Below are positions 1 through 64,000 of a stretch of DNA of 64,000 nucleotides, piece by piece; position 1 is the first letter of the stretch, and the number at the start of each line of letters is the position of its first letter. The stretch is from positions 850 to 64,849 of IMG/VR virus record IMGVR_UViG_3300035670_000017. One strand, written 5' to 3'. The position numbers were made by a program, and so were the translations under genes. The notes under the pieces are model-generated. The model was given only the letters and a program-made list of their open reading frames with translations. It was not told the DNA's origin and did no database searches. The stretch is from a virus. Lineage: Duplodnaviria; Heunggongvirae; Uroviricota; Caudoviricetes.

Positions 1-594
1 TACTTGAGCCTGTGCCAAGAGTTTATTGAAAGGCCAATCCGCTAGTTTATTAACAGCTTGTTGCCAGTTACCCGCGAAGTCAGCCAGATCAGGAAGAGGA
101 TTAACGATGGTGATGTCGTAATCAGGATACTCAGCCTTAAAGTATTCATCGGCTGTCCAGACGTGATATGTGTTAGCTACTGCACCCTTGGCTGTGAAGC
201 TGACCCAAGCGGGGAGTTGTACTGAAGAAGTTACCTGGAGTTCACCAAAAGACAACTCCTGGATTTGTTCAAACATCTCTGCTTGGACGCTGTTGCGAAA
301 ATCTTCTGGATCTAGGGGCAGCGGATGCGTGGTCGCATAGCGGTAGCATTGATAAAAGACTTCGATAGCCAAAGACGACTCAGCAGTGGTCAGAGTGACA
401 TCTGCGCCAGTGGTGTCATTGGTGCTACTGAAGCTCACTAGTGTGAAGTCGGGTCGGGTAGCACTAAAGTATTCGCCTTTGGTCTTGCTGTAGGTCCTCG
501 ACCATGTAGAGAGTTCACCTACCTTAGCAATAACGCCAGGGGTGTTGTCAATCAAATTGGAGATCGACATAAAGCCCAAGATATTTTTAGCCAC
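1..594 (-). CDS. Virion structural protein, N-terminal part only (runs off the window edge)
   Basis: Not in the ORF track; translated by hand. An AAAGGA SD precedes GTG at 594 and the frame (MAKNILGFMSISNLIDNTPGVIAKVGELSTWSRTYSK...) showed no stop in the ~130 codons I read. The N-terminus resembles the phiKZ-family virion protein that neighbours RNase H. Confidence 0.7.
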   Translation of the reverse strand, partial: MAKNILGFMSISNLIDNTPGVIAKVGELSTWSRTYSKTKGEYFSATRPDFTLVSFSSTNDTTGADVTLTTAESSLAIEVFYQCYRYATTHPLPLDPEDFRNSVQAEMFEQIQELSFGELQVTSSVQLPAWVSFTAKGAVANTYHVWTADEYFKAEYPDYDITIVNPLPDLADFAGNWQQAVNKLADWPFNKLLAQAQV

Positions 595-633
595 AGTCAC
601 ATTCCTTTGTTAAAGTTGAAGAGGTTATTCATT

Positions 634-972
634 ATGGGATTCTTACCAACTATCCTACGAGAAATTCTTTCCGTTCTCAAGCTGGACTCAGAAGTAGAAG
701 TATCTAAGCTGGACAAGCAAAAGATGCTGATACGCAAAGCCTTGACCATCTTGACAGTGACGACTTTAGTCATGATGACTTATCGTCTCATGATCGTCTC
801 TGACGAGTACGCCAAGTACCGCAAGGAACATGAAGAATTGCTCGAAACATGCAAGTCAAAAAATAACCGAGACGGTCCATCAGATAGCGGAACCGGCATA
901 TCCTTAAAGGATAATTGGTTGAAAAGAGGGTCGACCGAAACAACAGAAGTCTGCTTGACTTCTTGGTGTTAA
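634..972 (+). CDS. Hypothetical small membrane protein (one TM segment)
   Basis: ORF 607..972; ATG at 634 follows GAGG; hydrophobic stretch LTILTVTTLVMMTYRLMIV. Confidence 0.55.
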   Translation: MGFLPTILREILSVLKLDSEVEVSKLDKQKMLIRKALTILTVTTLVMMTYRLMIVSDEYAKYRKEHEELLETCKSKNNRDGPSDSGTGISLKDNWLKRGSTETTEVCLTSWC

Positions 973-995
973 AAACAAATAGGGACTTAGAAACA

Positions 996-2525
996 ATGAA
1001 CACTGAAATAGTGCTGGACACAAACAAAAAGTGGATGATGGTTGCATATACTGACGGAGGTTGCCGCCCTAATCCGGGTAGCATCGGTTCTGGTGTCCAT
1101 GCATTCATCGCTGAGGACGTCGAAGACACCAAGATGAAACCCTTGAAAATAACGAAGGATGATATCACTCGATATTTTCTTCCGACAACTCAGGGGTATC
1201 AGTATTGCTCCAAGGATGGAGTGCTTTCGACGTCTTATCAAAAGAAAGGCATGGTAGTCAAACCTTCGTATGTCGTTGAGTTGGCGGAGTCCTTTTCCAA
1301 TGTCTATACGAACAACTATGCTGAGGCTAACGCAGCGCTTAATGCTTTGCGATTAGCGCGGCGATACAATGTGGATTCTGTTCACATCATCGCTGACTCG
1401 GAATATGTACTCAAGGCCATCTCTGTTTTCCGAAGCAAATGGGAAGCAAACGGTTTCATGACCCAACAAGGACTGCCTGTTAAGAATCAGGAAGTTCTCA
1501 AGGCAGTGTTCAAGGAATACGATGCCTGTGTGCATATGGGTGTGATTGTGACTCTGGCTTGGATCAAGGGACACTCTGACCATCCAGGCAATCATGACGC
1601 TGACCAACTGGCAACTATCGGTGTTATTAAATCCCAACAGGGTATGGATGACTCCGGCATCAAGACATACACACACAAGGAATACTGGGAACCCAAGAGA
1701 GATCGACATCCGCTCATGAGCTTGAAACGGATGTACTTCAATCGCCACGCCGAGCGCAATAGGCCCGGTGTGTACTATATGGGTGATCCTGGTAAAGACG
1801 ACGCACTGATCGGCAAGCCATTGCCTGAAACAGTCTACGCCGTCGTTAAACTGAAAGAACCTGACCCGATCGTTGAATCGGTTCTCAAAGCCCAAGGTCG
1901 ATACGAGCAAGAGTTCAATGTAACAATGATGATGAAGATGGAATCAGTCTTTCAGCCTGACGCCTTCAGAATGATCAGTGCCCATAAGGAACACTGTATG
2001 CTCAAGGACTTGAAGAGTTCAGGGGTTGTTCTGCCAGATGGCCGTCCGATGACCATTGAGCGCAACCCTATCGGCATCACTATGCGTGCCGTAGACGCTT
2101 TGAATGCACTAGAGAGCATCTTGGACAGCTACGAAGTAAACACAGGTATCTCTGATCTCGGAGATCCCGCTAAGCATCTGGAATTCACCATCAATGATGT
2201 CACTGAACACTTCTATGATATCGTCACCAAAGGCGATACAACAAAGAAGGTATTCAAGAAAGATATCGTTGTTGGACAAAAGGTTTTGGACGTAACTCTT
2301 AAGTTTGGTGATATCGAAAGAAAGCTTCCCCTACGACTGGGTCTGGACATCATGGACCGCAATGGCTTGAAACAACTGGAAACAAGTGATCCCGTGTTAC
2401 ATGTCATCACTTGGAGAGAATCTTCGGTTTCCCTCCGATACGCGAGTGTGCTCCTTTGTGATGAAGGACATGCTATTTGGTCCAACTTCTACGCAGATCG
2501 AATCATGCTTCCCAAAGCTGAGTAA
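996..2525 (+). CDS. rnh: Ribonuclease H (RNase HI domain plus phiKZ-type C-terminal extension)
   Basis: Catalytic motifs AYTDGG, TNNYAE, IIADSEYV and WIKGHSDHPGNHDADQLA; about 510 aa, like phiKZ gp155. Start moved to ATG 996. Confidence 0.92.
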   Translation: MNTEIVLDTNKKWMMVAYTDGGCRPNPGSIGSGVHAFIAEDVEDTKMKPLKITKDDITRYFLPTTQGYQYCSKDGVLSTSYQKKGMVVKPSYVVELAESFSNVYTNNYAEANAALNALRLARRYNVDSVHIIADSEYVLKAISVFRSKWEANGFMTQQGLPVKNQEVLKAVFKEYDACVHMGVIVTLAWIKGHSDHPGNHDADQLATIGVIKSQQGMDDSGIKTYTHKEYWEPKRDRHPLMSLKRMYFNRHAERNRPGVYYMGDPGKDDALIGKPLPETVYAVVKLKEPDPIVESVLKAQGRYEQEFNVTMMMKMESVFQPDAFRMISAHKEHCMLKDLKSSGVVLPDGRPMTIERNPIGITMRAVDALNALESILDSYEVNTGISDLGDPAKHLEFTINDVTEHFYDIVTKGDTTKKVFKKDIVVGQKVLDVTLKFGDIERKLPLRLGLDIMDRNGLKQLETSDPVLHVITWRESSVSLRYASVLLCDEGHAIWSNFYADRIMLPKAE

Positions 2526-2546
2526 GATCTCAGAAAATGATAGGTT

Positions 2547-2993
2547 ATGCAGCAAACTCTTAACCCCACAGGAGTTAATTCGCTCACGTTACCCAAACTG
2601 CTAATTTCGATGCTGGGCTCAAGACTCAGTGAGCATCTCAAGAGAATCATATTTGTTTTTAGCGTGTACGCTGTTATTGATAAACGCAAGGGCTCTAACC
2701 AAGCCATCATCTGTGACATTAATAACACGCTCAAGCTAGCTAAGAATGCAGACATCTGCGTGACTAGCGCGAAAGCACATAATGATATCTGGGCGCACAC
2801 GAGTATGGGCGGGTCCACTTATAGTGAACTACCAGTGTTGAAAGCTTCCACCTCCCGAGTGGAGCGGGACATGATTGCGCAGTACTATTTGCGCAATTGC
2901 CCGGACTGGTTGCGATATGGAGACGGAGATGGCTGTGACATGCGACGCGACCTTCAACGATTGTTCAGCGCCATTGTCACCAAGGACGCATAA
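2547..2993 (+). CDS. Hypothetical protein
   Basis: 148-aa ORF directly after RNase H and before a bidirectional hairpin. Confidence 0.55.
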   Translation: MQQTLNPTGVNSLTLPKLLISMLGSRLSEHLKRIIFVFSVYAVIDKRKGSNQAIICDINNTLKLAKNADICVTSAKAHNDIWAHTSMGGSTYSELPVLKASTSRVERDMIAQYYLRNCPDWLRYGDGDGCDMRRDLQRLFSAIVTKDA

Positions 2994-3016
2994 GACCACT
3001 GACGACAGACATACAC

Positions 3017-3050
3017 CATAGACTCTTGGCTCTTCAGCCAAGAGTCTATG
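3017..3050. terminator. Bidirectional hairpin terminator
   Basis: Perfect 15-bp stem CATAGACTCTTGGCT/AGCCAAGAGTCTATG with a CTTC loop, between convergent genes. Confidence 0.8.
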
Positions 3051-3060
3051 AGTGTTATGT

Positions 3061-3921
3061 TTAAGCACGCATTTGCTTAGAGGCCATTTCGGACATGATG
3101 GAAGTTGCAGCGATAGCTTCCATGATACGGTAGCGCAGAACGCCAACGAATTCCACGTAGCGAGCAGCCACCATAGCTCCTTCAGCAATGGCTGTGGCGG
3201 AAGGACCAGATACCTCAGGCATCTTGTCGTCTTCACTGGACTCAACAATCAAATCCAGCAACTGAGAGATACGTTCAGTCAGACCCAGAATGTTCTTGGT
3301 GTCCAGAGCCAAACGCTGGCGATTGAGATCCTTCGCCAACTTCACTGCAACTTTGATGTCAGCAGAGCGATCGAATAAAGTGTCAGCTTGACGTAGTGCC
3401 GTAGTGCTTTTAGGGTCAAAGAAAGAAGCCAGTCCATCTTTCATGTCTTCCAGGGATTGTTGAAGTTTAGCGTACATCTTGGCCGAGTCTTTTTGGCTCA
3501 GCTTAGCGTCTTTGCTAGAGATGAAGATACTCAGTTCTGTGTAGTAAGCTTCCAGGAGAGCAGAAGCGCCATTGATAAAGCCTGTGCCATCTTTGATCAG
3601 CCACTCCAGATAGGGGACGTATTTGTCCTTGAAGCCTTCTGGAGTTTGCAGTAGCACATGACCATACTTAGTGAACTTGATATCCCCATCGGAGCTGTTA
3701 GCAGCGGCATCGAGCTGGCGAGCGGCTTTATTGATATCGAAATCCACCTTGTCACGCGTCTTGACTTCCAGAATCACATCCTGGATGTATTCCTTGACAG
3801 CGGGGATGGTGTTGCGAAAGATGTTGATCACATTGGCGGTGTTGTAAGACTCCACCGTCAGACGCAAAACGGCGCCAGTTGCAGTGCCGTGCGAGGAGAT
3901 TGTCTTGTCGTTCAGTTGCAT
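3061..3921 (-). CDS. Hypothetical, probably internal head/virion protein
   Basis: Helical ORF. ATG 3921 is the likely start. LTVES near the N-terminus resembles a prohead-protease site. Confidence 0.6.
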   Translation of the reverse strand: MQLNDKTISSHGTATGAVLRLTVESYNTANVINIFRNTIPAVKEYIQDVILEVKTRDKVDFDINKAARQLDAAANSSDGDIKFTKYGHVLLQTPEGFKDKYVPYLEWLIKDGTGFINGASALLEAYYTELSIFISSKDAKLSQKDSAKMYAKLQQSLEDMKDGLASFFDPKSTTALRQADTLFDRSADIKVAVKLAKDLNRQRLALDTKNILGLTERISQLLDLIVESSEDDKMPEVSGPSATAIAEGAMVAARYVEFVGVLRYRIMEAIAATSIMSEMASKQMRA

Positions 3922-4084
3922 GGTAATTGATGACCTTTGTCGATTTATTGATTCGAAATGTCCGAATATTTCCCAGACCACCAAGGCCATATGGAAAGTT
4001 TAGTACGTGACGCCATAGTATGAGTTCAGAGCATGCCGTCTAGTTTTGGACAGATAACAAATAACGTAAGTGAGGAATTTTCGT

Positions 4085-5566
4085 ATGTTTCAAAGAAAAG
4101 CGCTTCCTGTCAAATCGAATATGCCTACATCCGCAGCAGCATTGATTATGCTCAACATCGGTGCCGGTTTGGATATTCCTACTGGTTCCTTCCTACCCGG
4201 CAAACACGGTGAGTTCATGCTCAATGGTGGTCTGGGTATTGTCTGGGGTGTGACAGGTAAGGGCAATAACTTCAAGACAACGATTCTTGAATGGGCCATG
4301 GGTCGCGCAGCGGCGCGATACTCCTATGACATGGAGACGGATATCACAACGTACGACACGGAGATGAACAAAGACTCCAATCGTATCTTGCGCCTGCTGC
4401 AGCGCAATCCTGAATTCGCTGAGCGCAATCCTTTCGAAGAAGGTATCTACACCATCACTGGCAAGTCCGAGATGTATGGTGACAAGTGGTTTGAAGGTCT
4501 GAAGGAATTCTTGCTGGAAAAGGAAAAGAACGCCAAGGCTCTGATGCAGCCTACGCCTTTCTTGTCTGTGGACAAACGCTCCTTAATCGAGATCATGCAG
4601 CCTACGTTCAGCTTGATCGATTCCTTCTCCGAATTCGAGACATCTGACATCGCCAAGATCTTGGATGATAACCTTCTGGGTGAAGCTGGCGGCAACACGG
4701 TATACATGCGCCAGAACTTGGCCAAGAACCGTCTTTTGATGGAATATCCACGTCTAGGCGTTGGTAATCAACACTATCTTCTGAATTCTGCTCACTTCGG
4801 TAAAGAGCTGCAAATGGCCAGCGGTCCATATGCACCTCCTCCTGAAAAGAAGATGAACTCGATGCGTCCTGGTGACAAGGTCAAGGGCGTACCAGATAAA
4901 TACTTCTATCTTGTGCATTGGCTGGGTCATGCATCCGGTTCTACTGTGCTCAAGAACAAAGACAACGTGGTAGACTATCCCCGTGACACTGATGACAAGC
5001 GCGTCGGTGACACTGATCTATGGGAAGTTCCAGTGAACACACTGCGCTCCAAGTCGGGCTCGTCCAGCTGGAGCACTACACTGGTGGTGTCTCAGACAGA
5101 AGGCGTTCTGCCATCTCTGACTGAATTCCATATGCTGCGCAAATCTCGCTTTGCCCTGGTCGGTAATGATCAGAACTACGTTAACTGCTTCTTGCCTGAT
5201 GAGAAGCTCTCGCGTTCTGTGATTCGCCGTAAACTGGATGCTTCGGCACAGCTGCGCCGCGCTACCAATATCGCATCTGAGTTGTATCAGATGACATTGT
5301 ACCATAATGTGATCGAACGTGACATCCTCATGGATGGTCCCGAGTTGTTCGCGAAGATCAAAGAGCAGGGTTATAATTGGGAGATGATCCTCAACCGCAC
5401 ACGCGGCTGGTGGAAGACTTACAATGAGAACCATCCTTTGCTGCCTCTGTCGACCAAGGACTTGCTCAACATGGCCAAGGGTCGCTACCATCCTTTCTGG
5501 CTGGAGGCTGACAAGCAAACCATCAAAAAGGAATTCGATAATCCTACAGGTTATCAATTCTACTAA
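4085..5566 (+). CDS. uvsX: UvsX/RecA-like recombinase (phiKZ gp152-like)
   Basis: Variant Walker A GKGNNFKTT, Walker B LIDSFSEF, N-terminal GLDIPTG..LNGG; GAGGA SD before ATG 4085. Confidence 0.88.
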   Translation: MFQRKALPVKSNMPTSAAALIMLNIGAGLDIPTGSFLPGKHGEFMLNGGLGIVWGVTGKGNNFKTTILEWAMGRAAARYSYDMETDITTYDTEMNKDSNRILRLLQRNPEFAERNPFEEGIYTITGKSEMYGDKWFEGLKEFLLEKEKNAKALMQPTPFLSVDKRSLIEIMQPTFSLIDSFSEFETSDIAKILDDNLLGEAGGNTVYMRQNLAKNRLLMEYPRLGVGNQHYLLNSAHFGKELQMASGPYAPPPEKKMNSMRPGDKVKGVPDKYFYLVHWLGHASGSTVLKNKDNVVDYPRDTDDKRVGDTDLWEVPVNTLRSKSGSSSWSTTLVVSQTEGVLPSLTEFHMLRKSRFALVGNDQNYVNCFLPDEKLSRSVIRRKLDASAQLRRATNIASELYQMTLYHNVIERDILMDGPELFAKIKEQGYNWEMILNRTRGWWKTYNENHPLLPLSTKDLLNMAKGRYHPFWLEADKQTIKKEFDNPTGYQFY

Positions 5567-5591
5567 GAAGTAATTAGCTTCAAAACCAAAA

Positions 5592-5619
5592 CCATCTCTT
5601 GCTTCATAGCAAGAGATGG
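5592..5619 (+). terminator. Hairpin terminator
   Basis: 12-bp perfect stem CCATCTCTTGCT/AGCAAGAGATGG after uvsX. Confidence 0.7.
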
Positions 5620-5660
5620 ACTTTCCATTAACAACACTTTCTTTTTAAACGGAGACTATC

Positions 5661-6056
5661 ATGTCCGAAGTTCAAACCCAAGCCGACGCTATCCGCTCGG
5701 AAATCCCCGCCAATCCCTTCGAAGCTGGTATGCGTCTGTATGAGACTCCTCGCAGCGAAGAAGACCGCGACCTGGTTCCTGAGGTGCGTCAGATCCTAGG
5801 TGAAGCCGGTATCACTGAACAATCCCTGACAAGCTACTACGACGCCAATCGTTTCGTGCAGGGTGCCGTCGGTCGAGTGCCACTGGTGCAACGTACCCAA
5901 CTGAACCGCTTCTTCTCGATGGCTATCCAGATCTCTCCTGAAAACACCACAGCCTTGCGTTCGGAGCTGATCCCTCAAGGTCCCACTGACCAATGGGTTG
6001 ATCTGATCCGCAACAAGGTCGCTCCCTTCCTGGTCGAAAAGAAGCTGATGGAGTAA
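5661..6056 (+). CDS. Hypothetical protein upstream of vRNAP betaC
   Basis: 131 aa, GGAG SD, phage-like codon usage. Confidence 0.75.
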   Translation: MSEVQTQADAIRSEIPANPFEAGMRLYETPRSEEDRDLVPEVRQILGEAGITEQSLTSYYDANRFVQGAVGRVPLVQRTQLNRFFSMAIQISPENTTALRSELIPQGPTDQWVDLIRNKVAPFLVEKKLME

Positions 6057-6059
6057 GAC

Positions 6060-6731
6060 ATGGGTAATCGCAGAGCTTATGAACAATTGGTTTTGCAGAC
6101 TATCGATAAATTAACTGAGCACAAAGAGAACGTCCAGTTCTATAAAGATAAGTTCGCTAGCTTGAAGACAGATGCTGAATTCGAGCAATTCGTGAACTCC
6201 ATCAGGGATGGCGAAATCTCTTTGACGATCGTTGAGCCTAACTTCTCCAAAAAGCCTGTCAAGTCCACTAAGGAAATCATTGACATCGCTGAGTCGCTAG
6301 GTGTTAAGATCATGCAAAAGCTCTATGTCGAAGGTAAGAAGGGGATGCCGACTTACCAGACAGAGGTGGAGTTCCCGGTAATCCCGGTTTATATTCGCCG
6401 AGCTTCTCAGTTACTCTCTAAGAAGATCTCAGTGCCTCCGCATACCCGAGTGCGTGACCTATTGACTGGTCAAGTGACTGGGGAGTCCAAGGGAGCTACT
6501 GTGTCTGGTCCTGAAAACCAATTACTCGGTGGCATGGGGGCATTGTCCTCGGCTATTGAGATGAACAAGTTTCGGGGCGGTGACTTACGTGGCGAAGCCG
6601 CATTGGTAGCCATGCTATCGAAATACGGACGAGCCTCGCAGTCGGTCCTTGATCAATTCGCATCCGGAGTTCAAGCTGCCTCCGCTGTGAAGACTTTCCT
6701 AACAGCAGCGATGCATCGGACAAACCTATGA
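6060..6731 (+). CDS. Virion RNA polymerase beta C-terminal subunit (phiKZ gp149-like)
   Basis: Motifs RRASQLLSKKISV, LTGQVTGESKG and KFRGGD match the split beta C-terminal subunit; size (223 aa) and position near uvsX agree. Confidence 0.85.
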   Translation: MGNRRAYEQLVLQTIDKLTEHKENVQFYKDKFASLKTDAEFEQFVNSIRDGEISLTIVEPNFSKKPVKSTKEIIDIAESLGVKIMQKLYVEGKKGMPTYQTEVEFPVIPVYIRRASQLLSKKISVPPHTRVRDLLTGQVTGESKGATVSGPENQLLGGMGALSSAIEMNKFRGGDLRGEAALVAMLSKYGRASQSVLDQFASGVQAASAVKTFLTAAMHRTNL

Positions 6732-7504
6732 TAGCCGCACCTGAGCACGGACAACAGCTAGCATGTATGCTAGTGGAGCTAGATACGATTTACGACACTC
6801 GCGCTGGCACTCTTGCCAGAATGGGCAAGGACGTCTATGTCAAAGCTATTGCTCAGGGCTACTTCGGTCGAACAAGTGATCATTTTCCAGATGTAAATAG
6901 TGCGGAGTTTCAAAAACTTTACAGAGAGCGTGACGCAGTCACGCTCTCTCGCTCTATGACCACGCAAATCATTTCTTTGATCAAAGATTTCGTAGCCCGA
7001 GTGAACGTAACGTCGCTGTCTGCTCCTGTCAAGAAAGTTCCCAGAATAGATATCAACATCTATCCGTATGAGATCCCGGAGCCGATCATTGATAACATCG
7101 TCAAGGCTCTTAAGGCCGTGATCAATGACCGAGTGGAAGTGGGTTGGGTGAGATACTCTCCGGAGGACTTACACTATGACCTACTGAAGCACACCTACGA
7201 TCACGCCATCATGTACTCGATTGGACCATTGATCGAAGCACAGGCTCAGGATTGGGAAAAGCGCAATCGCGGTATTCCTGACCTGACAATCTTTACTCCC
7301 GTTCTATGTCATGCTCCTGATAAGGAGGATGTTCCTGAGGACATCACCGCTATGGCTTCGGAAGTTGAGAGATCTTTGGCCCCTGTTTTGAATGTGATGC
7401 AAATTCCCGTTCAGTTTTTCTGTACTGTTTTGGATCCACGCATGTTAGCAGTCTCCAGTGCACCCGAAGGTGCACCGGAGAAAGCATCGGATCAATCTTC
7501 TTGA
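6728..7504 (+). CDS. Conserved hypothetical protein of phiKZ-like phages
   Basis: 258 aa; 4-nt ATGA overlap with betaC; N-terminal LVELDTIYDTRAG. Confidence 0.75.
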   Translation: MIAAPEHGQQLACMLVELDTIYDTRAGTLARMGKDVYVKAIAQGYFGRTSDHFPDVNSAEFQKLYRERDAVTLSRSMTTQIISLIKDFVARVNVTSLSAPVKKVPRIDINIYPYEIPEPIIDNIVKALKAVINDRVEVGWVRYSPEDLHYDLLKHTYDHAIMYSIGPLIEAQAQDWEKRNRGIPDLTIFTPVLCHAPDKEDVPEDITAMASEVERSLAPVLNVMQIPVQFFCTVLDPRMLAVSSAPEGAPEKASDQSS

Positions 7505-7941
7505 TTGTTTTGAGCAGCGCGAGACAAAGCGGTTGTATTAATAGGAAGGGTTCCGCGGTCCATGTGACCGGGTACAACAGTGGGCTCCAGCTTAGGGACC
7601 ACGCGTTCAGCAACAAGCGATTCACGGTTAGCAGTTGAGCGATGGCTTTGAGCCATACGCACAGCTTCCACCAAGTTTTGAACTTGCTGGGCTTGGCTGA
7701 CCACGGCTTCCTTGTCGAGCTTGAGTTTCTTGCTCGCCAAAGCACTGCGCGTGGCTCCGTCCATCAGGCTGAGCAAAAATGCCCGGTCATCTTTATCCCC
7801 GGGAGCCTTTCCATCTTTGACAAGGTCAGAAATGAATTTCTCTCTCAGCGTATTCATCGACGCTATGATGCGATCGTTGTCATCTAGCTTCGGTGCGTCT
7901 TGGTCTTCTGTGTCGGTAATCAAGCTTTGGTTCTCAGACAT
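7492..7941 (-). CDS. Hypothetical protein
   Basis: 149 aa with AAGGA SD; convergent 13-nt overlap with the previous gene. Confidence 0.75.
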   Translation of the reverse strand: MSENQSLITDTEDQDAPKLDDNDRIIASMNTLREKFISDLVKDGKAPGDKDDRAFLLSLMDGATRSALASKKLKLDKEAVVSQAQQVQNLVEAVRMAQSHRSTANRESLVAERVVPKLEPTVVPGHMDRGTLPINTTALSRAAQNNQED

Positions 7942-7961
7942 AGTGGTTCCTTATAAAACCC

Positions 7962-7996
7962 TTTTGAAAAATATATGTTTCCATATACTTAACATG
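7962..7996 (+). promoter_or_regulatory. Early-type promoter, copy 1
   Basis: TTTTGA-N16-TATACT-TAAC-ATG; one mismatch in the upstream hexamer. Confidence 0.7.
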
Positions 7997-8503
7997 AAGG
8001 ACCCCTTCAAGAAAATTGAAAAGGAGAAAATTTATGAAGTAAAAGTTAATCTACCCATTTATGACAAAGTATTGGAAGCTATCGATAAGATCGATCTCGA
8101 CCGGCTTTTGCCTAGGCGTCCACTGGATACATCGGTTTCTCCGGTGTTTACCTATGGAGACACGTATTGGCGACATCAGAACTACATGGACGTCCTAATT
8201 AACTTGATCAAAAATGATCACACGTTAAAGGCCAGACAGATCATGAGTGACCGTCGCTTGTACACCTATGCAACATTCTTCGTAGCTCCTGACAATTGCT
8301 ATGAGGATCCAAGAACTGTCATACGCATGTTGCTAGCGCAATTCGAAATACTGGCGAACCTCGCACAGGAGATTGATTGCCGACAACACAAAACAGTGAC
8401 GACTAAACACAACCTCAAGCTCTTGCAAGATTACATACTTGCTGACGCGCTTACGTTTTTGGAGAGTATCCTCCGTGAGCCCAACGACTTACCCGTTCAT
8501 TAA
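7994..8503 (+). CDS. Hypothetical protein, possibly leaderless
   Basis: 3-prime part of ORF 7712..8503 (MKDPFKKIEK...); the ATG coincides with the promoter's WTG. Confidence 0.65.
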   Translation: MKDPFKKIEKEKIYEVKVNLPIYDKVLEAIDKIDLDRLLPRRPLDTSVSPVFTYGDTYWRHQNYMDVLINLIKNDHTLKARQIMSDRRLYTYATFFVAPDNCYEDPRTVIRMLLAQFEILANLAQEIDCRQHKTVTTKHNLKLLQDYILADALTFLESILREPNDLPVH

Positions 8504-9227
8504 GTCAGGCACAGCTGATGCTGTCTTGGCTGGAATATGGAGAAAGATCTGTTATGACTTGGATATTGATGACGCCCGGTTAGACGACCTGATCATGGGC
8601 TATACCAAGAAAATGACGTATAACGACCCTCAGAAAAGAGCCCAGGACTACGGTAACTGGTCTTCCGATCTGAAGCAAGGTCAAATGACTTGGACTACGT
8701 TCTTGCGTGGCCCTCGTTGCTTGAACGTCAAGCGCATGTCGATGGAATTCCGTCTTCATCATTTTCGGTATACCTCAGTGCATACTCTTGTGAAAGAGTA
8801 CCCGGAGCCTGATGTCCCTACAGAGGACGCAGAGACTTCGGAGACCGTGACAGAGTTGTCTCGGTTCTTGATGCAAATCATGCATGAGCTTGGAGTCACC
8901 ATCTCTAAGATCAGTGAGTTGCTCAACGTGTTTGTCCGCAGGCAAACTCGTCTAGGTGGCGCTAAGCCATTTCTGAAAGGCAATGTCAAGAAAGAGTTTT
9001 TCCACCCTCGACTGTCTTGGGCAAGTTTCATACGTGCTCTGGACTTCTTGACCATCCCGTCTTTTGATCTGAAGATCACACTGGAGTTCTATGGTAGGCG
9101 AAAGAAAGTAACCCATCATCGAATGTCGATTGTCATCAACACCATTGAAGACCTTTTGGCCTTCATGGATGAAAGTGAGTTCCTAATCCCAAATGTCACT
9201 ATTTCTACAACCGAAGATAAGCTTTGA
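8475..9227 (+). CDS. Conserved phiKZ-like hypothetical protein with an internal two-domain repeat
   Basis: ORF 8439..9227; GGAG SD before GTG 8475; two copies of GN...[MT/LS]W..F[LI]R..L. Confidence 0.7.
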   Translation: MSPTTYPFIKSGTADAVLAGIWRKICYDLDIDDARLDDLIMGYTKKMTYNDPQKRAQDYGNWSSDLKQGQMTWTTFLRGPRCLNVKRMSMEFRLHHFRYTSVHTLVKEYPEPDVPTEDAETSETVTELSRFLMQIMHELGVTISKISELLNVFVRRQTRLGGAKPFLKGNVKKEFFHPRLSWASFIRALDFLTIPSFDLKITLEFYGRRKKVTHHRMSIVINTIEDLLAFMDESEFLIPNVTISTTEDKL

Positions 9228-9789
9228 CGATCTGTGCCGAAAACTCCATTCGTTGATTGAAAATGAATACGCCATGGAGTTCATCTTTGCAGGAAACGAA
9301 ACAGCTAGTAACTGGAGAACCCAGGCCACAAAACTGATGACTTTGTGGGGGAACATCTCTCCCGGTGATATGCTCTCTGACGTAGCCCGGAGCAAGATTG
9401 TTTCTGACTACATCAATGACCGCGAGTTTCAAGAACGCTGGTACTCCATCGGGGTACGTATGGCTAATTGGATTGAAGCGTCGACTGACATCAAACTGCA
9501 TTCACTGTGCGATTTCATCAAAGGTCAATTGACTCTGCCAATACATCAGACAGTCCCCGGAGGTACACTGCCAGTACAAATGCTCTCTCCGCGAGTTGAA
9601 GCAGGCTTACTGGATGCCAACTGGCTGCGCTCCGAAGAGATGTTCTGGTATGTTTGCCTGATCATGGCTCGAATGAGTCTTGAGCACAGTAAGCTGATGA
9701 CTGTGTTTGTGGAGCAATCCCAACAGCCTCAGACGAAAAGCGCTATTCGGCGCGAAGCAAAGCTGAAACCAGCTGAACAAAATAACTGA
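9193..9789 (+). CDS. Hypothetical protein
   Basis: 198-aa ORF overlapping the end of the previous gene. Confidence 0.7.
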   Translation: MSLFLQPKISFDDLCRKLHSLIENEYAMEFIFAGNETASNWRTQATKLMTLWGNISPGDMLSDVARSKIVSDYINDREFQERWYSIGVRMANWIEASTDIKLHSLCDFIKGQLTLPIHQTVPGGTLPVQMLSPRVEAGLLDANWLRSEEMFWYVCLIMARMSLEHSKLMTVFVEQSQQPQTKSAIRREAKLKPAEQNN

Positions 9790-9820
9790 CCCTTCACTAC
9801 CTTAAGACTGGAAAAACATC

Positions 9821-11149
9821 ATGGCTTCTATTCGCGACTCTATCAAAAACAAAGGCAATGTTCAACCTGGCGTGGCCAAGATGCTGGACAAACATCAACA
9901 ACGTGAAAGTACCCGTGACCGCAATGAGTCGCGTCGTGGAAATGAAACGCGTCGCGCAAATGAGCAATCTCAACGTGGTCGCAATGACAACCGTCGCAAC
10001 GGAGTGTATCCCTATTTCAAGGACGGTATCGATCACATCAACATCTGGACTCGCGGAGAGACTCCCCTGGGCCGCGCATTGAGCATGGAAGCTCCGATGC
10101 ATATCGAAACACAATACGGCAAGTTCCGGAACATCTATGCACTGTGGGTGTTCTTGACAACCAAGGGTCACCCTGTGGACATCGCTTCGTGGGATGACAC
10201 CGAACTGCGCCGTTGGGTTCGGGCTCGTGTTGACATCGATCGCGAAGTGTCTTTGCCCAATACGGCATATGTCTGCATTCAGGAGCTGGCCAACTACATC
10301 ACTGCTAATAAGGAGTTGGTGAATTCTCTGATCCTTTCGGGTGACGCATTCTTCGATAGCTACATCAACCATGAAGCTCATGGTCCCTTCCCTCACCAGC
10401 ATCGCGATTGGTGGGTGGGTGGTATCAACTTGATCCGCGCTCAGCTGCAAGCTGGTCAAAAGGTCAACGTCTCGGCTTTCCTGGAAGACGAAGAGAATCC
10501 TTACCCCGTGATCGAAGCCAATCAGCTGCCACGCCTGGGTGAAATCGTGAAGGCTCCTTCTAGCAAGGAAAAACCAAAGGGTAAGACCAAAGCTAAGAAA
10601 GGTCCTATCACTCAGGAAGAGCGCGAGAAGATGCGTCAGGAGTGCCGCGTGGACCACGAGAAGTTCGTCGAATCGCTGAATACTCCAAATCCTGATCGGA
10701 CTATGTATTTCAGCACCGAACAAGAGCGCCGGGAAGTCATGATCAAACTGGTCCTCAATCCGAAGACTGAACTGTCCTCGGATATGGCGACAGAAGGCAC
10801 AGGTCTACCGTTGTTTGTCTGGCTGACTGAAGACGGTCAAGCTATCAAGATGGTGTCCACGTCGATGTTCGGTAATCCTTATCGCAAGGACGCCGGTCAA
10901 GTCGTGACTGTGAACGATATGGAGACCTTCTACAAGGAAGTTCGTGAGATGCTCTGCATCCCTGATGCAGTCCCTAACGAACTCATCCATTACTACGTTC
11001 TTCAGTCTCCTGAGCCCAAAAAGCCCGAGGAGCAATTGACAATTCGTCACGACGTCGTCAGCAATGAAAGCGATGTGACGCTCTTGCCGATCGCTGAACC
11101 AGCAAAAGCTTGGCTCTATCCTGATGACATTACTCCAGTCGCTGAGTAA
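9821..11149 (+). CDS. Hypothetical protein: Arg/Asn-rich N-terminus plus a degenerate NADAR-like (T4 gp30.3-like) domain
   Basis: DGIDHINIWTRGETPLGRALS...YGKF..I...W resembles the DGxDHINIYSKGxTxLGRxLSNF family. The domain call is inference. Confidence 0.55.
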   Translation: MASIRDSIKNKGNVQPGVAKMLDKHQQRESTRDRNESRRGNETRRANEQSQRGRNDNRRNGVYPYFKDGIDHINIWTRGETPLGRALSMEAPMHIETQYGKFRNIYALWVFLTTKGHPVDIASWDDTELRRWVRARVDIDREVSLPNTAYVCIQELANYITANKELVNSLILSGDAFFDSYINHEAHGPFPHQHRDWWVGGINLIRAQLQAGQKVNVSAFLEDEENPYPVIEANQLPRLGEIVKAPSSKEKPKGKTKAKKGPITQEEREKMRQECRVDHEKFVESLNTPNPDRTMYFSTEQERREVMIKLVLNPKTELSSDMATEGTGLPLFVWLTEDGQAIKMVSTSMFGNPYRKDAGQVVTVNDMETFYKEVREMLCIPDAVPNELIHYYVLQSPEPKKPEEQLTIRHDVVSNESDVTLLPIAEPAKAWLYPDDITPVAE

Positions 11150-11154
11150 TTGAT

Positions 11155-11208
11155 CCTCCCCCAGTACCCGAAAGGGTACTGGGGGAGATGATCTTTTATT
11201 TTTTTTTT
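11155..11208 (+). terminator. Rho-independent terminator
   Basis: CTCCCCCAGTACCC-GAAA-GGGTACTGGGGGAG followed by a long T tract. Confidence 0.9.
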
Positions 11209-11258
11209 GTCGAAAATGGTATGGTCTATCTATTTATAGAAAAGGAGGTAACAGTTAT

Positions 11259-12314
11259 ATGTTTCCAGCACAAAGATTTCAAAGCCTAAGCTCAGCCGAA
11301 AACATCGGTTTGGCTTCTTTGAAAGACATCAAAGGCTCGGCTGTATATAACACAGTCAGCAACAAACTAGAAGAAGTATCAACCGGTCTCAAAGACTTGG
11401 TTAGCTCACTAACAGGCGGTGCTACTCCGCCGCTGGATGAGATCCGTAGTAAAGTCGATGACGGTATTCGCGCAACCAAGGATGTTTTCAGTACCATGCA
11501 GGATATGACAAAGCTGTCTCCTGTTGATATTGAAAAAGCCGTAAGCGATATGCTGCCTGCTGATCCGGTACTACAAAACGCTTTTCGTCAGCTTTCCACT
11601 CAGTGTCGCGATAATGCACTAGGCACGGTTCCTGGGTTCCGAGGCTTCCAAGACAAACTCAATTGCGGTCAACCAGGTGACGGTCGTTGCTCCTCCTCGC
11701 AAGTATCTGGGTTTCTGGATAAGTTCACAGGGGGAGCTATTGGGTTTATCGCTAAGACTCTAACGAGCATGTTGCGTTCATTAACTGCTTTGGCAAACAT
11801 GGGATACACCGCTGGTCTGTGTAAGATCTTCGGTGCATTGGCCAGCGGTATGCCTGGTTCTGTGGTGCAAAAAGCAGCGGCTAGTACCATGGCTTTAGCA
11901 GCAGGTCGCGGAAACATGAATGCGATCTTTGATATCGCCTCGGGGATGGGGTCCTCTATTCCTTCTTTGGAGATACCATCATTGGTGGGTCGAGTCACAC
12001 AAGGCTTCAAGATACCCAGTAACTATGAATCCAAGGGTAGTAGCGATCTCTATGAGGCAACCATGGAAACCTATTCACTGATTGATCCCAATTACTCTAC
12101 CAGCTCTACTGGTCTGAAGACCATTAGTAAAATGGCTCCGAGTAATTACAACAGCGAATTTGGAAAAGTTAGCTCCTCGTATTTATCCTCGGGATTTAGC
12201 TCCGGTGGTTTGAACACAGTCGTTAGAAAAGATAACGATATGTTAGCCGCTGCTTACATCGGTAGCAAGTCCGTGGCTAAGGTCAATGACTCATTATCTA
12301 AATACGGGTTTTAA
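11259..12314 (+). CDS. Probable virion structural protein
   Basis: 351 aa, AGGAGG SD, Gly/Ala/Ser-rich; lies in the tail gene block. Confidence 0.6.
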   Translation: MFPAQRFQSLSSAENIGLASLKDIKGSAVYNTVSNKLEEVSTGLKDLVSSLTGGATPPLDEIRSKVDDGIRATKDVFSTMQDMTKLSPVDIEKAVSDMLPADPVLQNAFRQLSTQCRDNALGTVPGFRGFQDKLNCGQPGDGRCSSSQVSGFLDKFTGGAIGFIAKTLTSMLRSLTALANMGYTAGLCKIFGALASGMPGSVVQKAAASTMALAAGRGNMNAIFDIASGMGSSIPSLEIPSLVGRVTQGFKIPSNYESKGSSDLYEATMETYSLIDPNYSTSSTGLKTISKMAPSNYNSEFGKVSSSYLSSGFSSGGLNTVVRKDNDMLAAAYIGSKSVAKVNDSLSKYGF

Positions 12315-12321
12315 TTATAAA

Positions 12322-12364
12322 CACTAATGCACATAGACCCGATAAGGGTCTATGTGCATTAGTG
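12322..12364. terminator. Bidirectional hairpin terminator
   Basis: 19-bp perfect stem CACTAATGCACATAGACCC/GGGTCTATGTGCATTAGTG between convergent genes. Confidence 0.85.
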
Positions 12365-13036
12365 TCATACATATGACTCAATTAAAACTCTTCGGACAGC
12401 TCGCACTGGTCTAGCGGTTGTCTTAAGACTAGTTCCAGGGACTCCTGTGGAAAATGCCTGCATCCAATTCAGTGCTACTGCGTTCTGACTAGAGGCATGA
12501 TGATAATTTGTATTGAATGCTTCCGATCCTCCTGATATGAAAGGAGATTCGGATGTCTGAGCCGGTGAGGTAGATGTATAAGCTTCTCCAACTGGAATAC
12601 TGGAGGGATTATAACCTCTGGCTCCATATGGGCCACCTGATGGTCCTACCGAGTTAGCGGTCGTCGTTGGCTTAAAAACACGATAGCACATCTCCAATTC
12701 ATCCACAGACGGAAGGTACCAATCTGTGTAACCACTGATGTTCAAAGACTGACAGTATTTGGCAGCGGGATGCAGATCCGCGCCAGCAGTGATCATGGCC
12801 TGGGTGTTACTCCAGCCATCATTTAAGCTTCCAGTATTAGGAGTATCAGTGTCACTGGTCTTCCATTTAAGACTAATAGTTGACTCCCCCTCTGCTTTAG
12901 GAGCCAGCACAAGTGCGTAAGTATCAACACCGACTTTAATCTTTCCTACGTAATAACCGCCTTTATAAATTACACCAGGTGTCTCAGGTAAGACATCTTT
13001 AGTAATACTCGTTTGATTCAGTAATGCTTCTAACAT
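12365..13036 (-). CDS. DUF1566-like domain protein (possible tail-fibre/accessory virion protein)
   Basis: Motifs NDGWSNT, HPAAKYC, GYTDWYLPSVDEL and the terminal VRAVRRV; N-terminal MLEALL. Confidence 0.75.
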   Translation of the reverse strand: MLEALLNQTSITKDVLPETPGVIYKGGYYVGKIKVGVDTYALVLAPKAEGESTISLKWKTSDTDTPNTGSLNDGWSNTQAMITAGADLHPAAKYCQSLNISGYTDWYLPSVDELEMCYRVFKPTTTANSVGPSGGPYGARGYNPSSIPVGEAYTSTSPAQTSESPFISGGSEAFNTNYHHASSQNAVALNWMQAFSTGVPGTSLKTTARPVRAVRRVLIESYV

Positions 13037-13063
13037 ATCTTTCCCTTCATAAAAGTAACAACC

Positions 13064-13145
13064 ATAGGATGGCTCCTATACTTGCGGCTTTACGCCGCAA
13101 GTATAGGATGGCTCCTATACTTGCGGCTTTACGCCGCAAGTATAG
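13064..13145. repeat. Exact 39-bp tandem duplication containing a terminator-like hairpin
   Basis: ATAGGATGGCTCCTATACTTGCGGCTTTACGCCGCAAGT twice, then ATAG. Confidence 0.95.
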
Positions 13146-13150
13146 TGTGA

Positions 13151-15241
13151 TTATTGTCGTCCGTAAGAGGTCTCTGCTCCCCGTACAACAGCTTCAAGTA
13201 CATTACCTGCCCCGAGGGTCAAGTATTGCATCACGCCCTGTGTAGAGGAGTTATAAGTGGCACTAGCCCAGAATGCAGGAGAAGTCCACTTACCCACATT
13301 CATTGCCAACTTAGCCAAACGCAAACGCGCAGCGGCCATCGGGTAGATCTGGGTGTAAATATCCTGGGATGCCAAAGTCGCCAGATAGTCAGACAAGATG
13401 TTGTCTTCGTCCATGGTGATATCCACATCCCCAAATGTACCGCTGGAGACAGGCATATGCATCACAGAAGAAAGATCAGCTACGGTAAAGGAGACCTCGA
13501 AGGCCAATGGGTTGCCACGAGAGTCAAACCCAATGTTCGATCCAGCACCTGCAGTAATACTCAGAGACTTGATCATCCCTAAGCGAATCTGAGCGCGGCC
13601 TTTGTCGAAGATCTGGCACAAGAACGGAGCTGTATATGCCTGCTTACCAATCGAGCGAGGTAAGGCACCCGCCATGATCATGCATAGAGGAATATACAGA
13701 TTCAACATTCGGGACATCGGCGTATTGTAAGTCGCCATCAAAGTCATGGTGTAGGTGGTCTCAGGTAGTTGGACACCCGAATTCATCCAGTGATCTGGGA
13801 TATCCACAAAACCATCACCCATGATACCCTTGAGGAAAGCACCCATGTCCATGGTTACACCAGCGAGCAAACCAGAGGCTGCATCCATCAGACTGTCTTG
13901 AATGTCTTTGACCAAGCCACCGATGATGTTACCCTCAGCCAAAGCGAAGCGTGCTTCGCGCACAGTTGCGGAAGTGCTATTGAGCTTTTGTGCCAATTGA
14001 GACTGACCTGTCTGGTTAGAGAAACTAGTAGTCACAGGACCCGTGTAGTCTACGTTGAATGTAGCGAACTGGGAACCCATACGGAATTCAGCATCGAAGT
14101 ACCTGGCGTAATCTTCGAGCCACGAGGGCTGAGTCTGTTGTCCCGTGGCTGGATCGATACGTGGGTCCATCGAGGTGACCTGAGAGTCAGTCGATTCCGC
14201 CTTGTACAGATTTGAAAGTTTCAGTGTTTCATCGATCAAATCAGCTAGTTTAAATTTACCGCCTTTATCCATTACTTTATGCGATCGAGTTCCGTCACCG
14301 GACATCTCCCGCATCAAAGTACCAGTAAAGTCAGTCGGAGACCCAGCATCCAAGCTATTGAATTCCTGTGTATGGATCTGGTTAGCTAAGCGCTGCGCTC
14401 GGTTAGCGATGGAGTGGATATCGAAGTAGTTCTCTTCGCCGAATACATCAGGAATGATCTTGCTCAAAGAGCTAAGATAGGCTTGGTCAATCGTGAAAGG
14501 GCGACCCAGCTTTTGCGTATCGTCCTTATTCATATTAGTGATCTTCGGAAAGATACCCAAATTGATAGCCAGTGTGTTGACCAATGTATTCACTGTCGAC
14601 CAATACAGATGCATAGTCGGGCGCATGGTGTAGAACTTACTAGTCGAGCGGTTAAAGAAGAATCCAATTACACGCCCAGACAAAATTGTAATAGCGATCG
14701 CTGGTGCCGTAGTGACAGCTAAGTAAGTGCCGACATATTTCGCGGCATCGTAGAAAACACTAGGCATGCGACCTGTACGGGCCAGTGTTGACTGAGCTGG
14801 GTCAAAAGCTCTCAAGAAATAATTCAGCAAAGAGTTGAACTGAGGTACACCAAAACGCATATAGATCATCTGTTTGGTGTCGTCGATCGCTTCGCTGTAA
14901 TACGGACCCCATCCATAGTTGCCGCTTGTGTCAGAGGGAGAAGGTATGCGTCGCCCTTCTAGTCGCCCGGGAATAGGGAAGTCACAGTACGGTGTGTATT
15001 GTGGTGGATTGTTGATACCGAAGTTACCGCCGATTCGAGAATCAGTGAATTTAGCCGAAGCAGTACTCCAGTATCGGTTGGCTTTGTCGTAGGGATTACT
15101 CAACTCAGCGTCAGTAATCATGAAAGAAGTACGAACCCAAGACTCATCCAAGAGGTCATAGGGATTGTACGGATTATCAGCAGCTGTCTCTGGAGAGATA
15201 GCTTTTCCGTTGATAACGGACTCACGGTAAGAAGAAGACAT
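13151..15241 (-). CDS. Virion tail/baseplate protein (phiKZ gp182-like position)
   Basis: About 696 aa immediately downstream of the tape measure; AAGGAAATCAAAA before ATG 15241; C-terminal IRLGMIKSLSITAG..FEVSFTVADL tail-type segment. Confidence 0.75.
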   Translation of the reverse strand: MSSSYRESVINGKAISPETAADNPYNPYDLLDESWVRTSFMITDAELSNPYDKANRYWSTASAKFTDSRIGGNFGINNPPQYTPYCDFPIPGRLEGRRIPSPSDTSGNYGWGPYYSEAIDDTKQMIYMRFGVPQFNSLLNYFLRAFDPAQSTLARTGRMPSVFYDAAKYVGTYLAVTTAPAIAITILSGRVIGFFFNRSTSKFYTMRPTMHLYWSTVNTLVNTLAINLGIFPKITNMNKDDTQKLGRPFTIDQAYLSSLSKIIPDVFGEENYFDIHSIANRAQRLANQIHTQEFNSLDAGSPTDFTGTLMREMSGDGTRSHKVMDKGGKFKLADLIDETLKLSNLYKAESTDSQVTSMDPRIDPATGQQTQPSWLEDYARYFDAEFRMGSQFATFNVDYTGPVTTSFSNQTGQSQLAQKLNSTSATVREARFALAEGNIIGGLVKDIQDSLMDAASGLLAGVTMDMGAFLKGIMGDGFVDIPDHWMNSGVQLPETTYTMTLMATYNTPMSRMLNLYIPLCMIMAGALPRSIGKQAYTAPFLCQIFDKGRAQIRLGMIKSLSITAGAGSNIGFDSRGNPLAFEVSFTVADLSSVMHMPVSSGTFGDVDITMDEDNILSDYLATLASQDIYTQIYPMAAARLRLAKLAMNVGKWTSPAFWASATYNSSTQGVMQYLTLGAGNVLEAVVRGAETSYGRQ

Positions 15242-15265
15242 TTTTGATTTCCTTAAACAACGAAA

Positions 15266-15300
15266 GATATAGCTTGTCCCTTGACGGGACAAGCTATATC
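15266..15300 (-). terminator. Hairpin terminator after the tape measure
   Basis: 15-bp perfect stem GATATAGCTTGTCCC/GGGACAAGCTATATC. Confidence 0.75.
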
Positions 15301-15312
15301 TGCGTGTGTTAC

Positions 15313-18300
15313 TTACAGCACACGCCGATTATCAAAGGATGACGTATCGGCTTTGCGCGTTGGGTTACTGTTAGCGAAATTCCTCACGCTAGGTCCAGAG
15401 CTACCGCTACCGGAACCTTGCTCAGGAGACTTCATACCAGCCAGTCCCTGCGTATTTTCAGCGATGCGCTCCAGCAATGGAACGACCTTCTCAGTGATAC
15501 TAGTATCCATCGACGACAGATGCTTGATCTGATCCTCAGCAGATTTAGTAAACCGATCCAGTACTTGCGCAGTCAGCTGAATAGATGTATCCCGTGCCCC
15601 GTTGGTCGCGTAGCCTGGAGCACCAGGCACTGCTGCGGGAACCATGCTCCTAGCGGGTCGCACAGCAGTTGCGGTGTCGCCACTAGAAGTCAGCATAGCT
15701 ACAGGATTGTAGTCAGGTAGATCGTATCCAGCGATAGACTTTGGATCATACGTCTTAGGTGCAGTGGGGTTATAGGAAGCCTTCGAGAGTCCTCCGCCCA
15801 TGATCGAACCACTAGCAGCTGTCGCTGCGGGTGTATCCGAACCTCCACCCATGGCGATACCAAATTCATTAGCTTTCTTCGATACGCGTTTAGCCATGAA
15901 CTCCTTGACTTCTTGGACTGTTCGTGGTCGCGAACCATCGAAGAATATCTCGCGATTCTTTTCAGCTTGCTTAGGTGACAAGCGATAAGCCAAGTCTCCA
16001 GGGTTGGCGCTATTGAGACGATTAGCACCGCCTGCGCCCAGCAAATGCGTCATGTACCTGCTGGTAAAGTCTGCCCCACCCTTGTTACTCTTCATGTATT
16101 CATGGGCCAAGATGACGTTAGCACGAATATCGTCACGAGGAGTATTCGCATCCAATCCATACTTACCGCCGTGTTTACCGATTTGCTCTTTCCATGTGCC
16201 ATCGATGAAACCCATCAGACCGGTAGCTGAGGTCCCATTAGCCTTAGCCTTTGGATTCAAGCTACTTTCCATGGCAGCCAAAAGCATCATGTCATTGGGA
16301 TTGGCTCCGATCTCAGCTGAGACCCGTGCAATCTCTTTCTTGATGTCCTGGTGAGGACCGGATCCCAAAGATGCAGAGGCATCATTGTTACCAGAGAACT
16401 CCACATTACCGCCACTGGAGCGACCCATGGAAGAGAAGCCCTTGGAAGCACTTTCCTGGACAGCCTTAGCAGGGATAAGATCCTTGCCTTGAACCACAGG
16501 GGAGTTTAAGTTACTAGCAGGAGAAGGAGGAACACCTTGTGCATCCGACAACTTGACAACAGTTCCACCGGACTGTTCGTACAGAGCTTTCGCCAATGCA
16601 GGATTGCGTCCTCCCACAGGAGAGCGAGGAGTAGCGCCTGCTCCACCGCCACCTCGACCGAGAGACGCCAAAATGGCACTGTCGGCAAAGTTAGGATCAC
16701 GCTTGGCCTGGTCGATGGCTGTCTGAATGCCAGCTGGTTCAATGTGCCAGGTCTCACCGTAAATAGGACGTGTAAATCCATACTTACGCAACAGGCCCAG
16801 CTTCTCCAATTCGTTCAAGTCTTGAGTCGACAAGTCCGCAGCCAAACCGTATTCATGCAAAGATCCACCGGGACGAGCAGCGCGACCTGGGCCGTACTTA
16901 GCATACATTCTCTGTTGATCTTGGAACGAACGATAGGCGGACGTCACGTTCAATTGCTTGCCAGTAGCTTCGCCATATTCCTGAGCCATAGCGAGCAACT
17001 GTTGCTTCATGCGAGGATGCAGACCCTCGACATTCACACCGTTACCCAGCTTCAGATACTGCATACCACTTTCACCGGAAGCCAGTGGTCCATCAGCTAT
17101 CTTCAAGGAAGCAGCTCCCATGCTCAATGTCCCAGCGCCTTGATTGCTAGAAGGTTTACCCAATGCCGCTGGATCCTCTACATCACCATTGGCGATCGCT
17201 CGACCCAAATGAGAGTTGGGAGGAATGGCTCGGCGCTGAGGCGCCGTCATTGGGGCTTGAGTAGGATTGTTAACATCCGTCTTAGGTGCATTAGGAATAG
17301 CGCTCTTGACAGCTTCATTTGCCATCTTAGCTTCCTGAGGCGATGGCTTATTACCGCCAGCTTTAGCTTTCTTCGCTGCTTCGTCTTGGATCTTCTTACC
17401 AAGGGTTTGAATCTTAGCGTCAATGATCTTCTTGACTGGTTCAGGATTAGAGCTGAGAATATCCAAGCCCTTGAATGGACTTGTAGTATTTTCCCAGATG
17501 CTGCGAGGAATCTCAATCCCCGACAGATACTCCAGTTTCTCCGAATCAGTCAACGAATCGACCTTCTCCAAGGAAGCCTTGTTATTGACACGATACAATG
17601 CGGCGACGTGTTTTAGGAACACAGGCGAGAAACGATCCGTATACCACTTCGAGAACTTCGATGCAGTTTCAGTATCATCCGCAGCTATATCAAACAGCTC
17701 CGCAATCTCTTCAGGTTTAGCTGCGCGGCTATTGATAGTAGGGATACCGCCATTGAAAGCCAACTTACCATCGAGCAGATACTTCTCCAAGGCGATGACC
17801 TTGCTGTTGTATTGCTTCGTGGCATCGGTACCGTCTAGACCGTACTGCATCACACGGATGCGTTCCCATTCATCGATGTTATTGCGAGTCAGGTATTTAT
17901 AGAGCTTATAGCCACCATAACCGACACCAGCGATTGCTGCTGCACCGATTACGACAGGTGCACTCAAAGCGCTACCAATCAAAGAAGCTGCCCCAGAGAG
18001 CATACCTCCTGCTCCACCAGCAGCCAAGCCTACTACCTGTAGTGCTCTCACTGCGGTAGTACCCACCCGAGCAACGCCTGCTGCTCCTGGAAGCGTACCA
18101 GCCACACCCTTAATAGCGCTACCCACTCCAGCTACCGCAGTACCGACTCCAAGTATTCCTCGACCAGCCCACATAGCACCTTGACCTAATGCTTTTACAC
18201 CTGACCAGATACCCTTACCAGCTTTACTGATAAGTTTACCCGGACGACGAATACCGCCGAGTAGATCAGCCGCTCCACCGATCAAGCTGCTTGCCATTCC

Positions 18301-21300
18301 GGCAATGGAGCTAAGACCAGCAGTTGCCATGGCGATCATCTTCTCGATGGCATTATCAGCGGGAGAGTTACGAGAAGCCTTTTGCTCTGCTCCCTTCATG
18401 GAAGCTTCAACTGCGGCTTTCTTTCGCTCCTCATTAGCCATTTGGTTAGCTTGCGCGTTTTGCATGCGGTCAGCCGTACCACCGTCACGCTGCCCATCGC
18501 CGTCCGAGTCACCGAACATACCACGAATACGTTTGTAAGCGTTAGATGCTTTATTGCCGCCTAACTGAAGCAAGCGCATAGCGTGATCACGAGCGCTATA
18601 GGTATTAGCGCCTTGGTCAGCAGCACGCTCTTCGCGTTGCTGATTAGGATCCGCATTGGGGTTACTGAAGAAAGCGCTCAGCATATTAGCTGCGCCACCT
18701 ACTGCAGAACCAATAGCTCCGAGACCGGTACTCGCCATTGTGCCCAAACGGGAACCGCGCAAACGACCACCCCAACGTCCAAGGCGACCTCGGGCTCCAG
18801 GGAAGCGTTGACTGAACGCACCTCCTAGGGAACTAGCAGCTTGCTTACCTGCTCCGAACAATCCTCCTAGTGCGCCTACGATACCACCCATCCCGTTATT
18901 ACCCATGTAGTTACGTACTTGAGCTGGTTGCTGTGGTCCGACCATTTCAGGAGCAGGACCAAACATCTCGGGACCCATCTGAGCCATTGCATTTTGAGCA
19001 CCGCCGATGCCCTTGATCTTTTCAAACCAAGACTTCACTGATGCACCATAGAGCGGAGCGTTCATGAATGCACGAGCATTACGAACCCGACCATAGATGT
19101 TATCAAGGATCTCTTTAGGCTTATCAGCGGCGGCCAAATCACGCAGCTGCGTCAACAGCGATGCATTGACCTTATCGGGATTTTCCTCGATAGAGTCTGC
19201 GCCACTTGACGAAGGCGGCTTGTAGCTCGTTGTGGTGTCTGAATCAGTAATCGAACGACCCATGATCTCTTTGACCTTCTTGCCGGATTTACCGACAGCC
19301 AATAAGTCACGGATCTGGATCAAGATAGGCACCACACGAGGATCGGTTCCACCAATGCCAAAGCGGAAGTCACTGAACTTGTCGATCACTCGGTTCTTGA
19401 TACCCGTGGCCTTGTCACGAGCAGTACCCCACATCTTTTCAAGATTGGCGCTTTGAAGTTTATCACGTACATTGTTGTACATCCCCATTGCACCAGCAGC
19501 CAGATAGGAACCCGCAGCCTTCGCGGCGCCTAATGCATTCTGAGTGAATGTCTTGAGTACAGTTCCAGCGCGAGTCTTCAGTCCCTGAGCACGATCAGTG
19601 ATACTGAGTTTGACTCGATTCATCCCGTCAACGATATCACCCTTAGCACGCGCCACGTCGTCCATGGTCTTCAGGGCTTTACCTGTTGCTGAATCGAAGT
19701 AGTAACCAGCGGCTAGCAAAGAGCCAACAATCACCGGGCTTTCCATGCCTTCGATATACAAGTCATCCACAGTCTGGAAAATGTTCTTAACACTATCCAT
19801 GGCTGAGTCAAACGCACGCTTACCCATACCACCCAACTTAGGCATCTGGTTAAAGACGATATCGCTTCCGAACTCAATCGAACGAGATACAGCCTTCATA
19901 GTAGCTTGCAGGATATTATCCCGAGCATCCTTGATACCTTCTTTGTTGTTGGTCCAGAAGTTACTCATGGCCTGACCGGTTGCCTTAGCGGCTGACCCAG
20001 CACCTTTACCGAAAGACTTACCCCCCGCGATCGTAGTGTCGATCAAAGAAGTCAGCAGCGAGCCAAACGCAGCGCCGACACTGGTTGCCCCGGACATGAC
20101 AAACTGCTTGCCTTTGCTAGCGCCAGCAGCCAATCCGGACAGATCGACGTTACCGAACCCTGAGCCTTGCCCGGAAGCAATCAACTCAAGGATCTTTTTG
20201 GTATTCTCGTCAATGTTACGCAAGTGTTCAGTACCTGCCCCAGCACCCATTGATTCAACCATGTCCGCCAGCTTCTTGACAGCTGCCATGACGTGTCCGT
20301 TGAGATTAATCAAGTCAATCGTCTTGCCGCCAGGCGCAGCGTCGTCTCCGAAGTTTGCACGAACGTCTTGGGCCATAGGTCCAGTGTAATTCTGGCGCCC
20401 ATAACCCTGAGGACCTGCGTATTTAGTTCCTGGTTTGTAATCCCAGTCATAAATCTGCGTCTTCTTGAAAGCGTTTACAGACTTAGTAGGATCGATCTTA
20501 GACTTGGAGATGTTGTGCTTCAAGTTAATGTCAGACGCCACGGTGACGCTGTCATCAAAGAACTTGTAGTACTGGTCTTCGTTGACCTTCCAGTTACCAT
20601 CCTTGTCGCGGGTAATGATACCTTGCTGCTCAAGCAAGGGACCATAGCCTTCCCGGATAGCTTCCTGGATAGGGCCCATCAAGTTACCGATGCTGGACTT
20701 GACTTTAGCTGAGTTCGTGGCGAATTGGAATTGGTTCTTAGCAGTCTCCAAGGAGTCACCACTGAAGCGCTTATCCAAGATTCGCTCCACAATCTTCTTG
20801 ACCCGAGGATTGAGAGATTGGAACTCTTTAGTCTTTTTGAGTCGATCGCCAGTGAAGTCGAAGTCCTCATTGGAGCGAGAGAGTTTGTTGATGAACATCT
20901 GCACTTCACGAGCATCTGTCGCATCTAGCTTTTCAGAACCCACAAACGTATTGTAAGCTTCGCGTGATTCGTCGTTGTATGTCTTCATACCAGGCGCAGC
21001 TTCGCTGGCTGAACGCTTCAGACCAGAGACGATGTCACGAGCCAAGCTCGACTGGGTCTTGAATGATTCACTCTTGACGTCGTACATCAAAAGAGGAGTC
21101 TTATCGTCACCAGTACGCAATGCTGTCACTTCACGCAGAATGCGAGCCAGATAACCAGGAATGATTTCTGTCAAGCTGCGATTGACCTTCATCTGGGTAT
21201 GGAGTTTATTCTCACCCTCTTTACCGATAGAAGTGCTTCGGATCAACATGTCCGGCTTTTCACCAGCTAGCAAATCAAAGATGAATCCCAGGCCGTTTTG

Positions 21301-22557
21301 AGCCAAGTCTCCAAATTCAGAACCATCCGCTCCGAGCTTCTTATACCAGTTGGAGTTTCTCATCATGTCGATAAGTGCTCCAGGGTTAGTCGCATAACGC
21401 CCAGCTTGGAAAGAACGCTTCATGAACTTAGGATTCTTTTCAGCCCTTTTCTTGACTGTCTTAGAGATCCAATCAGAGATGAAGTCACCCAGGATACTGC
21501 CGCCAAACACACCAGCGGTGCGATAGCCAGAAGACTCCCGGCCTTCCAGCTCAGCCATCTCCTTATCCATATCACGGCTGTCAATCGCCATGTCCAATGC
21601 GTCATTGAGCATCTCCAGGGCATCTTTACTACCCATGATCTTCTCGCGACCCATCTTCATCAGACGCTGGCCTGCTAGACCCACTCGGCTCTTACTGCCG
21701 AACAAGCCATCATTGATACGACCGAATACCTGCTCCTTAGAGACTTGCTTCCAGCGCTGGGTGTTAGAAGTCTTTGCATATTCAGGCAACGAAGTGTTGT
21801 GCAGCAATGCATCTTGGAATGCCAAAGAGCGCTTTTGGAATTCAATCGAATGCTTGAGCATCGTCGCCGTTGCAGCGTATGTGCGGTACTGAAGTTCCAA
21901 AGACTTCTTCTTGTACGCAACATCAAAGCTCGACTGATAACGACGGATCGCATGGATGTCATTAGCGATGATACCAAGCATCTTCTGGTTAGCTAGAAAA
22001 CGCTTGTCCTCAACGCGAGACTGCACCATGTCGTAAGCCATCTTTTGCTTATGACGGTTTTCCTCGTTATTCTCCCGATCACCTTCCAAGTCAGCCATCA
22101 TTCGAGCGATGGTCTGGTCTTCGATGGATTCAGTATTGTAAGAAGAGGTGTTATCGATCTCATCGTCGAATTTATCTCGCAGATTACGAGCAAAATTCTT
22201 AGTACGTTGAGCCGAGTCAGGCACAAGTTGATCAAACTTGCGACTGATACTTCCCATCACCGGCTTGAGTTCCTTCGTAGCTTCATCGTATAGCTGGGTG
22301 GTGTCAGTAACGATTTGATCGATGCTGTCCCATGCCTGTCCAAAGCCATCAGGCAGTGCCTTACGAACCATGCCTCGGATATGAGACGAGTCAGTAAATT
22401 TGGTACGCAAAGAACTCTTAACACCATCAGCTATCTGGCTGATGGGTGTGCTCTTCTTGCTAGGTGGTTTTGGAATATCGAAGTCGTCATCAAAGTCGAA
22501 GTCGAGACTGGCATCCCAGGAATCTTTGCCAAAGTCTAATCTATCTTTCTTTGCCAT
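15313..22557 (-). CDS. Tape measure / structural peptidoglycan hydrolase (phiKZ gp181-like) with internal S74 chaperone, M15 peptidase and SLT domains
   Basis: 2414 aa, divergent from vRNAP beta-primeN as in phiKZ. SLT motif LAAMESSLNPKAK..SATGLMGFIDGTW; M15 motif TSAYRS..SLHEYGLAAD..ETWHIE; S74 motif SDINLKHNI..GPMAQD. Confidence 0.88.
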   Translation of the reverse strand: MAKKDRLDFGKDSWDASLDFDFDDDFDIPKPPSKKSTPISQIADGVKSSLRTKFTDSSHIRGMVRKALPDGFGQAWDSIDQIVTDTTQLYDEATKELKPVMGSISRKFDQLVPDSAQRTKNFARNLRDKFDDEIDNTSSYNTESIEDQTIARMMADLEGDRENNEENRHKQKMAYDMVQSRVEDKRFLANQKMLGIIANDIHAIRRYQSSFDVAYKKKSLELQYRTYAATATMLKHSIEFQKRSLAFQDALLHNTSLPEYAKTSNTQRWKQVSKEQVFGRINDGLFGSKSRVGLAGQRLMKMGREKIMGSKDALEMLNDALDMAIDSRDMDKEMAELEGRESSGYRTAGVFGGSILGDFISDWISKTVKKRAEKNPKFMKRSFQAGRYATNPGALIDMMRNSNWYKKLGADGSEFGDLAQNGLGFIFDLLAGEKPDMLIRSTSIGKEGENKLHTQMKVNRSLTEIIPGYLARILREVTALRTGDDKTPLLMYDVKSESFKTQSSLARDIVSGLKRSASEAAPGMKTYNDESREAYNTFVGSEKLDATDAREVQMFINKLSRSNEDFDFTGDRLKKTKEFQSLNPRVKKIVERILDKRFSGDSLETAKNQFQFATNSAKVKSSIGNLMGPIQEAIREGYGPLLEQQGIITRDKDGNWKVNEDQYYKFFDDSVTVASDINLKHNISKSKIDPTKSVNAFKKTQIYDWDYKPGTKYAGPQGYGRQNYTGPMAQDVRANFGDDAAPGGKTIDLINLNGHVMAAVKKLADMVESMGAGAGTEHLRNIDENTKKILELIASGQGSGFGNVDLSGLAAGASKGKQFVMSGATSVGAAFGSLLTSLIDTTIAGGKSFGKGAGSAAKATGQAMSNFWTNNKEGIKDARDNILQATMKAVSRSIEFGSDIVFNQMPKLGGMGKRAFDSAMDSVKNIFQTVDDLYIEGMESPVIVGSLLAAGYYFDSATGKALKTMDDVARAKGDIVDGMNRVKLSITDRAQGLKTRAGTVLKTFTQNALGAAKAAGSYLAAGAMGMYNNVRDKLQSANLEKMWGTARDKATGIKNRVIDKFSDFRFGIGGTDPRVVPILIQIRDLLAVGKSGKKVKEIMGRSITDSDTTTSYKPPSSSGADSIEENPDKVNASLLTQLRDLAAADKPKEILDNIYGRVRNARAFMNAPLYGASVKSWFEKIKGIGGAQNAMAQMGPEMFGPAPEMVGPQQPAQVRNYMGNNGMGGIVGALGGLFGAGKQAASSLGGAFSQRFPGARGRLGRWGGRLRGSRLGTMASTGLGAIGSAVGGAANMLSAFFSNPNADPNQQREERAADQGANTYSARDHAMRLLQLGGNKASNAYKRIRGMFGDSDGDGQRDGGTADRMQNAQANQMANEERKKAAVEASMKGAEQKASRNSPADNAIEKMIAMATAGLSSIAGMASSLIGGAADLLGGIRRPGKLISKAGKGIWSGVKALGQGAMWAGRGILGVGTAVAGVGSAIKGVAGTLPGAAGVARVGTTAVRALQVVGLAAGGAGGMLSGAASLIGSALSAPVVIGAAAIAGVGYGGYKLYKYLTRNNIDEWERIRVMQYGLDGTDATKQYNSKVIALEKYLLDGKLAFNGGIPTINSRAAKPEEIAELFDIAADDTETASKFSKWYTDRFSPVFLKHVAALYRVNNKASLEKVDSLTDSEKLEYLSGIEIPRSIWENTTSPFKGLDILSSNPEPVKKIIDAKIQTLGKKIQDEAAKKAKAGGNKPSPQEAKMANEAVKSAIPNAPKTDVNNPTQAPMTAPQRRAIPPNSHLGRAIANGDVEDPAALGKPSSNQGAGTLSMGAASLKIADGPLASGESGMQYLKLGNGVNVEGLHPRMKQQLLAMAQEYGEATGKQLNVTSAYRSFQDQQRMYAKYGPGRAARPGGSLHEYGLAADLSTQDLNELEKLGLLRKYGFTRPIYGETWHIEPAGIQTAIDQAKRDPNFADSAILASLGRGGGGAGATPRSPVGGRNPALAKALYEQSGGTVVKLSDAQGVPPSPASNLNSPVVQGKDLIPAKAVQESASKGFSSMGRSSGGNVEFSGNNDASASLGSGPHQDIKKEIARVSAEIGANPNDMMLLAAMESSLNPKAKANGTSATGLMGFIDGTWKEQIGKHGGKYGLDANTPRDDIRANVILAHEYMKSNKGGADFTSRYMTHLLGAGGANRLNSANPGDLAYRLSPKQAEKNREIFFDGSRPRTVQEVKEFMAKRVSKKANEFGIAMGGGSDTPAATAASGSIMGGGLSKASYNPTAPKTYDPKSIAGYDLPDYNPVAMLTSSGDTATAVRPARSMVPAAVPGAPGYATNGARDTSIQLTAQVLDRFTKSAEDQIKHLSSMDTSITEKVVPLLERIAENTQGLAGMKSPEQGSGSGSSGPSVRNFANSNPTRKADTSSFDNRRVL

Positions 22558-22648
22558 AGAGGCTCCTTCAAGTACTCAATTTCATACCGTTTTTATAATG
22601 GTACATGGATTATTAAATGCATTTTTCTAATGCTCAAAGGATCTACCC

Positions 22649-24262
22649 ATGCCACGTAAGCTTGACCCATTTAAAATAGACCTTCTGATTCCCACTCGCG
22701 CAGATCTGCAAGGTGTGAAGAAAGTTGTTGTCATGGACATCATGGAAGGTTTCACTAAGAACTTCCACCCTGAAGGTTTGTTCTCCGCTGAGATCTTCGG
22801 TAAGGTCGGTGAAGAGCGCCGCTCCAAGACGTTCGGCTACATTGACCTGAATCTCAAAATCTTTCACCCACTGATCTATAAGGTCATCATTGATCTGAAA
22901 GCTCTGTACGGTGAAATCATGGCCAGCAAGACCTATGCAGTGTTTGATGAGGAAGCTAAAGACTTTGTCAAAAGCAACATCGCTGAAGGTGAGACTGGTT
23001 ACGAATTCTTTCTGAAACACTTCAACAAGATCAAGTTCGAAAGAACTAACTCCATCAGCCGCAAGGTGTATGTGCAGTTTGTGGAGAAATACCGAGAGAA
23101 CCCATTCATCGAACAATTGATCGTGATGCCCGCTGGCCTTCGTGACTACATGGTCGACGAAGATGGCAAACCGTCTGAAGATGAGATCAACGGCATGTAT
23201 CGCTCGATCATGGCTGTTAGCTCGTTGATGCAAAACGTCAACACAGGCAAGAACCCAGAGATGGTGGATGCTTCGCGTGCCAATTTGCAAGTGAAGGTCT
23301 ATGAGCTGTATCGCTACATCATGGGTCTGCTCTTGGGTAAAGGCAAACTTATCCAAGGATCGTTCCTGTCTCGCAAGGTATCCAACACTACACGTAACGT
23401 GATCTCCAGCTACATCCCTAACGTCAGGCGCTTCGGGGATCCTACTTCGGTGGGAGCCAGTGACACCGTGATGGGCCTGTACCAGTATCTGCGGGACATC
23501 ATGCCTTTGGTGGTGTTCCATCTGAAGAACAAGTACATGTACAAAGTCTTCTCTGGCACCAACACCGACATGACTGTAGTTGATCCTAAGACCCTAAAGA
23601 AAAAACAAGTGGGTCTGGACTCCAAGGCATACAACACCTGGATGACTTATGACGGTATCGAAAAGATCTGTGATAACTTCTCCCAGGAAAACATGCGTCA
23701 TTACCCTGTGATGATCGGACCTAACTATTTGGGTCTGGTGTACAAGGGTGACGATATGACGTTCAAGTTCATTCAGGACATTGACGAAGTTCCTGAAGGT
23801 CGTGACAAGAAGTCTGTCACTCCGATCACCATGGCAGAGTTGCTTTACATGGCGGTCTATGAAGAAGCCAATGAGTCCTATGGCTGGAGTACCCGCTACC
23901 CGGTGACTCAGTTCGGTTCGACCTTCCCTGGTACTGTCTACCTGAAATCCACAAGCGATTCCGAAGCTCGCTATGAGCTGGATGACATGTGGGAGAAAAT
24001 GCCGATCCTGGCGAAGTCCTTTCCGGTCAACGGCAGTGAGTTCTTCAACTCCATGAGTGTTCCTGTCAGTCGAGTACCTCGTGCAGGTGCTGACTTCGAC
24101 GGCGACATGATGAACCATTATTGCGTTTTGACCACTGAAGCAAAACAAGAAGTCAAGAGGCTGTTGGGTTCCAAGGAACACTACATGACCATTGACGGAC
24201 AGCCTACTTTCAGTCTGGACAACGATTACATCAAACTGGCTTTGGCATATTTGACAAACTAA
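22649..24262 (+). CDS. Virion RNA polymerase beta-prime N-terminal subunit (phiKZ gp180-like)
   Basis: Catalytic GADFDGD motif; EGLFSAEIFG; PAGLRD; GKLIQGSFLSRKV. Confidence 0.95.
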   Translation: MPRKLDPFKIDLLIPTRADLQGVKKVVVMDIMEGFTKNFHPEGLFSAEIFGKVGEERRSKTFGYIDLNLKIFHPLIYKVIIDLKALYGEIMASKTYAVFDEEAKDFVKSNIAEGETGYEFFLKHFNKIKFERTNSISRKVYVQFVEKYRENPFIEQLIVMPAGLRDYMVDEDGKPSEDEINGMYRSIMAVSSLMQNVNTGKNPEMVDASRANLQVKVYELYRYIMGLLLGKGKLIQGSFLSRKVSNTTRNVISSYIPNVRRFGDPTSVGASDTVMGLYQYLRDIMPLVVFHLKNKYMYKVFSGTNTDMTVVDPKTLKKKQVGLDSKAYNTWMTYDGIEKICDNFSQENMRHYPVMIGPNYLGLVYKGDDMTFKFIQDIDEVPEGRDKKSVTPITMAELLYMAVYEEANESYGWSTRYPVTQFGSTFPGTVYLKSTSDSEARYELDDMWEKMPILAKSFPVNGSEFFNSMSVPVSRVPRAGADFDGDMMNHYCVLTTEAKQEVKRLLGSKEHYMTIDGQPTFSLDNDYIKLALAYLTN

Positions 24263-24311
24263 TTAAATATATTGTCATAAGCTACAAAGTTTTAAAATGG
24301 AAGGTTAGAAA

Positions 24312-27300
24312 ATGAGTACAACTTCTCAACAGTTTCCCGAGTTTTATAAAAAGCACGGGATCTTGAGACTTGACAGTCTGACTGAACCAGATCCAACGCT
24401 GGTTAAACGACTTCCCGTGGAAAGCTGTCTGCACATCCTGGGTACCGATGAGAATCCGGAATTGGATGTATCCGATCCACTGCTCAAGGGTTACAGTGAG
24501 AAGGTCCGGTACATGGACATTGTCCATCATGACCCTGCTCACAACCATGGTACCTACAGTCCCAAGAGCATCGTTCAGGACCAAGCGTTGTTCAAACGCA
24601 AGAATCGAAACTTCGAGCTGGTACGGGAACTCAAGAACACGAAGACTACGACCAGTAAGCAGTTGCTGGTTTTCAATTACGGTTACATGGACTTGATGTA
24701 CCGGTATCCAGAGGACAAGATCTCTAGCTATTACCGGATCGAAGATAAACTGTACGCAGTGACTTCGATTATCAAGCGCTCCCTAGAGATCGAGCCTCGT
24801 AACCACTTCGTCATCTTGCCTATTCCTGCGCAACTTATCGCAAAGAGTATCTTGGATCGCTATGCTCAAGAAACTCCTCCTAAGTTAGCCAGTCTATTTC
24901 CAGGGGAGGATGAGCAGCTGTTGCGTCAGATGTGGAACTTCATCAATCCTCAGTTGCGGCCAACTGGTATATGGGGAGAGATGACTCCTCAGCAATTGCG
25001 TAAGATCAATCTGGTTTTCAAGAGCTATGACGGTAAGCTCACTGTCTTGAACTTGGGATACTTGCAAAGCTGGGTACGAGGCTCTGAGAACCTGACACTG
25101 ATGAATTCGGTACTGGTCAAGGGCTTCGAAGATGTACAGAAGTACTATCTGCGCTCGATGATGACTTTGCGAGAGATCGACTTGCGCGGCGCAGCACTTG
25201 CTGCTCAGTTGGCTGCCGAGGAAGAGCAAAAGCGATTACTGCAAGAAGCAGATGACGCACTGGAGACAGGGGAGGTGTCCGAGAAGGACGACCGATTTCT
25301 CCAAGACGTCGAACAAACCGAAGCAGCGCTACGTATTCAAGGTGAACTCTCCGAAGCTGAAGAAGATCCTTCAGTCCTTCTCGACGTAAAGAAAACCGGT
25401 ACACCAGGTCAGACTGGGACACTGGGTGAAGTGGAGGCTGAAACGCTCGCTATCAATGAAGAAGACGTTGATCGGGATATCCAGGCTCTGGAGGTGATTG
25501 AAGCCAATCGAGCCAAGTCTCTGGAGCAAGTCAAAGCTAACGAGAACGCCGATACATACTCTTCAGACGTACCAGCTACGCGTGAAGAGATCATGCAAGA
25601 GTTGTTCAAGGAACAAACCCCTGAGCAAACAGTTTTGTCTAAGCTAGAAGCACTGGCTCAAGAAGGTCGTGTGACTAGTCCTGAGTTCCGAAAGAAGTCT
25701 CAACTGGCAAAACAGTCAGGGGCTAATAAGGATCCTTACGGTAGCGGTAAGACAATCCAGCAAGCTTCTTTGGTTCGCGTTGAAGACCTGGTGATTAAGG
25801 AGCAGGAAACTGTTCTGAACGTACCTGCTACTGTTATTGATAAATCGATGGCGAAGTCGACGCTTCCAATCATCGGTCGAAAATACAATAACACTGTTCT
25901 GAAGAAAGACATCTTGGCTTGCGTACAAGGCGTACAAAAGTCTGGTGTGATCATCAAGAACCACCAGGTCGATCGCATCACAACTGCACTGGGTGATTAT
26001 GACGTACACACACTGGAGCTGGTACCGATTGACGGTCAGCCTTCGATCATTCGTCAGCGTATCCCTGTGGTCAATGAAGACGGCACATTCACAGCCAAGG
26101 GTGTCAAGTACCGGCTGCGCTCTCAGTTCTTCGACGTACCTATCCGTAAAATCGGAGAACACCGAGTAGGCTTGTCTTCGTACTACGGAAAGACGTTTGT
26201 TGATCGAGCGACTAAGAAGGCGAATTCATCGCTGGCCTATGTCATCGCACGTTTGAACAAGGCGACGATCCAGCCTGATGAATGGTTGCGTGATGTCTCT
26301 CCTGGTATGGTCTTCGATAACTACTTCGAAGCTCCTTATATCTACTCAGGTCTGTCGGAGCACTTCCAGTCCTTCCGTGCTGGAAACATGAACTTCGACT
26401 TCAACTGCAAGGGTTGGAGAACGACTATTGAGCCAGGTATCTTGGCTCGACTGGAGAACAACGGCCGTGTGGTCTGTGGCTCTACTGACAAGCAAGAATA
26501 CATCGTGGTGGATAAGGACGGAATGTTCTATAAGGTCTCGGAGAAGAAAGCCGAAGAGATCGGAAACATCTACAACATCCTCAAGCTCGATGAGTCTTTG
26601 GCTCCTGTTGACTACGCTGAGATCAGTGTCTACTCTAAGGGCGTGCCTGTGGGTATGTTCTTGGCACAGCAGATCGGTTTCCGTAAACTGGTCAAGATGC
26701 TGGGAGCTAAACACCGCATTGTGGAAGGACGCAAGCAAAAGGATTTGCAGCCGCATGAATATGTGGTTCAGTTCCGTGACTTCGCATTCATCTTTGATCG
26801 CCGTGAGGCTGTCAACTCCTTGATCCTTGGTGGTTTCATCCACTATGAAAAGGATATCAAGATGTTCGATGCAAAGATGTTTGATACACGCGACGTCTAT
26901 CTGCGTATCTTGGAAGCCAAGGGACTTAACAGTTACTTCACTGGCGAGATGGCTAATATGCGAGATCTGTTCATTGACCCGATCACTGAACGTATCCTCA
27001 AGGAGATGGGTGAGCCCACTAACTTTAACCAGTTAGTGATTCGTAGCTGTGAGTTGCTCCAGACTTACTACTACCCTGACTCCCAAGACGCCAACTATCA
27101 GCGTATTCGTGGCTACGATCGCTTTGCTGGATTCTTCTACAAGGAACTGGCTAATGCTATTCGTCAGTACAAGAACAAGAACCGTACAGGCCGAGCCAAG
27201 GTCGATGCATCGCCTTATGCTCTGTGGACTACGTTGACTCGCGACTCCGCAGTCAAGCACGCAGAAGATATCAATCCTGTTCAAGACGTTAAGATCACTC

Positions 27301-28679
27301 AAGAAGCAGTGACTTATGTCGGTGAAGGCGGTCGCGGTAAGGAATCGATGAACCGGGCTTCTCGTGCGTATACCAAGAGTAACCTGGGTATGCTTTCGGA
27401 AGCGTCTGTGGACTCGTCTGACGTGGGTATCAATGCGTTCTTGTCAGCAGACCCTGGGTTTGCTAACTTGGACGGTATGCCCGCTCGTAACCGTCAGCAC
27501 AAGGCAACCAATCTGTTGTCGACTTCCGCATTACTGGCACCGTTCTCGACATACGACGACCAAAAACGTATTGGCTTTATCAGTATCCAGCAAGCACACA
27601 CCATTGCAACTGACGGCTACCAGCCTTCTCCTATCCGCACAGGGTATGAGTCTGTGATCGGTATGCGCACCAGCGGCATGTTTGCACAAGTGGCAAAGAT
27701 GGATGGCGTGGTTCGAAGTGTGACTGATACTGGCGTGATCGTGGAGTATTCAGATGGCACAAAGCAAGGCTACGAAGTGGGAACACTTTACGGCAAGGCT
27801 GAAGGTTCTGTCTATCCGCATAACGTCAAGGCCGTGGTGAAGGTGGGTCAACGTCTGAAGAAAGACGACTACATCACATACAACACCAAGTTCTTTACCC
27901 CTGATCCGATTCTGCCTGGTGGCATCGTTTACAAGGGCGGCTTGATGGCTTTGGCTGTGTTGGTGGAAACTGCACGCACTCACGAAGACTCCTCGGTGAT
28001 TTCTCGAAATCTATCGCGTCGTCTCAGAGCTACTACTACAAAGGTCAAGACATACACTGTCAACTTCAAACAGAACGTACTGGACGTGGTCAAGATTGGT
28101 CAGAAGGTCAAGCCTGAAGATATCTTGATGACGATTGAGGATGAGATCACCGCGATGGATGACAGCTTCAAGGATAGCTCCTTGCAGATCTTGTCTGAGC
28201 GCAGCAAGAACTCCCCTCGCAGTAGCTACATCGGTACTGTCTCCAATATCGAGGTGCTCTATCACGGTGATTTGTCTGACATGTCAGCGAGCTTGAAGTC
28301 TTTGGCTACCAAGAGCGATAAGCTCAAGGCGGAAAAGGCTAAGAGTGTCGGCAAGGAAGCGGCAAGCGGATTTGTCAACAGTGACTTGTCCGTGAACGGA
28401 ACTCCTTTGGCTGTGAACAAAGCAGTGATTCGTGTCTACATCGACGTCGAAGATGATCCGGCTACTGGAGACAAGATCGTCGTTGGTAACCAGTTGAAAT
28501 CCGTTATCGGAGAGGTGATGGATTATACACTGCGCACAGAGTCCGGTGAAGTAGTTGATTTGCAATTCGGTGCGAAGTCTTTCGCTGCTCGTATTGTGAA
28601 CTCCCTGATTATGTTCGGGGTAAGAGCTGCTGCACTGAAGGGTCTGGAGAAAGCTGCAGATAAACTGTACCGCCAATAA
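24312..28679 (+). CDS. Virion RNA polymerase beta N-terminal subunit (phiKZ gp178-like)
   Basis: 1455 aa; DDQKRIGFISIQQAH, HEDSSVIS and GDKIVVGNQLKSVI beta motifs; adjacent to beta-primeN. Confidence 0.95.
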   Translation: MSTTSQQFPEFYKKHGILRLDSLTEPDPTLVKRLPVESCLHILGTDENPELDVSDPLLKGYSEKVRYMDIVHHDPAHNHGTYSPKSIVQDQALFKRKNRNFELVRELKNTKTTTSKQLLVFNYGYMDLMYRYPEDKISSYYRIEDKLYAVTSIIKRSLEIEPRNHFVILPIPAQLIAKSILDRYAQETPPKLASLFPGEDEQLLRQMWNFINPQLRPTGIWGEMTPQQLRKINLVFKSYDGKLTVLNLGYLQSWVRGSENLTLMNSVLVKGFEDVQKYYLRSMMTLREIDLRGAALAAQLAAEEEQKRLLQEADDALETGEVSEKDDRFLQDVEQTEAALRIQGELSEAEEDPSVLLDVKKTGTPGQTGTLGEVEAETLAINEEDVDRDIQALEVIEANRAKSLEQVKANENADTYSSDVPATREEIMQELFKEQTPEQTVLSKLEALAQEGRVTSPEFRKKSQLAKQSGANKDPYGSGKTIQQASLVRVEDLVIKEQETVLNVPATVIDKSMAKSTLPIIGRKYNNTVLKKDILACVQGVQKSGVIIKNHQVDRITTALGDYDVHTLELVPIDGQPSIIRQRIPVVNEDGTFTAKGVKYRLRSQFFDVPIRKIGEHRVGLSSYYGKTFVDRATKKANSSLAYVIARLNKATIQPDEWLRDVSPGMVFDNYFEAPYIYSGLSEHFQSFRAGNMNFDFNCKGWRTTIEPGILARLENNGRVVCGSTDKQEYIVVDKDGMFYKVSEKKAEEIGNIYNILKLDESLAPVDYAEISVYSKGVPVGMFLAQQIGFRKLVKMLGAKHRIVEGRKQKDLQPHEYVVQFRDFAFIFDRREAVNSLILGGFIHYEKDIKMFDAKMFDTRDVYLRILEAKGLNSYFTGEMANMRDLFIDPITERILKEMGEPTNFNQLVIRSCELLQTYYYPDSQDANYQRIRGYDRFAGFFYKELANAIRQYKNKNRTGRAKVDASPYALWTTLTRDSAVKHAEDINPVQDVKITQEAVTYVGEGGRGKESMNRASRAYTKSNLGMLSEASVDSSDVGINAFLSADPGFANLDGMPARNRQHKATNLLSTSALLAPFSTYDDQKRIGFISIQQAHTIATDGYQPSPIRTGYESVIGMRTSGMFAQVAKMDGVVRSVTDTGVIVEYSDGTKQGYEVGTLYGKAEGSVYPHNVKAVVKVGQRLKKDDYITYNTKFFTPDPILPGGIVYKGGLMALAVLVETARTHEDSSVISRNLSRRLRATTTKVKTYTVNFKQNVLDVVKIGQKVKPEDILMTIEDEITAMDDSFKDSSLQILSERSKNSPRSSYIGTVSNIEVLYHGDLSDMSASLKSLATKSDKLKAEKAKSVGKEAASGFVNSDLSVNGTPLAVNKAVIRVYIDVEDDPATGDKIVVGNQLKSVIGEVMDYTLRTESGEVVDLQFGAKSFAARIVNSLIMFGVRAAALKGLEKAADKLYRQ

Positions 28680-28687
28680 TCGTTATC

Positions 28688-28716
28688 GACTACTAGCTCC
28701 TGGTGGGCTAGTAGTC
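28688..28716 (+). terminator. Hairpin terminator
   Basis: GACTACTAGC/GCTAGTAGTC stem followed by TTTAATTT. Confidence 0.7.
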
Positions 28717-28786
28717 TTTAATTTGCTATCAATCTATTGAGTGTCGCGAACAACTGGCGACTTATTTAACTTTTCCGAGGTTCAAC

Positions 28787-29035
28787 ATGTCCGACCCTAA
28801 TTTCAAAATGACGCAAGCCCCCAAAGACATTTCCAGTGCATTGGCCTTGGCCAACGTCGCCACTATCGCCGCTGGTGTGATGCGCGGCATCGCTAGCTCT
28901 TCTATCGCTGATTCGATTAGCGGCAGCCCTCTCCTGCAAGACAAGATCGCCCAGATGGTTTCTTCTCGCGTTATCAAGAACCTGCAAAAGCGCCAGCAAG
29001 CTGCAGTTCAAATGCGTCTGAACGGTTACAAATAA
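28787..29035 (+). CDS. Small hypothetical, probable virion protein
   Basis: 82 aa with GAGG SD; first gene of the unit that ends with the protease. Confidence 0.65.
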   Translation: MSDPNFKMTQAPKDISSALALANVATIAAGVMRGIASSSIADSISGSPLLQDKIAQMVSSRVIKNLQKRQQAAVQMRLNGYK

Positions 29036-29046
29036 GGAATACAAGA

Positions 29047-30507
29047 ATGATCTCCGCAAATGTTTTCAATATCGCATCGGTAAACGCCGATGCTCTGCGT
29101 GAAGTGACGAAGATGGGTGTGATCCCAGCTGGTCGCTCGGTCTTGTCCAGTCTCATGGGTGTGAGCTGCGTCGGTGGCTTCTCTCAAGAAGGTGATGTTT
29201 CTTACGCTGACATCCTGGCGGCAAGTACGCAAGACTCGACTGATGGCCCTTCTGAGCACAGCGCCATGATCGGTACCTATATCGACACTCTGGTGCCTAT
29301 GGTCACACAGCAGATCGCTTTCATTCAAACACAAGTGGTTCCTCGTGTGTATGAATTCGAAAGCAAGATGGATGGCGTTTTGACTCGCCTGGAAGCCATG
29401 AGTCCAATGGCTGACTTTAACATCATTCAAGTCAGCGACGTTGCTGTGCTGCGAGAAACTGAGTTCATGGAAATGGTCCAGCGTTACGCTGATCCTGATA
29501 TCAACATTCCTGACTCGCCTGGTTCTTTGCCAGCTATGAGCACGGAAGAATTGCTCAAGATCATGACAGTCAGCTCTGGTGCTCTGGATCAATCCCTGAA
29601 GGCTTATCTGGCTACCAAGGGTGATGGCTGGCTGCAAGACATCTGGCATTACTACTTCGCTCGTCAAAACACAACCCCCAGTGGTTCAGTAGGTGCTAAC
29701 ATCTACCAAGGCGGTTTGGCTGGTATGGAGCGCATGGCTTCCTATGACCGCCAGGCTGTAGCTTTGGCTGTCTTCCTGCTGTCGCGCGGTCTGTTGGATG
29801 AACCCCTGGATAACTCGGGTATCTCTCTGTCCAACTGGCGTTCTCTGATGGATGCTATCTCTCGCTGGAGCGCCCATCAAGCAATTACTGCTACCCGTCA
29901 ACTGTCTTCCATCGCCCAGAGTGAAACCATTGTGATCTCTACAGCGGACAACGGTCGCACCATCGTGGTCAATAGCGAAGCTTATGCCAAGTACCTGGAA
30001 CAAGGCGGCGAGCTGACAGACATCATCGGCGCTGTTCTGAGCAACCGTTCTTTGAACTACTCTATTCAGGGTATGCAAGAAGCCGGTGATCGTTATCGCC
30101 AAGTCTGGGATAACTACTGCGCTATCTCTCGCTCACACATGGACTCCAAGGCCGCTTCCATGCTGCGTGCTGAAGCCATGCATGCATTTGTTCAGCTTTG
30201 CAAAGTCTGTAATGAAGACGAACACGAGTACATGACTACATGTGGTGTGAGTTTCGAGGGTATGCAAGCCCAGGTCAAGGAAATCGTGGACGGTATGAGT
30301 CTCAAGCAATTGCGTCATACGCGTGATCTGGCTCTGTGTTTGGTCGCCGGTGTTCGCTTTGCACACACCCCTGCTAAACAGTTCCTGCTGGATATGCAAG
30401 AAGCCCAAGATGCTGGTTGCGAAAAGCCTGCCGAAGCCGCAGCTGTGGCTGCGCTTGGCTACATCGCTGACTTCCTGTCCTGTGACCTGGCGTTGACACC
30501 CGCATGA
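29047..30507 (+). CDS. Probable virion head protein (phiKZ gp177-like position)
   Basis: 486 aa, AAGGA SD; lies between vRNAP betaN and beta-primeC. Confidence 0.7.
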   Translation: MISANVFNIASVNADALREVTKMGVIPAGRSVLSSLMGVSCVGGFSQEGDVSYADILAASTQDSTDGPSEHSAMIGTYIDTLVPMVTQQIAFIQTQVVPRVYEFESKMDGVLTRLEAMSPMADFNIIQVSDVAVLRETEFMEMVQRYADPDINIPDSPGSLPAMSTEELLKIMTVSSGALDQSLKAYLATKGDGWLQDIWHYYFARQNTTPSGSVGANIYQGGLAGMERMASYDRQAVALAVFLLSRGLLDEPLDNSGISLSNWRSLMDAISRWSAHQAITATRQLSSIAQSETIVISTADNGRTIVVNSEAYAKYLEQGGELTDIIGAVLSNRSLNYSIQGMQEAGDRYRQVWDNYCAISRSHMDSKAASMLRAEAMHAFVQLCKVCNEDEHEYMTTCGVSFEGMQAQVKEIVDGMSLKQLRHTRDLALCLVAGVRFAHTPAKQFLLDMQEAQDAGCEKPAEAAAVAALGYIADFLSCDLALTPA

Positions 30508-31223
30508 AGTACGTCCATAACCCCAAAGCAGTCCGAGACAACTTTGAGGTTAACAAAGCAAAGCAGGTGATTTGCAAGAATCCCTGCTATATCCAAGTGC
30601 CTATGTCCTACTTCGATAGTGGGCTAGGTACCTTGGGTGCTGAGACCCAAATCTACGGACTATTCGTTGTTATTTTGGAGACTGGTCAAATGTCTGTGGT
30701 TAACACCACTGCGATGTTCAGTATTGCTCCAACCGCTACCAATGTGAAGATCATTGAAGGCGTGGAATACTACGAGTTTTACTTTGCGGCTAACTCGGTG
30801 ATCTTCAAGACCACCGGACTGCTCAGTAACTCGAAGCTGATCTTCAATCCCTTCCAGACTTTCCTCTTCATGGGCCGAGTGCCATGGTTTGTCGGTTACG
30901 ATGACCATGGTCGTATCTTTGACACTGCTCCTAAGTTCGCAGGTTTCGGTGCGTTGAAAAACCCCGAGGTGATGGAATTGCTGACAGCAGCTTGTGCTCG
31001 CAAGGCCAACGACGACAGCAATGAATTCCTGCGTGTTTTGATTAAGAATTACTCAGAGGGAGATCCGGGTAATGTCGATTTTGTTCCTCTAGGCTCTGTG
31101 ATCGCCACAGTGCGTTCTTCGTTGAATAAGATCTCGGGAGCATATGGTCAAGATGGTGTGATTTCCGCCACTGTCTCGCCTTACAACAAGGTGGGTACGA
31201 TGGAGAGAATCGTGCGAGCGTAA
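30504..31223 (+). CDS. Virion RNA polymerase beta-prime C-terminal subunit (phiKZ gp176-like)
   Basis: C-terminal SSLNKISGAYGQDGVISA..ERIV echoes the bacterial beta-prime segment SFISAASFQETTRVLTEAA..KENV; position just before the protease. Confidence 0.72.
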   Translation: MKYVHNPKAVRDNFEVNKAKQVICKNPCYIQVPMSYFDSGLGTLGAETQIYGLFVVILETGQMSVVNTTAMFSIAPTATNVKIIEGVEYYEFYFAANSVIFKTTGLLSNSKLIFNPFQTFLFMGRVPWFVGYDDHGRIFDTAPKFAGFGALKNPEVMELLTAACARKANDDSNEFLRVLIKNYSEGDPGNVDFVPLGSVIATVRSSLNKISGAYGQDGVISATVSPYNKVGTMERIVRA

Positions 31224-31245
31224 AAACTAGAAGGTAAGGGAATAT

Positions 31246-32055
31246 ATGTCTTCCAATTTAACATTCCAGGCAGCGGTGCTTCGCGCTGGCAAACAAGGTA
31301 TCATCAAACCTGATCCAGATGGATATTACACCCAATGTATCGGGGGCCTTGATATCGAGAATGCAGCCGGTGTCACCTATGCATCTGAAAAAGCCAAGAA
31401 TCTGTTCTTGGAAAGCTCTTCTTTGATGCGCCGCATCCGTGACCGGGCATTGCGCGGTGAAGTGGGTCACCCACGACGTGGTCCTGAACACGCAAACTTC
31501 GACGCATGGATGCATCGACTCAATGACATCTTCGAACCAAACGTCTGCGTGTATTGGTCTGAAGTTAGTTTGGATGAAAATTATGGACGTAACAATCCGT
31601 ATCTGAATCGTCCAAACATGATCGGTATCATGGCGCGCTATCGTCCAGGCGGCGCACATGGTCATATCCTCGAAAAGGATTTGGCTGACCCCATGGCCAA
31701 TGTCTCGTTCTCGATTCGGGCATTCTCTATTCCTCGCACCACAATGGGTAAGCAGTTCTATGATCTGCAAAGCATTGTGACTTGGGACTATGTGAATGAA
31801 CCAGGCATCGCGCAAGCACAAAAGCTTTTGTCGGCCACTATGGAATCCCGTTACGAGGAAGCCATTGCAATGACAGCTGCTCGCCGGGTCATCGACAATG
31901 CCAAGCGTATGACACAGGCTGCAGACCCGATGGTGGCTATGGCCACTATGGAGTCTAAGGCTCACCAGAACCTGATGCAATTGGATCGGGTACTGACTAT
32001 CGACACTGGCATCTCCAAACCTGTTTCCATCTACGTGAACTGGGCAAATAAATAA
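31246..32055 (+). CDS. Prohead maturation protease (phiKZ gp175-like)
   Basis: Catalytic His in RGEVGHP, Ser in FSIRA, and TWDYVNEPGI. Confidence 0.93.
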   Translation: MSSNLTFQAAVLRAGKQGIIKPDPDGYYTQCIGGLDIENAAGVTYASEKAKNLFLESSSLMRRIRDRALRGEVGHPRRGPEHANFDAWMHRLNDIFEPNVCVYWSEVSLDENYGRNNPYLNRPNMIGIMARYRPGGAHGHILEKDLADPMANVSFSIRAFSIPRTTMGKQFYDLQSIVTWDYVNEPGIAQAQKLLSATMESRYEEAIAMTAARRVIDNAKRMTQAADPMVAMATMESKAHQNLMQLDRVLTIDTGISKPVSIYVNWANK

Positions 32056-32059
32056 ACCT

Positions 32060-32097
32060 ATATCCTCTCACTGACCATGTGGTCAGTGAGAGGATAT
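32060..32097 (+). terminator. Hairpin terminator
   Basis: ATATCCTCTCACTGACC/GGTCAGTGAGAGGATAT stem. Confidence 0.8.
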
Positions 32098-32103
32098 ATG
32101 GCT

Positions 32104-32138
32104 TTTATAGAAATATTCATTCACATATACTTAACTTG
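32104..32138 (+). promoter_or_regulatory. Early-type promoter, copy 2
   Basis: TTTATA-N16-TATACT-TAAC-TTG. Confidence 0.8.
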
Positions 32139-32220
32139 AAGAAGAATAGTTTTCTTCTTCAGGGTACGAGATGCTGTAACATCTCGTTTAAGTAAACATG
32201 TTTGAATATATGGAGAGAAA

Positions 32221-32382
32221 ATGAAACATCTGTTTCACAGCGACGAAAACTTCAAGTTCATTCCTATCAAGGAATATCGTCGAAAGCAGCAGGTTGAAAC
32301 CGCGACGCTTACCCACATGCTTAAATCGCTAGGCACTGTCATTGAACCTACTTCACGGGAGCTAATGAACAAACCTAACTAA
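32221..32382 (+). CDS. Small 53-aa protein (not in the ORF track)
   Basis: GGAG SD; MKHLFHSDENFKFIPIKEYRRKQQVETATLTHMLKSLGTVIEPTSRELMNKPN. Confidence 0.6.
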   Translation: MKHLFHSDENFKFIPIKEYRRKQQVETATLTHMLKSLGTVIEPTSRELMNKPN

Positions 32383-32392
32383 TCACTACTAA

Positions 32393-32510
32393 GAGGGGAA
32401 GTCCTTAAAAGGAGGCTCACTTTCCCTCACTATATAAAGATATTAAATTAAAAAGGCCCTCGAAACTATATTCAACAACTGACGTCCGCTATTCACAAGG
32501 ACTTCCCCTC
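32393..32510. mobile_element. MITE-like 118-bp element or long-range RNA stem
   Basis: 14-bp perfect terminal inverted repeats GAGGGGAAGTCCTT/AAGGACTTCCCCTC, with TAA on both flanks. Confidence 0.4.
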
Positions 32511-32528
32511 TAAGCAAAAGGAACAAGC

Positions 32529-33158
32529 ATGAAGAAGATTATTTTTGGTGCCCGTGAAAAGGTTACCCAAATGGATGCCTCTAAAGTAGGTGTATTGGTT
32601 GAATGCGCAGGTGTTCCTGTGATCTTCCGCCAAGGCTCCACTGAAGGTATGATGACCGTCGATGCTTATGGCATCTGCAATCACAATCAACCTTTGCGTG
32701 AAAACGAAGATACGCTCATCGAGTTGTTCAATCACATCAAACAGCCCGGTAAAGATATCGTCTTTGCCTGTGATTATGGTAAAAACCGTTCTCGTGAACT
32801 GGCTACAGCTTTCGGCATCTTTCTCAATCAACCCATCCATAAAGCAATTATGGATGAAGATTGCGAAACTTTCAAAGTCGAATGGGACTACACCACAACG
32901 GCGACGAACTATACTGATCGACTGAAACATCTACTTGACAAAGGCGCGATTTCTTTACCTGAAGATTTCAAACCACTGCAAGTGTGTATCACTAATTCGA
33001 CTCGCTGGCCGGAGAACTACGCTATCGAAGAACTCCGCTCCGATGGAGAGTTATCGTTCCTACGTGCCGGATACTGGTCAGCTGAAGAAGCCGACGCAGC
33101 AGCCAAGGCTTACAACATGCAAGTCGTGTACCACCGTGTCGTCCCTCAAGCCAAGTAA
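32529..33158 (+). CDS. Putative Cys-dependent (Cx5R) protein-tyrosine/dual-specificity phosphatase-like protein
   Basis: IVFACDYGKNRSRELA, i.e. C-x5-R-S after a hydrophobic beta strand. Confidence 0.55.
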   Translation: MKKIIFGAREKVTQMDASKVGVLVECAGVPVIFRQGSTEGMMTVDAYGICNHNQPLRENEDTLIELFNHIKQPGKDIVFACDYGKNRSRELATAFGIFLNQPIHKAIMDEDCETFKVEWDYTTTATNYTDRLKHLLDKGAISLPEDFKPLQVCITNSTRWPENYAIEELRSDGELSFLRAGYWSAEEADAAAKAYNMQVVYHRVVPQAK

Positions 33159-33188
33159 ACCCTCTCTTTAAACAAAAGGAAACTTATC

Positions 33189-34019
33189 ATGCCTCAACTG
33201 AAAAACCTCAAGTCCACTGATATCATCTTCACTGAAAAGACAGAGCCTGGTCTGTACGTAGCCAAAAACGGCTGGTACGCAAAACAGCTCGACAACTTAC
33301 AGATTCAACTCTTTAACCCACAAGGGGAGCCTGTGTCGGAATCTCGATACGGCTGGGAAGACTTTGATACAGGGGAAGATTGGACAGTCTTCTTTTTATC
33401 CTTTGCTGATCGTTACGGGCGTTCCATTGACGCCGTCACGAAATGGAACCCAGCTCACTTTCCGCGCGGTACGATCGTCTTCGTCGATAGTCTCGCCTAT
33501 TCCTGTGATGAAGATCGTAGACAGTTTTACACTGTCGACAAGATTATTCAAAACGGAGGACATAGCTTCGTAATTGAAGCTATGGAGGTTAACGACGAAG
33601 AAGGCTCATTCAAGGGTCGGCCTGAGTCCTTTAACATTAACTGGGTGACAGGTATCATGTACCGCCCACCGGTGTCAGGGGTAGTGACCGAAGAGCCTGT
33701 CTCGGCTTATGATTACCCTGGAGCTATGTCTGATAGCCGTGACTTCTTTACTTGGCTCACTCATAACCATCCTCATCCTTTCAAAAAGCACCCAGTTCAA
33801 TGGGTGAACTACGATAAGGCACTGAAGCGCCTAATGAGTATGAACCTAGCGACCAGCTCCGGCTGGGAATACAGGATCAAGACCAAAGAGGCAGCTAAAT
33901 TCCTGAAGAAAAATCCGCACTGGATGTTCATGACTGTCAAGGAGGTCGAGAAGCAAGAAGCGGAAGAATACGAGCGCTTGAATTCCTCCTTCAACTTCTA
34001 CGAGCAATATGACTATTAA
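33189..34019 (+). CDS. Hypothetical protein
   Basis: 276 aa, AAGGA SD. Confidence 0.8.
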   Translation: MPQLKNLKSTDIIFTEKTEPGLYVAKNGWYAKQLDNLQIQLFNPQGEPVSESRYGWEDFDTGEDWTVFFLSFADRYGRSIDAVTKWNPAHFPRGTIVFVDSLAYSCDEDRRQFYTVDKIIQNGGHSFVIEAMEVNDEEGSFKGRPESFNINWVTGIMYRPPVSGVVTEEPVSAYDYPGAMSDSRDFFTWLTHNHPHPFKKHPVQWVNYDKALKRLMSMNLATSSGWEYRIKTKEAAKFLKKNPHWMFMTVKEVEKQEAEEYERLNSSFNFYEQYDY

Positions 34020-34037
34020 GTCATCATGAAAAATACA

Positions 34038-34073
34038 CATCTACACAAGGGTCGAAAGGCCCTTGTGTAGATG
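34038..34073 (+). terminator. Rho-independent terminator
   Basis: CATCTACACAAGGGTC-GAAA-GGCCCTTGTGTAGATG followed by a T tract. Confidence 0.85.
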
Positions 34074-34091
34074 CTGTTTATTTTTTGTCCT

Positions 34092-34126
34092 TTTATAAAA
34101 AATTTCATTCACATATACTCTACATG
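34092..34126 (+). promoter_or_regulatory. Early-type promoter, copy 3
   Basis: TTTATA-N16-TATACT-CTAC-ATG. Confidence 0.8.
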
Positions 34127-34188
34127 AGGACAACATCAATAGTCCAAACTTTATCACATCAATCCCCTCTTTCATAAAGGAAATCAAA

Positions 34189-34530
34189 ATGTCCTTCAAA
34201 CACAAATTCATGGATGCTCATCAAACTGAAATCCTGTCTCAAGCACAACTGCATGAGAAGATGGATAACATCACTGAATGCGCTGGTATCGTCTCTTATT
34301 CGGACGACACCATTGTATTCTTCGCACCACATGGCGAAAGCCCTAGCTGGATGCGCCACCTGAACAAGCTGGGCTTTGTCGAAATCATCTATCGCACCCA
34401 CCCCGGTGTTAATGGCAGCATCGATACAGCTCAAAAGCTGGTGCAGAAATTCTACGCAGGTCAATACGCCATCTACGACATCGGCGTACTGCGCAACTAC
34501 CTCGAAACAACCCTGTCCATGGACTTCTAA
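34189..34530 (+). CDS. Hypothetical early protein
   Basis: 113 aa, AAGGA SD. Confidence 0.8.
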   Translation: MSFKHKFMDAHQTEILSQAQLHEKMDNITECAGIVSYSDDTIVFFAPHGESPSWMRHLNKLGFVEIIYRTHPGVNGSIDTAQKLVQKFYAGQYAIYDIGVLRNYLETTLSMDF

Positions 34531-34540
34531 GGAAATCAAA

Positions 34541-35053
34541 ATGCCCTTCAAACTCAAAGTAGCCAAAGAAACACTCCCAGGTAAAGGCCCTGGTGTCTAC
34601 CTCTACGGTCCTTACGTGACCCCTCGTATCCATGATGCGATCTCGCAGTTCATGGCGGCGCACCGGATCGATGATCCTCGGTACATCGCTCGCACCAAAG
34701 TCACAGCTTTCTTCCAAGGCGGCTGTGACAAGCGTGATGGTCAGTTCATCTTCTTGGAACTGCTGCGTTCCTGGGAAAGTCTGGATCCTGCTGATGTGGC
34801 TGAATTTGAGCGCTTGCTCAATGAAGCCATCGAAGGCAAGGTTCCTACTTGCCAGACTGAAATCCGTATCGCACCTAACACCCAGGGTGCGTATTATTTC
34901 ATCACAGAGATCAGTAAGGAAACTGGATGTAGCTACAACTCCGGCAATGCCTTCACTCCTGTTTACTTCTTCCCGGAGAACAATGAACAGTGGTGGAAGG
35001 TTTACAACCTGTGCAAGGAAATGGGTCTGACCATCGGTTTCCCTCAGTTCTAA
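34541..35053 (+). CDS. Hypothetical early protein
   Basis: Start corrected to ATG 34541 (MPFKLK), which has an AAGGA SD. Confidence 0.8.
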   Translation: MPFKLKVAKETLPGKGPGVYLYGPYVTPRIHDAISQFMAAHRIDDPRYIARTKVTAFFQGGCDKRDGQFIFLELLRSWESLDPADVAEFERLLNEAIEGKVPTCQTEIRIAPNTQGAYYFITEISKETGCSYNSGNAFTPVYFFPENNEQWWKVYNLCKEMGLTIGFPQF

Positions 35054-35064
35054 GGAATTTAATC

Positions 35065-35454
35065 ATGCGGTCTATCTCTGTTGAAAAGTTGAATCAGTCT
35101 AATTTCTTCCGTCTGATCATGAATGTGTTGTTTCAGAACCTGACTTTGGTCGTTGTTCTGAAGCAATCCACGGCTGGAACTAATCGCCGCAGCTACGCGA
35201 TCCATCACGATGAATGGGAAGTGAGCGCAGTGTCTGAAAGCACTATTCGTTTTCAACACTGCCATACGTCCAACTATATCGTTTTCTGGAGTAAGGGCGA
35301 ACTGACCCTATCTAATAATCCGGATTTTTATCTGGAATCCATTACATGCGTCGATAGTCGCATGAACCCTCAGTTCATCTACACAGCTGGATCGAATAAG
35401 ATCTTGGTCGGCAATAAAGTCGACATCCCTTTTGAACTGCAAAACACCAATTAA
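35065..35454 (+). CDS. Hypothetical protein (possible paralog of the next gene)
   Basis: ATG 35065 after TAAGGA. Confidence 0.75.
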   Translation: MRSISVEKLNQSNFFRLIMNVLFQNLTLVVVLKQSTAGTNRRSYAIHHDEWEVSAVSESTIRFQHCHTSNYIVFWSKGELTLSNNPDFYLESITCVDSRMNPQFIYTAGSNKILVGNKVDIPFELQNTN

Positions 35455-35467
35455 AAGGAAATACAAA

Positions 35468-35848
35468 ATGCACGCTTTCACTCTTGTAAACCTGACACTC
35501 ACCCGAATGGGTGCAATTCTGAAAGAGCGATTCGAGCAGCAAGACGTCTTGCTGCTGCTGGCCCGCAACGAAGAAGACAACGAAGTGACTGCTATCTTCC
35601 TGGATAGCAACACATACGCTTGGTGTATCGATCCCATGAAAAACGCATTGGTCTTCACGTCCAATCAGGTAACGTCTCCTGTTATCCAGCTGTCTCCATT
35701 GGGACTGAGCGTCGTCTATGGGAATACACAACTGAATCTGGAATCGATGCACTTGATCGCCGCTGATCGTTCGGTCAAGTTCAGCCTGGATCAAAACCTT
35801 CGACCAGAATGCAGCTTCGAGCTGTACACCAAGTACCTGGTCAACTGA
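35468..35848 (+). CDS. Hypothetical protein
   Basis: ATG 35468 after AAGGA. Confidence 0.75.
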   Translation: MHAFTLVNLTLTRMGAILKERFEQQDVLLLLARNEEDNEVTAIFLDSNTYAWCIDPMKNALVFTSNQVTSPVIQLSPLGLSVVYGNTQLNLESMHLIAADRSVKFSLDQNLRPECSFELYTKYLVN

Positions 35849-35871
35849 CCCTCTCGTCCTTCGACAACCCA

Positions 35872-35910
35872 CATATAGACTCATGACCGCAAAGGTCATG
35901 AGTCTATATG
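35872..35910 (+). terminator. Rho-independent terminator
   Basis: CATATAGACTCATGACC/GGTCATGAGTCTATATG followed by CTTTTT. Confidence 0.85.
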
Positions 35911-35914
35911 CTTT

Positions 35915-36454
35915 TTGATGACTAACATGTCAAAAGAAGATTTCACATCCGACACAGCTGCCGTTGAGCAGCTGTGTCGGAGTATGAAGATAAGTTCAGA
36001 TGCATTCACAATGCTGACACTGCTATGTTTCTTGGCGTTTTGCTTGCTCTCACCGCGTGAGGTCAAGCTTTATAGCTACGGAATATCAGTGCTTACTATT
36101 GTCTTGGTCTGGATAGCGGTCTGGCGTTTCAATATGATCCTCATTGGGTTAAGCAACCTTCTTGAGGAAACCATTGAAAAACCAGACACCCCCAGTAAGC
36201 ACCAAAAGCTCATACTCAACACGATGCAATTTGTCATGCGCACAGCGATTCCGATTTATCGGCGTTGCGCTGCGATCAACATTTGCGTCGGCGTATGTGC
36301 CGTGGTACTGACTGTGTCGGGTATAGGCGTAGAGACCTACATATGGCCTGCGATAGCCATAGGTTTTTGCGTTCTCAACTGCCTTGTAGCCTACAGCGCA
36401 AGGTATCAACTCTTCTTACATCGCGAGAAGATTTTCAACCCCGCCTTAGGATGA
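35915..36454 (+). CDS. Four-TM membrane protein
   Basis: Two hydrophobic hairpins separated by a charged linker. Confidence 0.7.
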   Translation: MMTNMSKEDFTSDTAAVEQLCRSMKISSDAFTMLTLLCFLAFCLLSPREVKLYSYGISVLTIVLVWIAVWRFNMILIGLSNLLEETIEKPDTPSKHQKLILNTMQFVMRTAIPIYRRCAAINICVGVCAVVLTVSGIGVETYIWPAIAIGFCVLNCLVAYSARYQLFLHREKIFNPALG

Positions 36455-36512
36455 CGTGAGCCCTTGAAGATTCAAGAACACCGTCCTGAGGTAAACAAAT
36501 CGGAGATTTCCA

Positions 36513-37061
36513 ATGACTTTCATTGATTACCACAAGATTAAGTTCTTTCATTCCTTCCATGTTGCTCAAGCTACTCAGTTTCTGACGATCATCTTCACGA
36601 TCACTTTGACTGGCATGCTTGATCTGTATAACCTGCCTACATGGTACACCGCAATGCCCTATGTGTTTTGCGCTGTTACCTACGCCGGTGTCATGGCTGC
36701 GAATATGATCTTCAAGGACTACATCCAGCACGTTGAATACATCTCGATCAAATACAAGCTGACTCGTGAGAGCCAGTTTGGTAGCCATGCTGCTGGCATC
36801 AACCGCATGTGCACCTGGCTGCGCCGTTGGATGGTGTACGGTCTGACTGGCTCTTTCGCCATCAACGCCAACATCATGATCGTGCTACTCATCGCATACA
36901 TTGAATACGACTTCACATATGTGCCCGAACACTGGTTGGACTTCCTGTACAACTTCGGTGTTGGGTACTGTGTCTTCGTTGTTATCGTGACTTTGATCTT
37001 TGGCATCATCAAAGAGATTGCTGTCAAGCGCATGCGCAAGATGCTCAATCGCCGCCATTGA
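36513..37061 (+). CDS. Four-TM membrane protein
   Basis: GGAG SD; four hydrophobic segments; basic C-terminus. Confidence 0.75.
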   Translation: MTFIDYHKIKFFHSFHVAQATQFLTIIFTITLTGMLDLYNLPTWYTAMPYVFCAVTYAGVMAANMIFKDYIQHVEYISIKYKLTRESQFGSHAAGINRMCTWLRRWMVYGLTGSFAINANIMIVLLIAYIEYDFTYVPEHWLDFLYNFGVGYCVFVVIVTLIFGIIKEIAVKRMRKMLNRRH

Positions 37062-37222
37062 AAACTTCAAATAGTCAGTAGATACAATGTATAAACGCAC
37101 CTGTTAATTCAGGTCAGGCTACTTCCCTTCACAAAATTCTCCTATCAACTCTTTCATAGTCAAAGGTACATCATGTCTAAAAGCATAGTGTATAAGGACT
37201 GTGTGAACTCATGAGGTAAGCA

Positions 37223-37558
37223 ATGATCTTGCCTCATGAGTCTTACGCATCGCCTGTCTTCCATGTACTTGGGGAAGGTAAATATGCAGCGGCTCTAGAA
37301 GGCACTCCATATCCAACCCCAGTATTTTACATTGATCGACTACCCACGGATGAAAAGTCCTTGTGGCGTGTAAAGGTTGATTACTCCATCGGCTTTAGTG
37401 AAAATATGCTCCAGCGCTCAGATGTACTGGAGTATATGATCCAAGCCCAGCAGTTCCTGGATTCGTCTAGTCTCAAAGCTGTACGAAGTTCGGTGACTCG
37501 TTTACTAGAGTACTGGAAAACGAAATTCCCTCGCGGGGTTCCTGACGCCGTGCTCTAA
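37223..37558 (+). CDS. Hypothetical protein
   Basis: 111 aa, GAGG SD. Confidence 0.7.
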   Translation: MILPHESYASPVFHVLGEGKYAAALEGTPYPTPVFYIDRLPTDEKSLWRVKVDYSIGFSENMLQRSDVLEYMIQAQQFLDSSSLKAVRSSVTRLLEYWKTKFPRGVPDAVL

Positions 37559-37575
37559 CCAGCCCGTATATGCCC

Positions 37576-37610
37576 TTTGTAAAAATAAACAAGGGCATAT
37601 ACTTCAATTG
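37576..37610 (+). promoter_or_regulatory. Early-type promoter, copy 4 (embedded in an inverted repeat)
   Basis: TTTGTA-N16-TATACT-TCAA-TTG. Confidence 0.75.
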
Positions 37611-37667
37611 AGGATAGCATAGAAGTTATCCTTTATCAACCTTCCCTTTCAAATAGGATACATCGTT

Positions 37668-38165
37668 ATGTCCGATACCAAAATCAAGCAACTGTCCGAA
37701 GCCGCCGCAGCTATCTCCAAGGACATCCAAGCCGCCGTCGGTGGTTTCTCCAAGGACCGCAAATCGGCTGAAATCGACGAAGGCAAGATCTACCTGGAAC
37801 ACGCAGCCAAGGAAGGTCTGACTCAGGAGATCATCGACCAGAAGGAAAACTTCGACAAGACTTTCCTGGCTGGTAACATCCATGCCACCACTGTGATGGC
37901 TGAAGAAGCAGTCAAGGCTGACAATTCTCTGAAGGACGAAACCTTCGAAGTCAGCATCAAGGGCAGCAAGTCCACCCAGTTCACTGCTCGTGTGACTCCC
38001 TTCAAGGAAGGTGTGATGGCTGGCCGTGACGGTCAACCTGATCGCCCCTGGGTCAAGAAGGGCGGCGCCACTGGCTCCATCAAGACCACTACCGGTTCGC
38101 GTGGCGATCTGGGCGCTGCCATTCAGCACGCCGAGACCACCTTCTCCGAACTGTTGAAGGGCTAA
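37668..38165 (+). CDS. Conserved hypothetical protein, probably highly expressed
   Basis: 165 aa; strong C/T-ending codon bias; has its own promoter and terminator; convergent with the tail tube. Confidence 0.85.
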   Translation: MSDTKIKQLSEAAAAISKDIQAAVGGFSKDRKSAEIDEGKIYLEHAAKEGLTQEIIDQKENFDKTFLAGNIHATTVMAEEAVKADNSLKDETFEVSIKGSKSTQFTARVTPFKEGVMAGRDGQPDRPWVKKGGATGSIKTTTGSRGDLGAAIQHAETTFSELLKG

Positions 38166-38186
38166 GCCTAAAAGCATTAGCTACCA

Positions 38187-38222
38187 CTACTCTCTCCAGA
38201 CCTTTCGGTCTGGAGAGAGTAG
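38187..38222. terminator. Bidirectional terminator
   Basis: CTACTCTCTCCAGACC/GGTCTGGAGAGAGTAG 16-bp stem followed by a T tract. Confidence 0.85.
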
Positions 38223-38240
38223 GTAGTTTATTTTTTTCGC

Positions 38241-39116
38241 TTAAGCGATAGGTGCCACGTTAGCAGCGGCGGTGCGCTCAGCATCGGCCTTGAAGCCAGC
38301 ATTAGCGGCAGCCAAGACGTCAGGAGCGATTTCCTTGATAAACGATGCCTTGTTGAAAGGATCAGCGTTAGTCAAGTTGGTAAAGTCCATAATTTCCTTA
38401 GCAAAGGCATCAATGCCGTTACCCACAGCAGACACACCAGCGTAACCGATGGTCAGGCGACCCAATTCGGAAGCAGTCGTCAGATCACGAACACCAGTGA
38501 TTTCACCGTTACCCAGAGGCCAGAAGTTGGTGGTCAGCCAAGCCTTCTCAATACCACGGTGGATAGGATCTGGTTCGTAAGCCAAGATTGTAGCCGAGTA
38601 CCAGTCAGCCAACAGGTCAGTAGGTGTGTTAGCACCCAAAGTAGTCAGCATAGCAAACTTGCTGTCTGGGTCCATGATACCGTAGCGGATCCAGATGTCA
38701 TGGAAACGCTGGATAGGACGACCATACAACTCGATGAACGAGAAGCTTGGCTCCGTGCGAGCACGAACCACGTTGGTAGGTTCTTGCATCATTTCACCAG
38801 CGCCACCGGCGGCGTGATCGTCAGCTTCCACAGTCAGACCAGCGTTATAGCCATCAACACGGATAGCCTTACGCTCCATCAGGTTACGGAACGAGGCATG
38901 CCATTGTGCAGGATTGGGCATCAGGTTGAAGAATCGAGGAGATTCAATAACCACGATTTCCAGAGGTTTGCGAACATAGCCCTGTTCGCTCAGTGTGTTG
39001 GCCAGGTCTGGCGACCAGCCGAAAAAGCCACCTTCGGCAAGGTTCAGCATGTTGGGGTTGTTACCCATACCACCGTATGCCGAGTTGCCAATGAGTGTTT
39101 GTTCATTGCGCTTCAT
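38241..39116 (-). CDS. Tail tube protein (phiKZ gp30-like)
   Basis: 291 aa directly downstream of the sheath; conserved-looking RARTEP...ELYGRPIQRF..WI.YG.MDP segment. Confidence 0.82.
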   Translation of the reverse strand: MKRNEQTLIGNSAYGGMGNNPNMLNLAEGGFFGWSPDLANTLSEQGYVRKPLEIVVIESPRFFNLMPNPAQWHASFRNLMERKAIRVDGYNAGLTVEADDHAAGGAGEMMQEPTNVVRARTEPSFSFIELYGRPIQRFHDIWIRYGIMDPDSKFAMLTTLGANTPTDLLADWYSATILAYEPDPIHRGIEKAWLTTNFWPLGNGEITGVRDLTTASELGRLTIGYAGVSAVGNGIDAFAKEIMDFTNLTNADPFNKASFIKEIAPDVLAAANAGFKADAERTAAANVAPIA

Positions 39117-39194
39117 CTATATTTCTCCAAACATTTAAAAAGGCTACCTAGGGACAGACCGAGACCTATTTACCTAGGTAGTAACTTTCATTGA

Positions 39195-41261
39195 TTACTC
39201 AGCGTTTTGCAGACGCTCGATACGGTCCGATTGGACGTACAGAGTTTGAACCGTCTTCATGCCAGGGGCGCCGAAGCCAATTGGCAGAGTCCAGCTGAAG
39301 TTGCGCATTTCATCCAGCTCTGTCACCACAGCCTTCGGAACGATCACGAAGCGATCGTCGAAGATACCCTTGCAGGCATTAGCCACGCTGTTATTGACAC
39401 GCTGCACCAGCTGCAGATTCGTCAGATCCGAGCGACCGGTGAACAGACGCCATGTGCGGTGACCAATCTTGTTCAATTGGCACACACCCATCACGTTGAT
39501 CATGCTGGTCAGCACAGAGGTATCGTCAGGATAGACGGTACGGTATGCAGGGATGAAGTAGCTGCGACGGTCAAAGCGTTGGATCCAGTTCAGACCCACA
39601 TCCCAGAAACGGTTACGCACCGATTCAGGCACAAACACCATGTTGATGTCTGTCAGCTCTTCGATCAGGTTACCAGGATTACCGTCAGGACGAGCACTGC
39701 CCTTCCAGCGACCATCCGAAGCACCCATGTAGCGAGCCATCTTGATCAAGATCTCGTACGTAGCAGGCACACGGTACTGAGTGTTACGGATAACACCCGA
39801 GCAGCCCATGATCAGCGCACGCGTAGCGGGAGTACCAAACCACAGCGATTCAGGATAGCTCAGCACACGAGCGCGCAGCGACACAGCCGAAGAGTGCTCT
39901 TCGCTTTCTGTCAATGGACGCGCACCGAAGACGTGAGTGCCCAATACCAGGAAGGTATCGTGACGTTGAGAGATGAAGCTTGGCAGATCCATCTTGGTTT
40001 CCATAGGGAAACCGCTATCGTAGAAGATCGACTGGATGTGGTAAGCCAGATCCATCACGGGGTCCTTGCGATCACGGTAACGCTTGATGTAAGCGGAGAC
40101 CATCTCGGCAAAGATCTCATCGTTCATGGTGCCATCAGAGCCTCCAGCAGCAGTCACGTCCGTGTAACGAGAGAATGTCAGAGCATCGCTGTCGTTCGAG
40201 AAGATGAAGCTGTGGTAAGGAACACCAAAGGTGCTTTGGCCGGTGATCACGTTGAACAGACCGCTATCTTCAGGAGAGTCACCGAAGTCACTCCACTGAT
40301 CGATGAAGGGGATTTCCGCTTCATGGAACGCAGCCAGCAGGGTATCCAGGTAGTTCTGGTAAATATAGAACTTACCAAAAGGAGGATACTCGATGGGGTA
40401 GCGAGGATCAGTCAGATTGCTGTAAGCGCTCTTGACACGATCACCGATGAACAGGTCTTGATTGGACACAGGGTCCTTCACACCAGGCTTGAACGTCACA
40501 CCCACCTGCTGCTCGCCGAAGATGGTCTTGACCACGCTAGCTGCGCTAGTAGGGGTCTCGCGGTCCACGATCGAGAAGTAATAAGGGAACGCCTTGTAGG
40601 TGTTCATCATGTTGTATGGAACGTCTTCCATGTTCGAATTGGGAGTCCAGAAACGAACACCCAGACGGTTGCCATAAGCGCCTTGGCTATCCACGACGAA
40701 GTCGAAGATAGGGTAACGCTCAGAGACCGTACCAGTGGTGGGATCAATTTGATTGCCTGCCACCATCGTGTAGCCACCGACTGCATCTGCATCGCCGGTG
40801 TTCTTGGAAGTCACCACCCACTTGACCTTGTAACCATCAGCAGTACCGATGATCTGAGGATCACCCAGAGCGTCAGTCCAGATGGAGCCATCGGCGTTAC
40901 GACGATACTGGTCGACCTTGGTCTTCAGTACGTCCAGCCACAGCGTCAAGTTGGCCTTAGGGCCTGCGTCTTCAGGAATCAGACGCTTGTAGACACAAGC
41001 GTTAGCTTCTTGATTGGCGCGGTTTGCAAAGATAGTTGCGTGGTTGTAATACGCGCTACCTGCGGAGAAAGTGTTAGAGCCATAGATGTTCTCACGCTCG
41101 GCACCAGCCAAGAGCAGTTCATCCGTGGAGCCTTTTTCTGCCCAAATCAGAAAAATTGGAAGATGTTGTGGAGCAGCTTCCGACTGGGTAGGTATTTGCT
41201 GAGTCGAGAGATCCTCAATACCCAGGTCTTCGACCATTGGCGCGCCATTGACGATTGCCAT
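39195..41261 (-). CDS. Contractile tail sheath protein (phiKZ gp29-like)
   Basis: 688 aa; N-terminal IVNGAP..GIEDLS..PQHLPIF..WAEKG; size and gene order. Confidence 0.9.
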   Translation of the reverse strand: MAIVNGAPMVEDLGIEDLSTQQIPTQSEAAPQHLPIFLIWAEKGSTDELLLAGAERENIYGSNTFSAGSAYYNHATIFANRANQEANACVYKRLIPEDAGPKANLTLWLDVLKTKVDQYRRNADGSIWTDALGDPQIIGTADGYKVKWVVTSKNTGDADAVGGYTMVAGNQIDPTTGTVSERYPIFDFVVDSQGAYGNRLGVRFWTPNSNMEDVPYNMMNTYKAFPYYFSIVDRETPTSAASVVKTIFGEQQVGVTFKPGVKDPVSNQDLFIGDRVKSAYSNLTDPRYPIEYPPFGKFYIYQNYLDTLLAAFHEAEIPFIDQWSDFGDSPEDSGLFNVITGQSTFGVPYHSFIFSNDSDALTFSRYTDVTAAGGSDGTMNDEIFAEMVSAYIKRYRDRKDPVMDLAYHIQSIFYDSGFPMETKMDLPSFISQRHDTFLVLGTHVFGARPLTESEEHSSAVSLRARVLSYPESLWFGTPATRALIMGCSGVIRNTQYRVPATYEILIKMARYMGASDGRWKGSARPDGNPGNLIEELTDINMVFVPESVRNRFWDVGLNWIQRFDRRSYFIPAYRTVYPDDTSVLTSMINVMGVCQLNKIGHRTWRLFTGRSDLTNLQLVQRVNNSVANACKGIFDDRFVIVPKAVVTELDEMRNFSWTLPIGFGAPGMKTVQTLYVQSDRIERLQNAE

Positions 41262-41311
41262 ATTCGATCCTTTCTTGCGAAATAAAATACTTCGATGGAG
41301 AAGTTTATAAA

Positions 41312-42514
41312 ATGACGATTTATATTGATCCCTACCATACCACTTCTGGTATGGTTCTCGACATGACCAAGGTCATCACACCACTTAAGGAATCAACGAT
41401 CCGCGATCCCCTGGATGGAACGAACCTGGGCGTGAGGAGCGCTAACTCGATCACGCCCGTCTTTATCACAGGATGTCGTGCTAGTGAGAGAGATATCCCA
41501 TCATTCGCCCACCCGATATTGATTAAAAATTTCAACGGCAAGTCATATCTTTTCACAGACATGACTTTGTTCGTGAAAGCGAACGCGAATCTTCAGACGA
41601 TTGACTCAAACATCCGCAGCCGTGAAGAGTTTGAATTCACAAAAGCCCGGGCAATTGCGTCTCTGGCTTGGGCTGCTGGAGAAGAATCTCGTTTCAGTAA
41701 CGGCATGAGCTTTGTGAGCGTGGTGTTCGCTGCGTTGATCTCTCAGACTCTGTCTAAGTACTTTGCGCTGATCTTCACTGACACCATGAAGCTCCAGATG
41801 ATCGCCCTGGGGTACTATGAGAGCCTGTACGTCGATGGCCCTGTCAACTACTCTCAGGACATGGATATGTCCATGATGGTCGCTCGACGTGCTAGCGAAG
41901 CCTTCAAGATTCCTTTTGCTCAAGCTCTGGCTTTCTACAAGCAACTGGACACTCCGATGGCTGACATCAGTGATCTATGCTCCGTGATCGTCAAGCAGTT
42001 GGATAACGTGAACCTGAATCCTATTCCTGGACGCCCAGAAAGTGGTTTCAATTCGCGAGTGCTACTGAATCTGATTGGTAACGTCTGGTTCTCGACCAAC
42101 TCCAAGTTGATCCTTCCGATCGCTATGGAACATCCTCCGACACTGGCAGCCATTGTTTACTACTGCTTGAACTACAACAACTTCAAGAAGCAGCAACTTG
42201 GTCAAACCATCCAGTCTGTGGGTCGAAGCGGCAAAGCCAATGTCTTCAATGACTCTTTTGCTAGTATGCTGGAAGAATACATGCAACCAATGCAAAGTAT
42301 CCGTCCTGTGATGGAATACCTGGATCCAGCTACGTACTTGGATATCGACGACGAGGCGCAGTTGTCCGAGGTGCAAAAGCTATTGACTGAACTGGAAGAA
42401 GATCCTAACGGAATCAGCAAAGTCAGTAACGAAGACAACAACAATATTCCGCCAGTTGAAATCGATCGTCCGTTGAATGCGGATGATGTGGTTGATGGGC
42501 GGCCTATCGTGTAA
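41312..42514 (+). CDS. Virion structural protein (phiKZ gp28-like)
   Basis: GGAG SD before ATG 41312; divergent from the sheath; motifs IPSFAHPI and EHPPT. Confidence 0.75.
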   Translation: MTIYIDPYHTTSGMVLDMTKVITPLKESTIRDPLDGTNLGVRSANSITPVFITGCRASERDIPSFAHPILIKNFNGKSYLFTDMTLFVKANANLQTIDSNIRSREEFEFTKARAIASLAWAAGEESRFSNGMSFVSVVFAALISQTLSKYFALIFTDTMKLQMIALGYYESLYVDGPVNYSQDMDMSMMVARRASEAFKIPFAQALAFYKQLDTPMADISDLCSVIVKQLDNVNLNPIPGRPESGFNSRVLLNLIGNVWFSTNSKLILPIAMEHPPTLAAIVYYCLNYNNFKKQQLGQTIQSVGRSGKANVFNDSFASMLEEYMQPMQSIRPVMEYLDPATYLDIDDEAQLSEVQKLLTELEEDPNGISKVSNEDNNNIPPVEIDRPLNADDVVDGRPIV

Positions 42515-42543
42515 GCTTACTTAGTCTTATATAGCCCTCATAA

Positions 42544-42573
42544 CTGCAAGACTCTCACTTGAGAGTCTTGCAG
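42544..42573 (+). terminator. Hairpin (terminator or processing stem)
   Basis: CTGCAAGACTCTC/GAGAGTCTTGCAG 13-bp stem. Confidence 0.6.
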
Positions 42574-42606
42574 GTGGTGCTTATGTAATTTAGAAAAGGA
42601 TCTTTC

Positions 42607-45249
42607 ATGCAACAGTATCTCATAGAACAAGCAAGAGATCAGATTTGGTGCAATCCAGGGCAGGACAACCAATACGTGATCAGACCAGATCGCGTGACCT
42701 TTGGCGCGGGTGCCATTAGTCAAGTCTTTGCCTTGTCGCGCTACATCGATCTCCCATTCAAGGACTCGTACAGTCAAGTCTTCCAAGTAGGCCAATGGCC
42801 TCCTTTCCTTTTGGGGTTGTTTGAGCAAAACCCTTCTTGGCTTAAGGAAAAATGGTTCAGTCTCAAAGACGCCATGAATACCATGCCTCTATATGCAAAT
42901 GCATATACGAATCGTGGAGTGAATATCCCTCGGGAAAACGTGTACTTCATGTACACCCGTGAAAAATGCCTGTTGTTCTGTGTCAAGAGTGATCCGGCGA
43001 TCAAAGTCAAATACACAACAGACATCTTTTACTTTCGCTTTTACTCCAGTGCGTATCTGCGCAATCTCAACTCCGCTACACCGGCTCTCCCGTTTATTGA
43101 AGTCAAGACTTTCAAGCCTCTGGGTGTTCAAGGTATTCTGGAAGCGCGTGCTGCATGGCTGGATCTAGGTAAGCGACCTGGTTATACTGAGATCTGGGTC
43201 AACGGGCATATCGCTGATAATATCGATTTGAATAACGTCGAACCAGGTGACTACGTCGAGTTGATCTATGATGCTTCGGTCAAGCGCCTGGTGACTTGGA
43301 AGAGCAATGAACTAGTTCCATTCACCTCGACCATGGATCAAAAGCTCAAGTACCTTTTGCATTACACGAAAAACATCGCGGTCAATCAGATTGATTTCCA
43401 AGACGACATTGATGTGTTCGTGAAATACATCAAAACTCCCGATGTTAAGATCGGCTACTATTATCCAAAGAACTCACCAGACGCTATGCGCATGGTCACT
43501 CACCGTGACTATAGCTTGACTGGCGACTATGTGGATTATATCGCCCGCTGCATCGTCCAAGACTTTGAGATTCCTGGTTATGACTTCTCGGACTTTGAGA
43601 TCACTCTAAAAATCCGACACAGCGGCTATAGTCGTCCTTTGATCTATGATGCTAACCGTATCCATGAGCTGTACAAGCTCAGCGATGAACGCATCATGAT
43701 GAGTATGTCCGGTGTCGACACACTGGTGCCTGTTTGGAATGCCGCTCACTTGGAAGCCAGTGACTATACCAAGATCATGCGCGAAGACTTCCGTGACATC
43801 ACTATTGACCAGGTTGAAAATGCCTATGGTTACAACGGCCTGTCGATTATGTTAGCGGATACTCCAACAGCTACCAATCTGAGCTACGGGCAGCCTTTCT
43901 CACCGTTGCCCTATGAACTGGCACTGGGTCCTTCCACGGTGTATGAGTACGATCCAGAAGGTTATCTGCTTGGTGTCTATAAACATCTGTCTAAGGACGA
44001 TGATTACAACGCCACGAACCCTATGTGTCGGCTGATTGAAGCTTTAGTGGGTGAAGGAAGTCAGCGTCCTAACGACATTTATGGACGCAATAACATCCCG
44101 ATCCAAAAAGATGCCTCATTCCGTGTCTATCATACACGACTGGATTACAGCGTCAATCCACCTGTTCCGATGAACCAATGGTCTGACATCACTGATAGCT
44201 CGGAGATGTATAAGATTGAAAATGGTGTGCTGAAATGGATCAGTCCTGAAACTGACCAATACCTGTTGGTTCGATTCGACAACACCTTCTTGTCCTATAC
44301 CTTTAGTGCAGTTCAAAACGAAGGTACTCTCTTGTTCGGCATTCAGCAAATTGAAAGCCGCGACGGAGTGGTGGCTAACCGATTGATGCAGGTGCCGCGT
44401 GGCGATCTCCAGATCTGGCTCAACGGCAAGAACTTGGTAAGAGATATTGATTACGTGCTGAACTTCCCCTACGTCTGCATCAATAATCAGTCTTTCTTCA
44501 AACAACCAGCACAGACTGCTGCGCAGAGCATCCATGTTCGCTTCACAGGCTTTTGCTCCTCTGATATGCAAGTGCTTCCTTTGAAGAGCACAGGCTTTGT
44601 CATCAACGGCGCTTTGTCCAATGACCAAGCCTATACGTTGCATGATGACAAGGTGATGCATATCTCGGTGGCAGGTGGCGTCTATGCGAAGAATGAAGTG
44701 ACGTTCTTTGAAGACAATCCTCAGTGGGATCCCCGTAGCCCCTATAACGGAACTCCTTACCAAATCAACGACATCATCGTTCCTTTGAAGGATTTCGTTA
44801 ATGAAGATACTTACACCTTGCTTGATAAGGCACTGGAGATTGACGTATTGGTTGAGTCTTATATGTCTCAGTATTATCCCAAACCTACTGATCAACCAGT
44901 CAGCTCGGCAACCAATCGCTGGCGCTTAACGTCTCCGTTTATCGCTAAGTTGGTGGATTTGTGCGTGAAGAATTCGATAACTTTCCAAGACAGTGATCAA
45001 GTCACAGACCAGAGGGTGCTACAAATATGTAAACCCTATGAGGTGCTATTGACCTATGATCCTATCAACGAGGAGCATAGCCTTCCTGAGAAGTTTGTCA
45101 ATATCACGCCGACCCGTTACAACTCTGCTGTCAATGTGACACGAGCGCAATACCGCTTCTTGCAAGCGGTTGTGCGTTTGTATGCCAACAACGCAGTAGG
45201 TTTGAATAACTTCATCACGTTCACAGCTCCGACTGTGCCGAATCAATAA
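42607..45249 (+). CDS. Virion structural/baseplate protein (phiKZ gp27-like)
   Basis: 880 aa; IWCNPGQDNQY N-terminal motif; gene order. Confidence 0.8.
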   Translation: MQQYLIEQARDQIWCNPGQDNQYVIRPDRVTFGAGAISQVFALSRYIDLPFKDSYSQVFQVGQWPPFLLGLFEQNPSWLKEKWFSLKDAMNTMPLYANAYTNRGVNIPRENVYFMYTREKCLLFCVKSDPAIKVKYTTDIFYFRFYSSAYLRNLNSATPALPFIEVKTFKPLGVQGILEARAAWLDLGKRPGYTEIWVNGHIADNIDLNNVEPGDYVELIYDASVKRLVTWKSNELVPFTSTMDQKLKYLLHYTKNIAVNQIDFQDDIDVFVKYIKTPDVKIGYYYPKNSPDAMRMVTHRDYSLTGDYVDYIARCIVQDFEIPGYDFSDFEITLKIRHSGYSRPLIYDANRIHELYKLSDERIMMSMSGVDTLVPVWNAAHLEASDYTKIMREDFRDITIDQVENAYGYNGLSIMLADTPTATNLSYGQPFSPLPYELALGPSTVYEYDPEGYLLGVYKHLSKDDDYNATNPMCRLIEALVGEGSQRPNDIYGRNNIPIQKDASFRVYHTRLDYSVNPPVPMNQWSDITDSSEMYKIENGVLKWISPETDQYLLVRFDNTFLSYTFSAVQNEGTLLFGIQQIESRDGVVANRLMQVPRGDLQIWLNGKNLVRDIDYVLNFPYVCINNQSFFKQPAQTAAQSIHVRFTGFCSSDMQVLPLKSTGFVINGALSNDQAYTLHDDKVMHISVAGGVYAKNEVTFFEDNPQWDPRSPYNGTPYQINDIIVPLKDFVNEDTYTLLDKALEIDVLVESYMSQYYPKPTDQPVSSATNRWRLTSPFIAKLVDLCVKNSITFQDSDQVTDQRVLQICKPYEVLLTYDPINEEHSLPEKFVNITPTRYNSAVNVTRAQYRFLQAVVRLYANNAVGLNNFITFTAPTVPNQ

Positions 45250-45257
45250 GGACAAAC

Positions 45258-46934
45258 ATGAGTACGCTAGTAAATGTCGCGACAACCGACAATCAACAGC
45301 CGCTGTATGACGAAAATGCTCCATGGAAGATGTGGGGTATCGACGACATCTATCTAGGGCTTGATGGCGCCAATCGCTATGTTCCCAAAGTCAATGACTA
45401 CGTGATCCGTCCTCAGACCTATGAGACATGGATCGTCAAGAGCGTTGACCCTGTGACATATATTCCTGAACTGATCCCCATCTCTCCTTACGGAGCTGCA
45501 GGCGACACGACACGGGAAGACGTACTGTTCGGTGTGGGGCCCGGTACACAAGCCCAACTGCTGCGCATCTATATCAACCGAGCCAACTATCCCTATAAAG
45601 CCACTGTGGACACACATTGCTTTGTGGGTGGTATGTTCAACGCCTACGCCATCGTTTATAAGAACGGAGATCCCTCCATCGGAGGTGAACCTATCTCTCG
45701 ACTGTACGACAGCTCCGGAAACCTCATCGATGTCAAGGTTCCTCTTGAAGTCGTGGCTTTGGATACCCACACCAATCACTCCATCAAAGTGGTGCAAGAG
45801 TTCTCGGTTACGGAAGACATTCCTGACGGAGAGCCTCTGCTTGTGATATTCTACACAGCGGATGGTAACCCTGTGTCTAAGGCAATGCTGCTTGTGGAAA
45901 ACACCAGCTACATCCGTGGCCTGGATATCCAGCGCAAATTCGTCACTAGTATCTCCTTGGAGTCTCCATGGCTGTCGGCTGCGGACTCCAACGTACTGAA
46001 GTTCCCCTTGAACATTCCTTTGAATGCTCTGGACTTGGTGGGCGTGGTGAACTACAACGTCGGACCTCCTTTGAAACTGGCTGTGGATGGCGGTAAGTTC
46101 CGTATGGATGGACTGGACGGCTATGTCTCCAGTATTCCTGGTGAGAAGTTCGATCTGTCCTTGGTTTACAGTCTGTCTGAAAATGAAGTGGCGTTTGCCG
46201 GTCAAGGGGTGTATGTGGATCGTAAGGTCACGCAACCCTACTCCGTGATCACTGAGATCGTGGAGCCCGGCTACACTGTCAAACTGTTCGTCTATCCATT
46301 CTGGGATACTGCCCTGGGAGGCTACCGCCTTCGCTACTGGCTCTATAACCTCGCTCGTAACTCGAACGTGGAAGTGACGCAGTATGTGACATACAGTTCA
46401 CAGATGCCAGCGTTTGATCCACGGGGTTACGGATACAAGCAACGACTGCAAGTCAACTTGAATCTGCGTAAGGTCTCCATGTCCTTCAAGCCCATGATCC
46501 ATACGCAGATGTTCGAAGTGACCTTGTTCTCTGAGCCTCAGGATAACGTGACTCCATGGGTCGTGTCTTCTCAGCTGTCTCCGACGATGCCAGGCTTTGG
46601 GCGCGAGACTTACGCCAAAGTGATCGGACCACGCACATACACACTGCGCTCCGGCTTCGATACCAAGGACCAGTGGCTCAAGGCTTTCTACTATGACGCT
46701 GATCCACTGATCGACCGTCGCAGTGAAGTCAATGCACCAATGCCTACAAGCATGGATGTCTCGACTAACAACGGCACCACCTGGACTCGATACTTCATCG
46801 ACACCAGCTGGAATTTGAACCTGACCAGTGCAACCGCCCTGGAAAACTACAAGAATGTGCTGATTCGTTTCATTCGTCCCTCTGGGATCAATGAAAGCCA
46901 ATTGGCTATCTCTGCTGTGACTTTGCGTCCATAA
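45258..46934 (+). CDS. Virion structural/baseplate protein (phiKZ gp26-like)
   Basis: 558 aa; YVPKVNDYV motif; gene order before the terminase. Confidence 0.8.
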   Translation: MSTLVNVATTDNQQPLYDENAPWKMWGIDDIYLGLDGANRYVPKVNDYVIRPQTYETWIVKSVDPVTYIPELIPISPYGAAGDTTREDVLFGVGPGTQAQLLRIYINRANYPYKATVDTHCFVGGMFNAYAIVYKNGDPSIGGEPISRLYDSSGNLIDVKVPLEVVALDTHTNHSIKVVQEFSVTEDIPDGEPLLVIFYTADGNPVSKAMLLVENTSYIRGLDIQRKFVTSISLESPWLSAADSNVLKFPLNIPLNALDLVGVVNYNVGPPLKLAVDGGKFRMDGLDGYVSSIPGEKFDLSLVYSLSENEVAFAGQGVYVDRKVTQPYSVITEIVEPGYTVKLFVYPFWDTALGGYRLRYWLYNLARNSNVEVTQYVTYSSQMPAFDPRGYGYKQRLQVNLNLRKVSMSFKPMIHTQMFEVTLFSEPQDNVTPWVVSSQLSPTMPGFGRETYAKVIGPRTYTLRSGFDTKDQWLKAFYYDADPLIDRRSEVNAPMPTSMDVSTNNGTTWTRYFIDTSWNLNLTSATALENYKNVLIRFIRPSGINESQLAISAVTLRP

Positions 46935-46939
46935 AAGCT

Positions 46940-46972
46940 ATCTCTACCTAGGCTTTTGGCCTAGGTAGAGAT
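46940..46972. terminator. Hairpin terminator, CTACCTAGG family
   Basis: ATCTCTACCTAGG-CTTTTGG-CCTAGGTAGAGAT. Confidence 0.8.
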
Positions 46973-46978
46973 ATGCCC

Positions 46979-47013
46979 TTTGTATATTTTTTAATTACTA
47001 TATACTTTACATG
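46979..47013 (+). promoter_or_regulatory. Early-type promoter, copy 5
   Basis: TTTGTA-N16-TATACT-TTAC-ATG. Confidence 0.8.
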
Positions 47014-47052
47014 AGGAATAGCCCTCTAATTCTAGTACAGGAAAAAACAATC

Positions 47053-47559
47053 ATGGGTAACAGTTGGATTACAGAAACTTTGGCTACGTCTATATATCGG
47101 CGAATCATCTTGGTACTATCATGCGTTTCATTACTCGCATCGGTCATCTATTCTAACGCCAACAGCGTGCCGGAAACACTTTCTTTATGTGCAGCAGTAT
47201 TCTTGGTAGTGTCTAATCTACTAACCATGAATAATCTACAAGAAATGCTCAAGCATCTCAAAAATCTTGATGACAGCAAAATTTACTTCTCTAGTGATAT
47301 CAAAGAGAGTGTCAAGAGTCAAGTTCTAAAGTTCAATCTCGTTTCGATTTTGATGATTGCTTATGCGATCCTGATGAACGTACAGATGCTCCCTATTCCA
47401 GACGCATTCCCTTTGAAGGAATTTAAGACAATAGTCGCCTTCATCATGATCGTCACCTGCGCCTTAGTAATAGTAACCGATCCTATCGCTATCCTCAGTG
47501 AAATTAAGGAAAAACAAGATGAGCAAAAATCTATCTGCCACACACACCACCACCACTGA
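47053..47559 (+). CDS. Four-TM membrane protein in an AT-rich cassette
   Basis: ATG 47053 after CAGGAAA; four hydrophobic segments. Confidence 0.7.
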   Translation: MGNSWITETLATSIYRRIILVLSCVSLLASVIYSNANSVPETLSLCAAVFLVVSNLLTMNNLQEMLKHLKNLDDSKIYFSSDIKESVKSQVLKFNLVSILMIAYAILMNVQMLPIPDAFPLKEFKTIVAFIMIVTCALVIVTDPIAILSEIKEKQDEQKSICHTHHHH

Positions 47560-48472
47560 AGCGTTGATCAATCGGATCCGTGGATGTATGAGTAACTGGA
47601 AATCCATACAACCAGGAGCTACTAATGACTATAGTCTAATTTTAAGATATATAGGTAGTGAAAACGCTGAAGAAATATCTTGGTGGGTAGGACAAAGCAT
47701 CCAGAAAGATTATATTGATAACTTCTTCTCACACAAAAAGCACATCCGTGATCCCAGAGCTGCTTTCGATGAATTGTTCTCAGTAGAGAGACTTAAATAT
47801 CTTCCTGAAAGTTATCTGGTAGTAATTCTCAAAAGAGTCTTTGGTAGTCGCTATGATGCAAGGGCAATTGGAACAGGACGGTTGTACCGACAAATTCGTC
47901 GTGAGATGAACATCTTGATTCGTAAGGAAAAAGGACGTATCTTTCAACTCAAGAAAGAAGCCAATCCCCTTAAGTTTCCAGAGTTCAAAATTCTGTACAT
48001 CGGACCAGAGTTCCATTTGGACTCAAAGCCAAAACCGAAGCCTCTTCGCATACCGAGTAAGCGAGAACAGGTGATGGAGGATATTTTCAAACACTTGAAA
48101 AAATGGGAATATCCCCAAATGCCCGATGGCTTCGATAAAGTTCTAACTTACATCGACTCGAAACAATCTCGCAAGCTACTGCAGCCAGAAAACTTCTTTC
48201 CTGGTAAAATACAGAGTTATATTGAGAACTTCAGTACAGATCCTCGCCTTGTCGTCGATCCATATATTAAGTTCAATAATCTCCTGTCATCAGAAACACT
48301 GATGAGGCTGCCTCTGAGCTACTTGTATGTCATTCGAAAGCGAATCGTATTCGCGACGACAAACGAATATAAGTGCAAGCAAGTCAGTTCGTTGTTCCGT
48401 CAAACGAGCAACGAGATCGCAGCTATCTTGAGAGAGCAACGAAAGATCATGCACCGTCTTCGTAGCTGTTAA
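47519..48472 (+). CDS. Hypothetical basic protein with a tandem duplicated domain
   Basis: TAAGGA SD before ATG 47519; two copies of YI[DE]NF...DP...F..L.S.E.L..LP.SYL.VI.KR. Confidence 0.8.
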   Translation: MSKNLSATHTTTTEALINRIRGCMSNWKSIQPGATNDYSLILRYIGSENAEEISWWVGQSIQKDYIDNFFSHKKHIRDPRAAFDELFSVERLKYLPESYLVVILKRVFGSRYDARAIGTGRLYRQIRREMNILIRKEKGRIFQLKKEANPLKFPEFKILYIGPEFHLDSKPKPKPLRIPSKREQVMEDIFKHLKKWEYPQMPDGFDKVLTYIDSKQSRKLLQPENFFPGKIQSYIENFSTDPRLVVDPYIKFNNLLSSETLMRLPLSYLYVIRKRIVFATTNEYKCKQVSSLFRQTSNEIAAILREQRKIMHRLRSC

Positions 48473-48480
48473 TGATATTT

Positions 48481-48513
48481 ATCTACCTAGGAGCCAAAAG
48501 CTCCTAGGTAGAT
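48481..48513 (+). terminator. Rho-independent terminator, CTACCTAGG family
   Basis: ATCTACCTAGGAGC-CAAAA-GCTCCTAGGTAGAT followed by a T tract. Confidence 0.85.
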
Positions 48514-48530
48514 AGTATTATTTTTTCCTG

Positions 48531-48565
48531 TTTCTAACGATTTTCATTCACATATACTTCACTTG
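48531..48565 (+). promoter_or_regulatory. Early-type promoter, copy 6
   Basis: TTTCTA-N16-TATACT-TCAC-TTG. Confidence 0.8.
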
Positions 48566-48624
48566 AGGACAATACCAATAGTCCATTTGTTTACTCCCTT
48601 AACCCTTACTGAAAGGACATCAAA

Positions 48625-49683
48625 ATGAGCAATCGTGAACGCCCTGGTCGTCGTGAACGCAAGGCCAGCAAGCCTGAGCAGGAAAACAACCACAACACAC
48701 AGCACACTGGTGACGATAAGCCAACTGGTCTTATCTATCCTGAGATCATGGATGAGCTGAAAGCTTTCTATGAATCTAACCCAGCGTATCATCTCGACAC
48801 GCTGCCCATCATCTACCGTACTGCTCAACACCAGGACGATATCGATGAAGCCCTGACTCGAATGATTTGTTTGACTGAGGAAATCTATTCCGCTACAAAC
48901 AAAGAAGTCGAAGTGTTGCGCAGCCTGCAAAACGGTCGCGTGATCGTAACTTACATCGGTCTGAAAGACCGCGTTGTCAAACAAACTCCTCGTAAGGAAA
49001 ACACCATGCCCGATCAAAACCAAACTCCTGCTTCCGAAGAACCCAAGAAGCCAGAGGCCCAGGCCCAAGCCACTGAAGCTGAGCAAAAGCCTGCTGAAGA
49101 AAAGGAGCCAGTTAAATCTGACTTCGATGTTCTGTGGGACAAGATGGCAGAAGCCTGTGAAAAGGACGGTCTGCCTGATATGAACCTTGTGGAGTACACG
49201 GATAGCTCCATCCTGAATCAGATCAATAATCTGATTCTGGGCGGTGATCCTAAGGGTCGTCATTTCGCTCGCGGCGAGCACCGTATGGCTAACATCATCG
49301 CCACCATCAGCGATCCCGCTTTGGTGAACATGATTCCATACATCCACCATGTGGGTGCGATGACTGATCCAGAGTACTACGACAAGGACTACACCAAGGC
49401 CACGCTGCGGTACGACTTCGGTAAGTATGGCGTGATCACCTTCATCGCTGAACGGTACGACCCCCTGCGTCACCCATCACGCTTCAGCAATTACGCCAGT
49501 GTGATGCGTGTGGTCAAGGAAGGTGAAATGGCTGACAATCTGCTGACCAAGCCAGAACACAAGCCATCGTTCATCTTTGATCACCGGGTGTACGCCGCCA
49601 TCATCAATCGTGTTCACTTGGCTCACTGGGCATTCAAGTACGTGATGAACCAAGAAAAGCAAACTGCCGAGCAACCTAAGTAA
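48625..49683 (+). CDS. Hypothetical early protein with an in-frame internal start at 49006
   Basis: 352 aa; AAAGGA SD; a second AAGGAAAACACC-ATG at codon 128. Confidence 0.8.
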   Translation: MSNRERPGRRERKASKPEQENNHNTQHTGDDKPTGLIYPEIMDELKAFYESNPAYHLDTLPIIYRTAQHQDDIDEALTRMICLTEEIYSATNKEVEVLRSLQNGRVIVTYIGLKDRVVKQTPRKENTMPDQNQTPASEEPKKPEAQAQATEAEQKPAEEKEPVKSDFDVLWDKMAEACEKDGLPDMNLVEYTDSSILNQINNLILGGDPKGRHFARGEHRMANIIATISDPALVNMIPYIHHVGAMTDPEYYDKDYTKATLRYDFGKYGVITFIAERYDPLRHPSRFSNYASVMRVVKEGEMADNLLTKPEHKPSFIFDHRVYAAIINRVHLAHWAFKYVMNQEKQTAEQPK

Positions 49684-49690
49684 TGGAAAA

Positions 49691-49718
49691 GCCACAGGAG
49701 ATGTAAATCTCCTGTGGC
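49691..49718 (+). terminator. Hairpin
   Basis: GCCACAGGAGAT/ATCTCCTGTGGC 12-bp stem. Confidence 0.6.
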
Positions 49719-49770
49719 TAATCCTTCAATTACTTTTAGACAAATACCCTCTAGTGAAAAGGAAAACAAA

Positions 49771-50841
49771 ATGATTCTCGACTCCTCCAATGGTATTCAG
49801 GGAAAAATCAAGACTGATCTCGAAAAAGAACGAGTGATCCTCCCTGAAGAAACAACCAACACCGCTAATGAGCCCAAAAAGCCAGTCAGCTGTGTGGTGG
49901 TCTATTCCTTTGACTCCATCAGTTCGATCATGGCAGCTGGGCTTTTGCTGGGTATCGTTGAAACCCATACGAATACATCGGGTCAAAAGCTGGATGTGAA
50001 GTTCGTCGAAGTGGGTGCTCTGAATATTCAGAAGATGCCGGATGAGTTCATCTGGCTGGGCGTGGAACCTGCTGAACAATGCTCGGATGCTTCCATCCGA
50101 ACCAAATTCAACCGCCACGAGCACATCGTCATTAACGATGATAGTCTGTGGCAGTTCCCGAACACCAAGTTCGTTCAGCAACTGGCGACGTTTGCACAAA
50201 GCAATCTGCTGCAGATCAAGACAGTCACCTCCAATGATCAAATCGCTTTTAGTCGCGAACCTGAATCGGCGCTGTACTACGGAATGCTTTTGTCAGCCAT
50301 CAATGCCTTGACAAAAATCTATCCTGATACATCCTTCGATTCGCTAGCTTCTGAGATCGGTGTGATTTCCGGCTTCCAAAAGCGTTGCGCTCAGTTCTAT
50401 GATCGCCAAGCTCCTATTCACCGGGTCTTGGAGACGTACATGATCGTCAACAACCTGTTGGTGGATCTGGGTCAACCCGGTATCCGTATTCCAACGGACA
50501 TTTCTATCGAAGCTTTGAGTGAGCACTACAAAGCCCGGTACGACTTGACTGCCAAGCAAATCACCAACCAGGCAACCACTCGCTATGTCCAACTGACTAA
50601 GCAAGTGTTCAAAGACCGTGCTCCTTACAAGGGAAACACGGGTGTGACAGTGCCGGTGATCTGCACGTTCCTCAGCCAGGACTTCTGGTTGGCTCGTCGG
50701 ATCATCAATTTCAGTCAGAAGTATTACCACAATACTCGACTGGTTTCCTATGGCAAGCATCAGACTACCAATCTGTTGCAAACCTCGGTGGCTGACATGG
50801 CTGGTCAAAGCGACAACGCCATCATCATCAATAAATCCTAA
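49771..50841 (+). CDS. Hypothetical protein
   Basis: AAGGA SD before ATG 49771; alpha/beta N-terminal region. Confidence 0.8.
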   Translation: MILDSSNGIQGKIKTDLEKERVILPEETTNTANEPKKPVSCVVVYSFDSISSIMAAGLLLGIVETHTNTSGQKLDVKFVEVGALNIQKMPDEFIWLGVEPAEQCSDASIRTKFNRHEHIVINDDSLWQFPNTKFVQQLATFAQSNLLQIKTVTSNDQIAFSREPESALYYGMLLSAINALTKIYPDTSFDSLASEIGVISGFQKRCAQFYDRQAPIHRVLETYMIVNNLLVDLGQPGIRIPTDISIEALSEHYKARYDLTAKQITNQATTRYVQLTKQVFKDRAPYKGNTGVTVPVICTFLSQDFWLARRIINFSQKYYHNTRLVSYGKHQTTNLLQTSVADMAGQSDNAIIINKS

Positions 50842-50851
50842 GGACTTTCTG

Positions 50852-51157
50852 ATGGGTAAAATACCTAACAAACCCGCAAAGGGAGAATCCCTGTATTATC
50901 TGGGGTACTTCCCGAACATGCAATTTCTTCAGCGTGTCATCCGTGGAAGAAATTACAGCGATGAATATTTCGCTGTGGTGGATGGTGAGATCGTTCTCAT
51001 TTACAATATCCAGCCTGATCCGGGATGGTTGGAGACGGACATGGTCTCTTATCGAAACAAACAGGGTATGCTGATTGATAAGGATACTTATTATCAGGCG
51101 GCAGCTACAGCTGAATTGATTCGTATCGGTATTCTTGAGGCTCCTAAGGAATCTTAA
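50852..51157 (+). CDS. Hypothetical protein
   Basis: TAAGGA SD before ATG 50852. Confidence 0.7.
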   Translation: MGKIPNKPAKGESLYYLGYFPNMQFLQRVIRGRNYSDEYFAVVDGEIVLIYNIQPDPGWLETDMVSYRNKQGMLIDKDTYYQAAATAELIRIGILEAPKES

Positions 51158-51165
51158 ATAACCAG

Positions 51166-51206
51166 CTCTACTCACTCCACGGCTTTTGGCCGTGGAGTGA
51201 GTAGAG
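51166..51206. terminator. Bidirectional terminator
   Basis: CTCTACTCACTCCACGGC/GCCGTGGAGTGAGTAGAG stem with a T tract, between convergent genes. Confidence 0.85.
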
Positions 51207-51219
51207 TGTTTTCTTTTTT

Positions 51220-53367
51220 TTATCGCCTAAACGATTTCTTACGCTGTTGGCGTAGTTTCATGATCAGATCGTCGACTGCAAGGATATCGCGTTCGTTTTC
51301 ACTGAGCATGGATTCATTATGACGAAGTTTATGCTCTAGTCGCAACGCTATCAGAGGATCCTTTTCCTCTTCCAGCTCACGCACTAGGTCATCGATCTCT
51401 TGTTTGATACGGTCTTGCAAGTACTTGTCGTATAGGCTATCTTCCGTCAACTCTTCGTCAAGCGACTTGTTATTAGCCAATACGTCCTTGGGATCAATTC
51501 CGTAGTGGATCAGGTTCTTGGCACTAGTCAGGAACCAGTAAGTCAACAGCCACGCCACCACCGAGTCATCCTTGCCGTCTTTAGGGTGATCGATACGCCC
51601 GTCCCGAACAACCAGGCTCAAGATCTGACTGATGGTTACTGGGTCATGGACAAAGTCTCCAGTGTATTTCACTGCAGCCATAAACACAGATCCATACAAA
51701 CCACTGCGAGAGAACTTACCAGACGCAGAGGTCTTGAAGCCAAAATAGCGGCGATAAGCCGTGACAAACTCCTTAGGCACCTTACCGTTGGTTACGATGT
51801 CTTTGTAGCGTTGCTTGAACTCAGCAGCTTCATCCACTACCAAGTTAAAGATACGCCTGAACGGATCGATGTTGTGTGCTACCAATTCCAAAAGGACGTG
51901 GTCAATGATGGATGAGCCGTTGAGTTTGTTTTCAGGAATCCAGGTAATGTTAGGATACTTGATCAACATATGCGAAATGAACTTAGCCATCACGATAGTG
52001 TTACTGTCATTGATGTTCGCAGCAGCGACCACCTTGCCAGTCTTTACATCCCGGAAGTTCAAAGTCGAGTCATCTCGACCAATATTCTCCGATGGGTCAG
52101 TTGACATGATGACCTTATTGAGAGTCATGAATGTATCGACCTTATTCAAAGGCATTTGCCAACGCAGGATATAAGGCCAAGGATCACACTTTTGACCATA
52201 GTAAACCATCTCAGAGGCACGGATACGCCGAGTGTCTTCCACTGACAAGGGAGAGGCTTGAGAGCCGTCAGTCCAGACGTTACCATAGTCACGGTCAGCT
52301 GCTTCACCTTCAGACTTAGCAGCAGCCATGGCGCGGCGCAGCCAGTCATCGGACTTACCCAACTGGCGGTGGTTGAATGCGCAATGCACTTCAGGACTCA
52401 CAGGAGCTTGACCGTCGGCCCGTGCGGGCATAGCGTGCAAGATTGTCTTTTCCAGATCAGCGCGATCTTTGCAGTCAAGGAAGGCTTCAGTCCAGTCGGC
52501 TGCTTCAGTCACCAGCTTATAAGCGTAGGCGCCATCAGGGTCATCTTTCTTGCCAGCGGTAGTCGAGAAGATAGTACCGTAGAAGATACCGTCTTTCTCA
52601 GCTTGCGTACGTGCATCGTTACCACCGGCGAGCATGGCTGGAATAGAGATGGAGGCATAGCGCAAGAATGCAAATTCGTCAACCAGGTACGAGGGCGCAG
52701 TAAAACCACGACCCACGTTGTTGGCGAACTTTTCCGATGTCGCAGGGATGTGGCCCTTGAAACGATTCTTCGTTGCACCGAAGTGAATCTCTTCTGTGTT
52801 ATTGACGTCACCCTTCTTGTGACCAGACAAGAACCAAGGCAAGTAAGCATCCAATTCACGAAGACGCTCCATATTCTGCTTGCGCAGACCATCATCCTTA
52901 GTCAGCAAGTTCACTAGCTTCTTATAGTAGTGAAGGTTGCACAGGTACAGGGTCAACTGGTCCATGGTCAGAGATTTACCAGTCTGACGAATCTGGATCA
53001 GGTAAGACGTGATGCTATTGAAGAACAACCAGTACACCGACATGTTACCACGGTTAGCCAAGATAGGCTTTGGGTTCTCCAGCGTGTGACCAGGAGCCTT
53101 GGCGATCTCGCGGAAATAGTAAAACGGATTGACTACGCATTCTTCACGGATCATCAGCATCTCATTCATTGTCAACCCTGGGTCATTGGGGTCAATGAAC
53201 TTCAAATCCGGATTGTGCAGCTGTAAGCACCAGGCGTTATTCTTAACACCCATCTTAGCTAACAGATTGGCATACTCGATGAACGAAGTATTGAGTGTGT
53301 TATCATGGATGATCGCGGTGGACTTACTCCAGTCCTGATCAAACAAAATGATTTTATGTTTCGACAT
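51220..53367 (-). CDS. terL: Terminase large subunit (phiKZ gp25-like)
   Basis: Walker A RQTGKS, Walker B LVDE, nuclease DPSENIGRD and DHPKDGKDD; 715 aa. Confidence 0.93.
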   Translation of the reverse strand: MSKHKIILFDQDWSKSTAIIHDNTLNTSFIEYANLLAKMGVKNNAWCLQLHNPDLKFIDPNDPGLTMNEMLMIREECVVNPFYYFREIAKAPGHTLENPKPILANRGNMSVYWLFFNSITSYLIQIRQTGKSLTMDQLTLYLCNLHYYKKLVNLLTKDDGLRKQNMERLRELDAYLPWFLSGHKKGDVNNTEEIHFGATKNRFKGHIPATSEKFANNVGRGFTAPSYLVDEFAFLRYASISIPAMLAGGNDARTQAEKDGIFYGTIFSTTAGKKDDPDGAYAYKLVTEAADWTEAFLDCKDRADLEKTILHAMPARADGQAPVSPEVHCAFNHRQLGKSDDWLRRAMAAAKSEGEAADRDYGNVWTDGSQASPLSVEDTRRIRASEMVYYGQKCDPWPYILRWQMPLNKVDTFMTLNKVIMSTDPSENIGRDDSTLNFRDVKTGKVVAAANINDSNTIVMAKFISHMLIKYPNITWIPENKLNGSSIIDHVLLELVAHNIDPFRRIFNLVVDEAAEFKQRYKDIVTNGKVPKEFVTAYRRYFGFKTSASGKFSRSGLYGSVFMAAVKYTGDFVHDPVTISQILSLVVRDGRIDHPKDGKDDSVVAWLLTYWFLTSAKNLIHYGIDPKDVLANNKSLDEELTEDSLYDKYLQDRIKQEIDDLVRELEEEKDPLIALRLEHKLRHNESMLSENERDILAVDDLIMKLRQQRKKSFRR

Positions 53368-53478
53368 ATAAAGTCCTCTGCACTGACATGGTTATCTAAG
53401 CATACATTTCCATCTCCTAGAGCCCATAAGGCCCTAGGAGATGTCCATGTAATTAGCACTTAGTAAGCCAAGCAGTGT

Positions 53479-54732
53479 TTAGCGACCACGGTCACCAACC
53501 AATACGCGCAAGATGATATACAAGATAACAGCCGAGCGCGTGGCTGATATCAAAGACATGGAAGCCTTCTTGTTATAGGCTTTCAAGAGCTTTTCTCCCT
53601 GCTCTCGAATGCTCAACAATTGCGGATCTACGGAACGCGTGGAAAGATAGAGGTTTTTGAGTGTCACCAAGATGAAAGGCCAATCCTGGCGTCTTCCAAT
53701 CGGGATATTGTGTTCGATGTAGTACATCGACTGCACGATCACATCAGTCATGAACTTATCAACTGCTTTGCTGTACTTCGGATCATGGTAGGATTGCGCC
53801 AACCACGACAAAGTGCCACTGATCATTTTATATGAACTATTTCCATTCATATCGGCAACCACAGTTACCAGATCAGGGTCAATAAACCCAGCAGGATCGT
53901 TCATGAGTTGTCGAGCATAATTAATATGCGCCTCAACTCCCTTGGTCTTTTCACGGATGACAATATCCCCATCCACGTCTTCAATGGTCGCTGTGGTCAC
54001 GGAGATAGACTGGCCGTCTTTGTGTACCTTATCGAACTCATCATAGTAGATTGAGAAGATAGACTTGAAACGCCCTTGGGAGTCCTGGATGATCGACGTA
54101 ACAGCCAAGTCATCGTTGAACAAATACAGGCGTTCGTAGTTCAAACCCTTGGAGCCGTCTTTGCTTACCTTCTCCACGATGCGAGTAGCACGGTAGTCGC
54201 AAAGGTTCTTCCAGGTCTTGAGCTTTTTGATCAAATGCTTTTGGCTCAGATTGGCGTAAGCAGCTTGTGCTACCTTGGGGTCGACTGGATATCGGAAGTA
54301 GTTGTTCGTCAATGCAAAGCAGCAACGATAACAGAATACCAAGGCACAGTCATACGCACCACGCATGCGGTCAGCTTCTGGCAAAGTTGCCGAAGTGTAG
54401 AACCGATGGATCATGTAAAACAGCGTCAGGTTCAAGACGTCACCTGAGATACTGTTGTCATGATAAATGGTGGGGACCTTGCGCAGGTCAGTCTCCAGCG
54501 TAGCGTAGTCGACGTTGATCACTGTGTCAAAGAACTTGCGAATATCCCGAGGGGTAAAGCGCAGGATGTTCACACCCAGTAAGTTACCTCCGAAGAACTG
54601 CATGTGTTCCGAATTCGAAGACGACATAAAGATGTGAAAGCGGTTGACTTCCTTGGCTAAGTTGCGATCGAACTTAACATGGGAGAAGTGCCGGGTAAAG
54701 ACATCATTCAAACTTGCATCCATCGGTATCAC
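53479..54732 (-). CDS. Conserved virion structural protein upstream of the terminase
   Basis: 417 aa; HMQFFGGNLLGV and SQKHLIKKLKTW motifs typical of the phiKZ-family terminase neighbour. Confidence 0.7.
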   Translation of the reverse strand: MIPMDASLNDVFTRHFSHVKFDRNLAKEVNRFHIFMSSSNSEHMQFFGGNLLGVNILRFTPRDIRKFFDTVINVDYATLETDLRKVPTIYHDNSISGDVLNLTLFYMIHRFYTSATLPEADRMRGAYDCALVFCYRCCFALTNNYFRYPVDPKVAQAAYANLSQKHLIKKLKTWKNLCDYRATRIVEKVSKDGSKGLNYERLYLFNDDLAVTSIIQDSQGRFKSIFSIYYDEFDKVHKDGQSISVTTATIEDVDGDIVIREKTKGVEAHINYARQLMNDPAGFIDPDLVTVVADMNGNSSYKMISGTLSWLAQSYHDPKYSKAVDKFMTDVIVQSMYYIEHNIPIGRRQDWPFILVTLKNLYLSTRSVDPQLLSIREQGEKLLKAYNKKASMSLISATRSAVILYIILRVLVGDRGR

Positions 54733-55325
54733 CCTTGCAGATAAGAATGCATCATCGACAGCGCGGAGCGTTCAGTAAAAACAATCTGAACACCTAGTGG
54801 CTGAACACAGCGAATCAGCGATTCCAAAGCAGGCGTTGTGTTGTCTTCGACGATAGCAGCCAAACCCATCTTAGACGACGGATGCTTGATGCGGTGATCG
54901 ATCATTTTCTTGCTGATCTCACCGAGTGCTTGAGACTCCAAGCTATTGACTTTGAACACATAAACATAACCCAGATCGTTGTTGGGTTGCTCGATGCTCG
55001 CCAGACCGTTAGAAACAGCCACAGTGCCCGGAGTAGCATTGGTGTCTACCTCGCTATCCATTACCTCGTCTGCGGCTGCTACGATGGCTCCCATGCTCTC
55101 CAGGGACAACTCTCGATTGAGCAGCTCTGTATACATATGTCCCAGTGGTCCATCCAGCTTGAGCTTAGGTGCTCCAGACTTATCGATAGTGATAGCTCCA
55201 TCAGTAATTTTCTGTGGTTCCATCTGTCCAGTCTTAAGATCTTTCACTTTGGAATACTGTTCACTGGCTTTGACAGTAGAGACAGCCTCAGGCTTAGTAG
55301 CTAGGCTCAAATTAAACGTACTCAT
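54729..55325 (-). CDS. Probable head protein processed by the prohead protease
   Basis: LDGPLGHMYTELLN motif; SLES twice and ALES once. Confidence 0.6.
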   Translation of the reverse strand: MSTFNLSLATKPEAVSTVKASEQYSKVKDLKTGQMEPQKITDGAITIDKSGAPKLKLDGPLGHMYTELLNRELSLESMGAIVAAADEVMDSEVDTNATPGTVAVSNGLASIEQPNNDLGYVYVFKVNSLESQALGEISKKMIDHRIKHPSSKMGLAAIVEDNTTPALESLIRCVQPLGVQIVFTERSALSMMHSYLQG

Positions 55326-55701
55326 GATGGTTTTTCCTTCTTGCAGTTTTATTCTACCAGGTACCCTTGCGGTACAGTCAATGGATAGCATCTAAAAATA
55401 GAGCGTACAAAAGCTTCACCCACACAGCCTGGAATAGGGCTGTGTGAGAAGATGGTCTATGAGAATAAAACATTACGAATATATTCAATGACGTTGTTTA
55501 AAGTAGTAGTATATATACGTTCTTTGTCCAGGGTGTTCTTTCCAGTACTTACCAAGGGTATATACAAGGTTGCTACCGTCTAATCTTCGAAGATATAGAG
55601 AGCGATTAGGTATATAGACAGGTGTACAGGTAGGGTGTCAGTGTGCTATTCACAATATAGTCTCAGCTAGTTTTATTTTCACAAGACGAAAAGTCTTGCC
55701 T

Positions 55702-55736
55702 TTTCTAGAAAAGTTGATACCCGTATACTTTACTTG
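55702..55736 (+). promoter_or_regulatory. Early-type promoter, copy 7
   Basis: TTTCTA-N16-TATACT-TTAC-TTG. Confidence 0.75.
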
Positions 55737-55802
55737 ATGTATCTAACGGAATGCTGTTAAAGGAGTTTTCAAATTACACAATCTTTGTAGATAACATGTA
55801 AA

Positions 55803-55849
55803 GAACCGGCTGCCAGAAATACGTCACTAGGCAGCGTAGGTATTTGTTC
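55803..55849 (+). ncRNA. Candidate pseudoknotted leader RNA
   Basis: GCTGCC(55809-14) pairs with GGCAGC(55830-35); loop AAATAC(55817-22) pairs with GTATTT(55840-45); GAAC/GTTC could close it. Confidence 0.35.
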
Positions 55850-55967
55850 AACCGCGTATAATTTATCCCAGGAGTATTTGCGCACAATATGGAGCCGAGC
55901 GAAAGTTCAAGGATGTTTTAGGATATCCAAAGACTAGATCTGAGCAGGCTCTAAGGAGGTTACTCTC

Positions 55968-56498
55968 ATGTTTTCCCGTATCACCACTACCCTCGTGGGT
56001 ATTCTCTTGATGTTCCTGTCTATGACACAGGTGCACGCCCAGTCGCTTCAAGACGTCATTGATAAGTACTGCCGCAAGGATTGCATCAGTGCTCAGACTC
56101 TGAGCGAAATCACGAACAAGATTGCTCGCTCGTATGGAATAGACCAACGAGCCATCATCGCTATTGTTCACATTGAGTCCAAGTACCACACCAAGGCCAA
56201 GAATGGCTCCAGTGTTGGCTTGTCTCAAGTTCTACTTCGGTACCATAAAGGAAAGTTCCGAGGTAAAAACTTCTTTGACCCAGAAGACAATCTATTTGCA
56301 GGCATGAAAGTCTTTTCAGACTGCCTGAAGAAAACAAAAGGAAACTACAACCGGGCATTCGGTTGCTACAACGGTGGAGGCGATAAGAACTATCGCACCA
56401 AAGCACAATCAGCATACAGAATGGTCAAAGGCTTGGAGTTGCCGTCTTTCAATGACGACCCTCTGTACGAATTCTTGATGAAGAAAAAGGTTATGTGA
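55968..56498 (+). CDS. Lytic transglycosylase (SLT) with N-terminal signal peptide
   Basis: AIVHIES, GLSQV, DPEDNLFAG and AFGCYNGG motifs; hydrophobic N-terminus ending in VHA-Q; AAGGAGG SD. Confidence 0.88.
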   Translation: MFSRITTTLVGILLMFLSMTQVHAQSLQDVIDKYCRKDCISAQTLSEITNKIARSYGIDQRAIIAIVHIESKYHTKAKNGSSVGLSQVLLRYHKGKFRGKNFFDPEDNLFAGMKVFSDCLKKTKGNYNRAFGCYNGGGDKNYRTKAQSAYRMVKGLELPSFNDDPLYEFLMKKKVM

Positions 56499-56499
56499 A

Positions 56500-56850
56500 A
56501 TGAAGGCATACATTTTTAACTTTATCTGCTTTTTGATGTTTCGATCCTTAGCCAAAGAAAAGATCGAGTATCTGAAGGAACAAGCAGATATGAACCGGTG
56601 GTTTGCTACTACCTTCCAGAATGACTTACTGGAGCTAGAGCGCAATGACGACGCAACGCAGCCAGACATGTTGGAGATTGCTGAGCTTCGTTGGAAGTGC
56701 GATGATCTCAATAAGCTGGCCTTTTCCCAAGAGTCGGCCATAGTCTTACTGAAATTGGCTCGAAGTTTCAGAGCGTTCCGAGCTAATCCATCGTTTTGGT
56801 CAATAAGCAAGAAAACGATTGACATGTTCTTGATTGAAAAGAAGTCGTAA
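56500..56850 (+). CDS. Hypothetical protein, hydrophobic N-terminus plus coiled coil
   Basis: 116 aa, starting 2 nt after the SLT stop. Confidence 0.7.
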   Translation: MKAYIFNFICFLMFRSLAKEKIEYLKEQADMNRWFATTFQNDLLELERNDDATQPDMLEIAELRWKCDDLNKLAFSQESAIVLLKLARSFRAFRANPSFWSISKKTIDMFLIEKKS

Positions 56851-56920
56851 TTCAAAGCGATCAAATGGGAGATGGTTACAAACTGTCTCCCGTTTATAAC
56901 TTTCTTTTTGGAGCGCAGCC

Positions 56921-57259
56921 ATGTCGTTTATTGTAGGAGTCATGAATTTCGTCACCACGTTGATGGTGAAGAAGCAAATCCTGAAGAACTCAAAAGTCCT
57001 TTTGGAAAAACGCAACGAGACGTTCAATACGAAACTAGCTGTATTGGACACCAAGATCAAGGATCTAACTGTGGATATCCAAACCCGGATGTCCCAGCCG
57101 TACCGAGAATCTCTGGGCATCAAGACCCATGTAGCGAACGAGCACTATCTGGATCATCTACGTGGACAAGTCCAAGCATTGAGCTTGCAACGCCAGGAGA
57201 TGATCGACGAAGAGCTGAAGTATCAGCGAGAAATCATCAAAACCATCCACCAGGACTGA
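56921..57259 (+). CDS. Hypothetical coiled-coil protein
   Basis: GGAG SD; 112 aa. Confidence 0.7.
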   Translation: MSFIVGVMNFVTTLMVKKQILKNSKVLLEKRNETFNTKLAVLDTKIKDLTVDIQTRMSQPYRESLGIKTHVANEHYLDHLRGQVQALSLQRQEMIDEELKYQREIIKTIHQD

Positions 57260-57260
57260 T

Positions 57261-57629
57261 ATGACAATTGATCGCTTCATCCATCGAGTTCGCTGTTTTC
57301 TCTCTCCCAAGTACCGAGAAGAAAGACGCCAAGCCACAATAGCCTTAATCGAGGACCTCAAAGGTAGTCGACAAAAGCTGATTGAATACATTGAACAGTC
57401 TTTGCTGTTGATGGAGCACTATTATGGACAGATGTGCCGCGCACACCGCCCGGGTGACGATTACTCGAAGATAGAGGCGATCGAAGTCAAGTTAGTGACC
57501 CATCGGCAAATCCTGGAAGACATCAAAACCGGTAAACGAATCCAGCAGGTCGACATCGACAAGCTGAAACAAACCCTTAGCTTGTTAGGACAAATCAATG
57601 AAGCTGCTCGGACAAATAGCCTCGGCTAA
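57261..57629 (+). CDS. Hypothetical coiled-coil protein
   Basis: 122 aa, closely packed with its neighbours. Confidence 0.7.
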   Translation: MTIDRFIHRVRCFLSPKYREERRQATIALIEDLKGSRQKLIEYIEQSLLLMEHYYGQMCRAHRPGDDYSKIEAIEVKLVTHRQILEDIKTGKRIQQVDIDKLKQTLSLLGQINEAARTNSLG

Positions 57630-58080
57630 TAACACCCCTACTTATCTGTACCATGGTTCTGGTTTCAAGCAAACGGAACTCAAGCCAGGATACCAGCACA
57701 CTAAGAAATTAGTGACCTGGGACCGCTATGAGAGTAATGTCTTTTTGTACGCTACCAGTGACAAACAAGAAGCCATTACCCTCGGGATATCCAGTAAGTG
57801 GGAAAAAGAGTGGAAACTCGAATCTACACGCATCGACCATGACAAAAAGACAATTGACCTGGTCTTCGATGGCAAAACTCCTTCCCTTGAAGATCTCTGT
57901 AAAGTCCAGTGCTGGTTGTACACTATTTTGTATAACCCAGAGCAGTGGATAAAAAATCGCAACCCTTATAACGGTATCGACACCGAGTACAAGACGAAGG
58001 ACACAATCAAGGACATTCTTGATGTACAGCAGATAGATGTAGAGGAAGTACTTAAGTCGTACCAAGTCAGCATAAAGTAA
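57598..58080 (+). CDS. Putative ADP-ribosyltransferase-fold protein (H-Y-E clade)
   Basis: YLYHGS, FLYATS and a late EY strand. Confidence 0.5.
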   Translation: MKLLGQIASANNTPTYLYHGSGFKQTELKPGYQHTKKLVTWDRYESNVFLYATSDKQEAITLGISSKWEKEWKLESTRIDHDKKTIDLVFDGKTPSLEDLCKVQCWLYTILYNPEQWIKNRNPYNGIDTEYKTKDTIKDILDVQQIDVEEVLKSYQVSIK

Positions 58081-58087
58081 TGGAGAC

Positions 58088-58333
58088 TTGTACATGTATA
58101 TCAATTTGAATAACCCGGAGGTAGCAGGATTTTATCACGTCACTCAGATGGTGGTGTTTTGCGTGATGTCGATGCTGGCATTTATTGGCTTGACACATTT
58201 TGAAGCTTGGCCGACTTGGTTCAAGCATGTGCGCAACGCCCTGGTGTCTTTGTTGACCGGAGCATTCGCTTCGACCTTTTTGTCTGTTGTGGTTGGCCTG
58301 GCTAACTACATCTTCCCTTATTTTAGCAAATGA
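58088..58333 (+). CDS. Small two-TM membrane protein
   Basis: 81 aa, GGAG SD, two hydrophobic helices. Confidence 0.65.
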   Translation: MYMYINLNNPEVAGFYHVTQMVVFCVMSMLAFIGLTHFEAWPTWFKHVRNALVSLLTGAFASTFLSVVVGLANYIFPYFSK

Positions 58334-58854
58334 CATTCAAGACTTCGATTACATTGGTAGCAGCGATCACAAGCGATCGCGGCTTAGGTAAAGATGGACA
58401 ACTCCTGGTGGATTGTCCTGAGGATATGCGACACTTTCGTCAGGTTACCAAAAACGGTATCGTGATCATGGGTCGAAAGACCTGGGAGAGTTTACCTGAA
58501 CGATTCCGTCCGTTACCTGGCCGGGCAAACATCGTGATCACTTCTTCCAAGGATCAGTCCGAATTCCCTGGCGCTTACCTGGCTGAGTCGATCGACAAAG
58601 CCAAGGAAAAAGCCCAACTGCTGAGCTATTGCACAGGACAGGAAGTGTTTGTGATCGGAGGCGGTACTGTGTATGAAGGTTTCAAAGACCACATCACACA
58701 CGCCATCATCACGGAGTACAGCTGGACTGTCCCTAGTGACACGAAGCTGTTTGAATTGGATAATACCTGGAAAAGGGATATGTCCAAATCCAGAAGCATC
58801 GTCACTGATGAAAAGACCATCAACTTCAATTACTACTATCGACTGAAAGCCTGA
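58330..58854 (+). CDS. folA: Dihydrofolate reductase
   Basis: LVAAITSDRGLG, DMRHFR, IMGRKTWESLP, PLPGRANIVIT, VIGGGTVY. Confidence 0.97.
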   Translation: MTFKTSITLVAAITSDRGLGKDGQLLVDCPEDMRHFRQVTKNGIVIMGRKTWESLPERFRPLPGRANIVITSSKDQSEFPGAYLAESIDKAKEKAQLLSYCTGQEVFVIGGGTVYEGFKDHITHAIITEYSWTVPSDTKLFELDNTWKRDMSKSRSIVTDEKTINFNYYYRLKA

Positions 58855-58856
58855 AA

Positions 58857-59459
58857 ATGTTCATTCTTGTTCCTGGTGTATTCATGTGCTTGGTTCTAGC
58901 CGTGTACAACTTTCTCGGACACGAAGATATCAACCTTCGAGCCCTGGTGCATTATTACTTCTCAGCGGCCTTGACGTTCACTACGCTGTACATCCTGGCT
59001 ACGGTGAGACAGAAGATGATCGCTCATCACGGCATCAAACTGCTGGATAAGTCTGAGTGTTGGAACTTCTTGTTCAAAGACCATGTATTCTGGGGTAAGT
59101 TAATCATCTTGCAATCTCTGGGTTGTTTGTTCTATACCAGTATCTTCTTGATCGATATCATTCATCAGCCTTTCAACGCGATGGCGGTGATGTCGATCGC
59201 GATGAGTATTGGGGTAGCGCTATTTACAATCGGGTACGCGATCTCGTTTATTCAGAATAACAGCATTTTGGATTTCCTCGATCGCGGTATCGTGAGACTT
59301 GTGTTCTATGGATCATTTATCGTTCTCGCAGCAAGTGCAGGTCTGAGTCCCTTGACTGGACTTCATGTCGTGATCGTTACTAGTTTCATGGTCTTTATTT
59401 GGATGGTGTCAGTGATCTCGAAACGTATGGTCGCAGAAGTATTCCGAGGCTTCACCTAG
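58857..59459 (+). CDS. Multi-pass (about 6 TM) membrane protein
   Basis: 200 aa, mostly hydrophobic. Confidence 0.75.
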   Translation: MFILVPGVFMCLVLAVYNFLGHEDINLRALVHYYFSAALTFTTLYILATVRQKMIAHHGIKLLDKSECWNFLFKDHVFWGKLIILQSLGCLFYTSIFLIDIIHQPFNAMAVMSIAMSIGVALFTIGYAISFIQNNSILDFLDRGIVRLVFYGSFIVLAASAGLSPLTGLHVVIVTSFMVFIWMVSVISKRMVAEVFRGFT

Positions 59460-59461
59460 GA

Positions 59462-59494
59462 CTATCCACTATCCCTTTGCAGGGATAGTGGATA
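59462..59494 (+). terminator. Hairpin terminator
   Basis: TATCCACTATCCCT/AGGGATAGTGGATA stem. Confidence 0.75.
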
Positions 59495-59499
59495 TACCC

Positions 59500-59534
59500 T
59501 TTGTAAAAGTTTCAGCTCCTATATACTTAACATG
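59500..59534 (+). promoter_or_regulatory. Early-type promoter, copy 8
   Basis: TTTGTA-N16-TATACT-TAAC-ATG. Confidence 0.8.
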
Positions 59535-59560
59535 TAGGAAACCCTTATAGAAATTAATCT

Positions 59561-59854
59561 ATGGTTGATGAATCCAAAACCCTTCGCAAGATCGAACCGT
59601 TTTACAACGAAGAACGTGTCCGAGTGTGCGTGGTGCATCACTTAGGTGTTCACCAGGAAGCTCTCCTGATCGAGCGCTTCAATGATCAATTGCTGGTAGT
59701 GGCTGTGGTAAAGGTCAATGATCGATACCATGTTTACAACTACTATCCAGGGCGCACTGAGTTGGCTAAGACTTCCACTTACCCGATCTCTGTTGCCACG
59801 CCTGAAAGTTTGGCCAAGGACAGCATGAGTTCTCTCAAGCGTCTGTACGACTGA
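59561..59854 (+). CDS. Hypothetical protein co-transcribed with phuZ
   Basis: 97 aa between the promoter and phuZ. Confidence 0.65.
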   Translation: MVDESKTLRKIEPFYNEERVRVCVVHHLGVHQEALLIERFNDQLLVVAVVKVNDRYHVYNYYPGRTELAKTSTYPISVATPESLAKDSMSSLKRLYD

Positions 59855-59918
59855 TCCCTTTTCACCCTTTTCCGGCAAGCGTCGGAATTTTCACCCTCCT
59901 CAACAATAGGAAAACAAC

Positions 59919-60911
59919 ATGACAATCGCAATCCCTCAAGACCGTCCCCTGATCGCCATCTACTTCTGCGGCGGTACTGGTTTTAACAACGGCGCCCGTT
60001 TCCTGGAAGCCACCAAGGACAACCAGATCCTGAAGGAAACCACCCAGACCTACTTCGTGGATGCATCGACAAGCAACCACCGTCCATTCAACACAGACGA
60101 GAACACCATGGTTGTGGGCTCGGGCCAAGGCTCTGGCGCGCACCGTGCTGAAAATGCCGAAGACATCCGCAACGAAGTTCCTCAAATTCTGAAGAACTTC
60201 AAGCCAGGCGTCTTCAACATCCTGGTGGGTTCGGCCTCTGGTGGTTCTGGTTCTGTCATCATCAACGAACTGCAACGTGCGTTGGTCATGCGTGACATCA
60301 ATGTGGCTGCTGTGATGTCGGGCTCTCGCTCGACACGCACCAACATCGAGAACATGAACAAGCTGTTCCAGTCGTTCGGCCTGGTGACCAAGAAGTACCA
60401 AAAGCCTTCTTTGATCAACCTGCGTGTCCAAGAACACGGCGAGACCCGTGAAAAGGTCGACGCCATGATCTTGAACAACCTGCTGCTGCTGACTCTGTTC
60501 TTGTCGGGCCGTGACGACAAGCTGGACATCACTGACCTGACCCACTTGTTCAACTACCCCAAGGTCACAGGCTTTGCTCCTGCTGTGGCTTCCCTGGATC
60601 TGTTCATCAATGAACTGAAGCTGGACAAGAATGAAACACTGTACGCAGTCGGCACCATCGCTCGTCCTGGTACTGTGACAGACATCACGCCTGTGCCTCA
60701 GTACCAACCAGTAGGCTTCATCCATGAAGACCTCAGTGGCATCTTTGATGAGATCTCGGTGCTGCACTGGGCCATCACTGGTAACAGCTTTGACCGCCTG
60801 GTCAAGGAACTGGAGACCGCAGTGGCTGGCTTCAAGGAAGAGTCGACCGCACACCGCGCCAGCACTCTGCTGGAGACTGTGCCTGATACTGACGACGACA
60901 TCGTGGTCTAA
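59919..60911 (+). CDS. phuZ: PhuZ phage tubulin
   Basis: CGGTG, GSGQGSG and GSASGGSGS tubulin/FtsZ GTPase motifs; acidic-hydrophobic tail DTDDDIVV; 330 aa. Confidence 0.95.
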   Translation: MTIAIPQDRPLIAIYFCGGTGFNNGARFLEATKDNQILKETTQTYFVDASTSNHRPFNTDENTMVVGSGQGSGAHRAENAEDIRNEVPQILKNFKPGVFNILVGSASGGSGSVIINELQRALVMRDINVAAVMSGSRSTRTNIENMNKLFQSFGLVTKKYQKPSLINLRVQEHGETREKVDAMILNNLLLLTLFLSGRDDKLDITDLTHLFNYPKVTGFAPAVASLDLFINELKLDKNETLYAVGTIARPGTVTDITPVPQYQPVGFIHEDLSGIFDEISVLHWAITGNSFDRLVKELETAVAGFKEESTAHRASTLLETVPDTDDDIVV

Positions 60912-60922
60912 TAAATAACACC

Positions 60923-60952
60923 CTACCTAGGCTCCGCAAGGAGCCTAGGTAG
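60923..60952 (+). terminator. Rho-independent terminator, CTACCTAGG family
   Basis: CTACCTAGGCTCC-GCAA-GGAGCCTAGGTAG followed by a T tract. Confidence 0.85.
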
Positions 60953-61012
60953 TAAGTGTTTATTTTTTGTTTTTAACTGTAAATAGATTTCTAAAGACCT
61001 GAAACTATGCCT

Positions 61013-61047
61013 TTTCTAGCCATTTACAAGGACATATACTTAACTTG
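61013..61047 (+). promoter_or_regulatory. Early-type promoter, copy 9
   Basis: TTTCTA-N16-TATACT-TAAC-TTG. Confidence 0.8.
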
Positions 61048-61140
61048 TACAGATACGAAATGTGTCGTAAAATACGACTAAGTCGACTCATCCAGTGTCT
61101 ATATGAATAGGGTATGACTGCCCGTATTGGAGGAATAGTC

Positions 61141-61860
61141 ATGATTAAGGATTTTGAAAATCGAGCGCAAATGTATGCGTATGTGGAAAATCGGATCGTC
61201 GTAGATCTGGACCGGTACGCTAAAACATTGATGCGTATCGGTGACATCTTTCAACCAGACCCAGTAGGAATATATAACGCAAACACAGGAGAGTGCATTG
61301 TTGATTTTGGTAAGGGCTACTACTGGACATCAAGCAATAGTCGCCGCAGAGCGCCGGTGCGCCATTATGTAACTGATTATGACAGCTTTGTCAACGCCGG
61401 TGGCGATATCTATAACCATCAAGGGTTCGTCACTATTCGGCATCAGAACATCAAGCGCGTGCCTTTGTCCGATGATCGACCAGTATTCTTTAAGGCAAGA
61501 TACGCAGCATGTGGTTTAGTGGACAATGTTCTCAGGGAGTATCATGACCACTATCTCTCAGCCAAGAATATCCCAGCGTGGGAGGATCTTGTCAATCTCG
61601 ACTATATCAATGAGTCTACCCGAGTCTCCGAACAGATCGAGACACTGAAGACTGCTATCTGTGCAGACTATCGAGAACTGCTCGAAAAGTGCATGTGGAA
61701 GGAACTCTTGCTTTCCATGCGAGGTGGAGTCGCCGTGGTCGATGTGTTGCTGGATATTCGAATCAAAGATTACTACGAACGCAAGTTCGACGAAATGGAT
61801 GCAGAACAACGCCGAAAAGACGAAGATGAATATGAGGGTCGAACCATCCACTGTACATAA
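61141..61860 (+). CDS. Conserved hypothetical protein downstream of phuZ
   Basis: GGAGG SD before ATG 61141. Confidence 0.8.
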   Translation: MIKDFENRAQMYAYVENRIVVDLDRYAKTLMRIGDIFQPDPVGIYNANTGECIVDFGKGYYWTSSNSRRRAPVRHYVTDYDSFVNAGGDIYNHQGFVTIRHQNIKRVPLSDDRPVFFKARYAACGLVDNVLREYHDHYLSAKNIPAWEDLVNLDYINESTRVSEQIETLKTAICADYRELLEKCMWKELLLSMRGGVAVVDVLLDIRIKDYYERKFDEMDAEQRRKDEDEYEGRTIHCT

Positions 61861-62350
61861 GTACGACTTCCTTCCTGATACAGGTGTGATTATAGATGTG
61901 TCCGCAGTCTTCGCATACATCTATGACAACCCGTCGTTAAGGGCAGTTGCTAGTTTTACAGGAATTCATGACTTTCTCAGCAACATGTGCTGGGACGCCT
62001 CATTGGGCAGACAGTCTAGTACATGGGAGTATATTGAATCCATCGAGTACCGTCTGATGGAAGAAGATATCAACGCTCAGCCTTTGCTCGACTCCATCGG
62101 TGTCGAACCCCATGAACTGGCTGCTGCCATGAGAGGATTAGAAGACTATATTGAAAAGGACCTATTTCGCTGCTTAGATCAAAGGACACACAATGAGTTT
62201 GTTAACCGAGGCTTTTGTATCGGGAAATGGATCTCGCAGACCCAGGCGGTATTCGAAAGTATCTCTGGGCAAGACGTCCCATATACTGACAAAAGAGCTG
62301 AATTCCGCCGCCGTACCTTTGCGGACATGGGGGATGCTCCTAGATTTTAA
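61832..62350 (+). CDS. Hypothetical acidic protein, post-phuZ paralog array
   Basis: Part of ORF 61661..62350; start uncertain (61826 or 61832); C-terminal KWISQTQAVF. Confidence 0.7.
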   Translation: MRVEPSTVHKYDFLPDTGVIIDVSAVFAYIYDNPSLRAVASFTGIHDFLSNMCWDASLGRQSSTWEYIESIEYRLMEEDINAQPLLDSIGVEPHELAAAMRGLEDYIEKDLFRCLDQRTHNEFVNRGFCIGKWISQTQAVFESISGQDVPYTDKRAEFRRRTFADMGDAPRF

Positions 62351-62681
62351 GGACATACTCAGCTTATGTGAGCCAGGGCCCCAGCTGCATGACCTATACA
62401 TGCATCTGGAGCCTAAGAAAGTTGTTAGCTCTTTGATCGTATCTCCTGATGCGTTTGAGGCTTATGACATTTACGACTATATCTATGAGAACTACCTCGG
62501 CTATGCCAGCCCACAGCAGTTGGATATAGTGACAGATCACATCGATCATTTGTACAAAGCCATTCACGAAAAAATCAACAGACACATCCAGATAAGACAT
62601 GCTAACGACACATATATTCTCCATCGCTGGGTCACACCAACGACAGCGCTTATCGGGGGCGCCACGCGGACCGATACCTAA
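62334..62681 (+). CDS. Hypothetical acidic protein, post-phuZ paralog array
   Basis: MLLDFKD...RWVTPTTALI. Confidence 0.7.
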   Translation: MLLDFKDILSLCEPGPQLHDLYMHLEPKKVVSSLIVSPDAFEAYDIYDYIYENYLGYASPQQLDIVTDHIDHLYKAIHEKINRHIQIRHANDTYILHRWVTPTTALIGGATRTDT

Positions 62682-62691
62682 GCCCAACTCC

Positions 62692-63117
62692 ATGCTGATG
62701 CTGGTAGATATGTCGCCGATCATTAAGCGACTTCGCGATAATGAGCACCTACGTACAGCTGCGTTACATACGAGTCCACATTACATCATCGAGGGACTTC
62801 TGGAGGAACCCATGGGACCACGCGAGTGCCCCTTGGTATTTCCTTATATCCAGCAAGTTCTGGAAGAAGCTCCTCCGGTCAGTCCTGTTGTATTGGGACG
62901 AGACTATTTTGTTCAACCGGTCATCGATGCTGATTTCCTAGCAGAGTTAGAGATCGAGCTAGAAAAACTTCAGCTGTATATGGATATGTATCTTCAGAGC
63001 TTTCATGAAGAGATGACTCAGGGACAAACCATAGAAGCTGAACTGATTAAATGGCTAGGAGCGTACCAAGCGCTTATCGCTGTGCGTGTAGATGGAGCAT
63101 CGAGGTATGACGTCTAG
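62692..63117 (+). CDS. Hypothetical acidic protein, post-phuZ paralog array
   Basis: MLMLVDMS...KWLGAYQALI; start uncertain. Confidence 0.7.
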   Translation: MLMLVDMSPIIKRLRDNEHLRTAALHTSPHYIIEGLLEEPMGPRECPLVFPYIQQVLEEAPPVSPVVLGRDYFVQPVIDADFLAELEIELEKLQLYMDMYLQSFHEEMTQGQTIEAELIKWLGAYQALIAVRVDGASRYDV

Positions 63118-63523
63118 TGCTATCATCGAACTACCATCGAGTCTGTTCGTGTGTCCGTTCATTTGCACGACGGAGTATGACGACGGGCTGACGGGCATCA
63201 GTGCCTTATACAGCGATATTCAACTGGCGTTCAGCTTCACGGATACGATGGAGTTTATGGTAGCTGCACAAGCTATCAGAAATAGTCTTCATCGTAAATA
63301 CTCAGCTGATCTCAGGCTTAACTCCTATCTGGAGAAACTGGTAACAAAAGCAATACAGGACCAGTACTATGGAGATGAGATGGCTATTTGGCTACTTAAA
63401 CTTCATACCAGGGTAGGCTATGGCAAGAATTTATTCCAACCGGGTGTGTTCTTGCTACTCAACGAGGACTATTCCTCAACAGGAGCAACAATTGTCCCAC
63501 GACCAACACGATCCTTACTATGA
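63107..63523 (+). CDS. Hypothetical protein, post-phuZ array
   Basis: GGAG/GAGG SD before ATG 63107. Confidence 0.7.
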   Translation: MTSSAIIELPSSLFVCPFICTTEYDDGLTGISALYSDIQLAFSFTDTMEFMVAAQAIRNSLHRKYSADLRLNSYLEKLVTKAIQDQYYGDEMAIWLLKLHTRVGYGKNLFQPGVFLLLNEDYSSTGATIVPRPTRSLL

Positions 63524-64000
63524 CTCGGTGCGCAATGAGCGCAAGCTCGCTGACCGGGTCATGCTTTCTTTGGATGGGTACGACGCTGGATTCTCTAGGA
63601 GAGTCTCGGATATCTTTGAGATCGATCTATGGCTAGAGCGTGATCGCTCTCCCATGATTCGCGGGTGGATATCACAAGCCATCCGTGACATCGTCGACCT
63701 GTATTCGATTGGCCCTGGCTCCATGCTGGCTAATTTGAATCTAGGTCCAGATCTTACAAGCGAGCCCGATACTCCGAACGAGTACCGCTATTATCCAGGA
63801 CTGTCGTCATTCAGTGGAGACCAAATAGATGAATTCAGCTTAGCCTACAAGGCTCTGTCTGCGAATATCTACAACTGTCTGACCCGTAGACTGCAACCGT
63901 ACATCGATGAAGCCTTTGAATTAGGGTATCAGGATATCGCTTGCTCAGTCTTCAGGTACCTACCTGGAGTGATCGTCTTGAATGTACGAGCGATCTCCCC
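63492..64000 (+). CDS. Hypothetical protein, partial (runs off the window)
   Basis: Translated by hand: AGGAG SD, TTG start, frame open to the window end (MSHDQHDPYYDSVRNERKLADRVMLSLD...FRYLPGVIVLNV). Confidence 0.7.
   Translation, partial: MSHDQHDPYYDSVRNERKLADRVMLSLDGYDAGFSRRVSDIFEIDLWLERDRSPMIRGWISQAIRDIVDLYSIGPGSMLANLNLGPDLTSEPDTPNEYRYYPGLSSFSGDQIDEFSLAYKALSANIYNCLTRRLQPYIDEAFELGYQDIACSVFRYLPGVIVLNVRAIS

Follow-up and report, generated by a model that had tools for sequence, protein, structure and literature searches.

A gp181-type giant tail gene

The window analysed here, a stretch of 64,000 nucleotides, comes from an uncultured phiKZ-like jumbo phage of the nucleus-forming type, the source of a giant tail protein of 2414 aa. 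The gene for this protein, its hydrolase domains and the prohead protease gene lie as follows.

15313–22557, minus strand: gp181-type giant tail gene, a 2414-aa open reading frame homologous to phiKZ gp181, SPN3US gp239 and 201phi2-1 gp276; it encodes a putative tape measure of the tail that carries wall hydrolases
16075–16305, minus strand: SLT lytic transglycosylase domain, residues 2085–2161 (Pfam PF01464, 24.6 bits, cut-off 21.3; phrog_4067 transglycosylase, E 6e-30)
16807–17022, minus strand: VanY / M15-type peptidase domain, residues 1846–1917 (Pfam PF02557, E 3.5e-8, 33.7 bits, cut-off 25)
31246–32055: prohead protease gene

The 2414-aa protein matched phrog_3201 (E 3e-185), and a tblastn search with it found gp181-type genes in 291 phage records; megablast of the gene against phage records gave 0 matches. 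As in phiKZ, the neighbours are a divergent RNAP beta subunit gene and, downstream, a gp182-like gene. Two minus-strand open reading frames beside the gene (22643–23521 and 23594–24181) were rejected as genes, as they match no family and overlap the real plus-strand RNAP subunit gene (22649–24262).

The gp181 family contains the largest gene of the nucleus-forming jumbo phages, which is also essential, and its assembly and its role in the tail and in ejection are poorly known. SPN3US gp239 has been named the tail tape measure and placed in the tail by mass spectrometry (PMC10052503), and phiKZ orf181 has been described as a "likely" tape measure and as essential (bioRxiv 10.1101/2025.11.23.690004). 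The literature search returned no mention of 201phi2-1 gp276. Considering its homology to an accepted tape measure (phrog_3201, and tblastn matches to the SPN3US-like, phiKZ and 201phi2-1 genes), we infer that the protein is a putative tail tape measure. PHROGs labels its family "tail fiber protein", no Pfam tape-measure family matched it at E ≤ 1, and a match to phrog_1533 was weak (E 1e-4, residues 1456–1578).

A Peptidase_S74 domain in the interior of the protein

Residues 675 to ~794 are a genuine Peptidase_S74 intramolecular chaperone/autocleavage (ICA) domain, positioned at the linker that joins a conserved N-terminal module to all that follows.

20536–22557, minus strand: N-terminal module, residues 1–674; predicted released N-terminal product
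20176–20535, minus strand: Peptidase_S74 chaperone/autocleavage domain, residues 675 to ~794, including the long helix at its C-terminal end; supported by Pfam, PDB profile matches, AF2/Foldseek and the trimer model
20533–20535, minus strand: Ser675 codon; predicted nucleophile and predicted new N-terminus after a cut at A674-S675
20518–20520, minus strand: Lys680 codon; predicted general base of the Ser/Lys dyad

When the whole protein was searched, Pfam PF13884 (Peptidase_S74) matched residues 675–736 (20350–20535) at 27.1 bits (E 5.3e-6, cut-off 22), and the domain fragment scored 31.8 bits (E 1.7e-7). A six-frame search of the 167.7-kb virus record returned this as the sole PF13884 match (32.9 bits, E 1.2e-8). 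The domain reads SDINLKHNI...IYDWDYK...YTGPMAQDVRANFG...IDLINLNGHVMAAVKKLADMVE over residues 675–768 (20254–20535), with 20518–20541 on the minus strand translating as VASDINLK. The first-pass annotation had read an S74 motif with Ser675 and Lys680 at residue 675 of the 2414-aa protein, and the codons bear this out. It had also named the lack of a PF13884 match as grounds against the domain; since the profile matches above its cut-off, those grounds fall away. Both wall hydrolases lie C-terminal of the S74 domain by Pfam, within the ~1740-aa part where they had been placed.

Profile comparison with solved structures gave the same assignment. The family profile matched 8jov (E 6e-4), the GA-1 intramolecular chaperone domain (ICD) 3gud (E 1.6e-3, starting exactly from the Ser) and the MyRF ICA 7dc3 (E 0.01), with Ser675 aligned to residue 1 of the 3gud chain and to the Ser position of MyRF. 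Lys680 corresponds to MyRF K592 and endoNF K916 (PMC8326128), and S675 and K680 are five residues apart, as are S911/K916 of endoNF and S587/K592 of MyRF. S74 domains usually stand at the extreme C-terminus of a trimeric fibre or spike, a location that does not define them; this one starts at residue 675 of 2414, and the giant homologues likewise carry it internally.

Distribution and conservation among relatives

The survey of gp181 homologues suggested by the first-pass annotation revealed a widespread insertion that phiKZ itself lacks. We found 147 giant homologues, all uncultured, that carry the S74 domain directly after the same conserved N-terminal module. Ser-Asp-x3-Lys is kept in 147/147, even where 50–90 aa are inserted behind the catalytic strand, so the dyad that had been described as intact proves invariant. 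An alignment of 16 S74 sequences showed S675, D676, K680, W705, Y707 and GPMAQ to be invariant, and the motif columns stay so across sequences merely 31–45% identical. More broadly, phmmer found 429 relatives in 1.84 billion representatives.

Among carriers, the domain always comes after the same end point of the N-terminal module; relatives that lack it have a Pro/Gly-rich linker at that place. It is absent from the gp181-type proteins of phiKZ, 201phi2-1 and RSF1, and since these phages work without it, the domain is not essential to the gp181 family. None of the cultured jumbo phages of the phage collection has it, and tblastn with three S74 regions matched ~40–63-kb phages only and no jumbo phage. 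Outside the giants, the closest sequence relatives are the C-terminal S74 domains of ~350–420-aa proteins, which tblastn with the homologues' S74 regions located in ~60-kb phages such as Parlo, PEp14, LASTA and CF418P1. A possible S74 relic in phiKZ-type proteins, where MAFFT paired "GPMYQ" with "GPMAQ", was set aside as chance: when 59 homologues without S74 were profiled over the region after the N-terminal module and compared with the S74 alignment by hhalign (profile–profile), the probability was 0.2%.

In a tree of the N-terminal module (FastTree, midpoint root), S74 presence was strongly clustered (6 changes vs 41 when shuffled), with carriers on both sides of the midpoint root. A tree of the domain itself (86 columns) did not resolve whether it had a single origin. 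An S74 domain that was ancestral and then lost, and one that was gained and spread by recombination, would both be compatible with the N-module tree.

Among the short matches of the representative search, none came from a gene split naturally at the predicted cut site: they were either ~350–420-aa proteins with a C-terminal S74 domain and an unrelated N part or contig-end fragments. A search for shorter proteins gave none at E ≤ 1e-8 among 8000 candidates scored, a weak negative. One protein of 951 aa (P0100) ends within its contig but was rejected as a natural split, as its reading continues in another frame within a conserved "D-I-Y" motif; an indel, seen on one 6.6-kb contig, would account for this.

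Structure predictions

The AF2 monomer of the S74 domain (pLDDT 75) has a helix at local residues 120–165. Foldseek placed three 7dc3 chains at the top (prob 1.00, E 1.6e-3, TM by target 0.52–0.57), followed by 3gud and 3gw6; this E narrowly misses the 1e-3 threshold of the tool, and modelling a lone chain of an intertwined trimer kept the TM-scores of the monomer moderate. The first-pass annotation had proposed that the domain could trimerise the protein, and prediction agrees: the homotrimer model reached an ipSAE of 0.72 vs 0.01 for the best control, a mark attained by 20/30 proteins solved as one-chain pairs and by 1/23 solved as single chains. Across runs at least 73% of contacts were common and partner pLDDT was at least 68. 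The interface includes the cleavage strand (residues 672–688) and the long helix (local residues 120–164), so that the domain is predicted to form a homotrimer with a C-terminal triple coiled coil. As similar trimers have already been solved, this pass shows likeness and may reflect the predictor's memory of solved ICD trimers.

The N-terminal module is the best conserved part of the gp181 family, and the BLAST alignment with 201phi2-1 gp276 stops at residue 672. AF2 predicted it to be all-alpha (mean pLDDT 71), with a 108-residue helix (147–254) and a confident helical domain at 450–670; a fold search of this model against the PDB gave nothing informative (best E 0.35). In the AF2 monomer, the 45 residues before the S74 domain form a helix (631–644), a beta hairpin (648–658) and a second helix (660–670), with no beta-helix. 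A MyRF-type beta-helical stalk directly upstream is thus not predicted, which in a monomer prediction is not conclusive. Phage ICDs normally require a correctly folded triple beta-helix upstream, where Arg897 of endoNF is involved (PMC8326128), and given this need the helix–hairpin–helix prediction counts against cleavage.

A candidate self-cleaving tail protein

Taking these observations together, we consider it likely that the S74 ICA domain at the gp181 linker couples trimerisation to Ser/Lys self-cleavage at A674-S675, which would give two trimeric pieces. Three nascent copies would associate through the beta "cutter" of the domain and its C-terminal three-helix coiled coil, and this association would bring the protein, expected to be a trimer in the tail lumen, into threefold register. 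Trimerisation would then position Ser675 and Lys680, aided by the invariant W705 and Y707, which in the profile alignment correspond to MyRF Y615 and Y617, residues required for correct cleavage there (PMC8326128). The A674-S675 bond would be cut as in MyRF, where the cut falls at P586-S587 (PMC8326128). One product would be a trimeric, helical piece of residues 1–674; the other, also trimeric, would comprise residues 675–2414 (1740 aa), keep the ICA domain as an N-terminal clamp like the membrane fragment of MyRF, and bear the glycine-rich hydrophobic segments and the VanY and SLT wall hydrolases. We infer this fate for both pieces, as well as the cut itself, from the comparison with MyRF and with the ICDs of phage spikes. 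Because well over 100 relatives keep the domain in this position and have all of its catalytic residues, phages with S74-bearing gp181 homologues probably split the protein in two by themselves.

The modest Pfam score (27 bits) and precomputed matches marked "faint" in some relatives might raise the suspicion that the likeness is fortuitous, or that the domain is what remains of a piece of a fibre gene, decayed and without function. The match is significant at the scale of the whole record (E 1.2e-8), the phmmer relatives number in the hundreds, the motif columns hold at low identity, and the fold and trimer predictions agree. Chance is excluded because S-D-x3-K is conserved throughout the giant homologues and, barring error in all alignments, conservation already refutes this explanation, to which we give next to no credence. 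A real S74 domain could instead serve as a permanent trimerisation clamp only, with the protein staying in one piece in the virion. The predicted trimer requires no cleavage, the upstream segment is not the triple beta-helix that triggers cleavage in phage spikes (PMC8326128), and the S74-less relatives are presumably single chains. Yet a clamp needs neither nucleophile nor base, and Ser, Asp and Lys are kept in all 147 homologues although these have diverged greatly; W705/Y707, the counterpart of the aromatic pair of MyRF, is likewise invariant, and cleavage of MyRF depends on ICA trimerisation alone and not on the fold upstream (PMC8326128). We therefore regard a clamp without cleavage as unlikely.

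Classical chaperoning would have the domain do no more than fold and trimerise the 674-aa module, a separate tail or ejected component that a chance gene order had fused to the true tape measure/lysin, so that the cut would simply undo the fusion. ICDs do serve the part that precedes them (PMC8326128), the nearest S74 domains of cultured phages end ~400-aa proteins in ~60-kb phages, and the N-terminal module is an autonomous, well-conserved unit. Against this, every relative, whether it has S74 or not, joins the module to the C-terminal part in one protein, phiKZ, 201phi2-1 and RSF1 included; N-part matches occur in 124/170 sequences and C-part matches in 128/170. A stand-alone gene for the N-terminal module was not found, the one apparent split looking like a frameshift, and classical chaperoning with an accidental fusion strikes us as quite improbable, well behind the clamp.

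If trimer-gated self-cleavage is correct, it would be a simple way to set the threefold register of a ~2400-aa protein and to obtain two mature products without the head protease. S74/ICA domains, familiar as C-terminal chaperones that receptor-binding proteins shed, would also gain a role as a switch for processing within a protein of the tail lumen; such an internal ICA arrangement has until now been known from the eukaryotic MyRF. A broader evolutionary version is conceivable but, in our judgement, doubtful: the S74 ICA may be old and possibly ancestral in the gp181 family, the "tape measure" of a large uncultured phiKZ-like branch would be a self-splitting polyprotein whose freed 674-aa trimer is an unrecognised tail-lumen or ejected component, and the domain would have been lost in the phiKZ, 201phi2-1, SPN3US and RSF1 lineages, making this the first MyRF-style internal use in a prokaryotic virus. 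S74-bearing gp181 is common in nature, but no cultured model has it, so studies of the proteome or structure of phiKZ or SPN3US would have missed it. Iyer et al. (2021) listed S74 for "group 2" jumbo phages only. Our search of the literature on tape measures with intramolecular chaperones, S74 or autoproteolysis, on Chimalliviridae and on gp181 found no description of an internal S74 domain, in keeping with the earlier impression that one in a tape measure was new.

Comparison with known systems

Tape measures processed by other proteases are familiar: lambda gpH is converted to H* and T5 pb2 is likewise processed, in each case a tail-length or tail-tip protein cut during assembly. Unlike the predicted cut here, these fall near the C-terminus, and we know of no built-in S74 domain responsible for them. 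The cultured-phage homologues phiKZ gp181, SPN3US gp239 and 201phi2-1 gp276 (virion peptidoglycan hydrolase and putative tape measure of Chimalliviridae), share the N-terminal module, the central part, the C-terminal SLT domain and the gene neighbourhood, but have no S74 domain and mostly no VanY match.

The ICDs of phage spikes and fibres (K1F endosialidase 3gw6, GA-1 neck appendage 3gud, tail fibre 8jov) belong to the same PF13884 family, with the same S-D-x3-K...G-x-x-A-Q motifs. Unlike the domain described here, they form the end of their protein, are shed once cut, and sit behind the triple beta-helix, or a comparable trimeric stalk, of a receptor-binding protein. In the present protein, which is not a fibre, the cut site is followed by 1740 residues and the domain by ~1620.

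MyRF (PDB 7dc3; PMC3742443, PMC8326128) offers the nearest parallel, its ICA being the best fold match of the S74 model at ~16% sequence identity. MyRF, in which a beta-helical stalk lies upstream, is a transcription factor of the eukaryotic ER membrane, whereas the present protein is a phage tail protein with a predicted helical segment upstream, for which cleavage is a prediction. In both, the domain is internal to a long protein, the Ser/Lys dyad has S-x4-K spacing with an aromatic pair beside the cut site, and a long C-terminal remainder follows (here, Ser675 to residue 2414). In MyRF, trimerisation is driven by a C-terminal triple coiled coil, and the same is predicted here. Once MyRF has been cut, its C-terminal fragment retains the domain and its N-terminal fragment is released as a trimer, and the gp181-type protein would probably divide in the same manner.

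The giant gene and its phage

The source record of the window measures 167.7 kb in IMG/VR (61% complete by CheckV estimate), and the window carries the hallmark genes of a phiKZ-like, nucleus-forming-type jumbo phage.

Features of the window discussed in the text
15313-22557, minus strand: giant ORF, 2414 aa
20533-20535, minus strand: codon of Ser675
20254-20535, minus strand: residues 675-768, the stretch quoted in the first-pass annotation
22649-24262, plus strand: split RNA polymerase (RNAP) beta subunit gene, hallmark (phrog_2986, E 2e-184)
24312-28679: split RNAP beta subunit gene, hallmark
31246-32055, plus strand: head maturation protease of the S80 type, hallmark (PF20034, E 8e-57; phrog_3014)
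51220-53367: large terminase, hallmark
59919-60911: PhuZ tubulin, hallmark

Judged by its sequence, the giant ORF is a homologue of phiKZ gp181, 201phi2-1 gp276 and SPN3US gp239 (phrog_3201 at E 3e-185; tblastn matches in 291 phage records), and its neighbours, a divergent RNAP gene and a gp182-like gene, are as in phiKZ. This family has been named a tail virion peptidoglycan hydrolase and lately a tape measure (PMC5380687; PMC10052503; bioRxiv 10.1101/2025.11.23.690004). As no curated tape-measure model matched the giant protein in a Pfam scan, we use the latter as the current name of a putative function. The gene for the head maturation protease, of interest as it encodes the virion's other protease, lies ~9 kb from the giant gene. 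Minus-strand ORFs at 22643-23521 and 23594-24181 were rejected as shadow ORFs, as they overlap the plus-strand RNAP gene at 22649-24262 and match no family. Elsewhere, two ORFs of ~690 aa overlap almost fully on opposite strands (39195-41261, minus; 39207-41285, plus); the plus-strand member has no PHROGs match at E <= 1e-5.

An S74 domain inside the giant protein

The first-pass annotation had placed a Peptidase_S74 intramolecular chaperone (ICA) domain inside this protein, and domain models, profiles and fold all bear this out. PF13884 matched residues 675-736 at 27.1 bits in the whole protein (Pfam cut-off 22) and at 31.8 bits in the isolated fragment. A profile of residues 630-810 with 15 homologues found, in the PDB, a tail fibre C-terminal domain (8jov, E 6e-4), the GA-1 neck-appendage chaperone (3gud, E 1.6e-3), whose chain starts exactly at the aligned Ser, and the ICA domain of myelin regulatory factor, MyRF (7dc3, E 0.01). 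The AF2 model of residues 630-810 (mean pLDDT 75) combines a beta/alpha core with a C-terminal helix of 45 residues. Its best three Foldseek matches were 7dc3 chains (prob 1.00, E 1.6e-3, TM by target 0.52-0.57), followed by 3gud and 3gw6; such moderate scores are expected for one modelled chain of an intertwined trimer. We conclude that the domain is real.

A three-copy model of the S74 region reached an ipSAE of 0.72 (best control, 0.01), a mark that, by the tool's figures, is reached by 20/30 proteins solved as one-chain pairs and 1/23 solved as single chains; with similar trimers already solved, this predicted, not measured, result indicates resemblance and may reflect structures the predictor had learned. 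Runs shared at least 73% of contacts, with partner pLDDT of at least 68. The modelled interface takes in the long helix and residues 672-688, which include the predicted scissile bond (A674-S675) and the Ser675/Lys680 dyad. The arrangement predicted here matches the published account of MyRF, whose trimerisation is driven by a triple coiled coil and whose strand to be cleaved is enclosed by a 'cable cutter' (PMC8326128).

Conservation of the catalytic residues

With residues 660-800 as the phmmer query, 1.84 billion cluster representatives gave 429 matches at E <= 1e-3; of the best 150, ~110 are 1900-3650 aa long and have the domain near residue 650-1190. Among 212 giant proteins gathered, the domain HMM found S74 in 147, and S-D-x3-K is kept in 147/147, including twelve with 50-90 residues inserted behind the catalytic strand. 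This insert separates the SDxxxK strand from the S74 body in homologues P0045, P0071, P0083, P0095 and P0097, and occurs likewise, dyad kept, in P0125, P0131, P0168, P0179 and P0181; the domain thus seems to tolerate a long loop there. Invariant in a 16-sequence alignment are S675, D676, K680, W705, Y707, GPMAQ (725-729) and several Gly/Pro. In the profile alignment W705 and Y707 pair with MyRF Y615 and Y617, whose mutation abolishes correct cleavage (PMC8326128).

Insertion at a module boundary

The survey of gp181 homologues suggested in the first-pass annotation showed the domain to be widespread and yet absent from phiKZ, 201phi2-1 and RSF1, whose genomes gave no PF13884 match at E <= 1. 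The BLAST alignment with 201phi2-1 gp276 spans residues 21 to 672 and ends there. In the multiple alignment, S74-less proteins share the upstream 'G-I-I-x-x-x-(D)G-...-I-N' motif and then continue into a Pro/Gly-rich linker, and profile-profile comparison found no S74 relic in 59 of them (probability 0.2%). By tblastn, three different S74 regions matched no jumbo phage in a 50,697-record phage collection, only phages of roughly 40-63 kb. Gene maps of two, Parlo and CF418P1, place S74 at the end of a ~400-aa protein, the classical C-terminal arrangement, whereas it is internal in the giant protein. In the giant protein S74 appears to be inserted where two modules meet, and the cultured jumbo phages of the collection lack it.

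When the N module (residues 1-674) alone served as query, a choice unbiased with respect to S74, 57 of the 120 best relatives turned out to carry the domain. With the window's own protein and three cultured-phage proteins, 58/124 tree rows carry it, strongly clustered on a FastTree of the N module (6 changes, where shuffling gave a mean of 41). In one clade 47 of 49 rows are carriers; the other half has carriers at its base and a nested clade of six. On a tree of uncertain root, and with little resolution in the tree of the domain itself, either ancestral presence with losses or gain followed by recombination may explain this.

Two homologues stand apart. P0183 (2371 aa, 257-kb contig), nested in the S74-bearing clade, has the proline-rich linker GPIPGPMPGPAPAGGPMPPPPPGAPP exactly at the domain site, which looks like a clean loss. 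The P0100 gene (JGI contig, L013:5200-5500) breaks ~160 aa past the domain, inside a conserved D-I-Y motif, and resumes in a different frame; on this single 6.6-kb contig the frameshift is most likely an assembly indel, a real gene split being possible.

Predicted products and mechanism

The N-terminal 674 residues are all-alpha in the model, with one helix spanning 108 residues (147-254) and a helical domain at 450-670 that is modelled with confidence; a PDB fold search gave no informative match. Residues 1-48 (window 22415-22557, minus strand), predicted disordered (pLDDT < 50), hold the acidic aromatic motif LDFDFDDDFDIP, whose consensus D-L-D-F-x-D-F-D is kept throughout the family, S74-less members included, and which may act as a peptide that docks a partner in assembly. 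The 1740-residue C-terminal product would start with the ICA domain. It has hydrophobic, glycine-rich segments of a kind typical for tape measures and a weak phrog_1533 match, and Pfam places VanY (1846-1917) and SLT (2085-2161) within it, as anticipated for both hydrolases. The wall-hydrolase end is modular: VanY (PF02557) occurs in only part of the family, some members replace SLT (PF01464) with PF00182 (class-I chitinase/GH19), PF01832 (glucosaminidase) or PF18013 (phage tail lysozyme), and the VanY and SLT pairing is common in the S74-bearing clade.

In the proposed mechanism, ICA domains would trimerise, Ser675/Lys680 would cut the A674-S675 bond, and the ICA domain would stay on the C-terminal fragment. 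We consider it probable that the giant protein is cleaved: the conservation pattern is the one expected from purifying selection on catalysis, beyond the needs of a mere oligomerisation module. The predicted trimer would equally suit a clamp that does not cleave, which that same conservation makes rather unlikely. Other variants share the small remaining probability: classical chaperone use, and chance resemblance or a decayed remnant, which sit poorly with the matches to solved domains and the dyad kept in every carrier. For cleavage, since phages in general build their tails separately from their heads, as PMC10052503 also states, a self-contained cut would not need the head protease at 31246-32055, and we infer the independence from it that the first-pass annotation had proposed.

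Comparison with known systems

We found no description in the literature of a tape measure, or of a gp181-family protein, with an S74/ICA domain; in their comparative survey of jumbo phages, Iyer et al. bring up S74 for 'group 2' phages and fibre-type proteins only (PMC7824862). Neither the domain nor its chemistry is new, and MyRF already provides a case of internal use; what is new is the protein that hosts it, a putative tail-lumen protein of phages, and where it sits in that protein, across a large uncultured clade. MyRF cleavage requires ICA trimerisation only, whereas in the endosialidase endoNF an Arg within the folded beta-helix is required (PMC8326128). Because its upstream part is not predicted to form a triple beta-helix, the giant protein appears closer to MyRF than to the endosialidase, and a MyRF-like mode is the best-supported reading.
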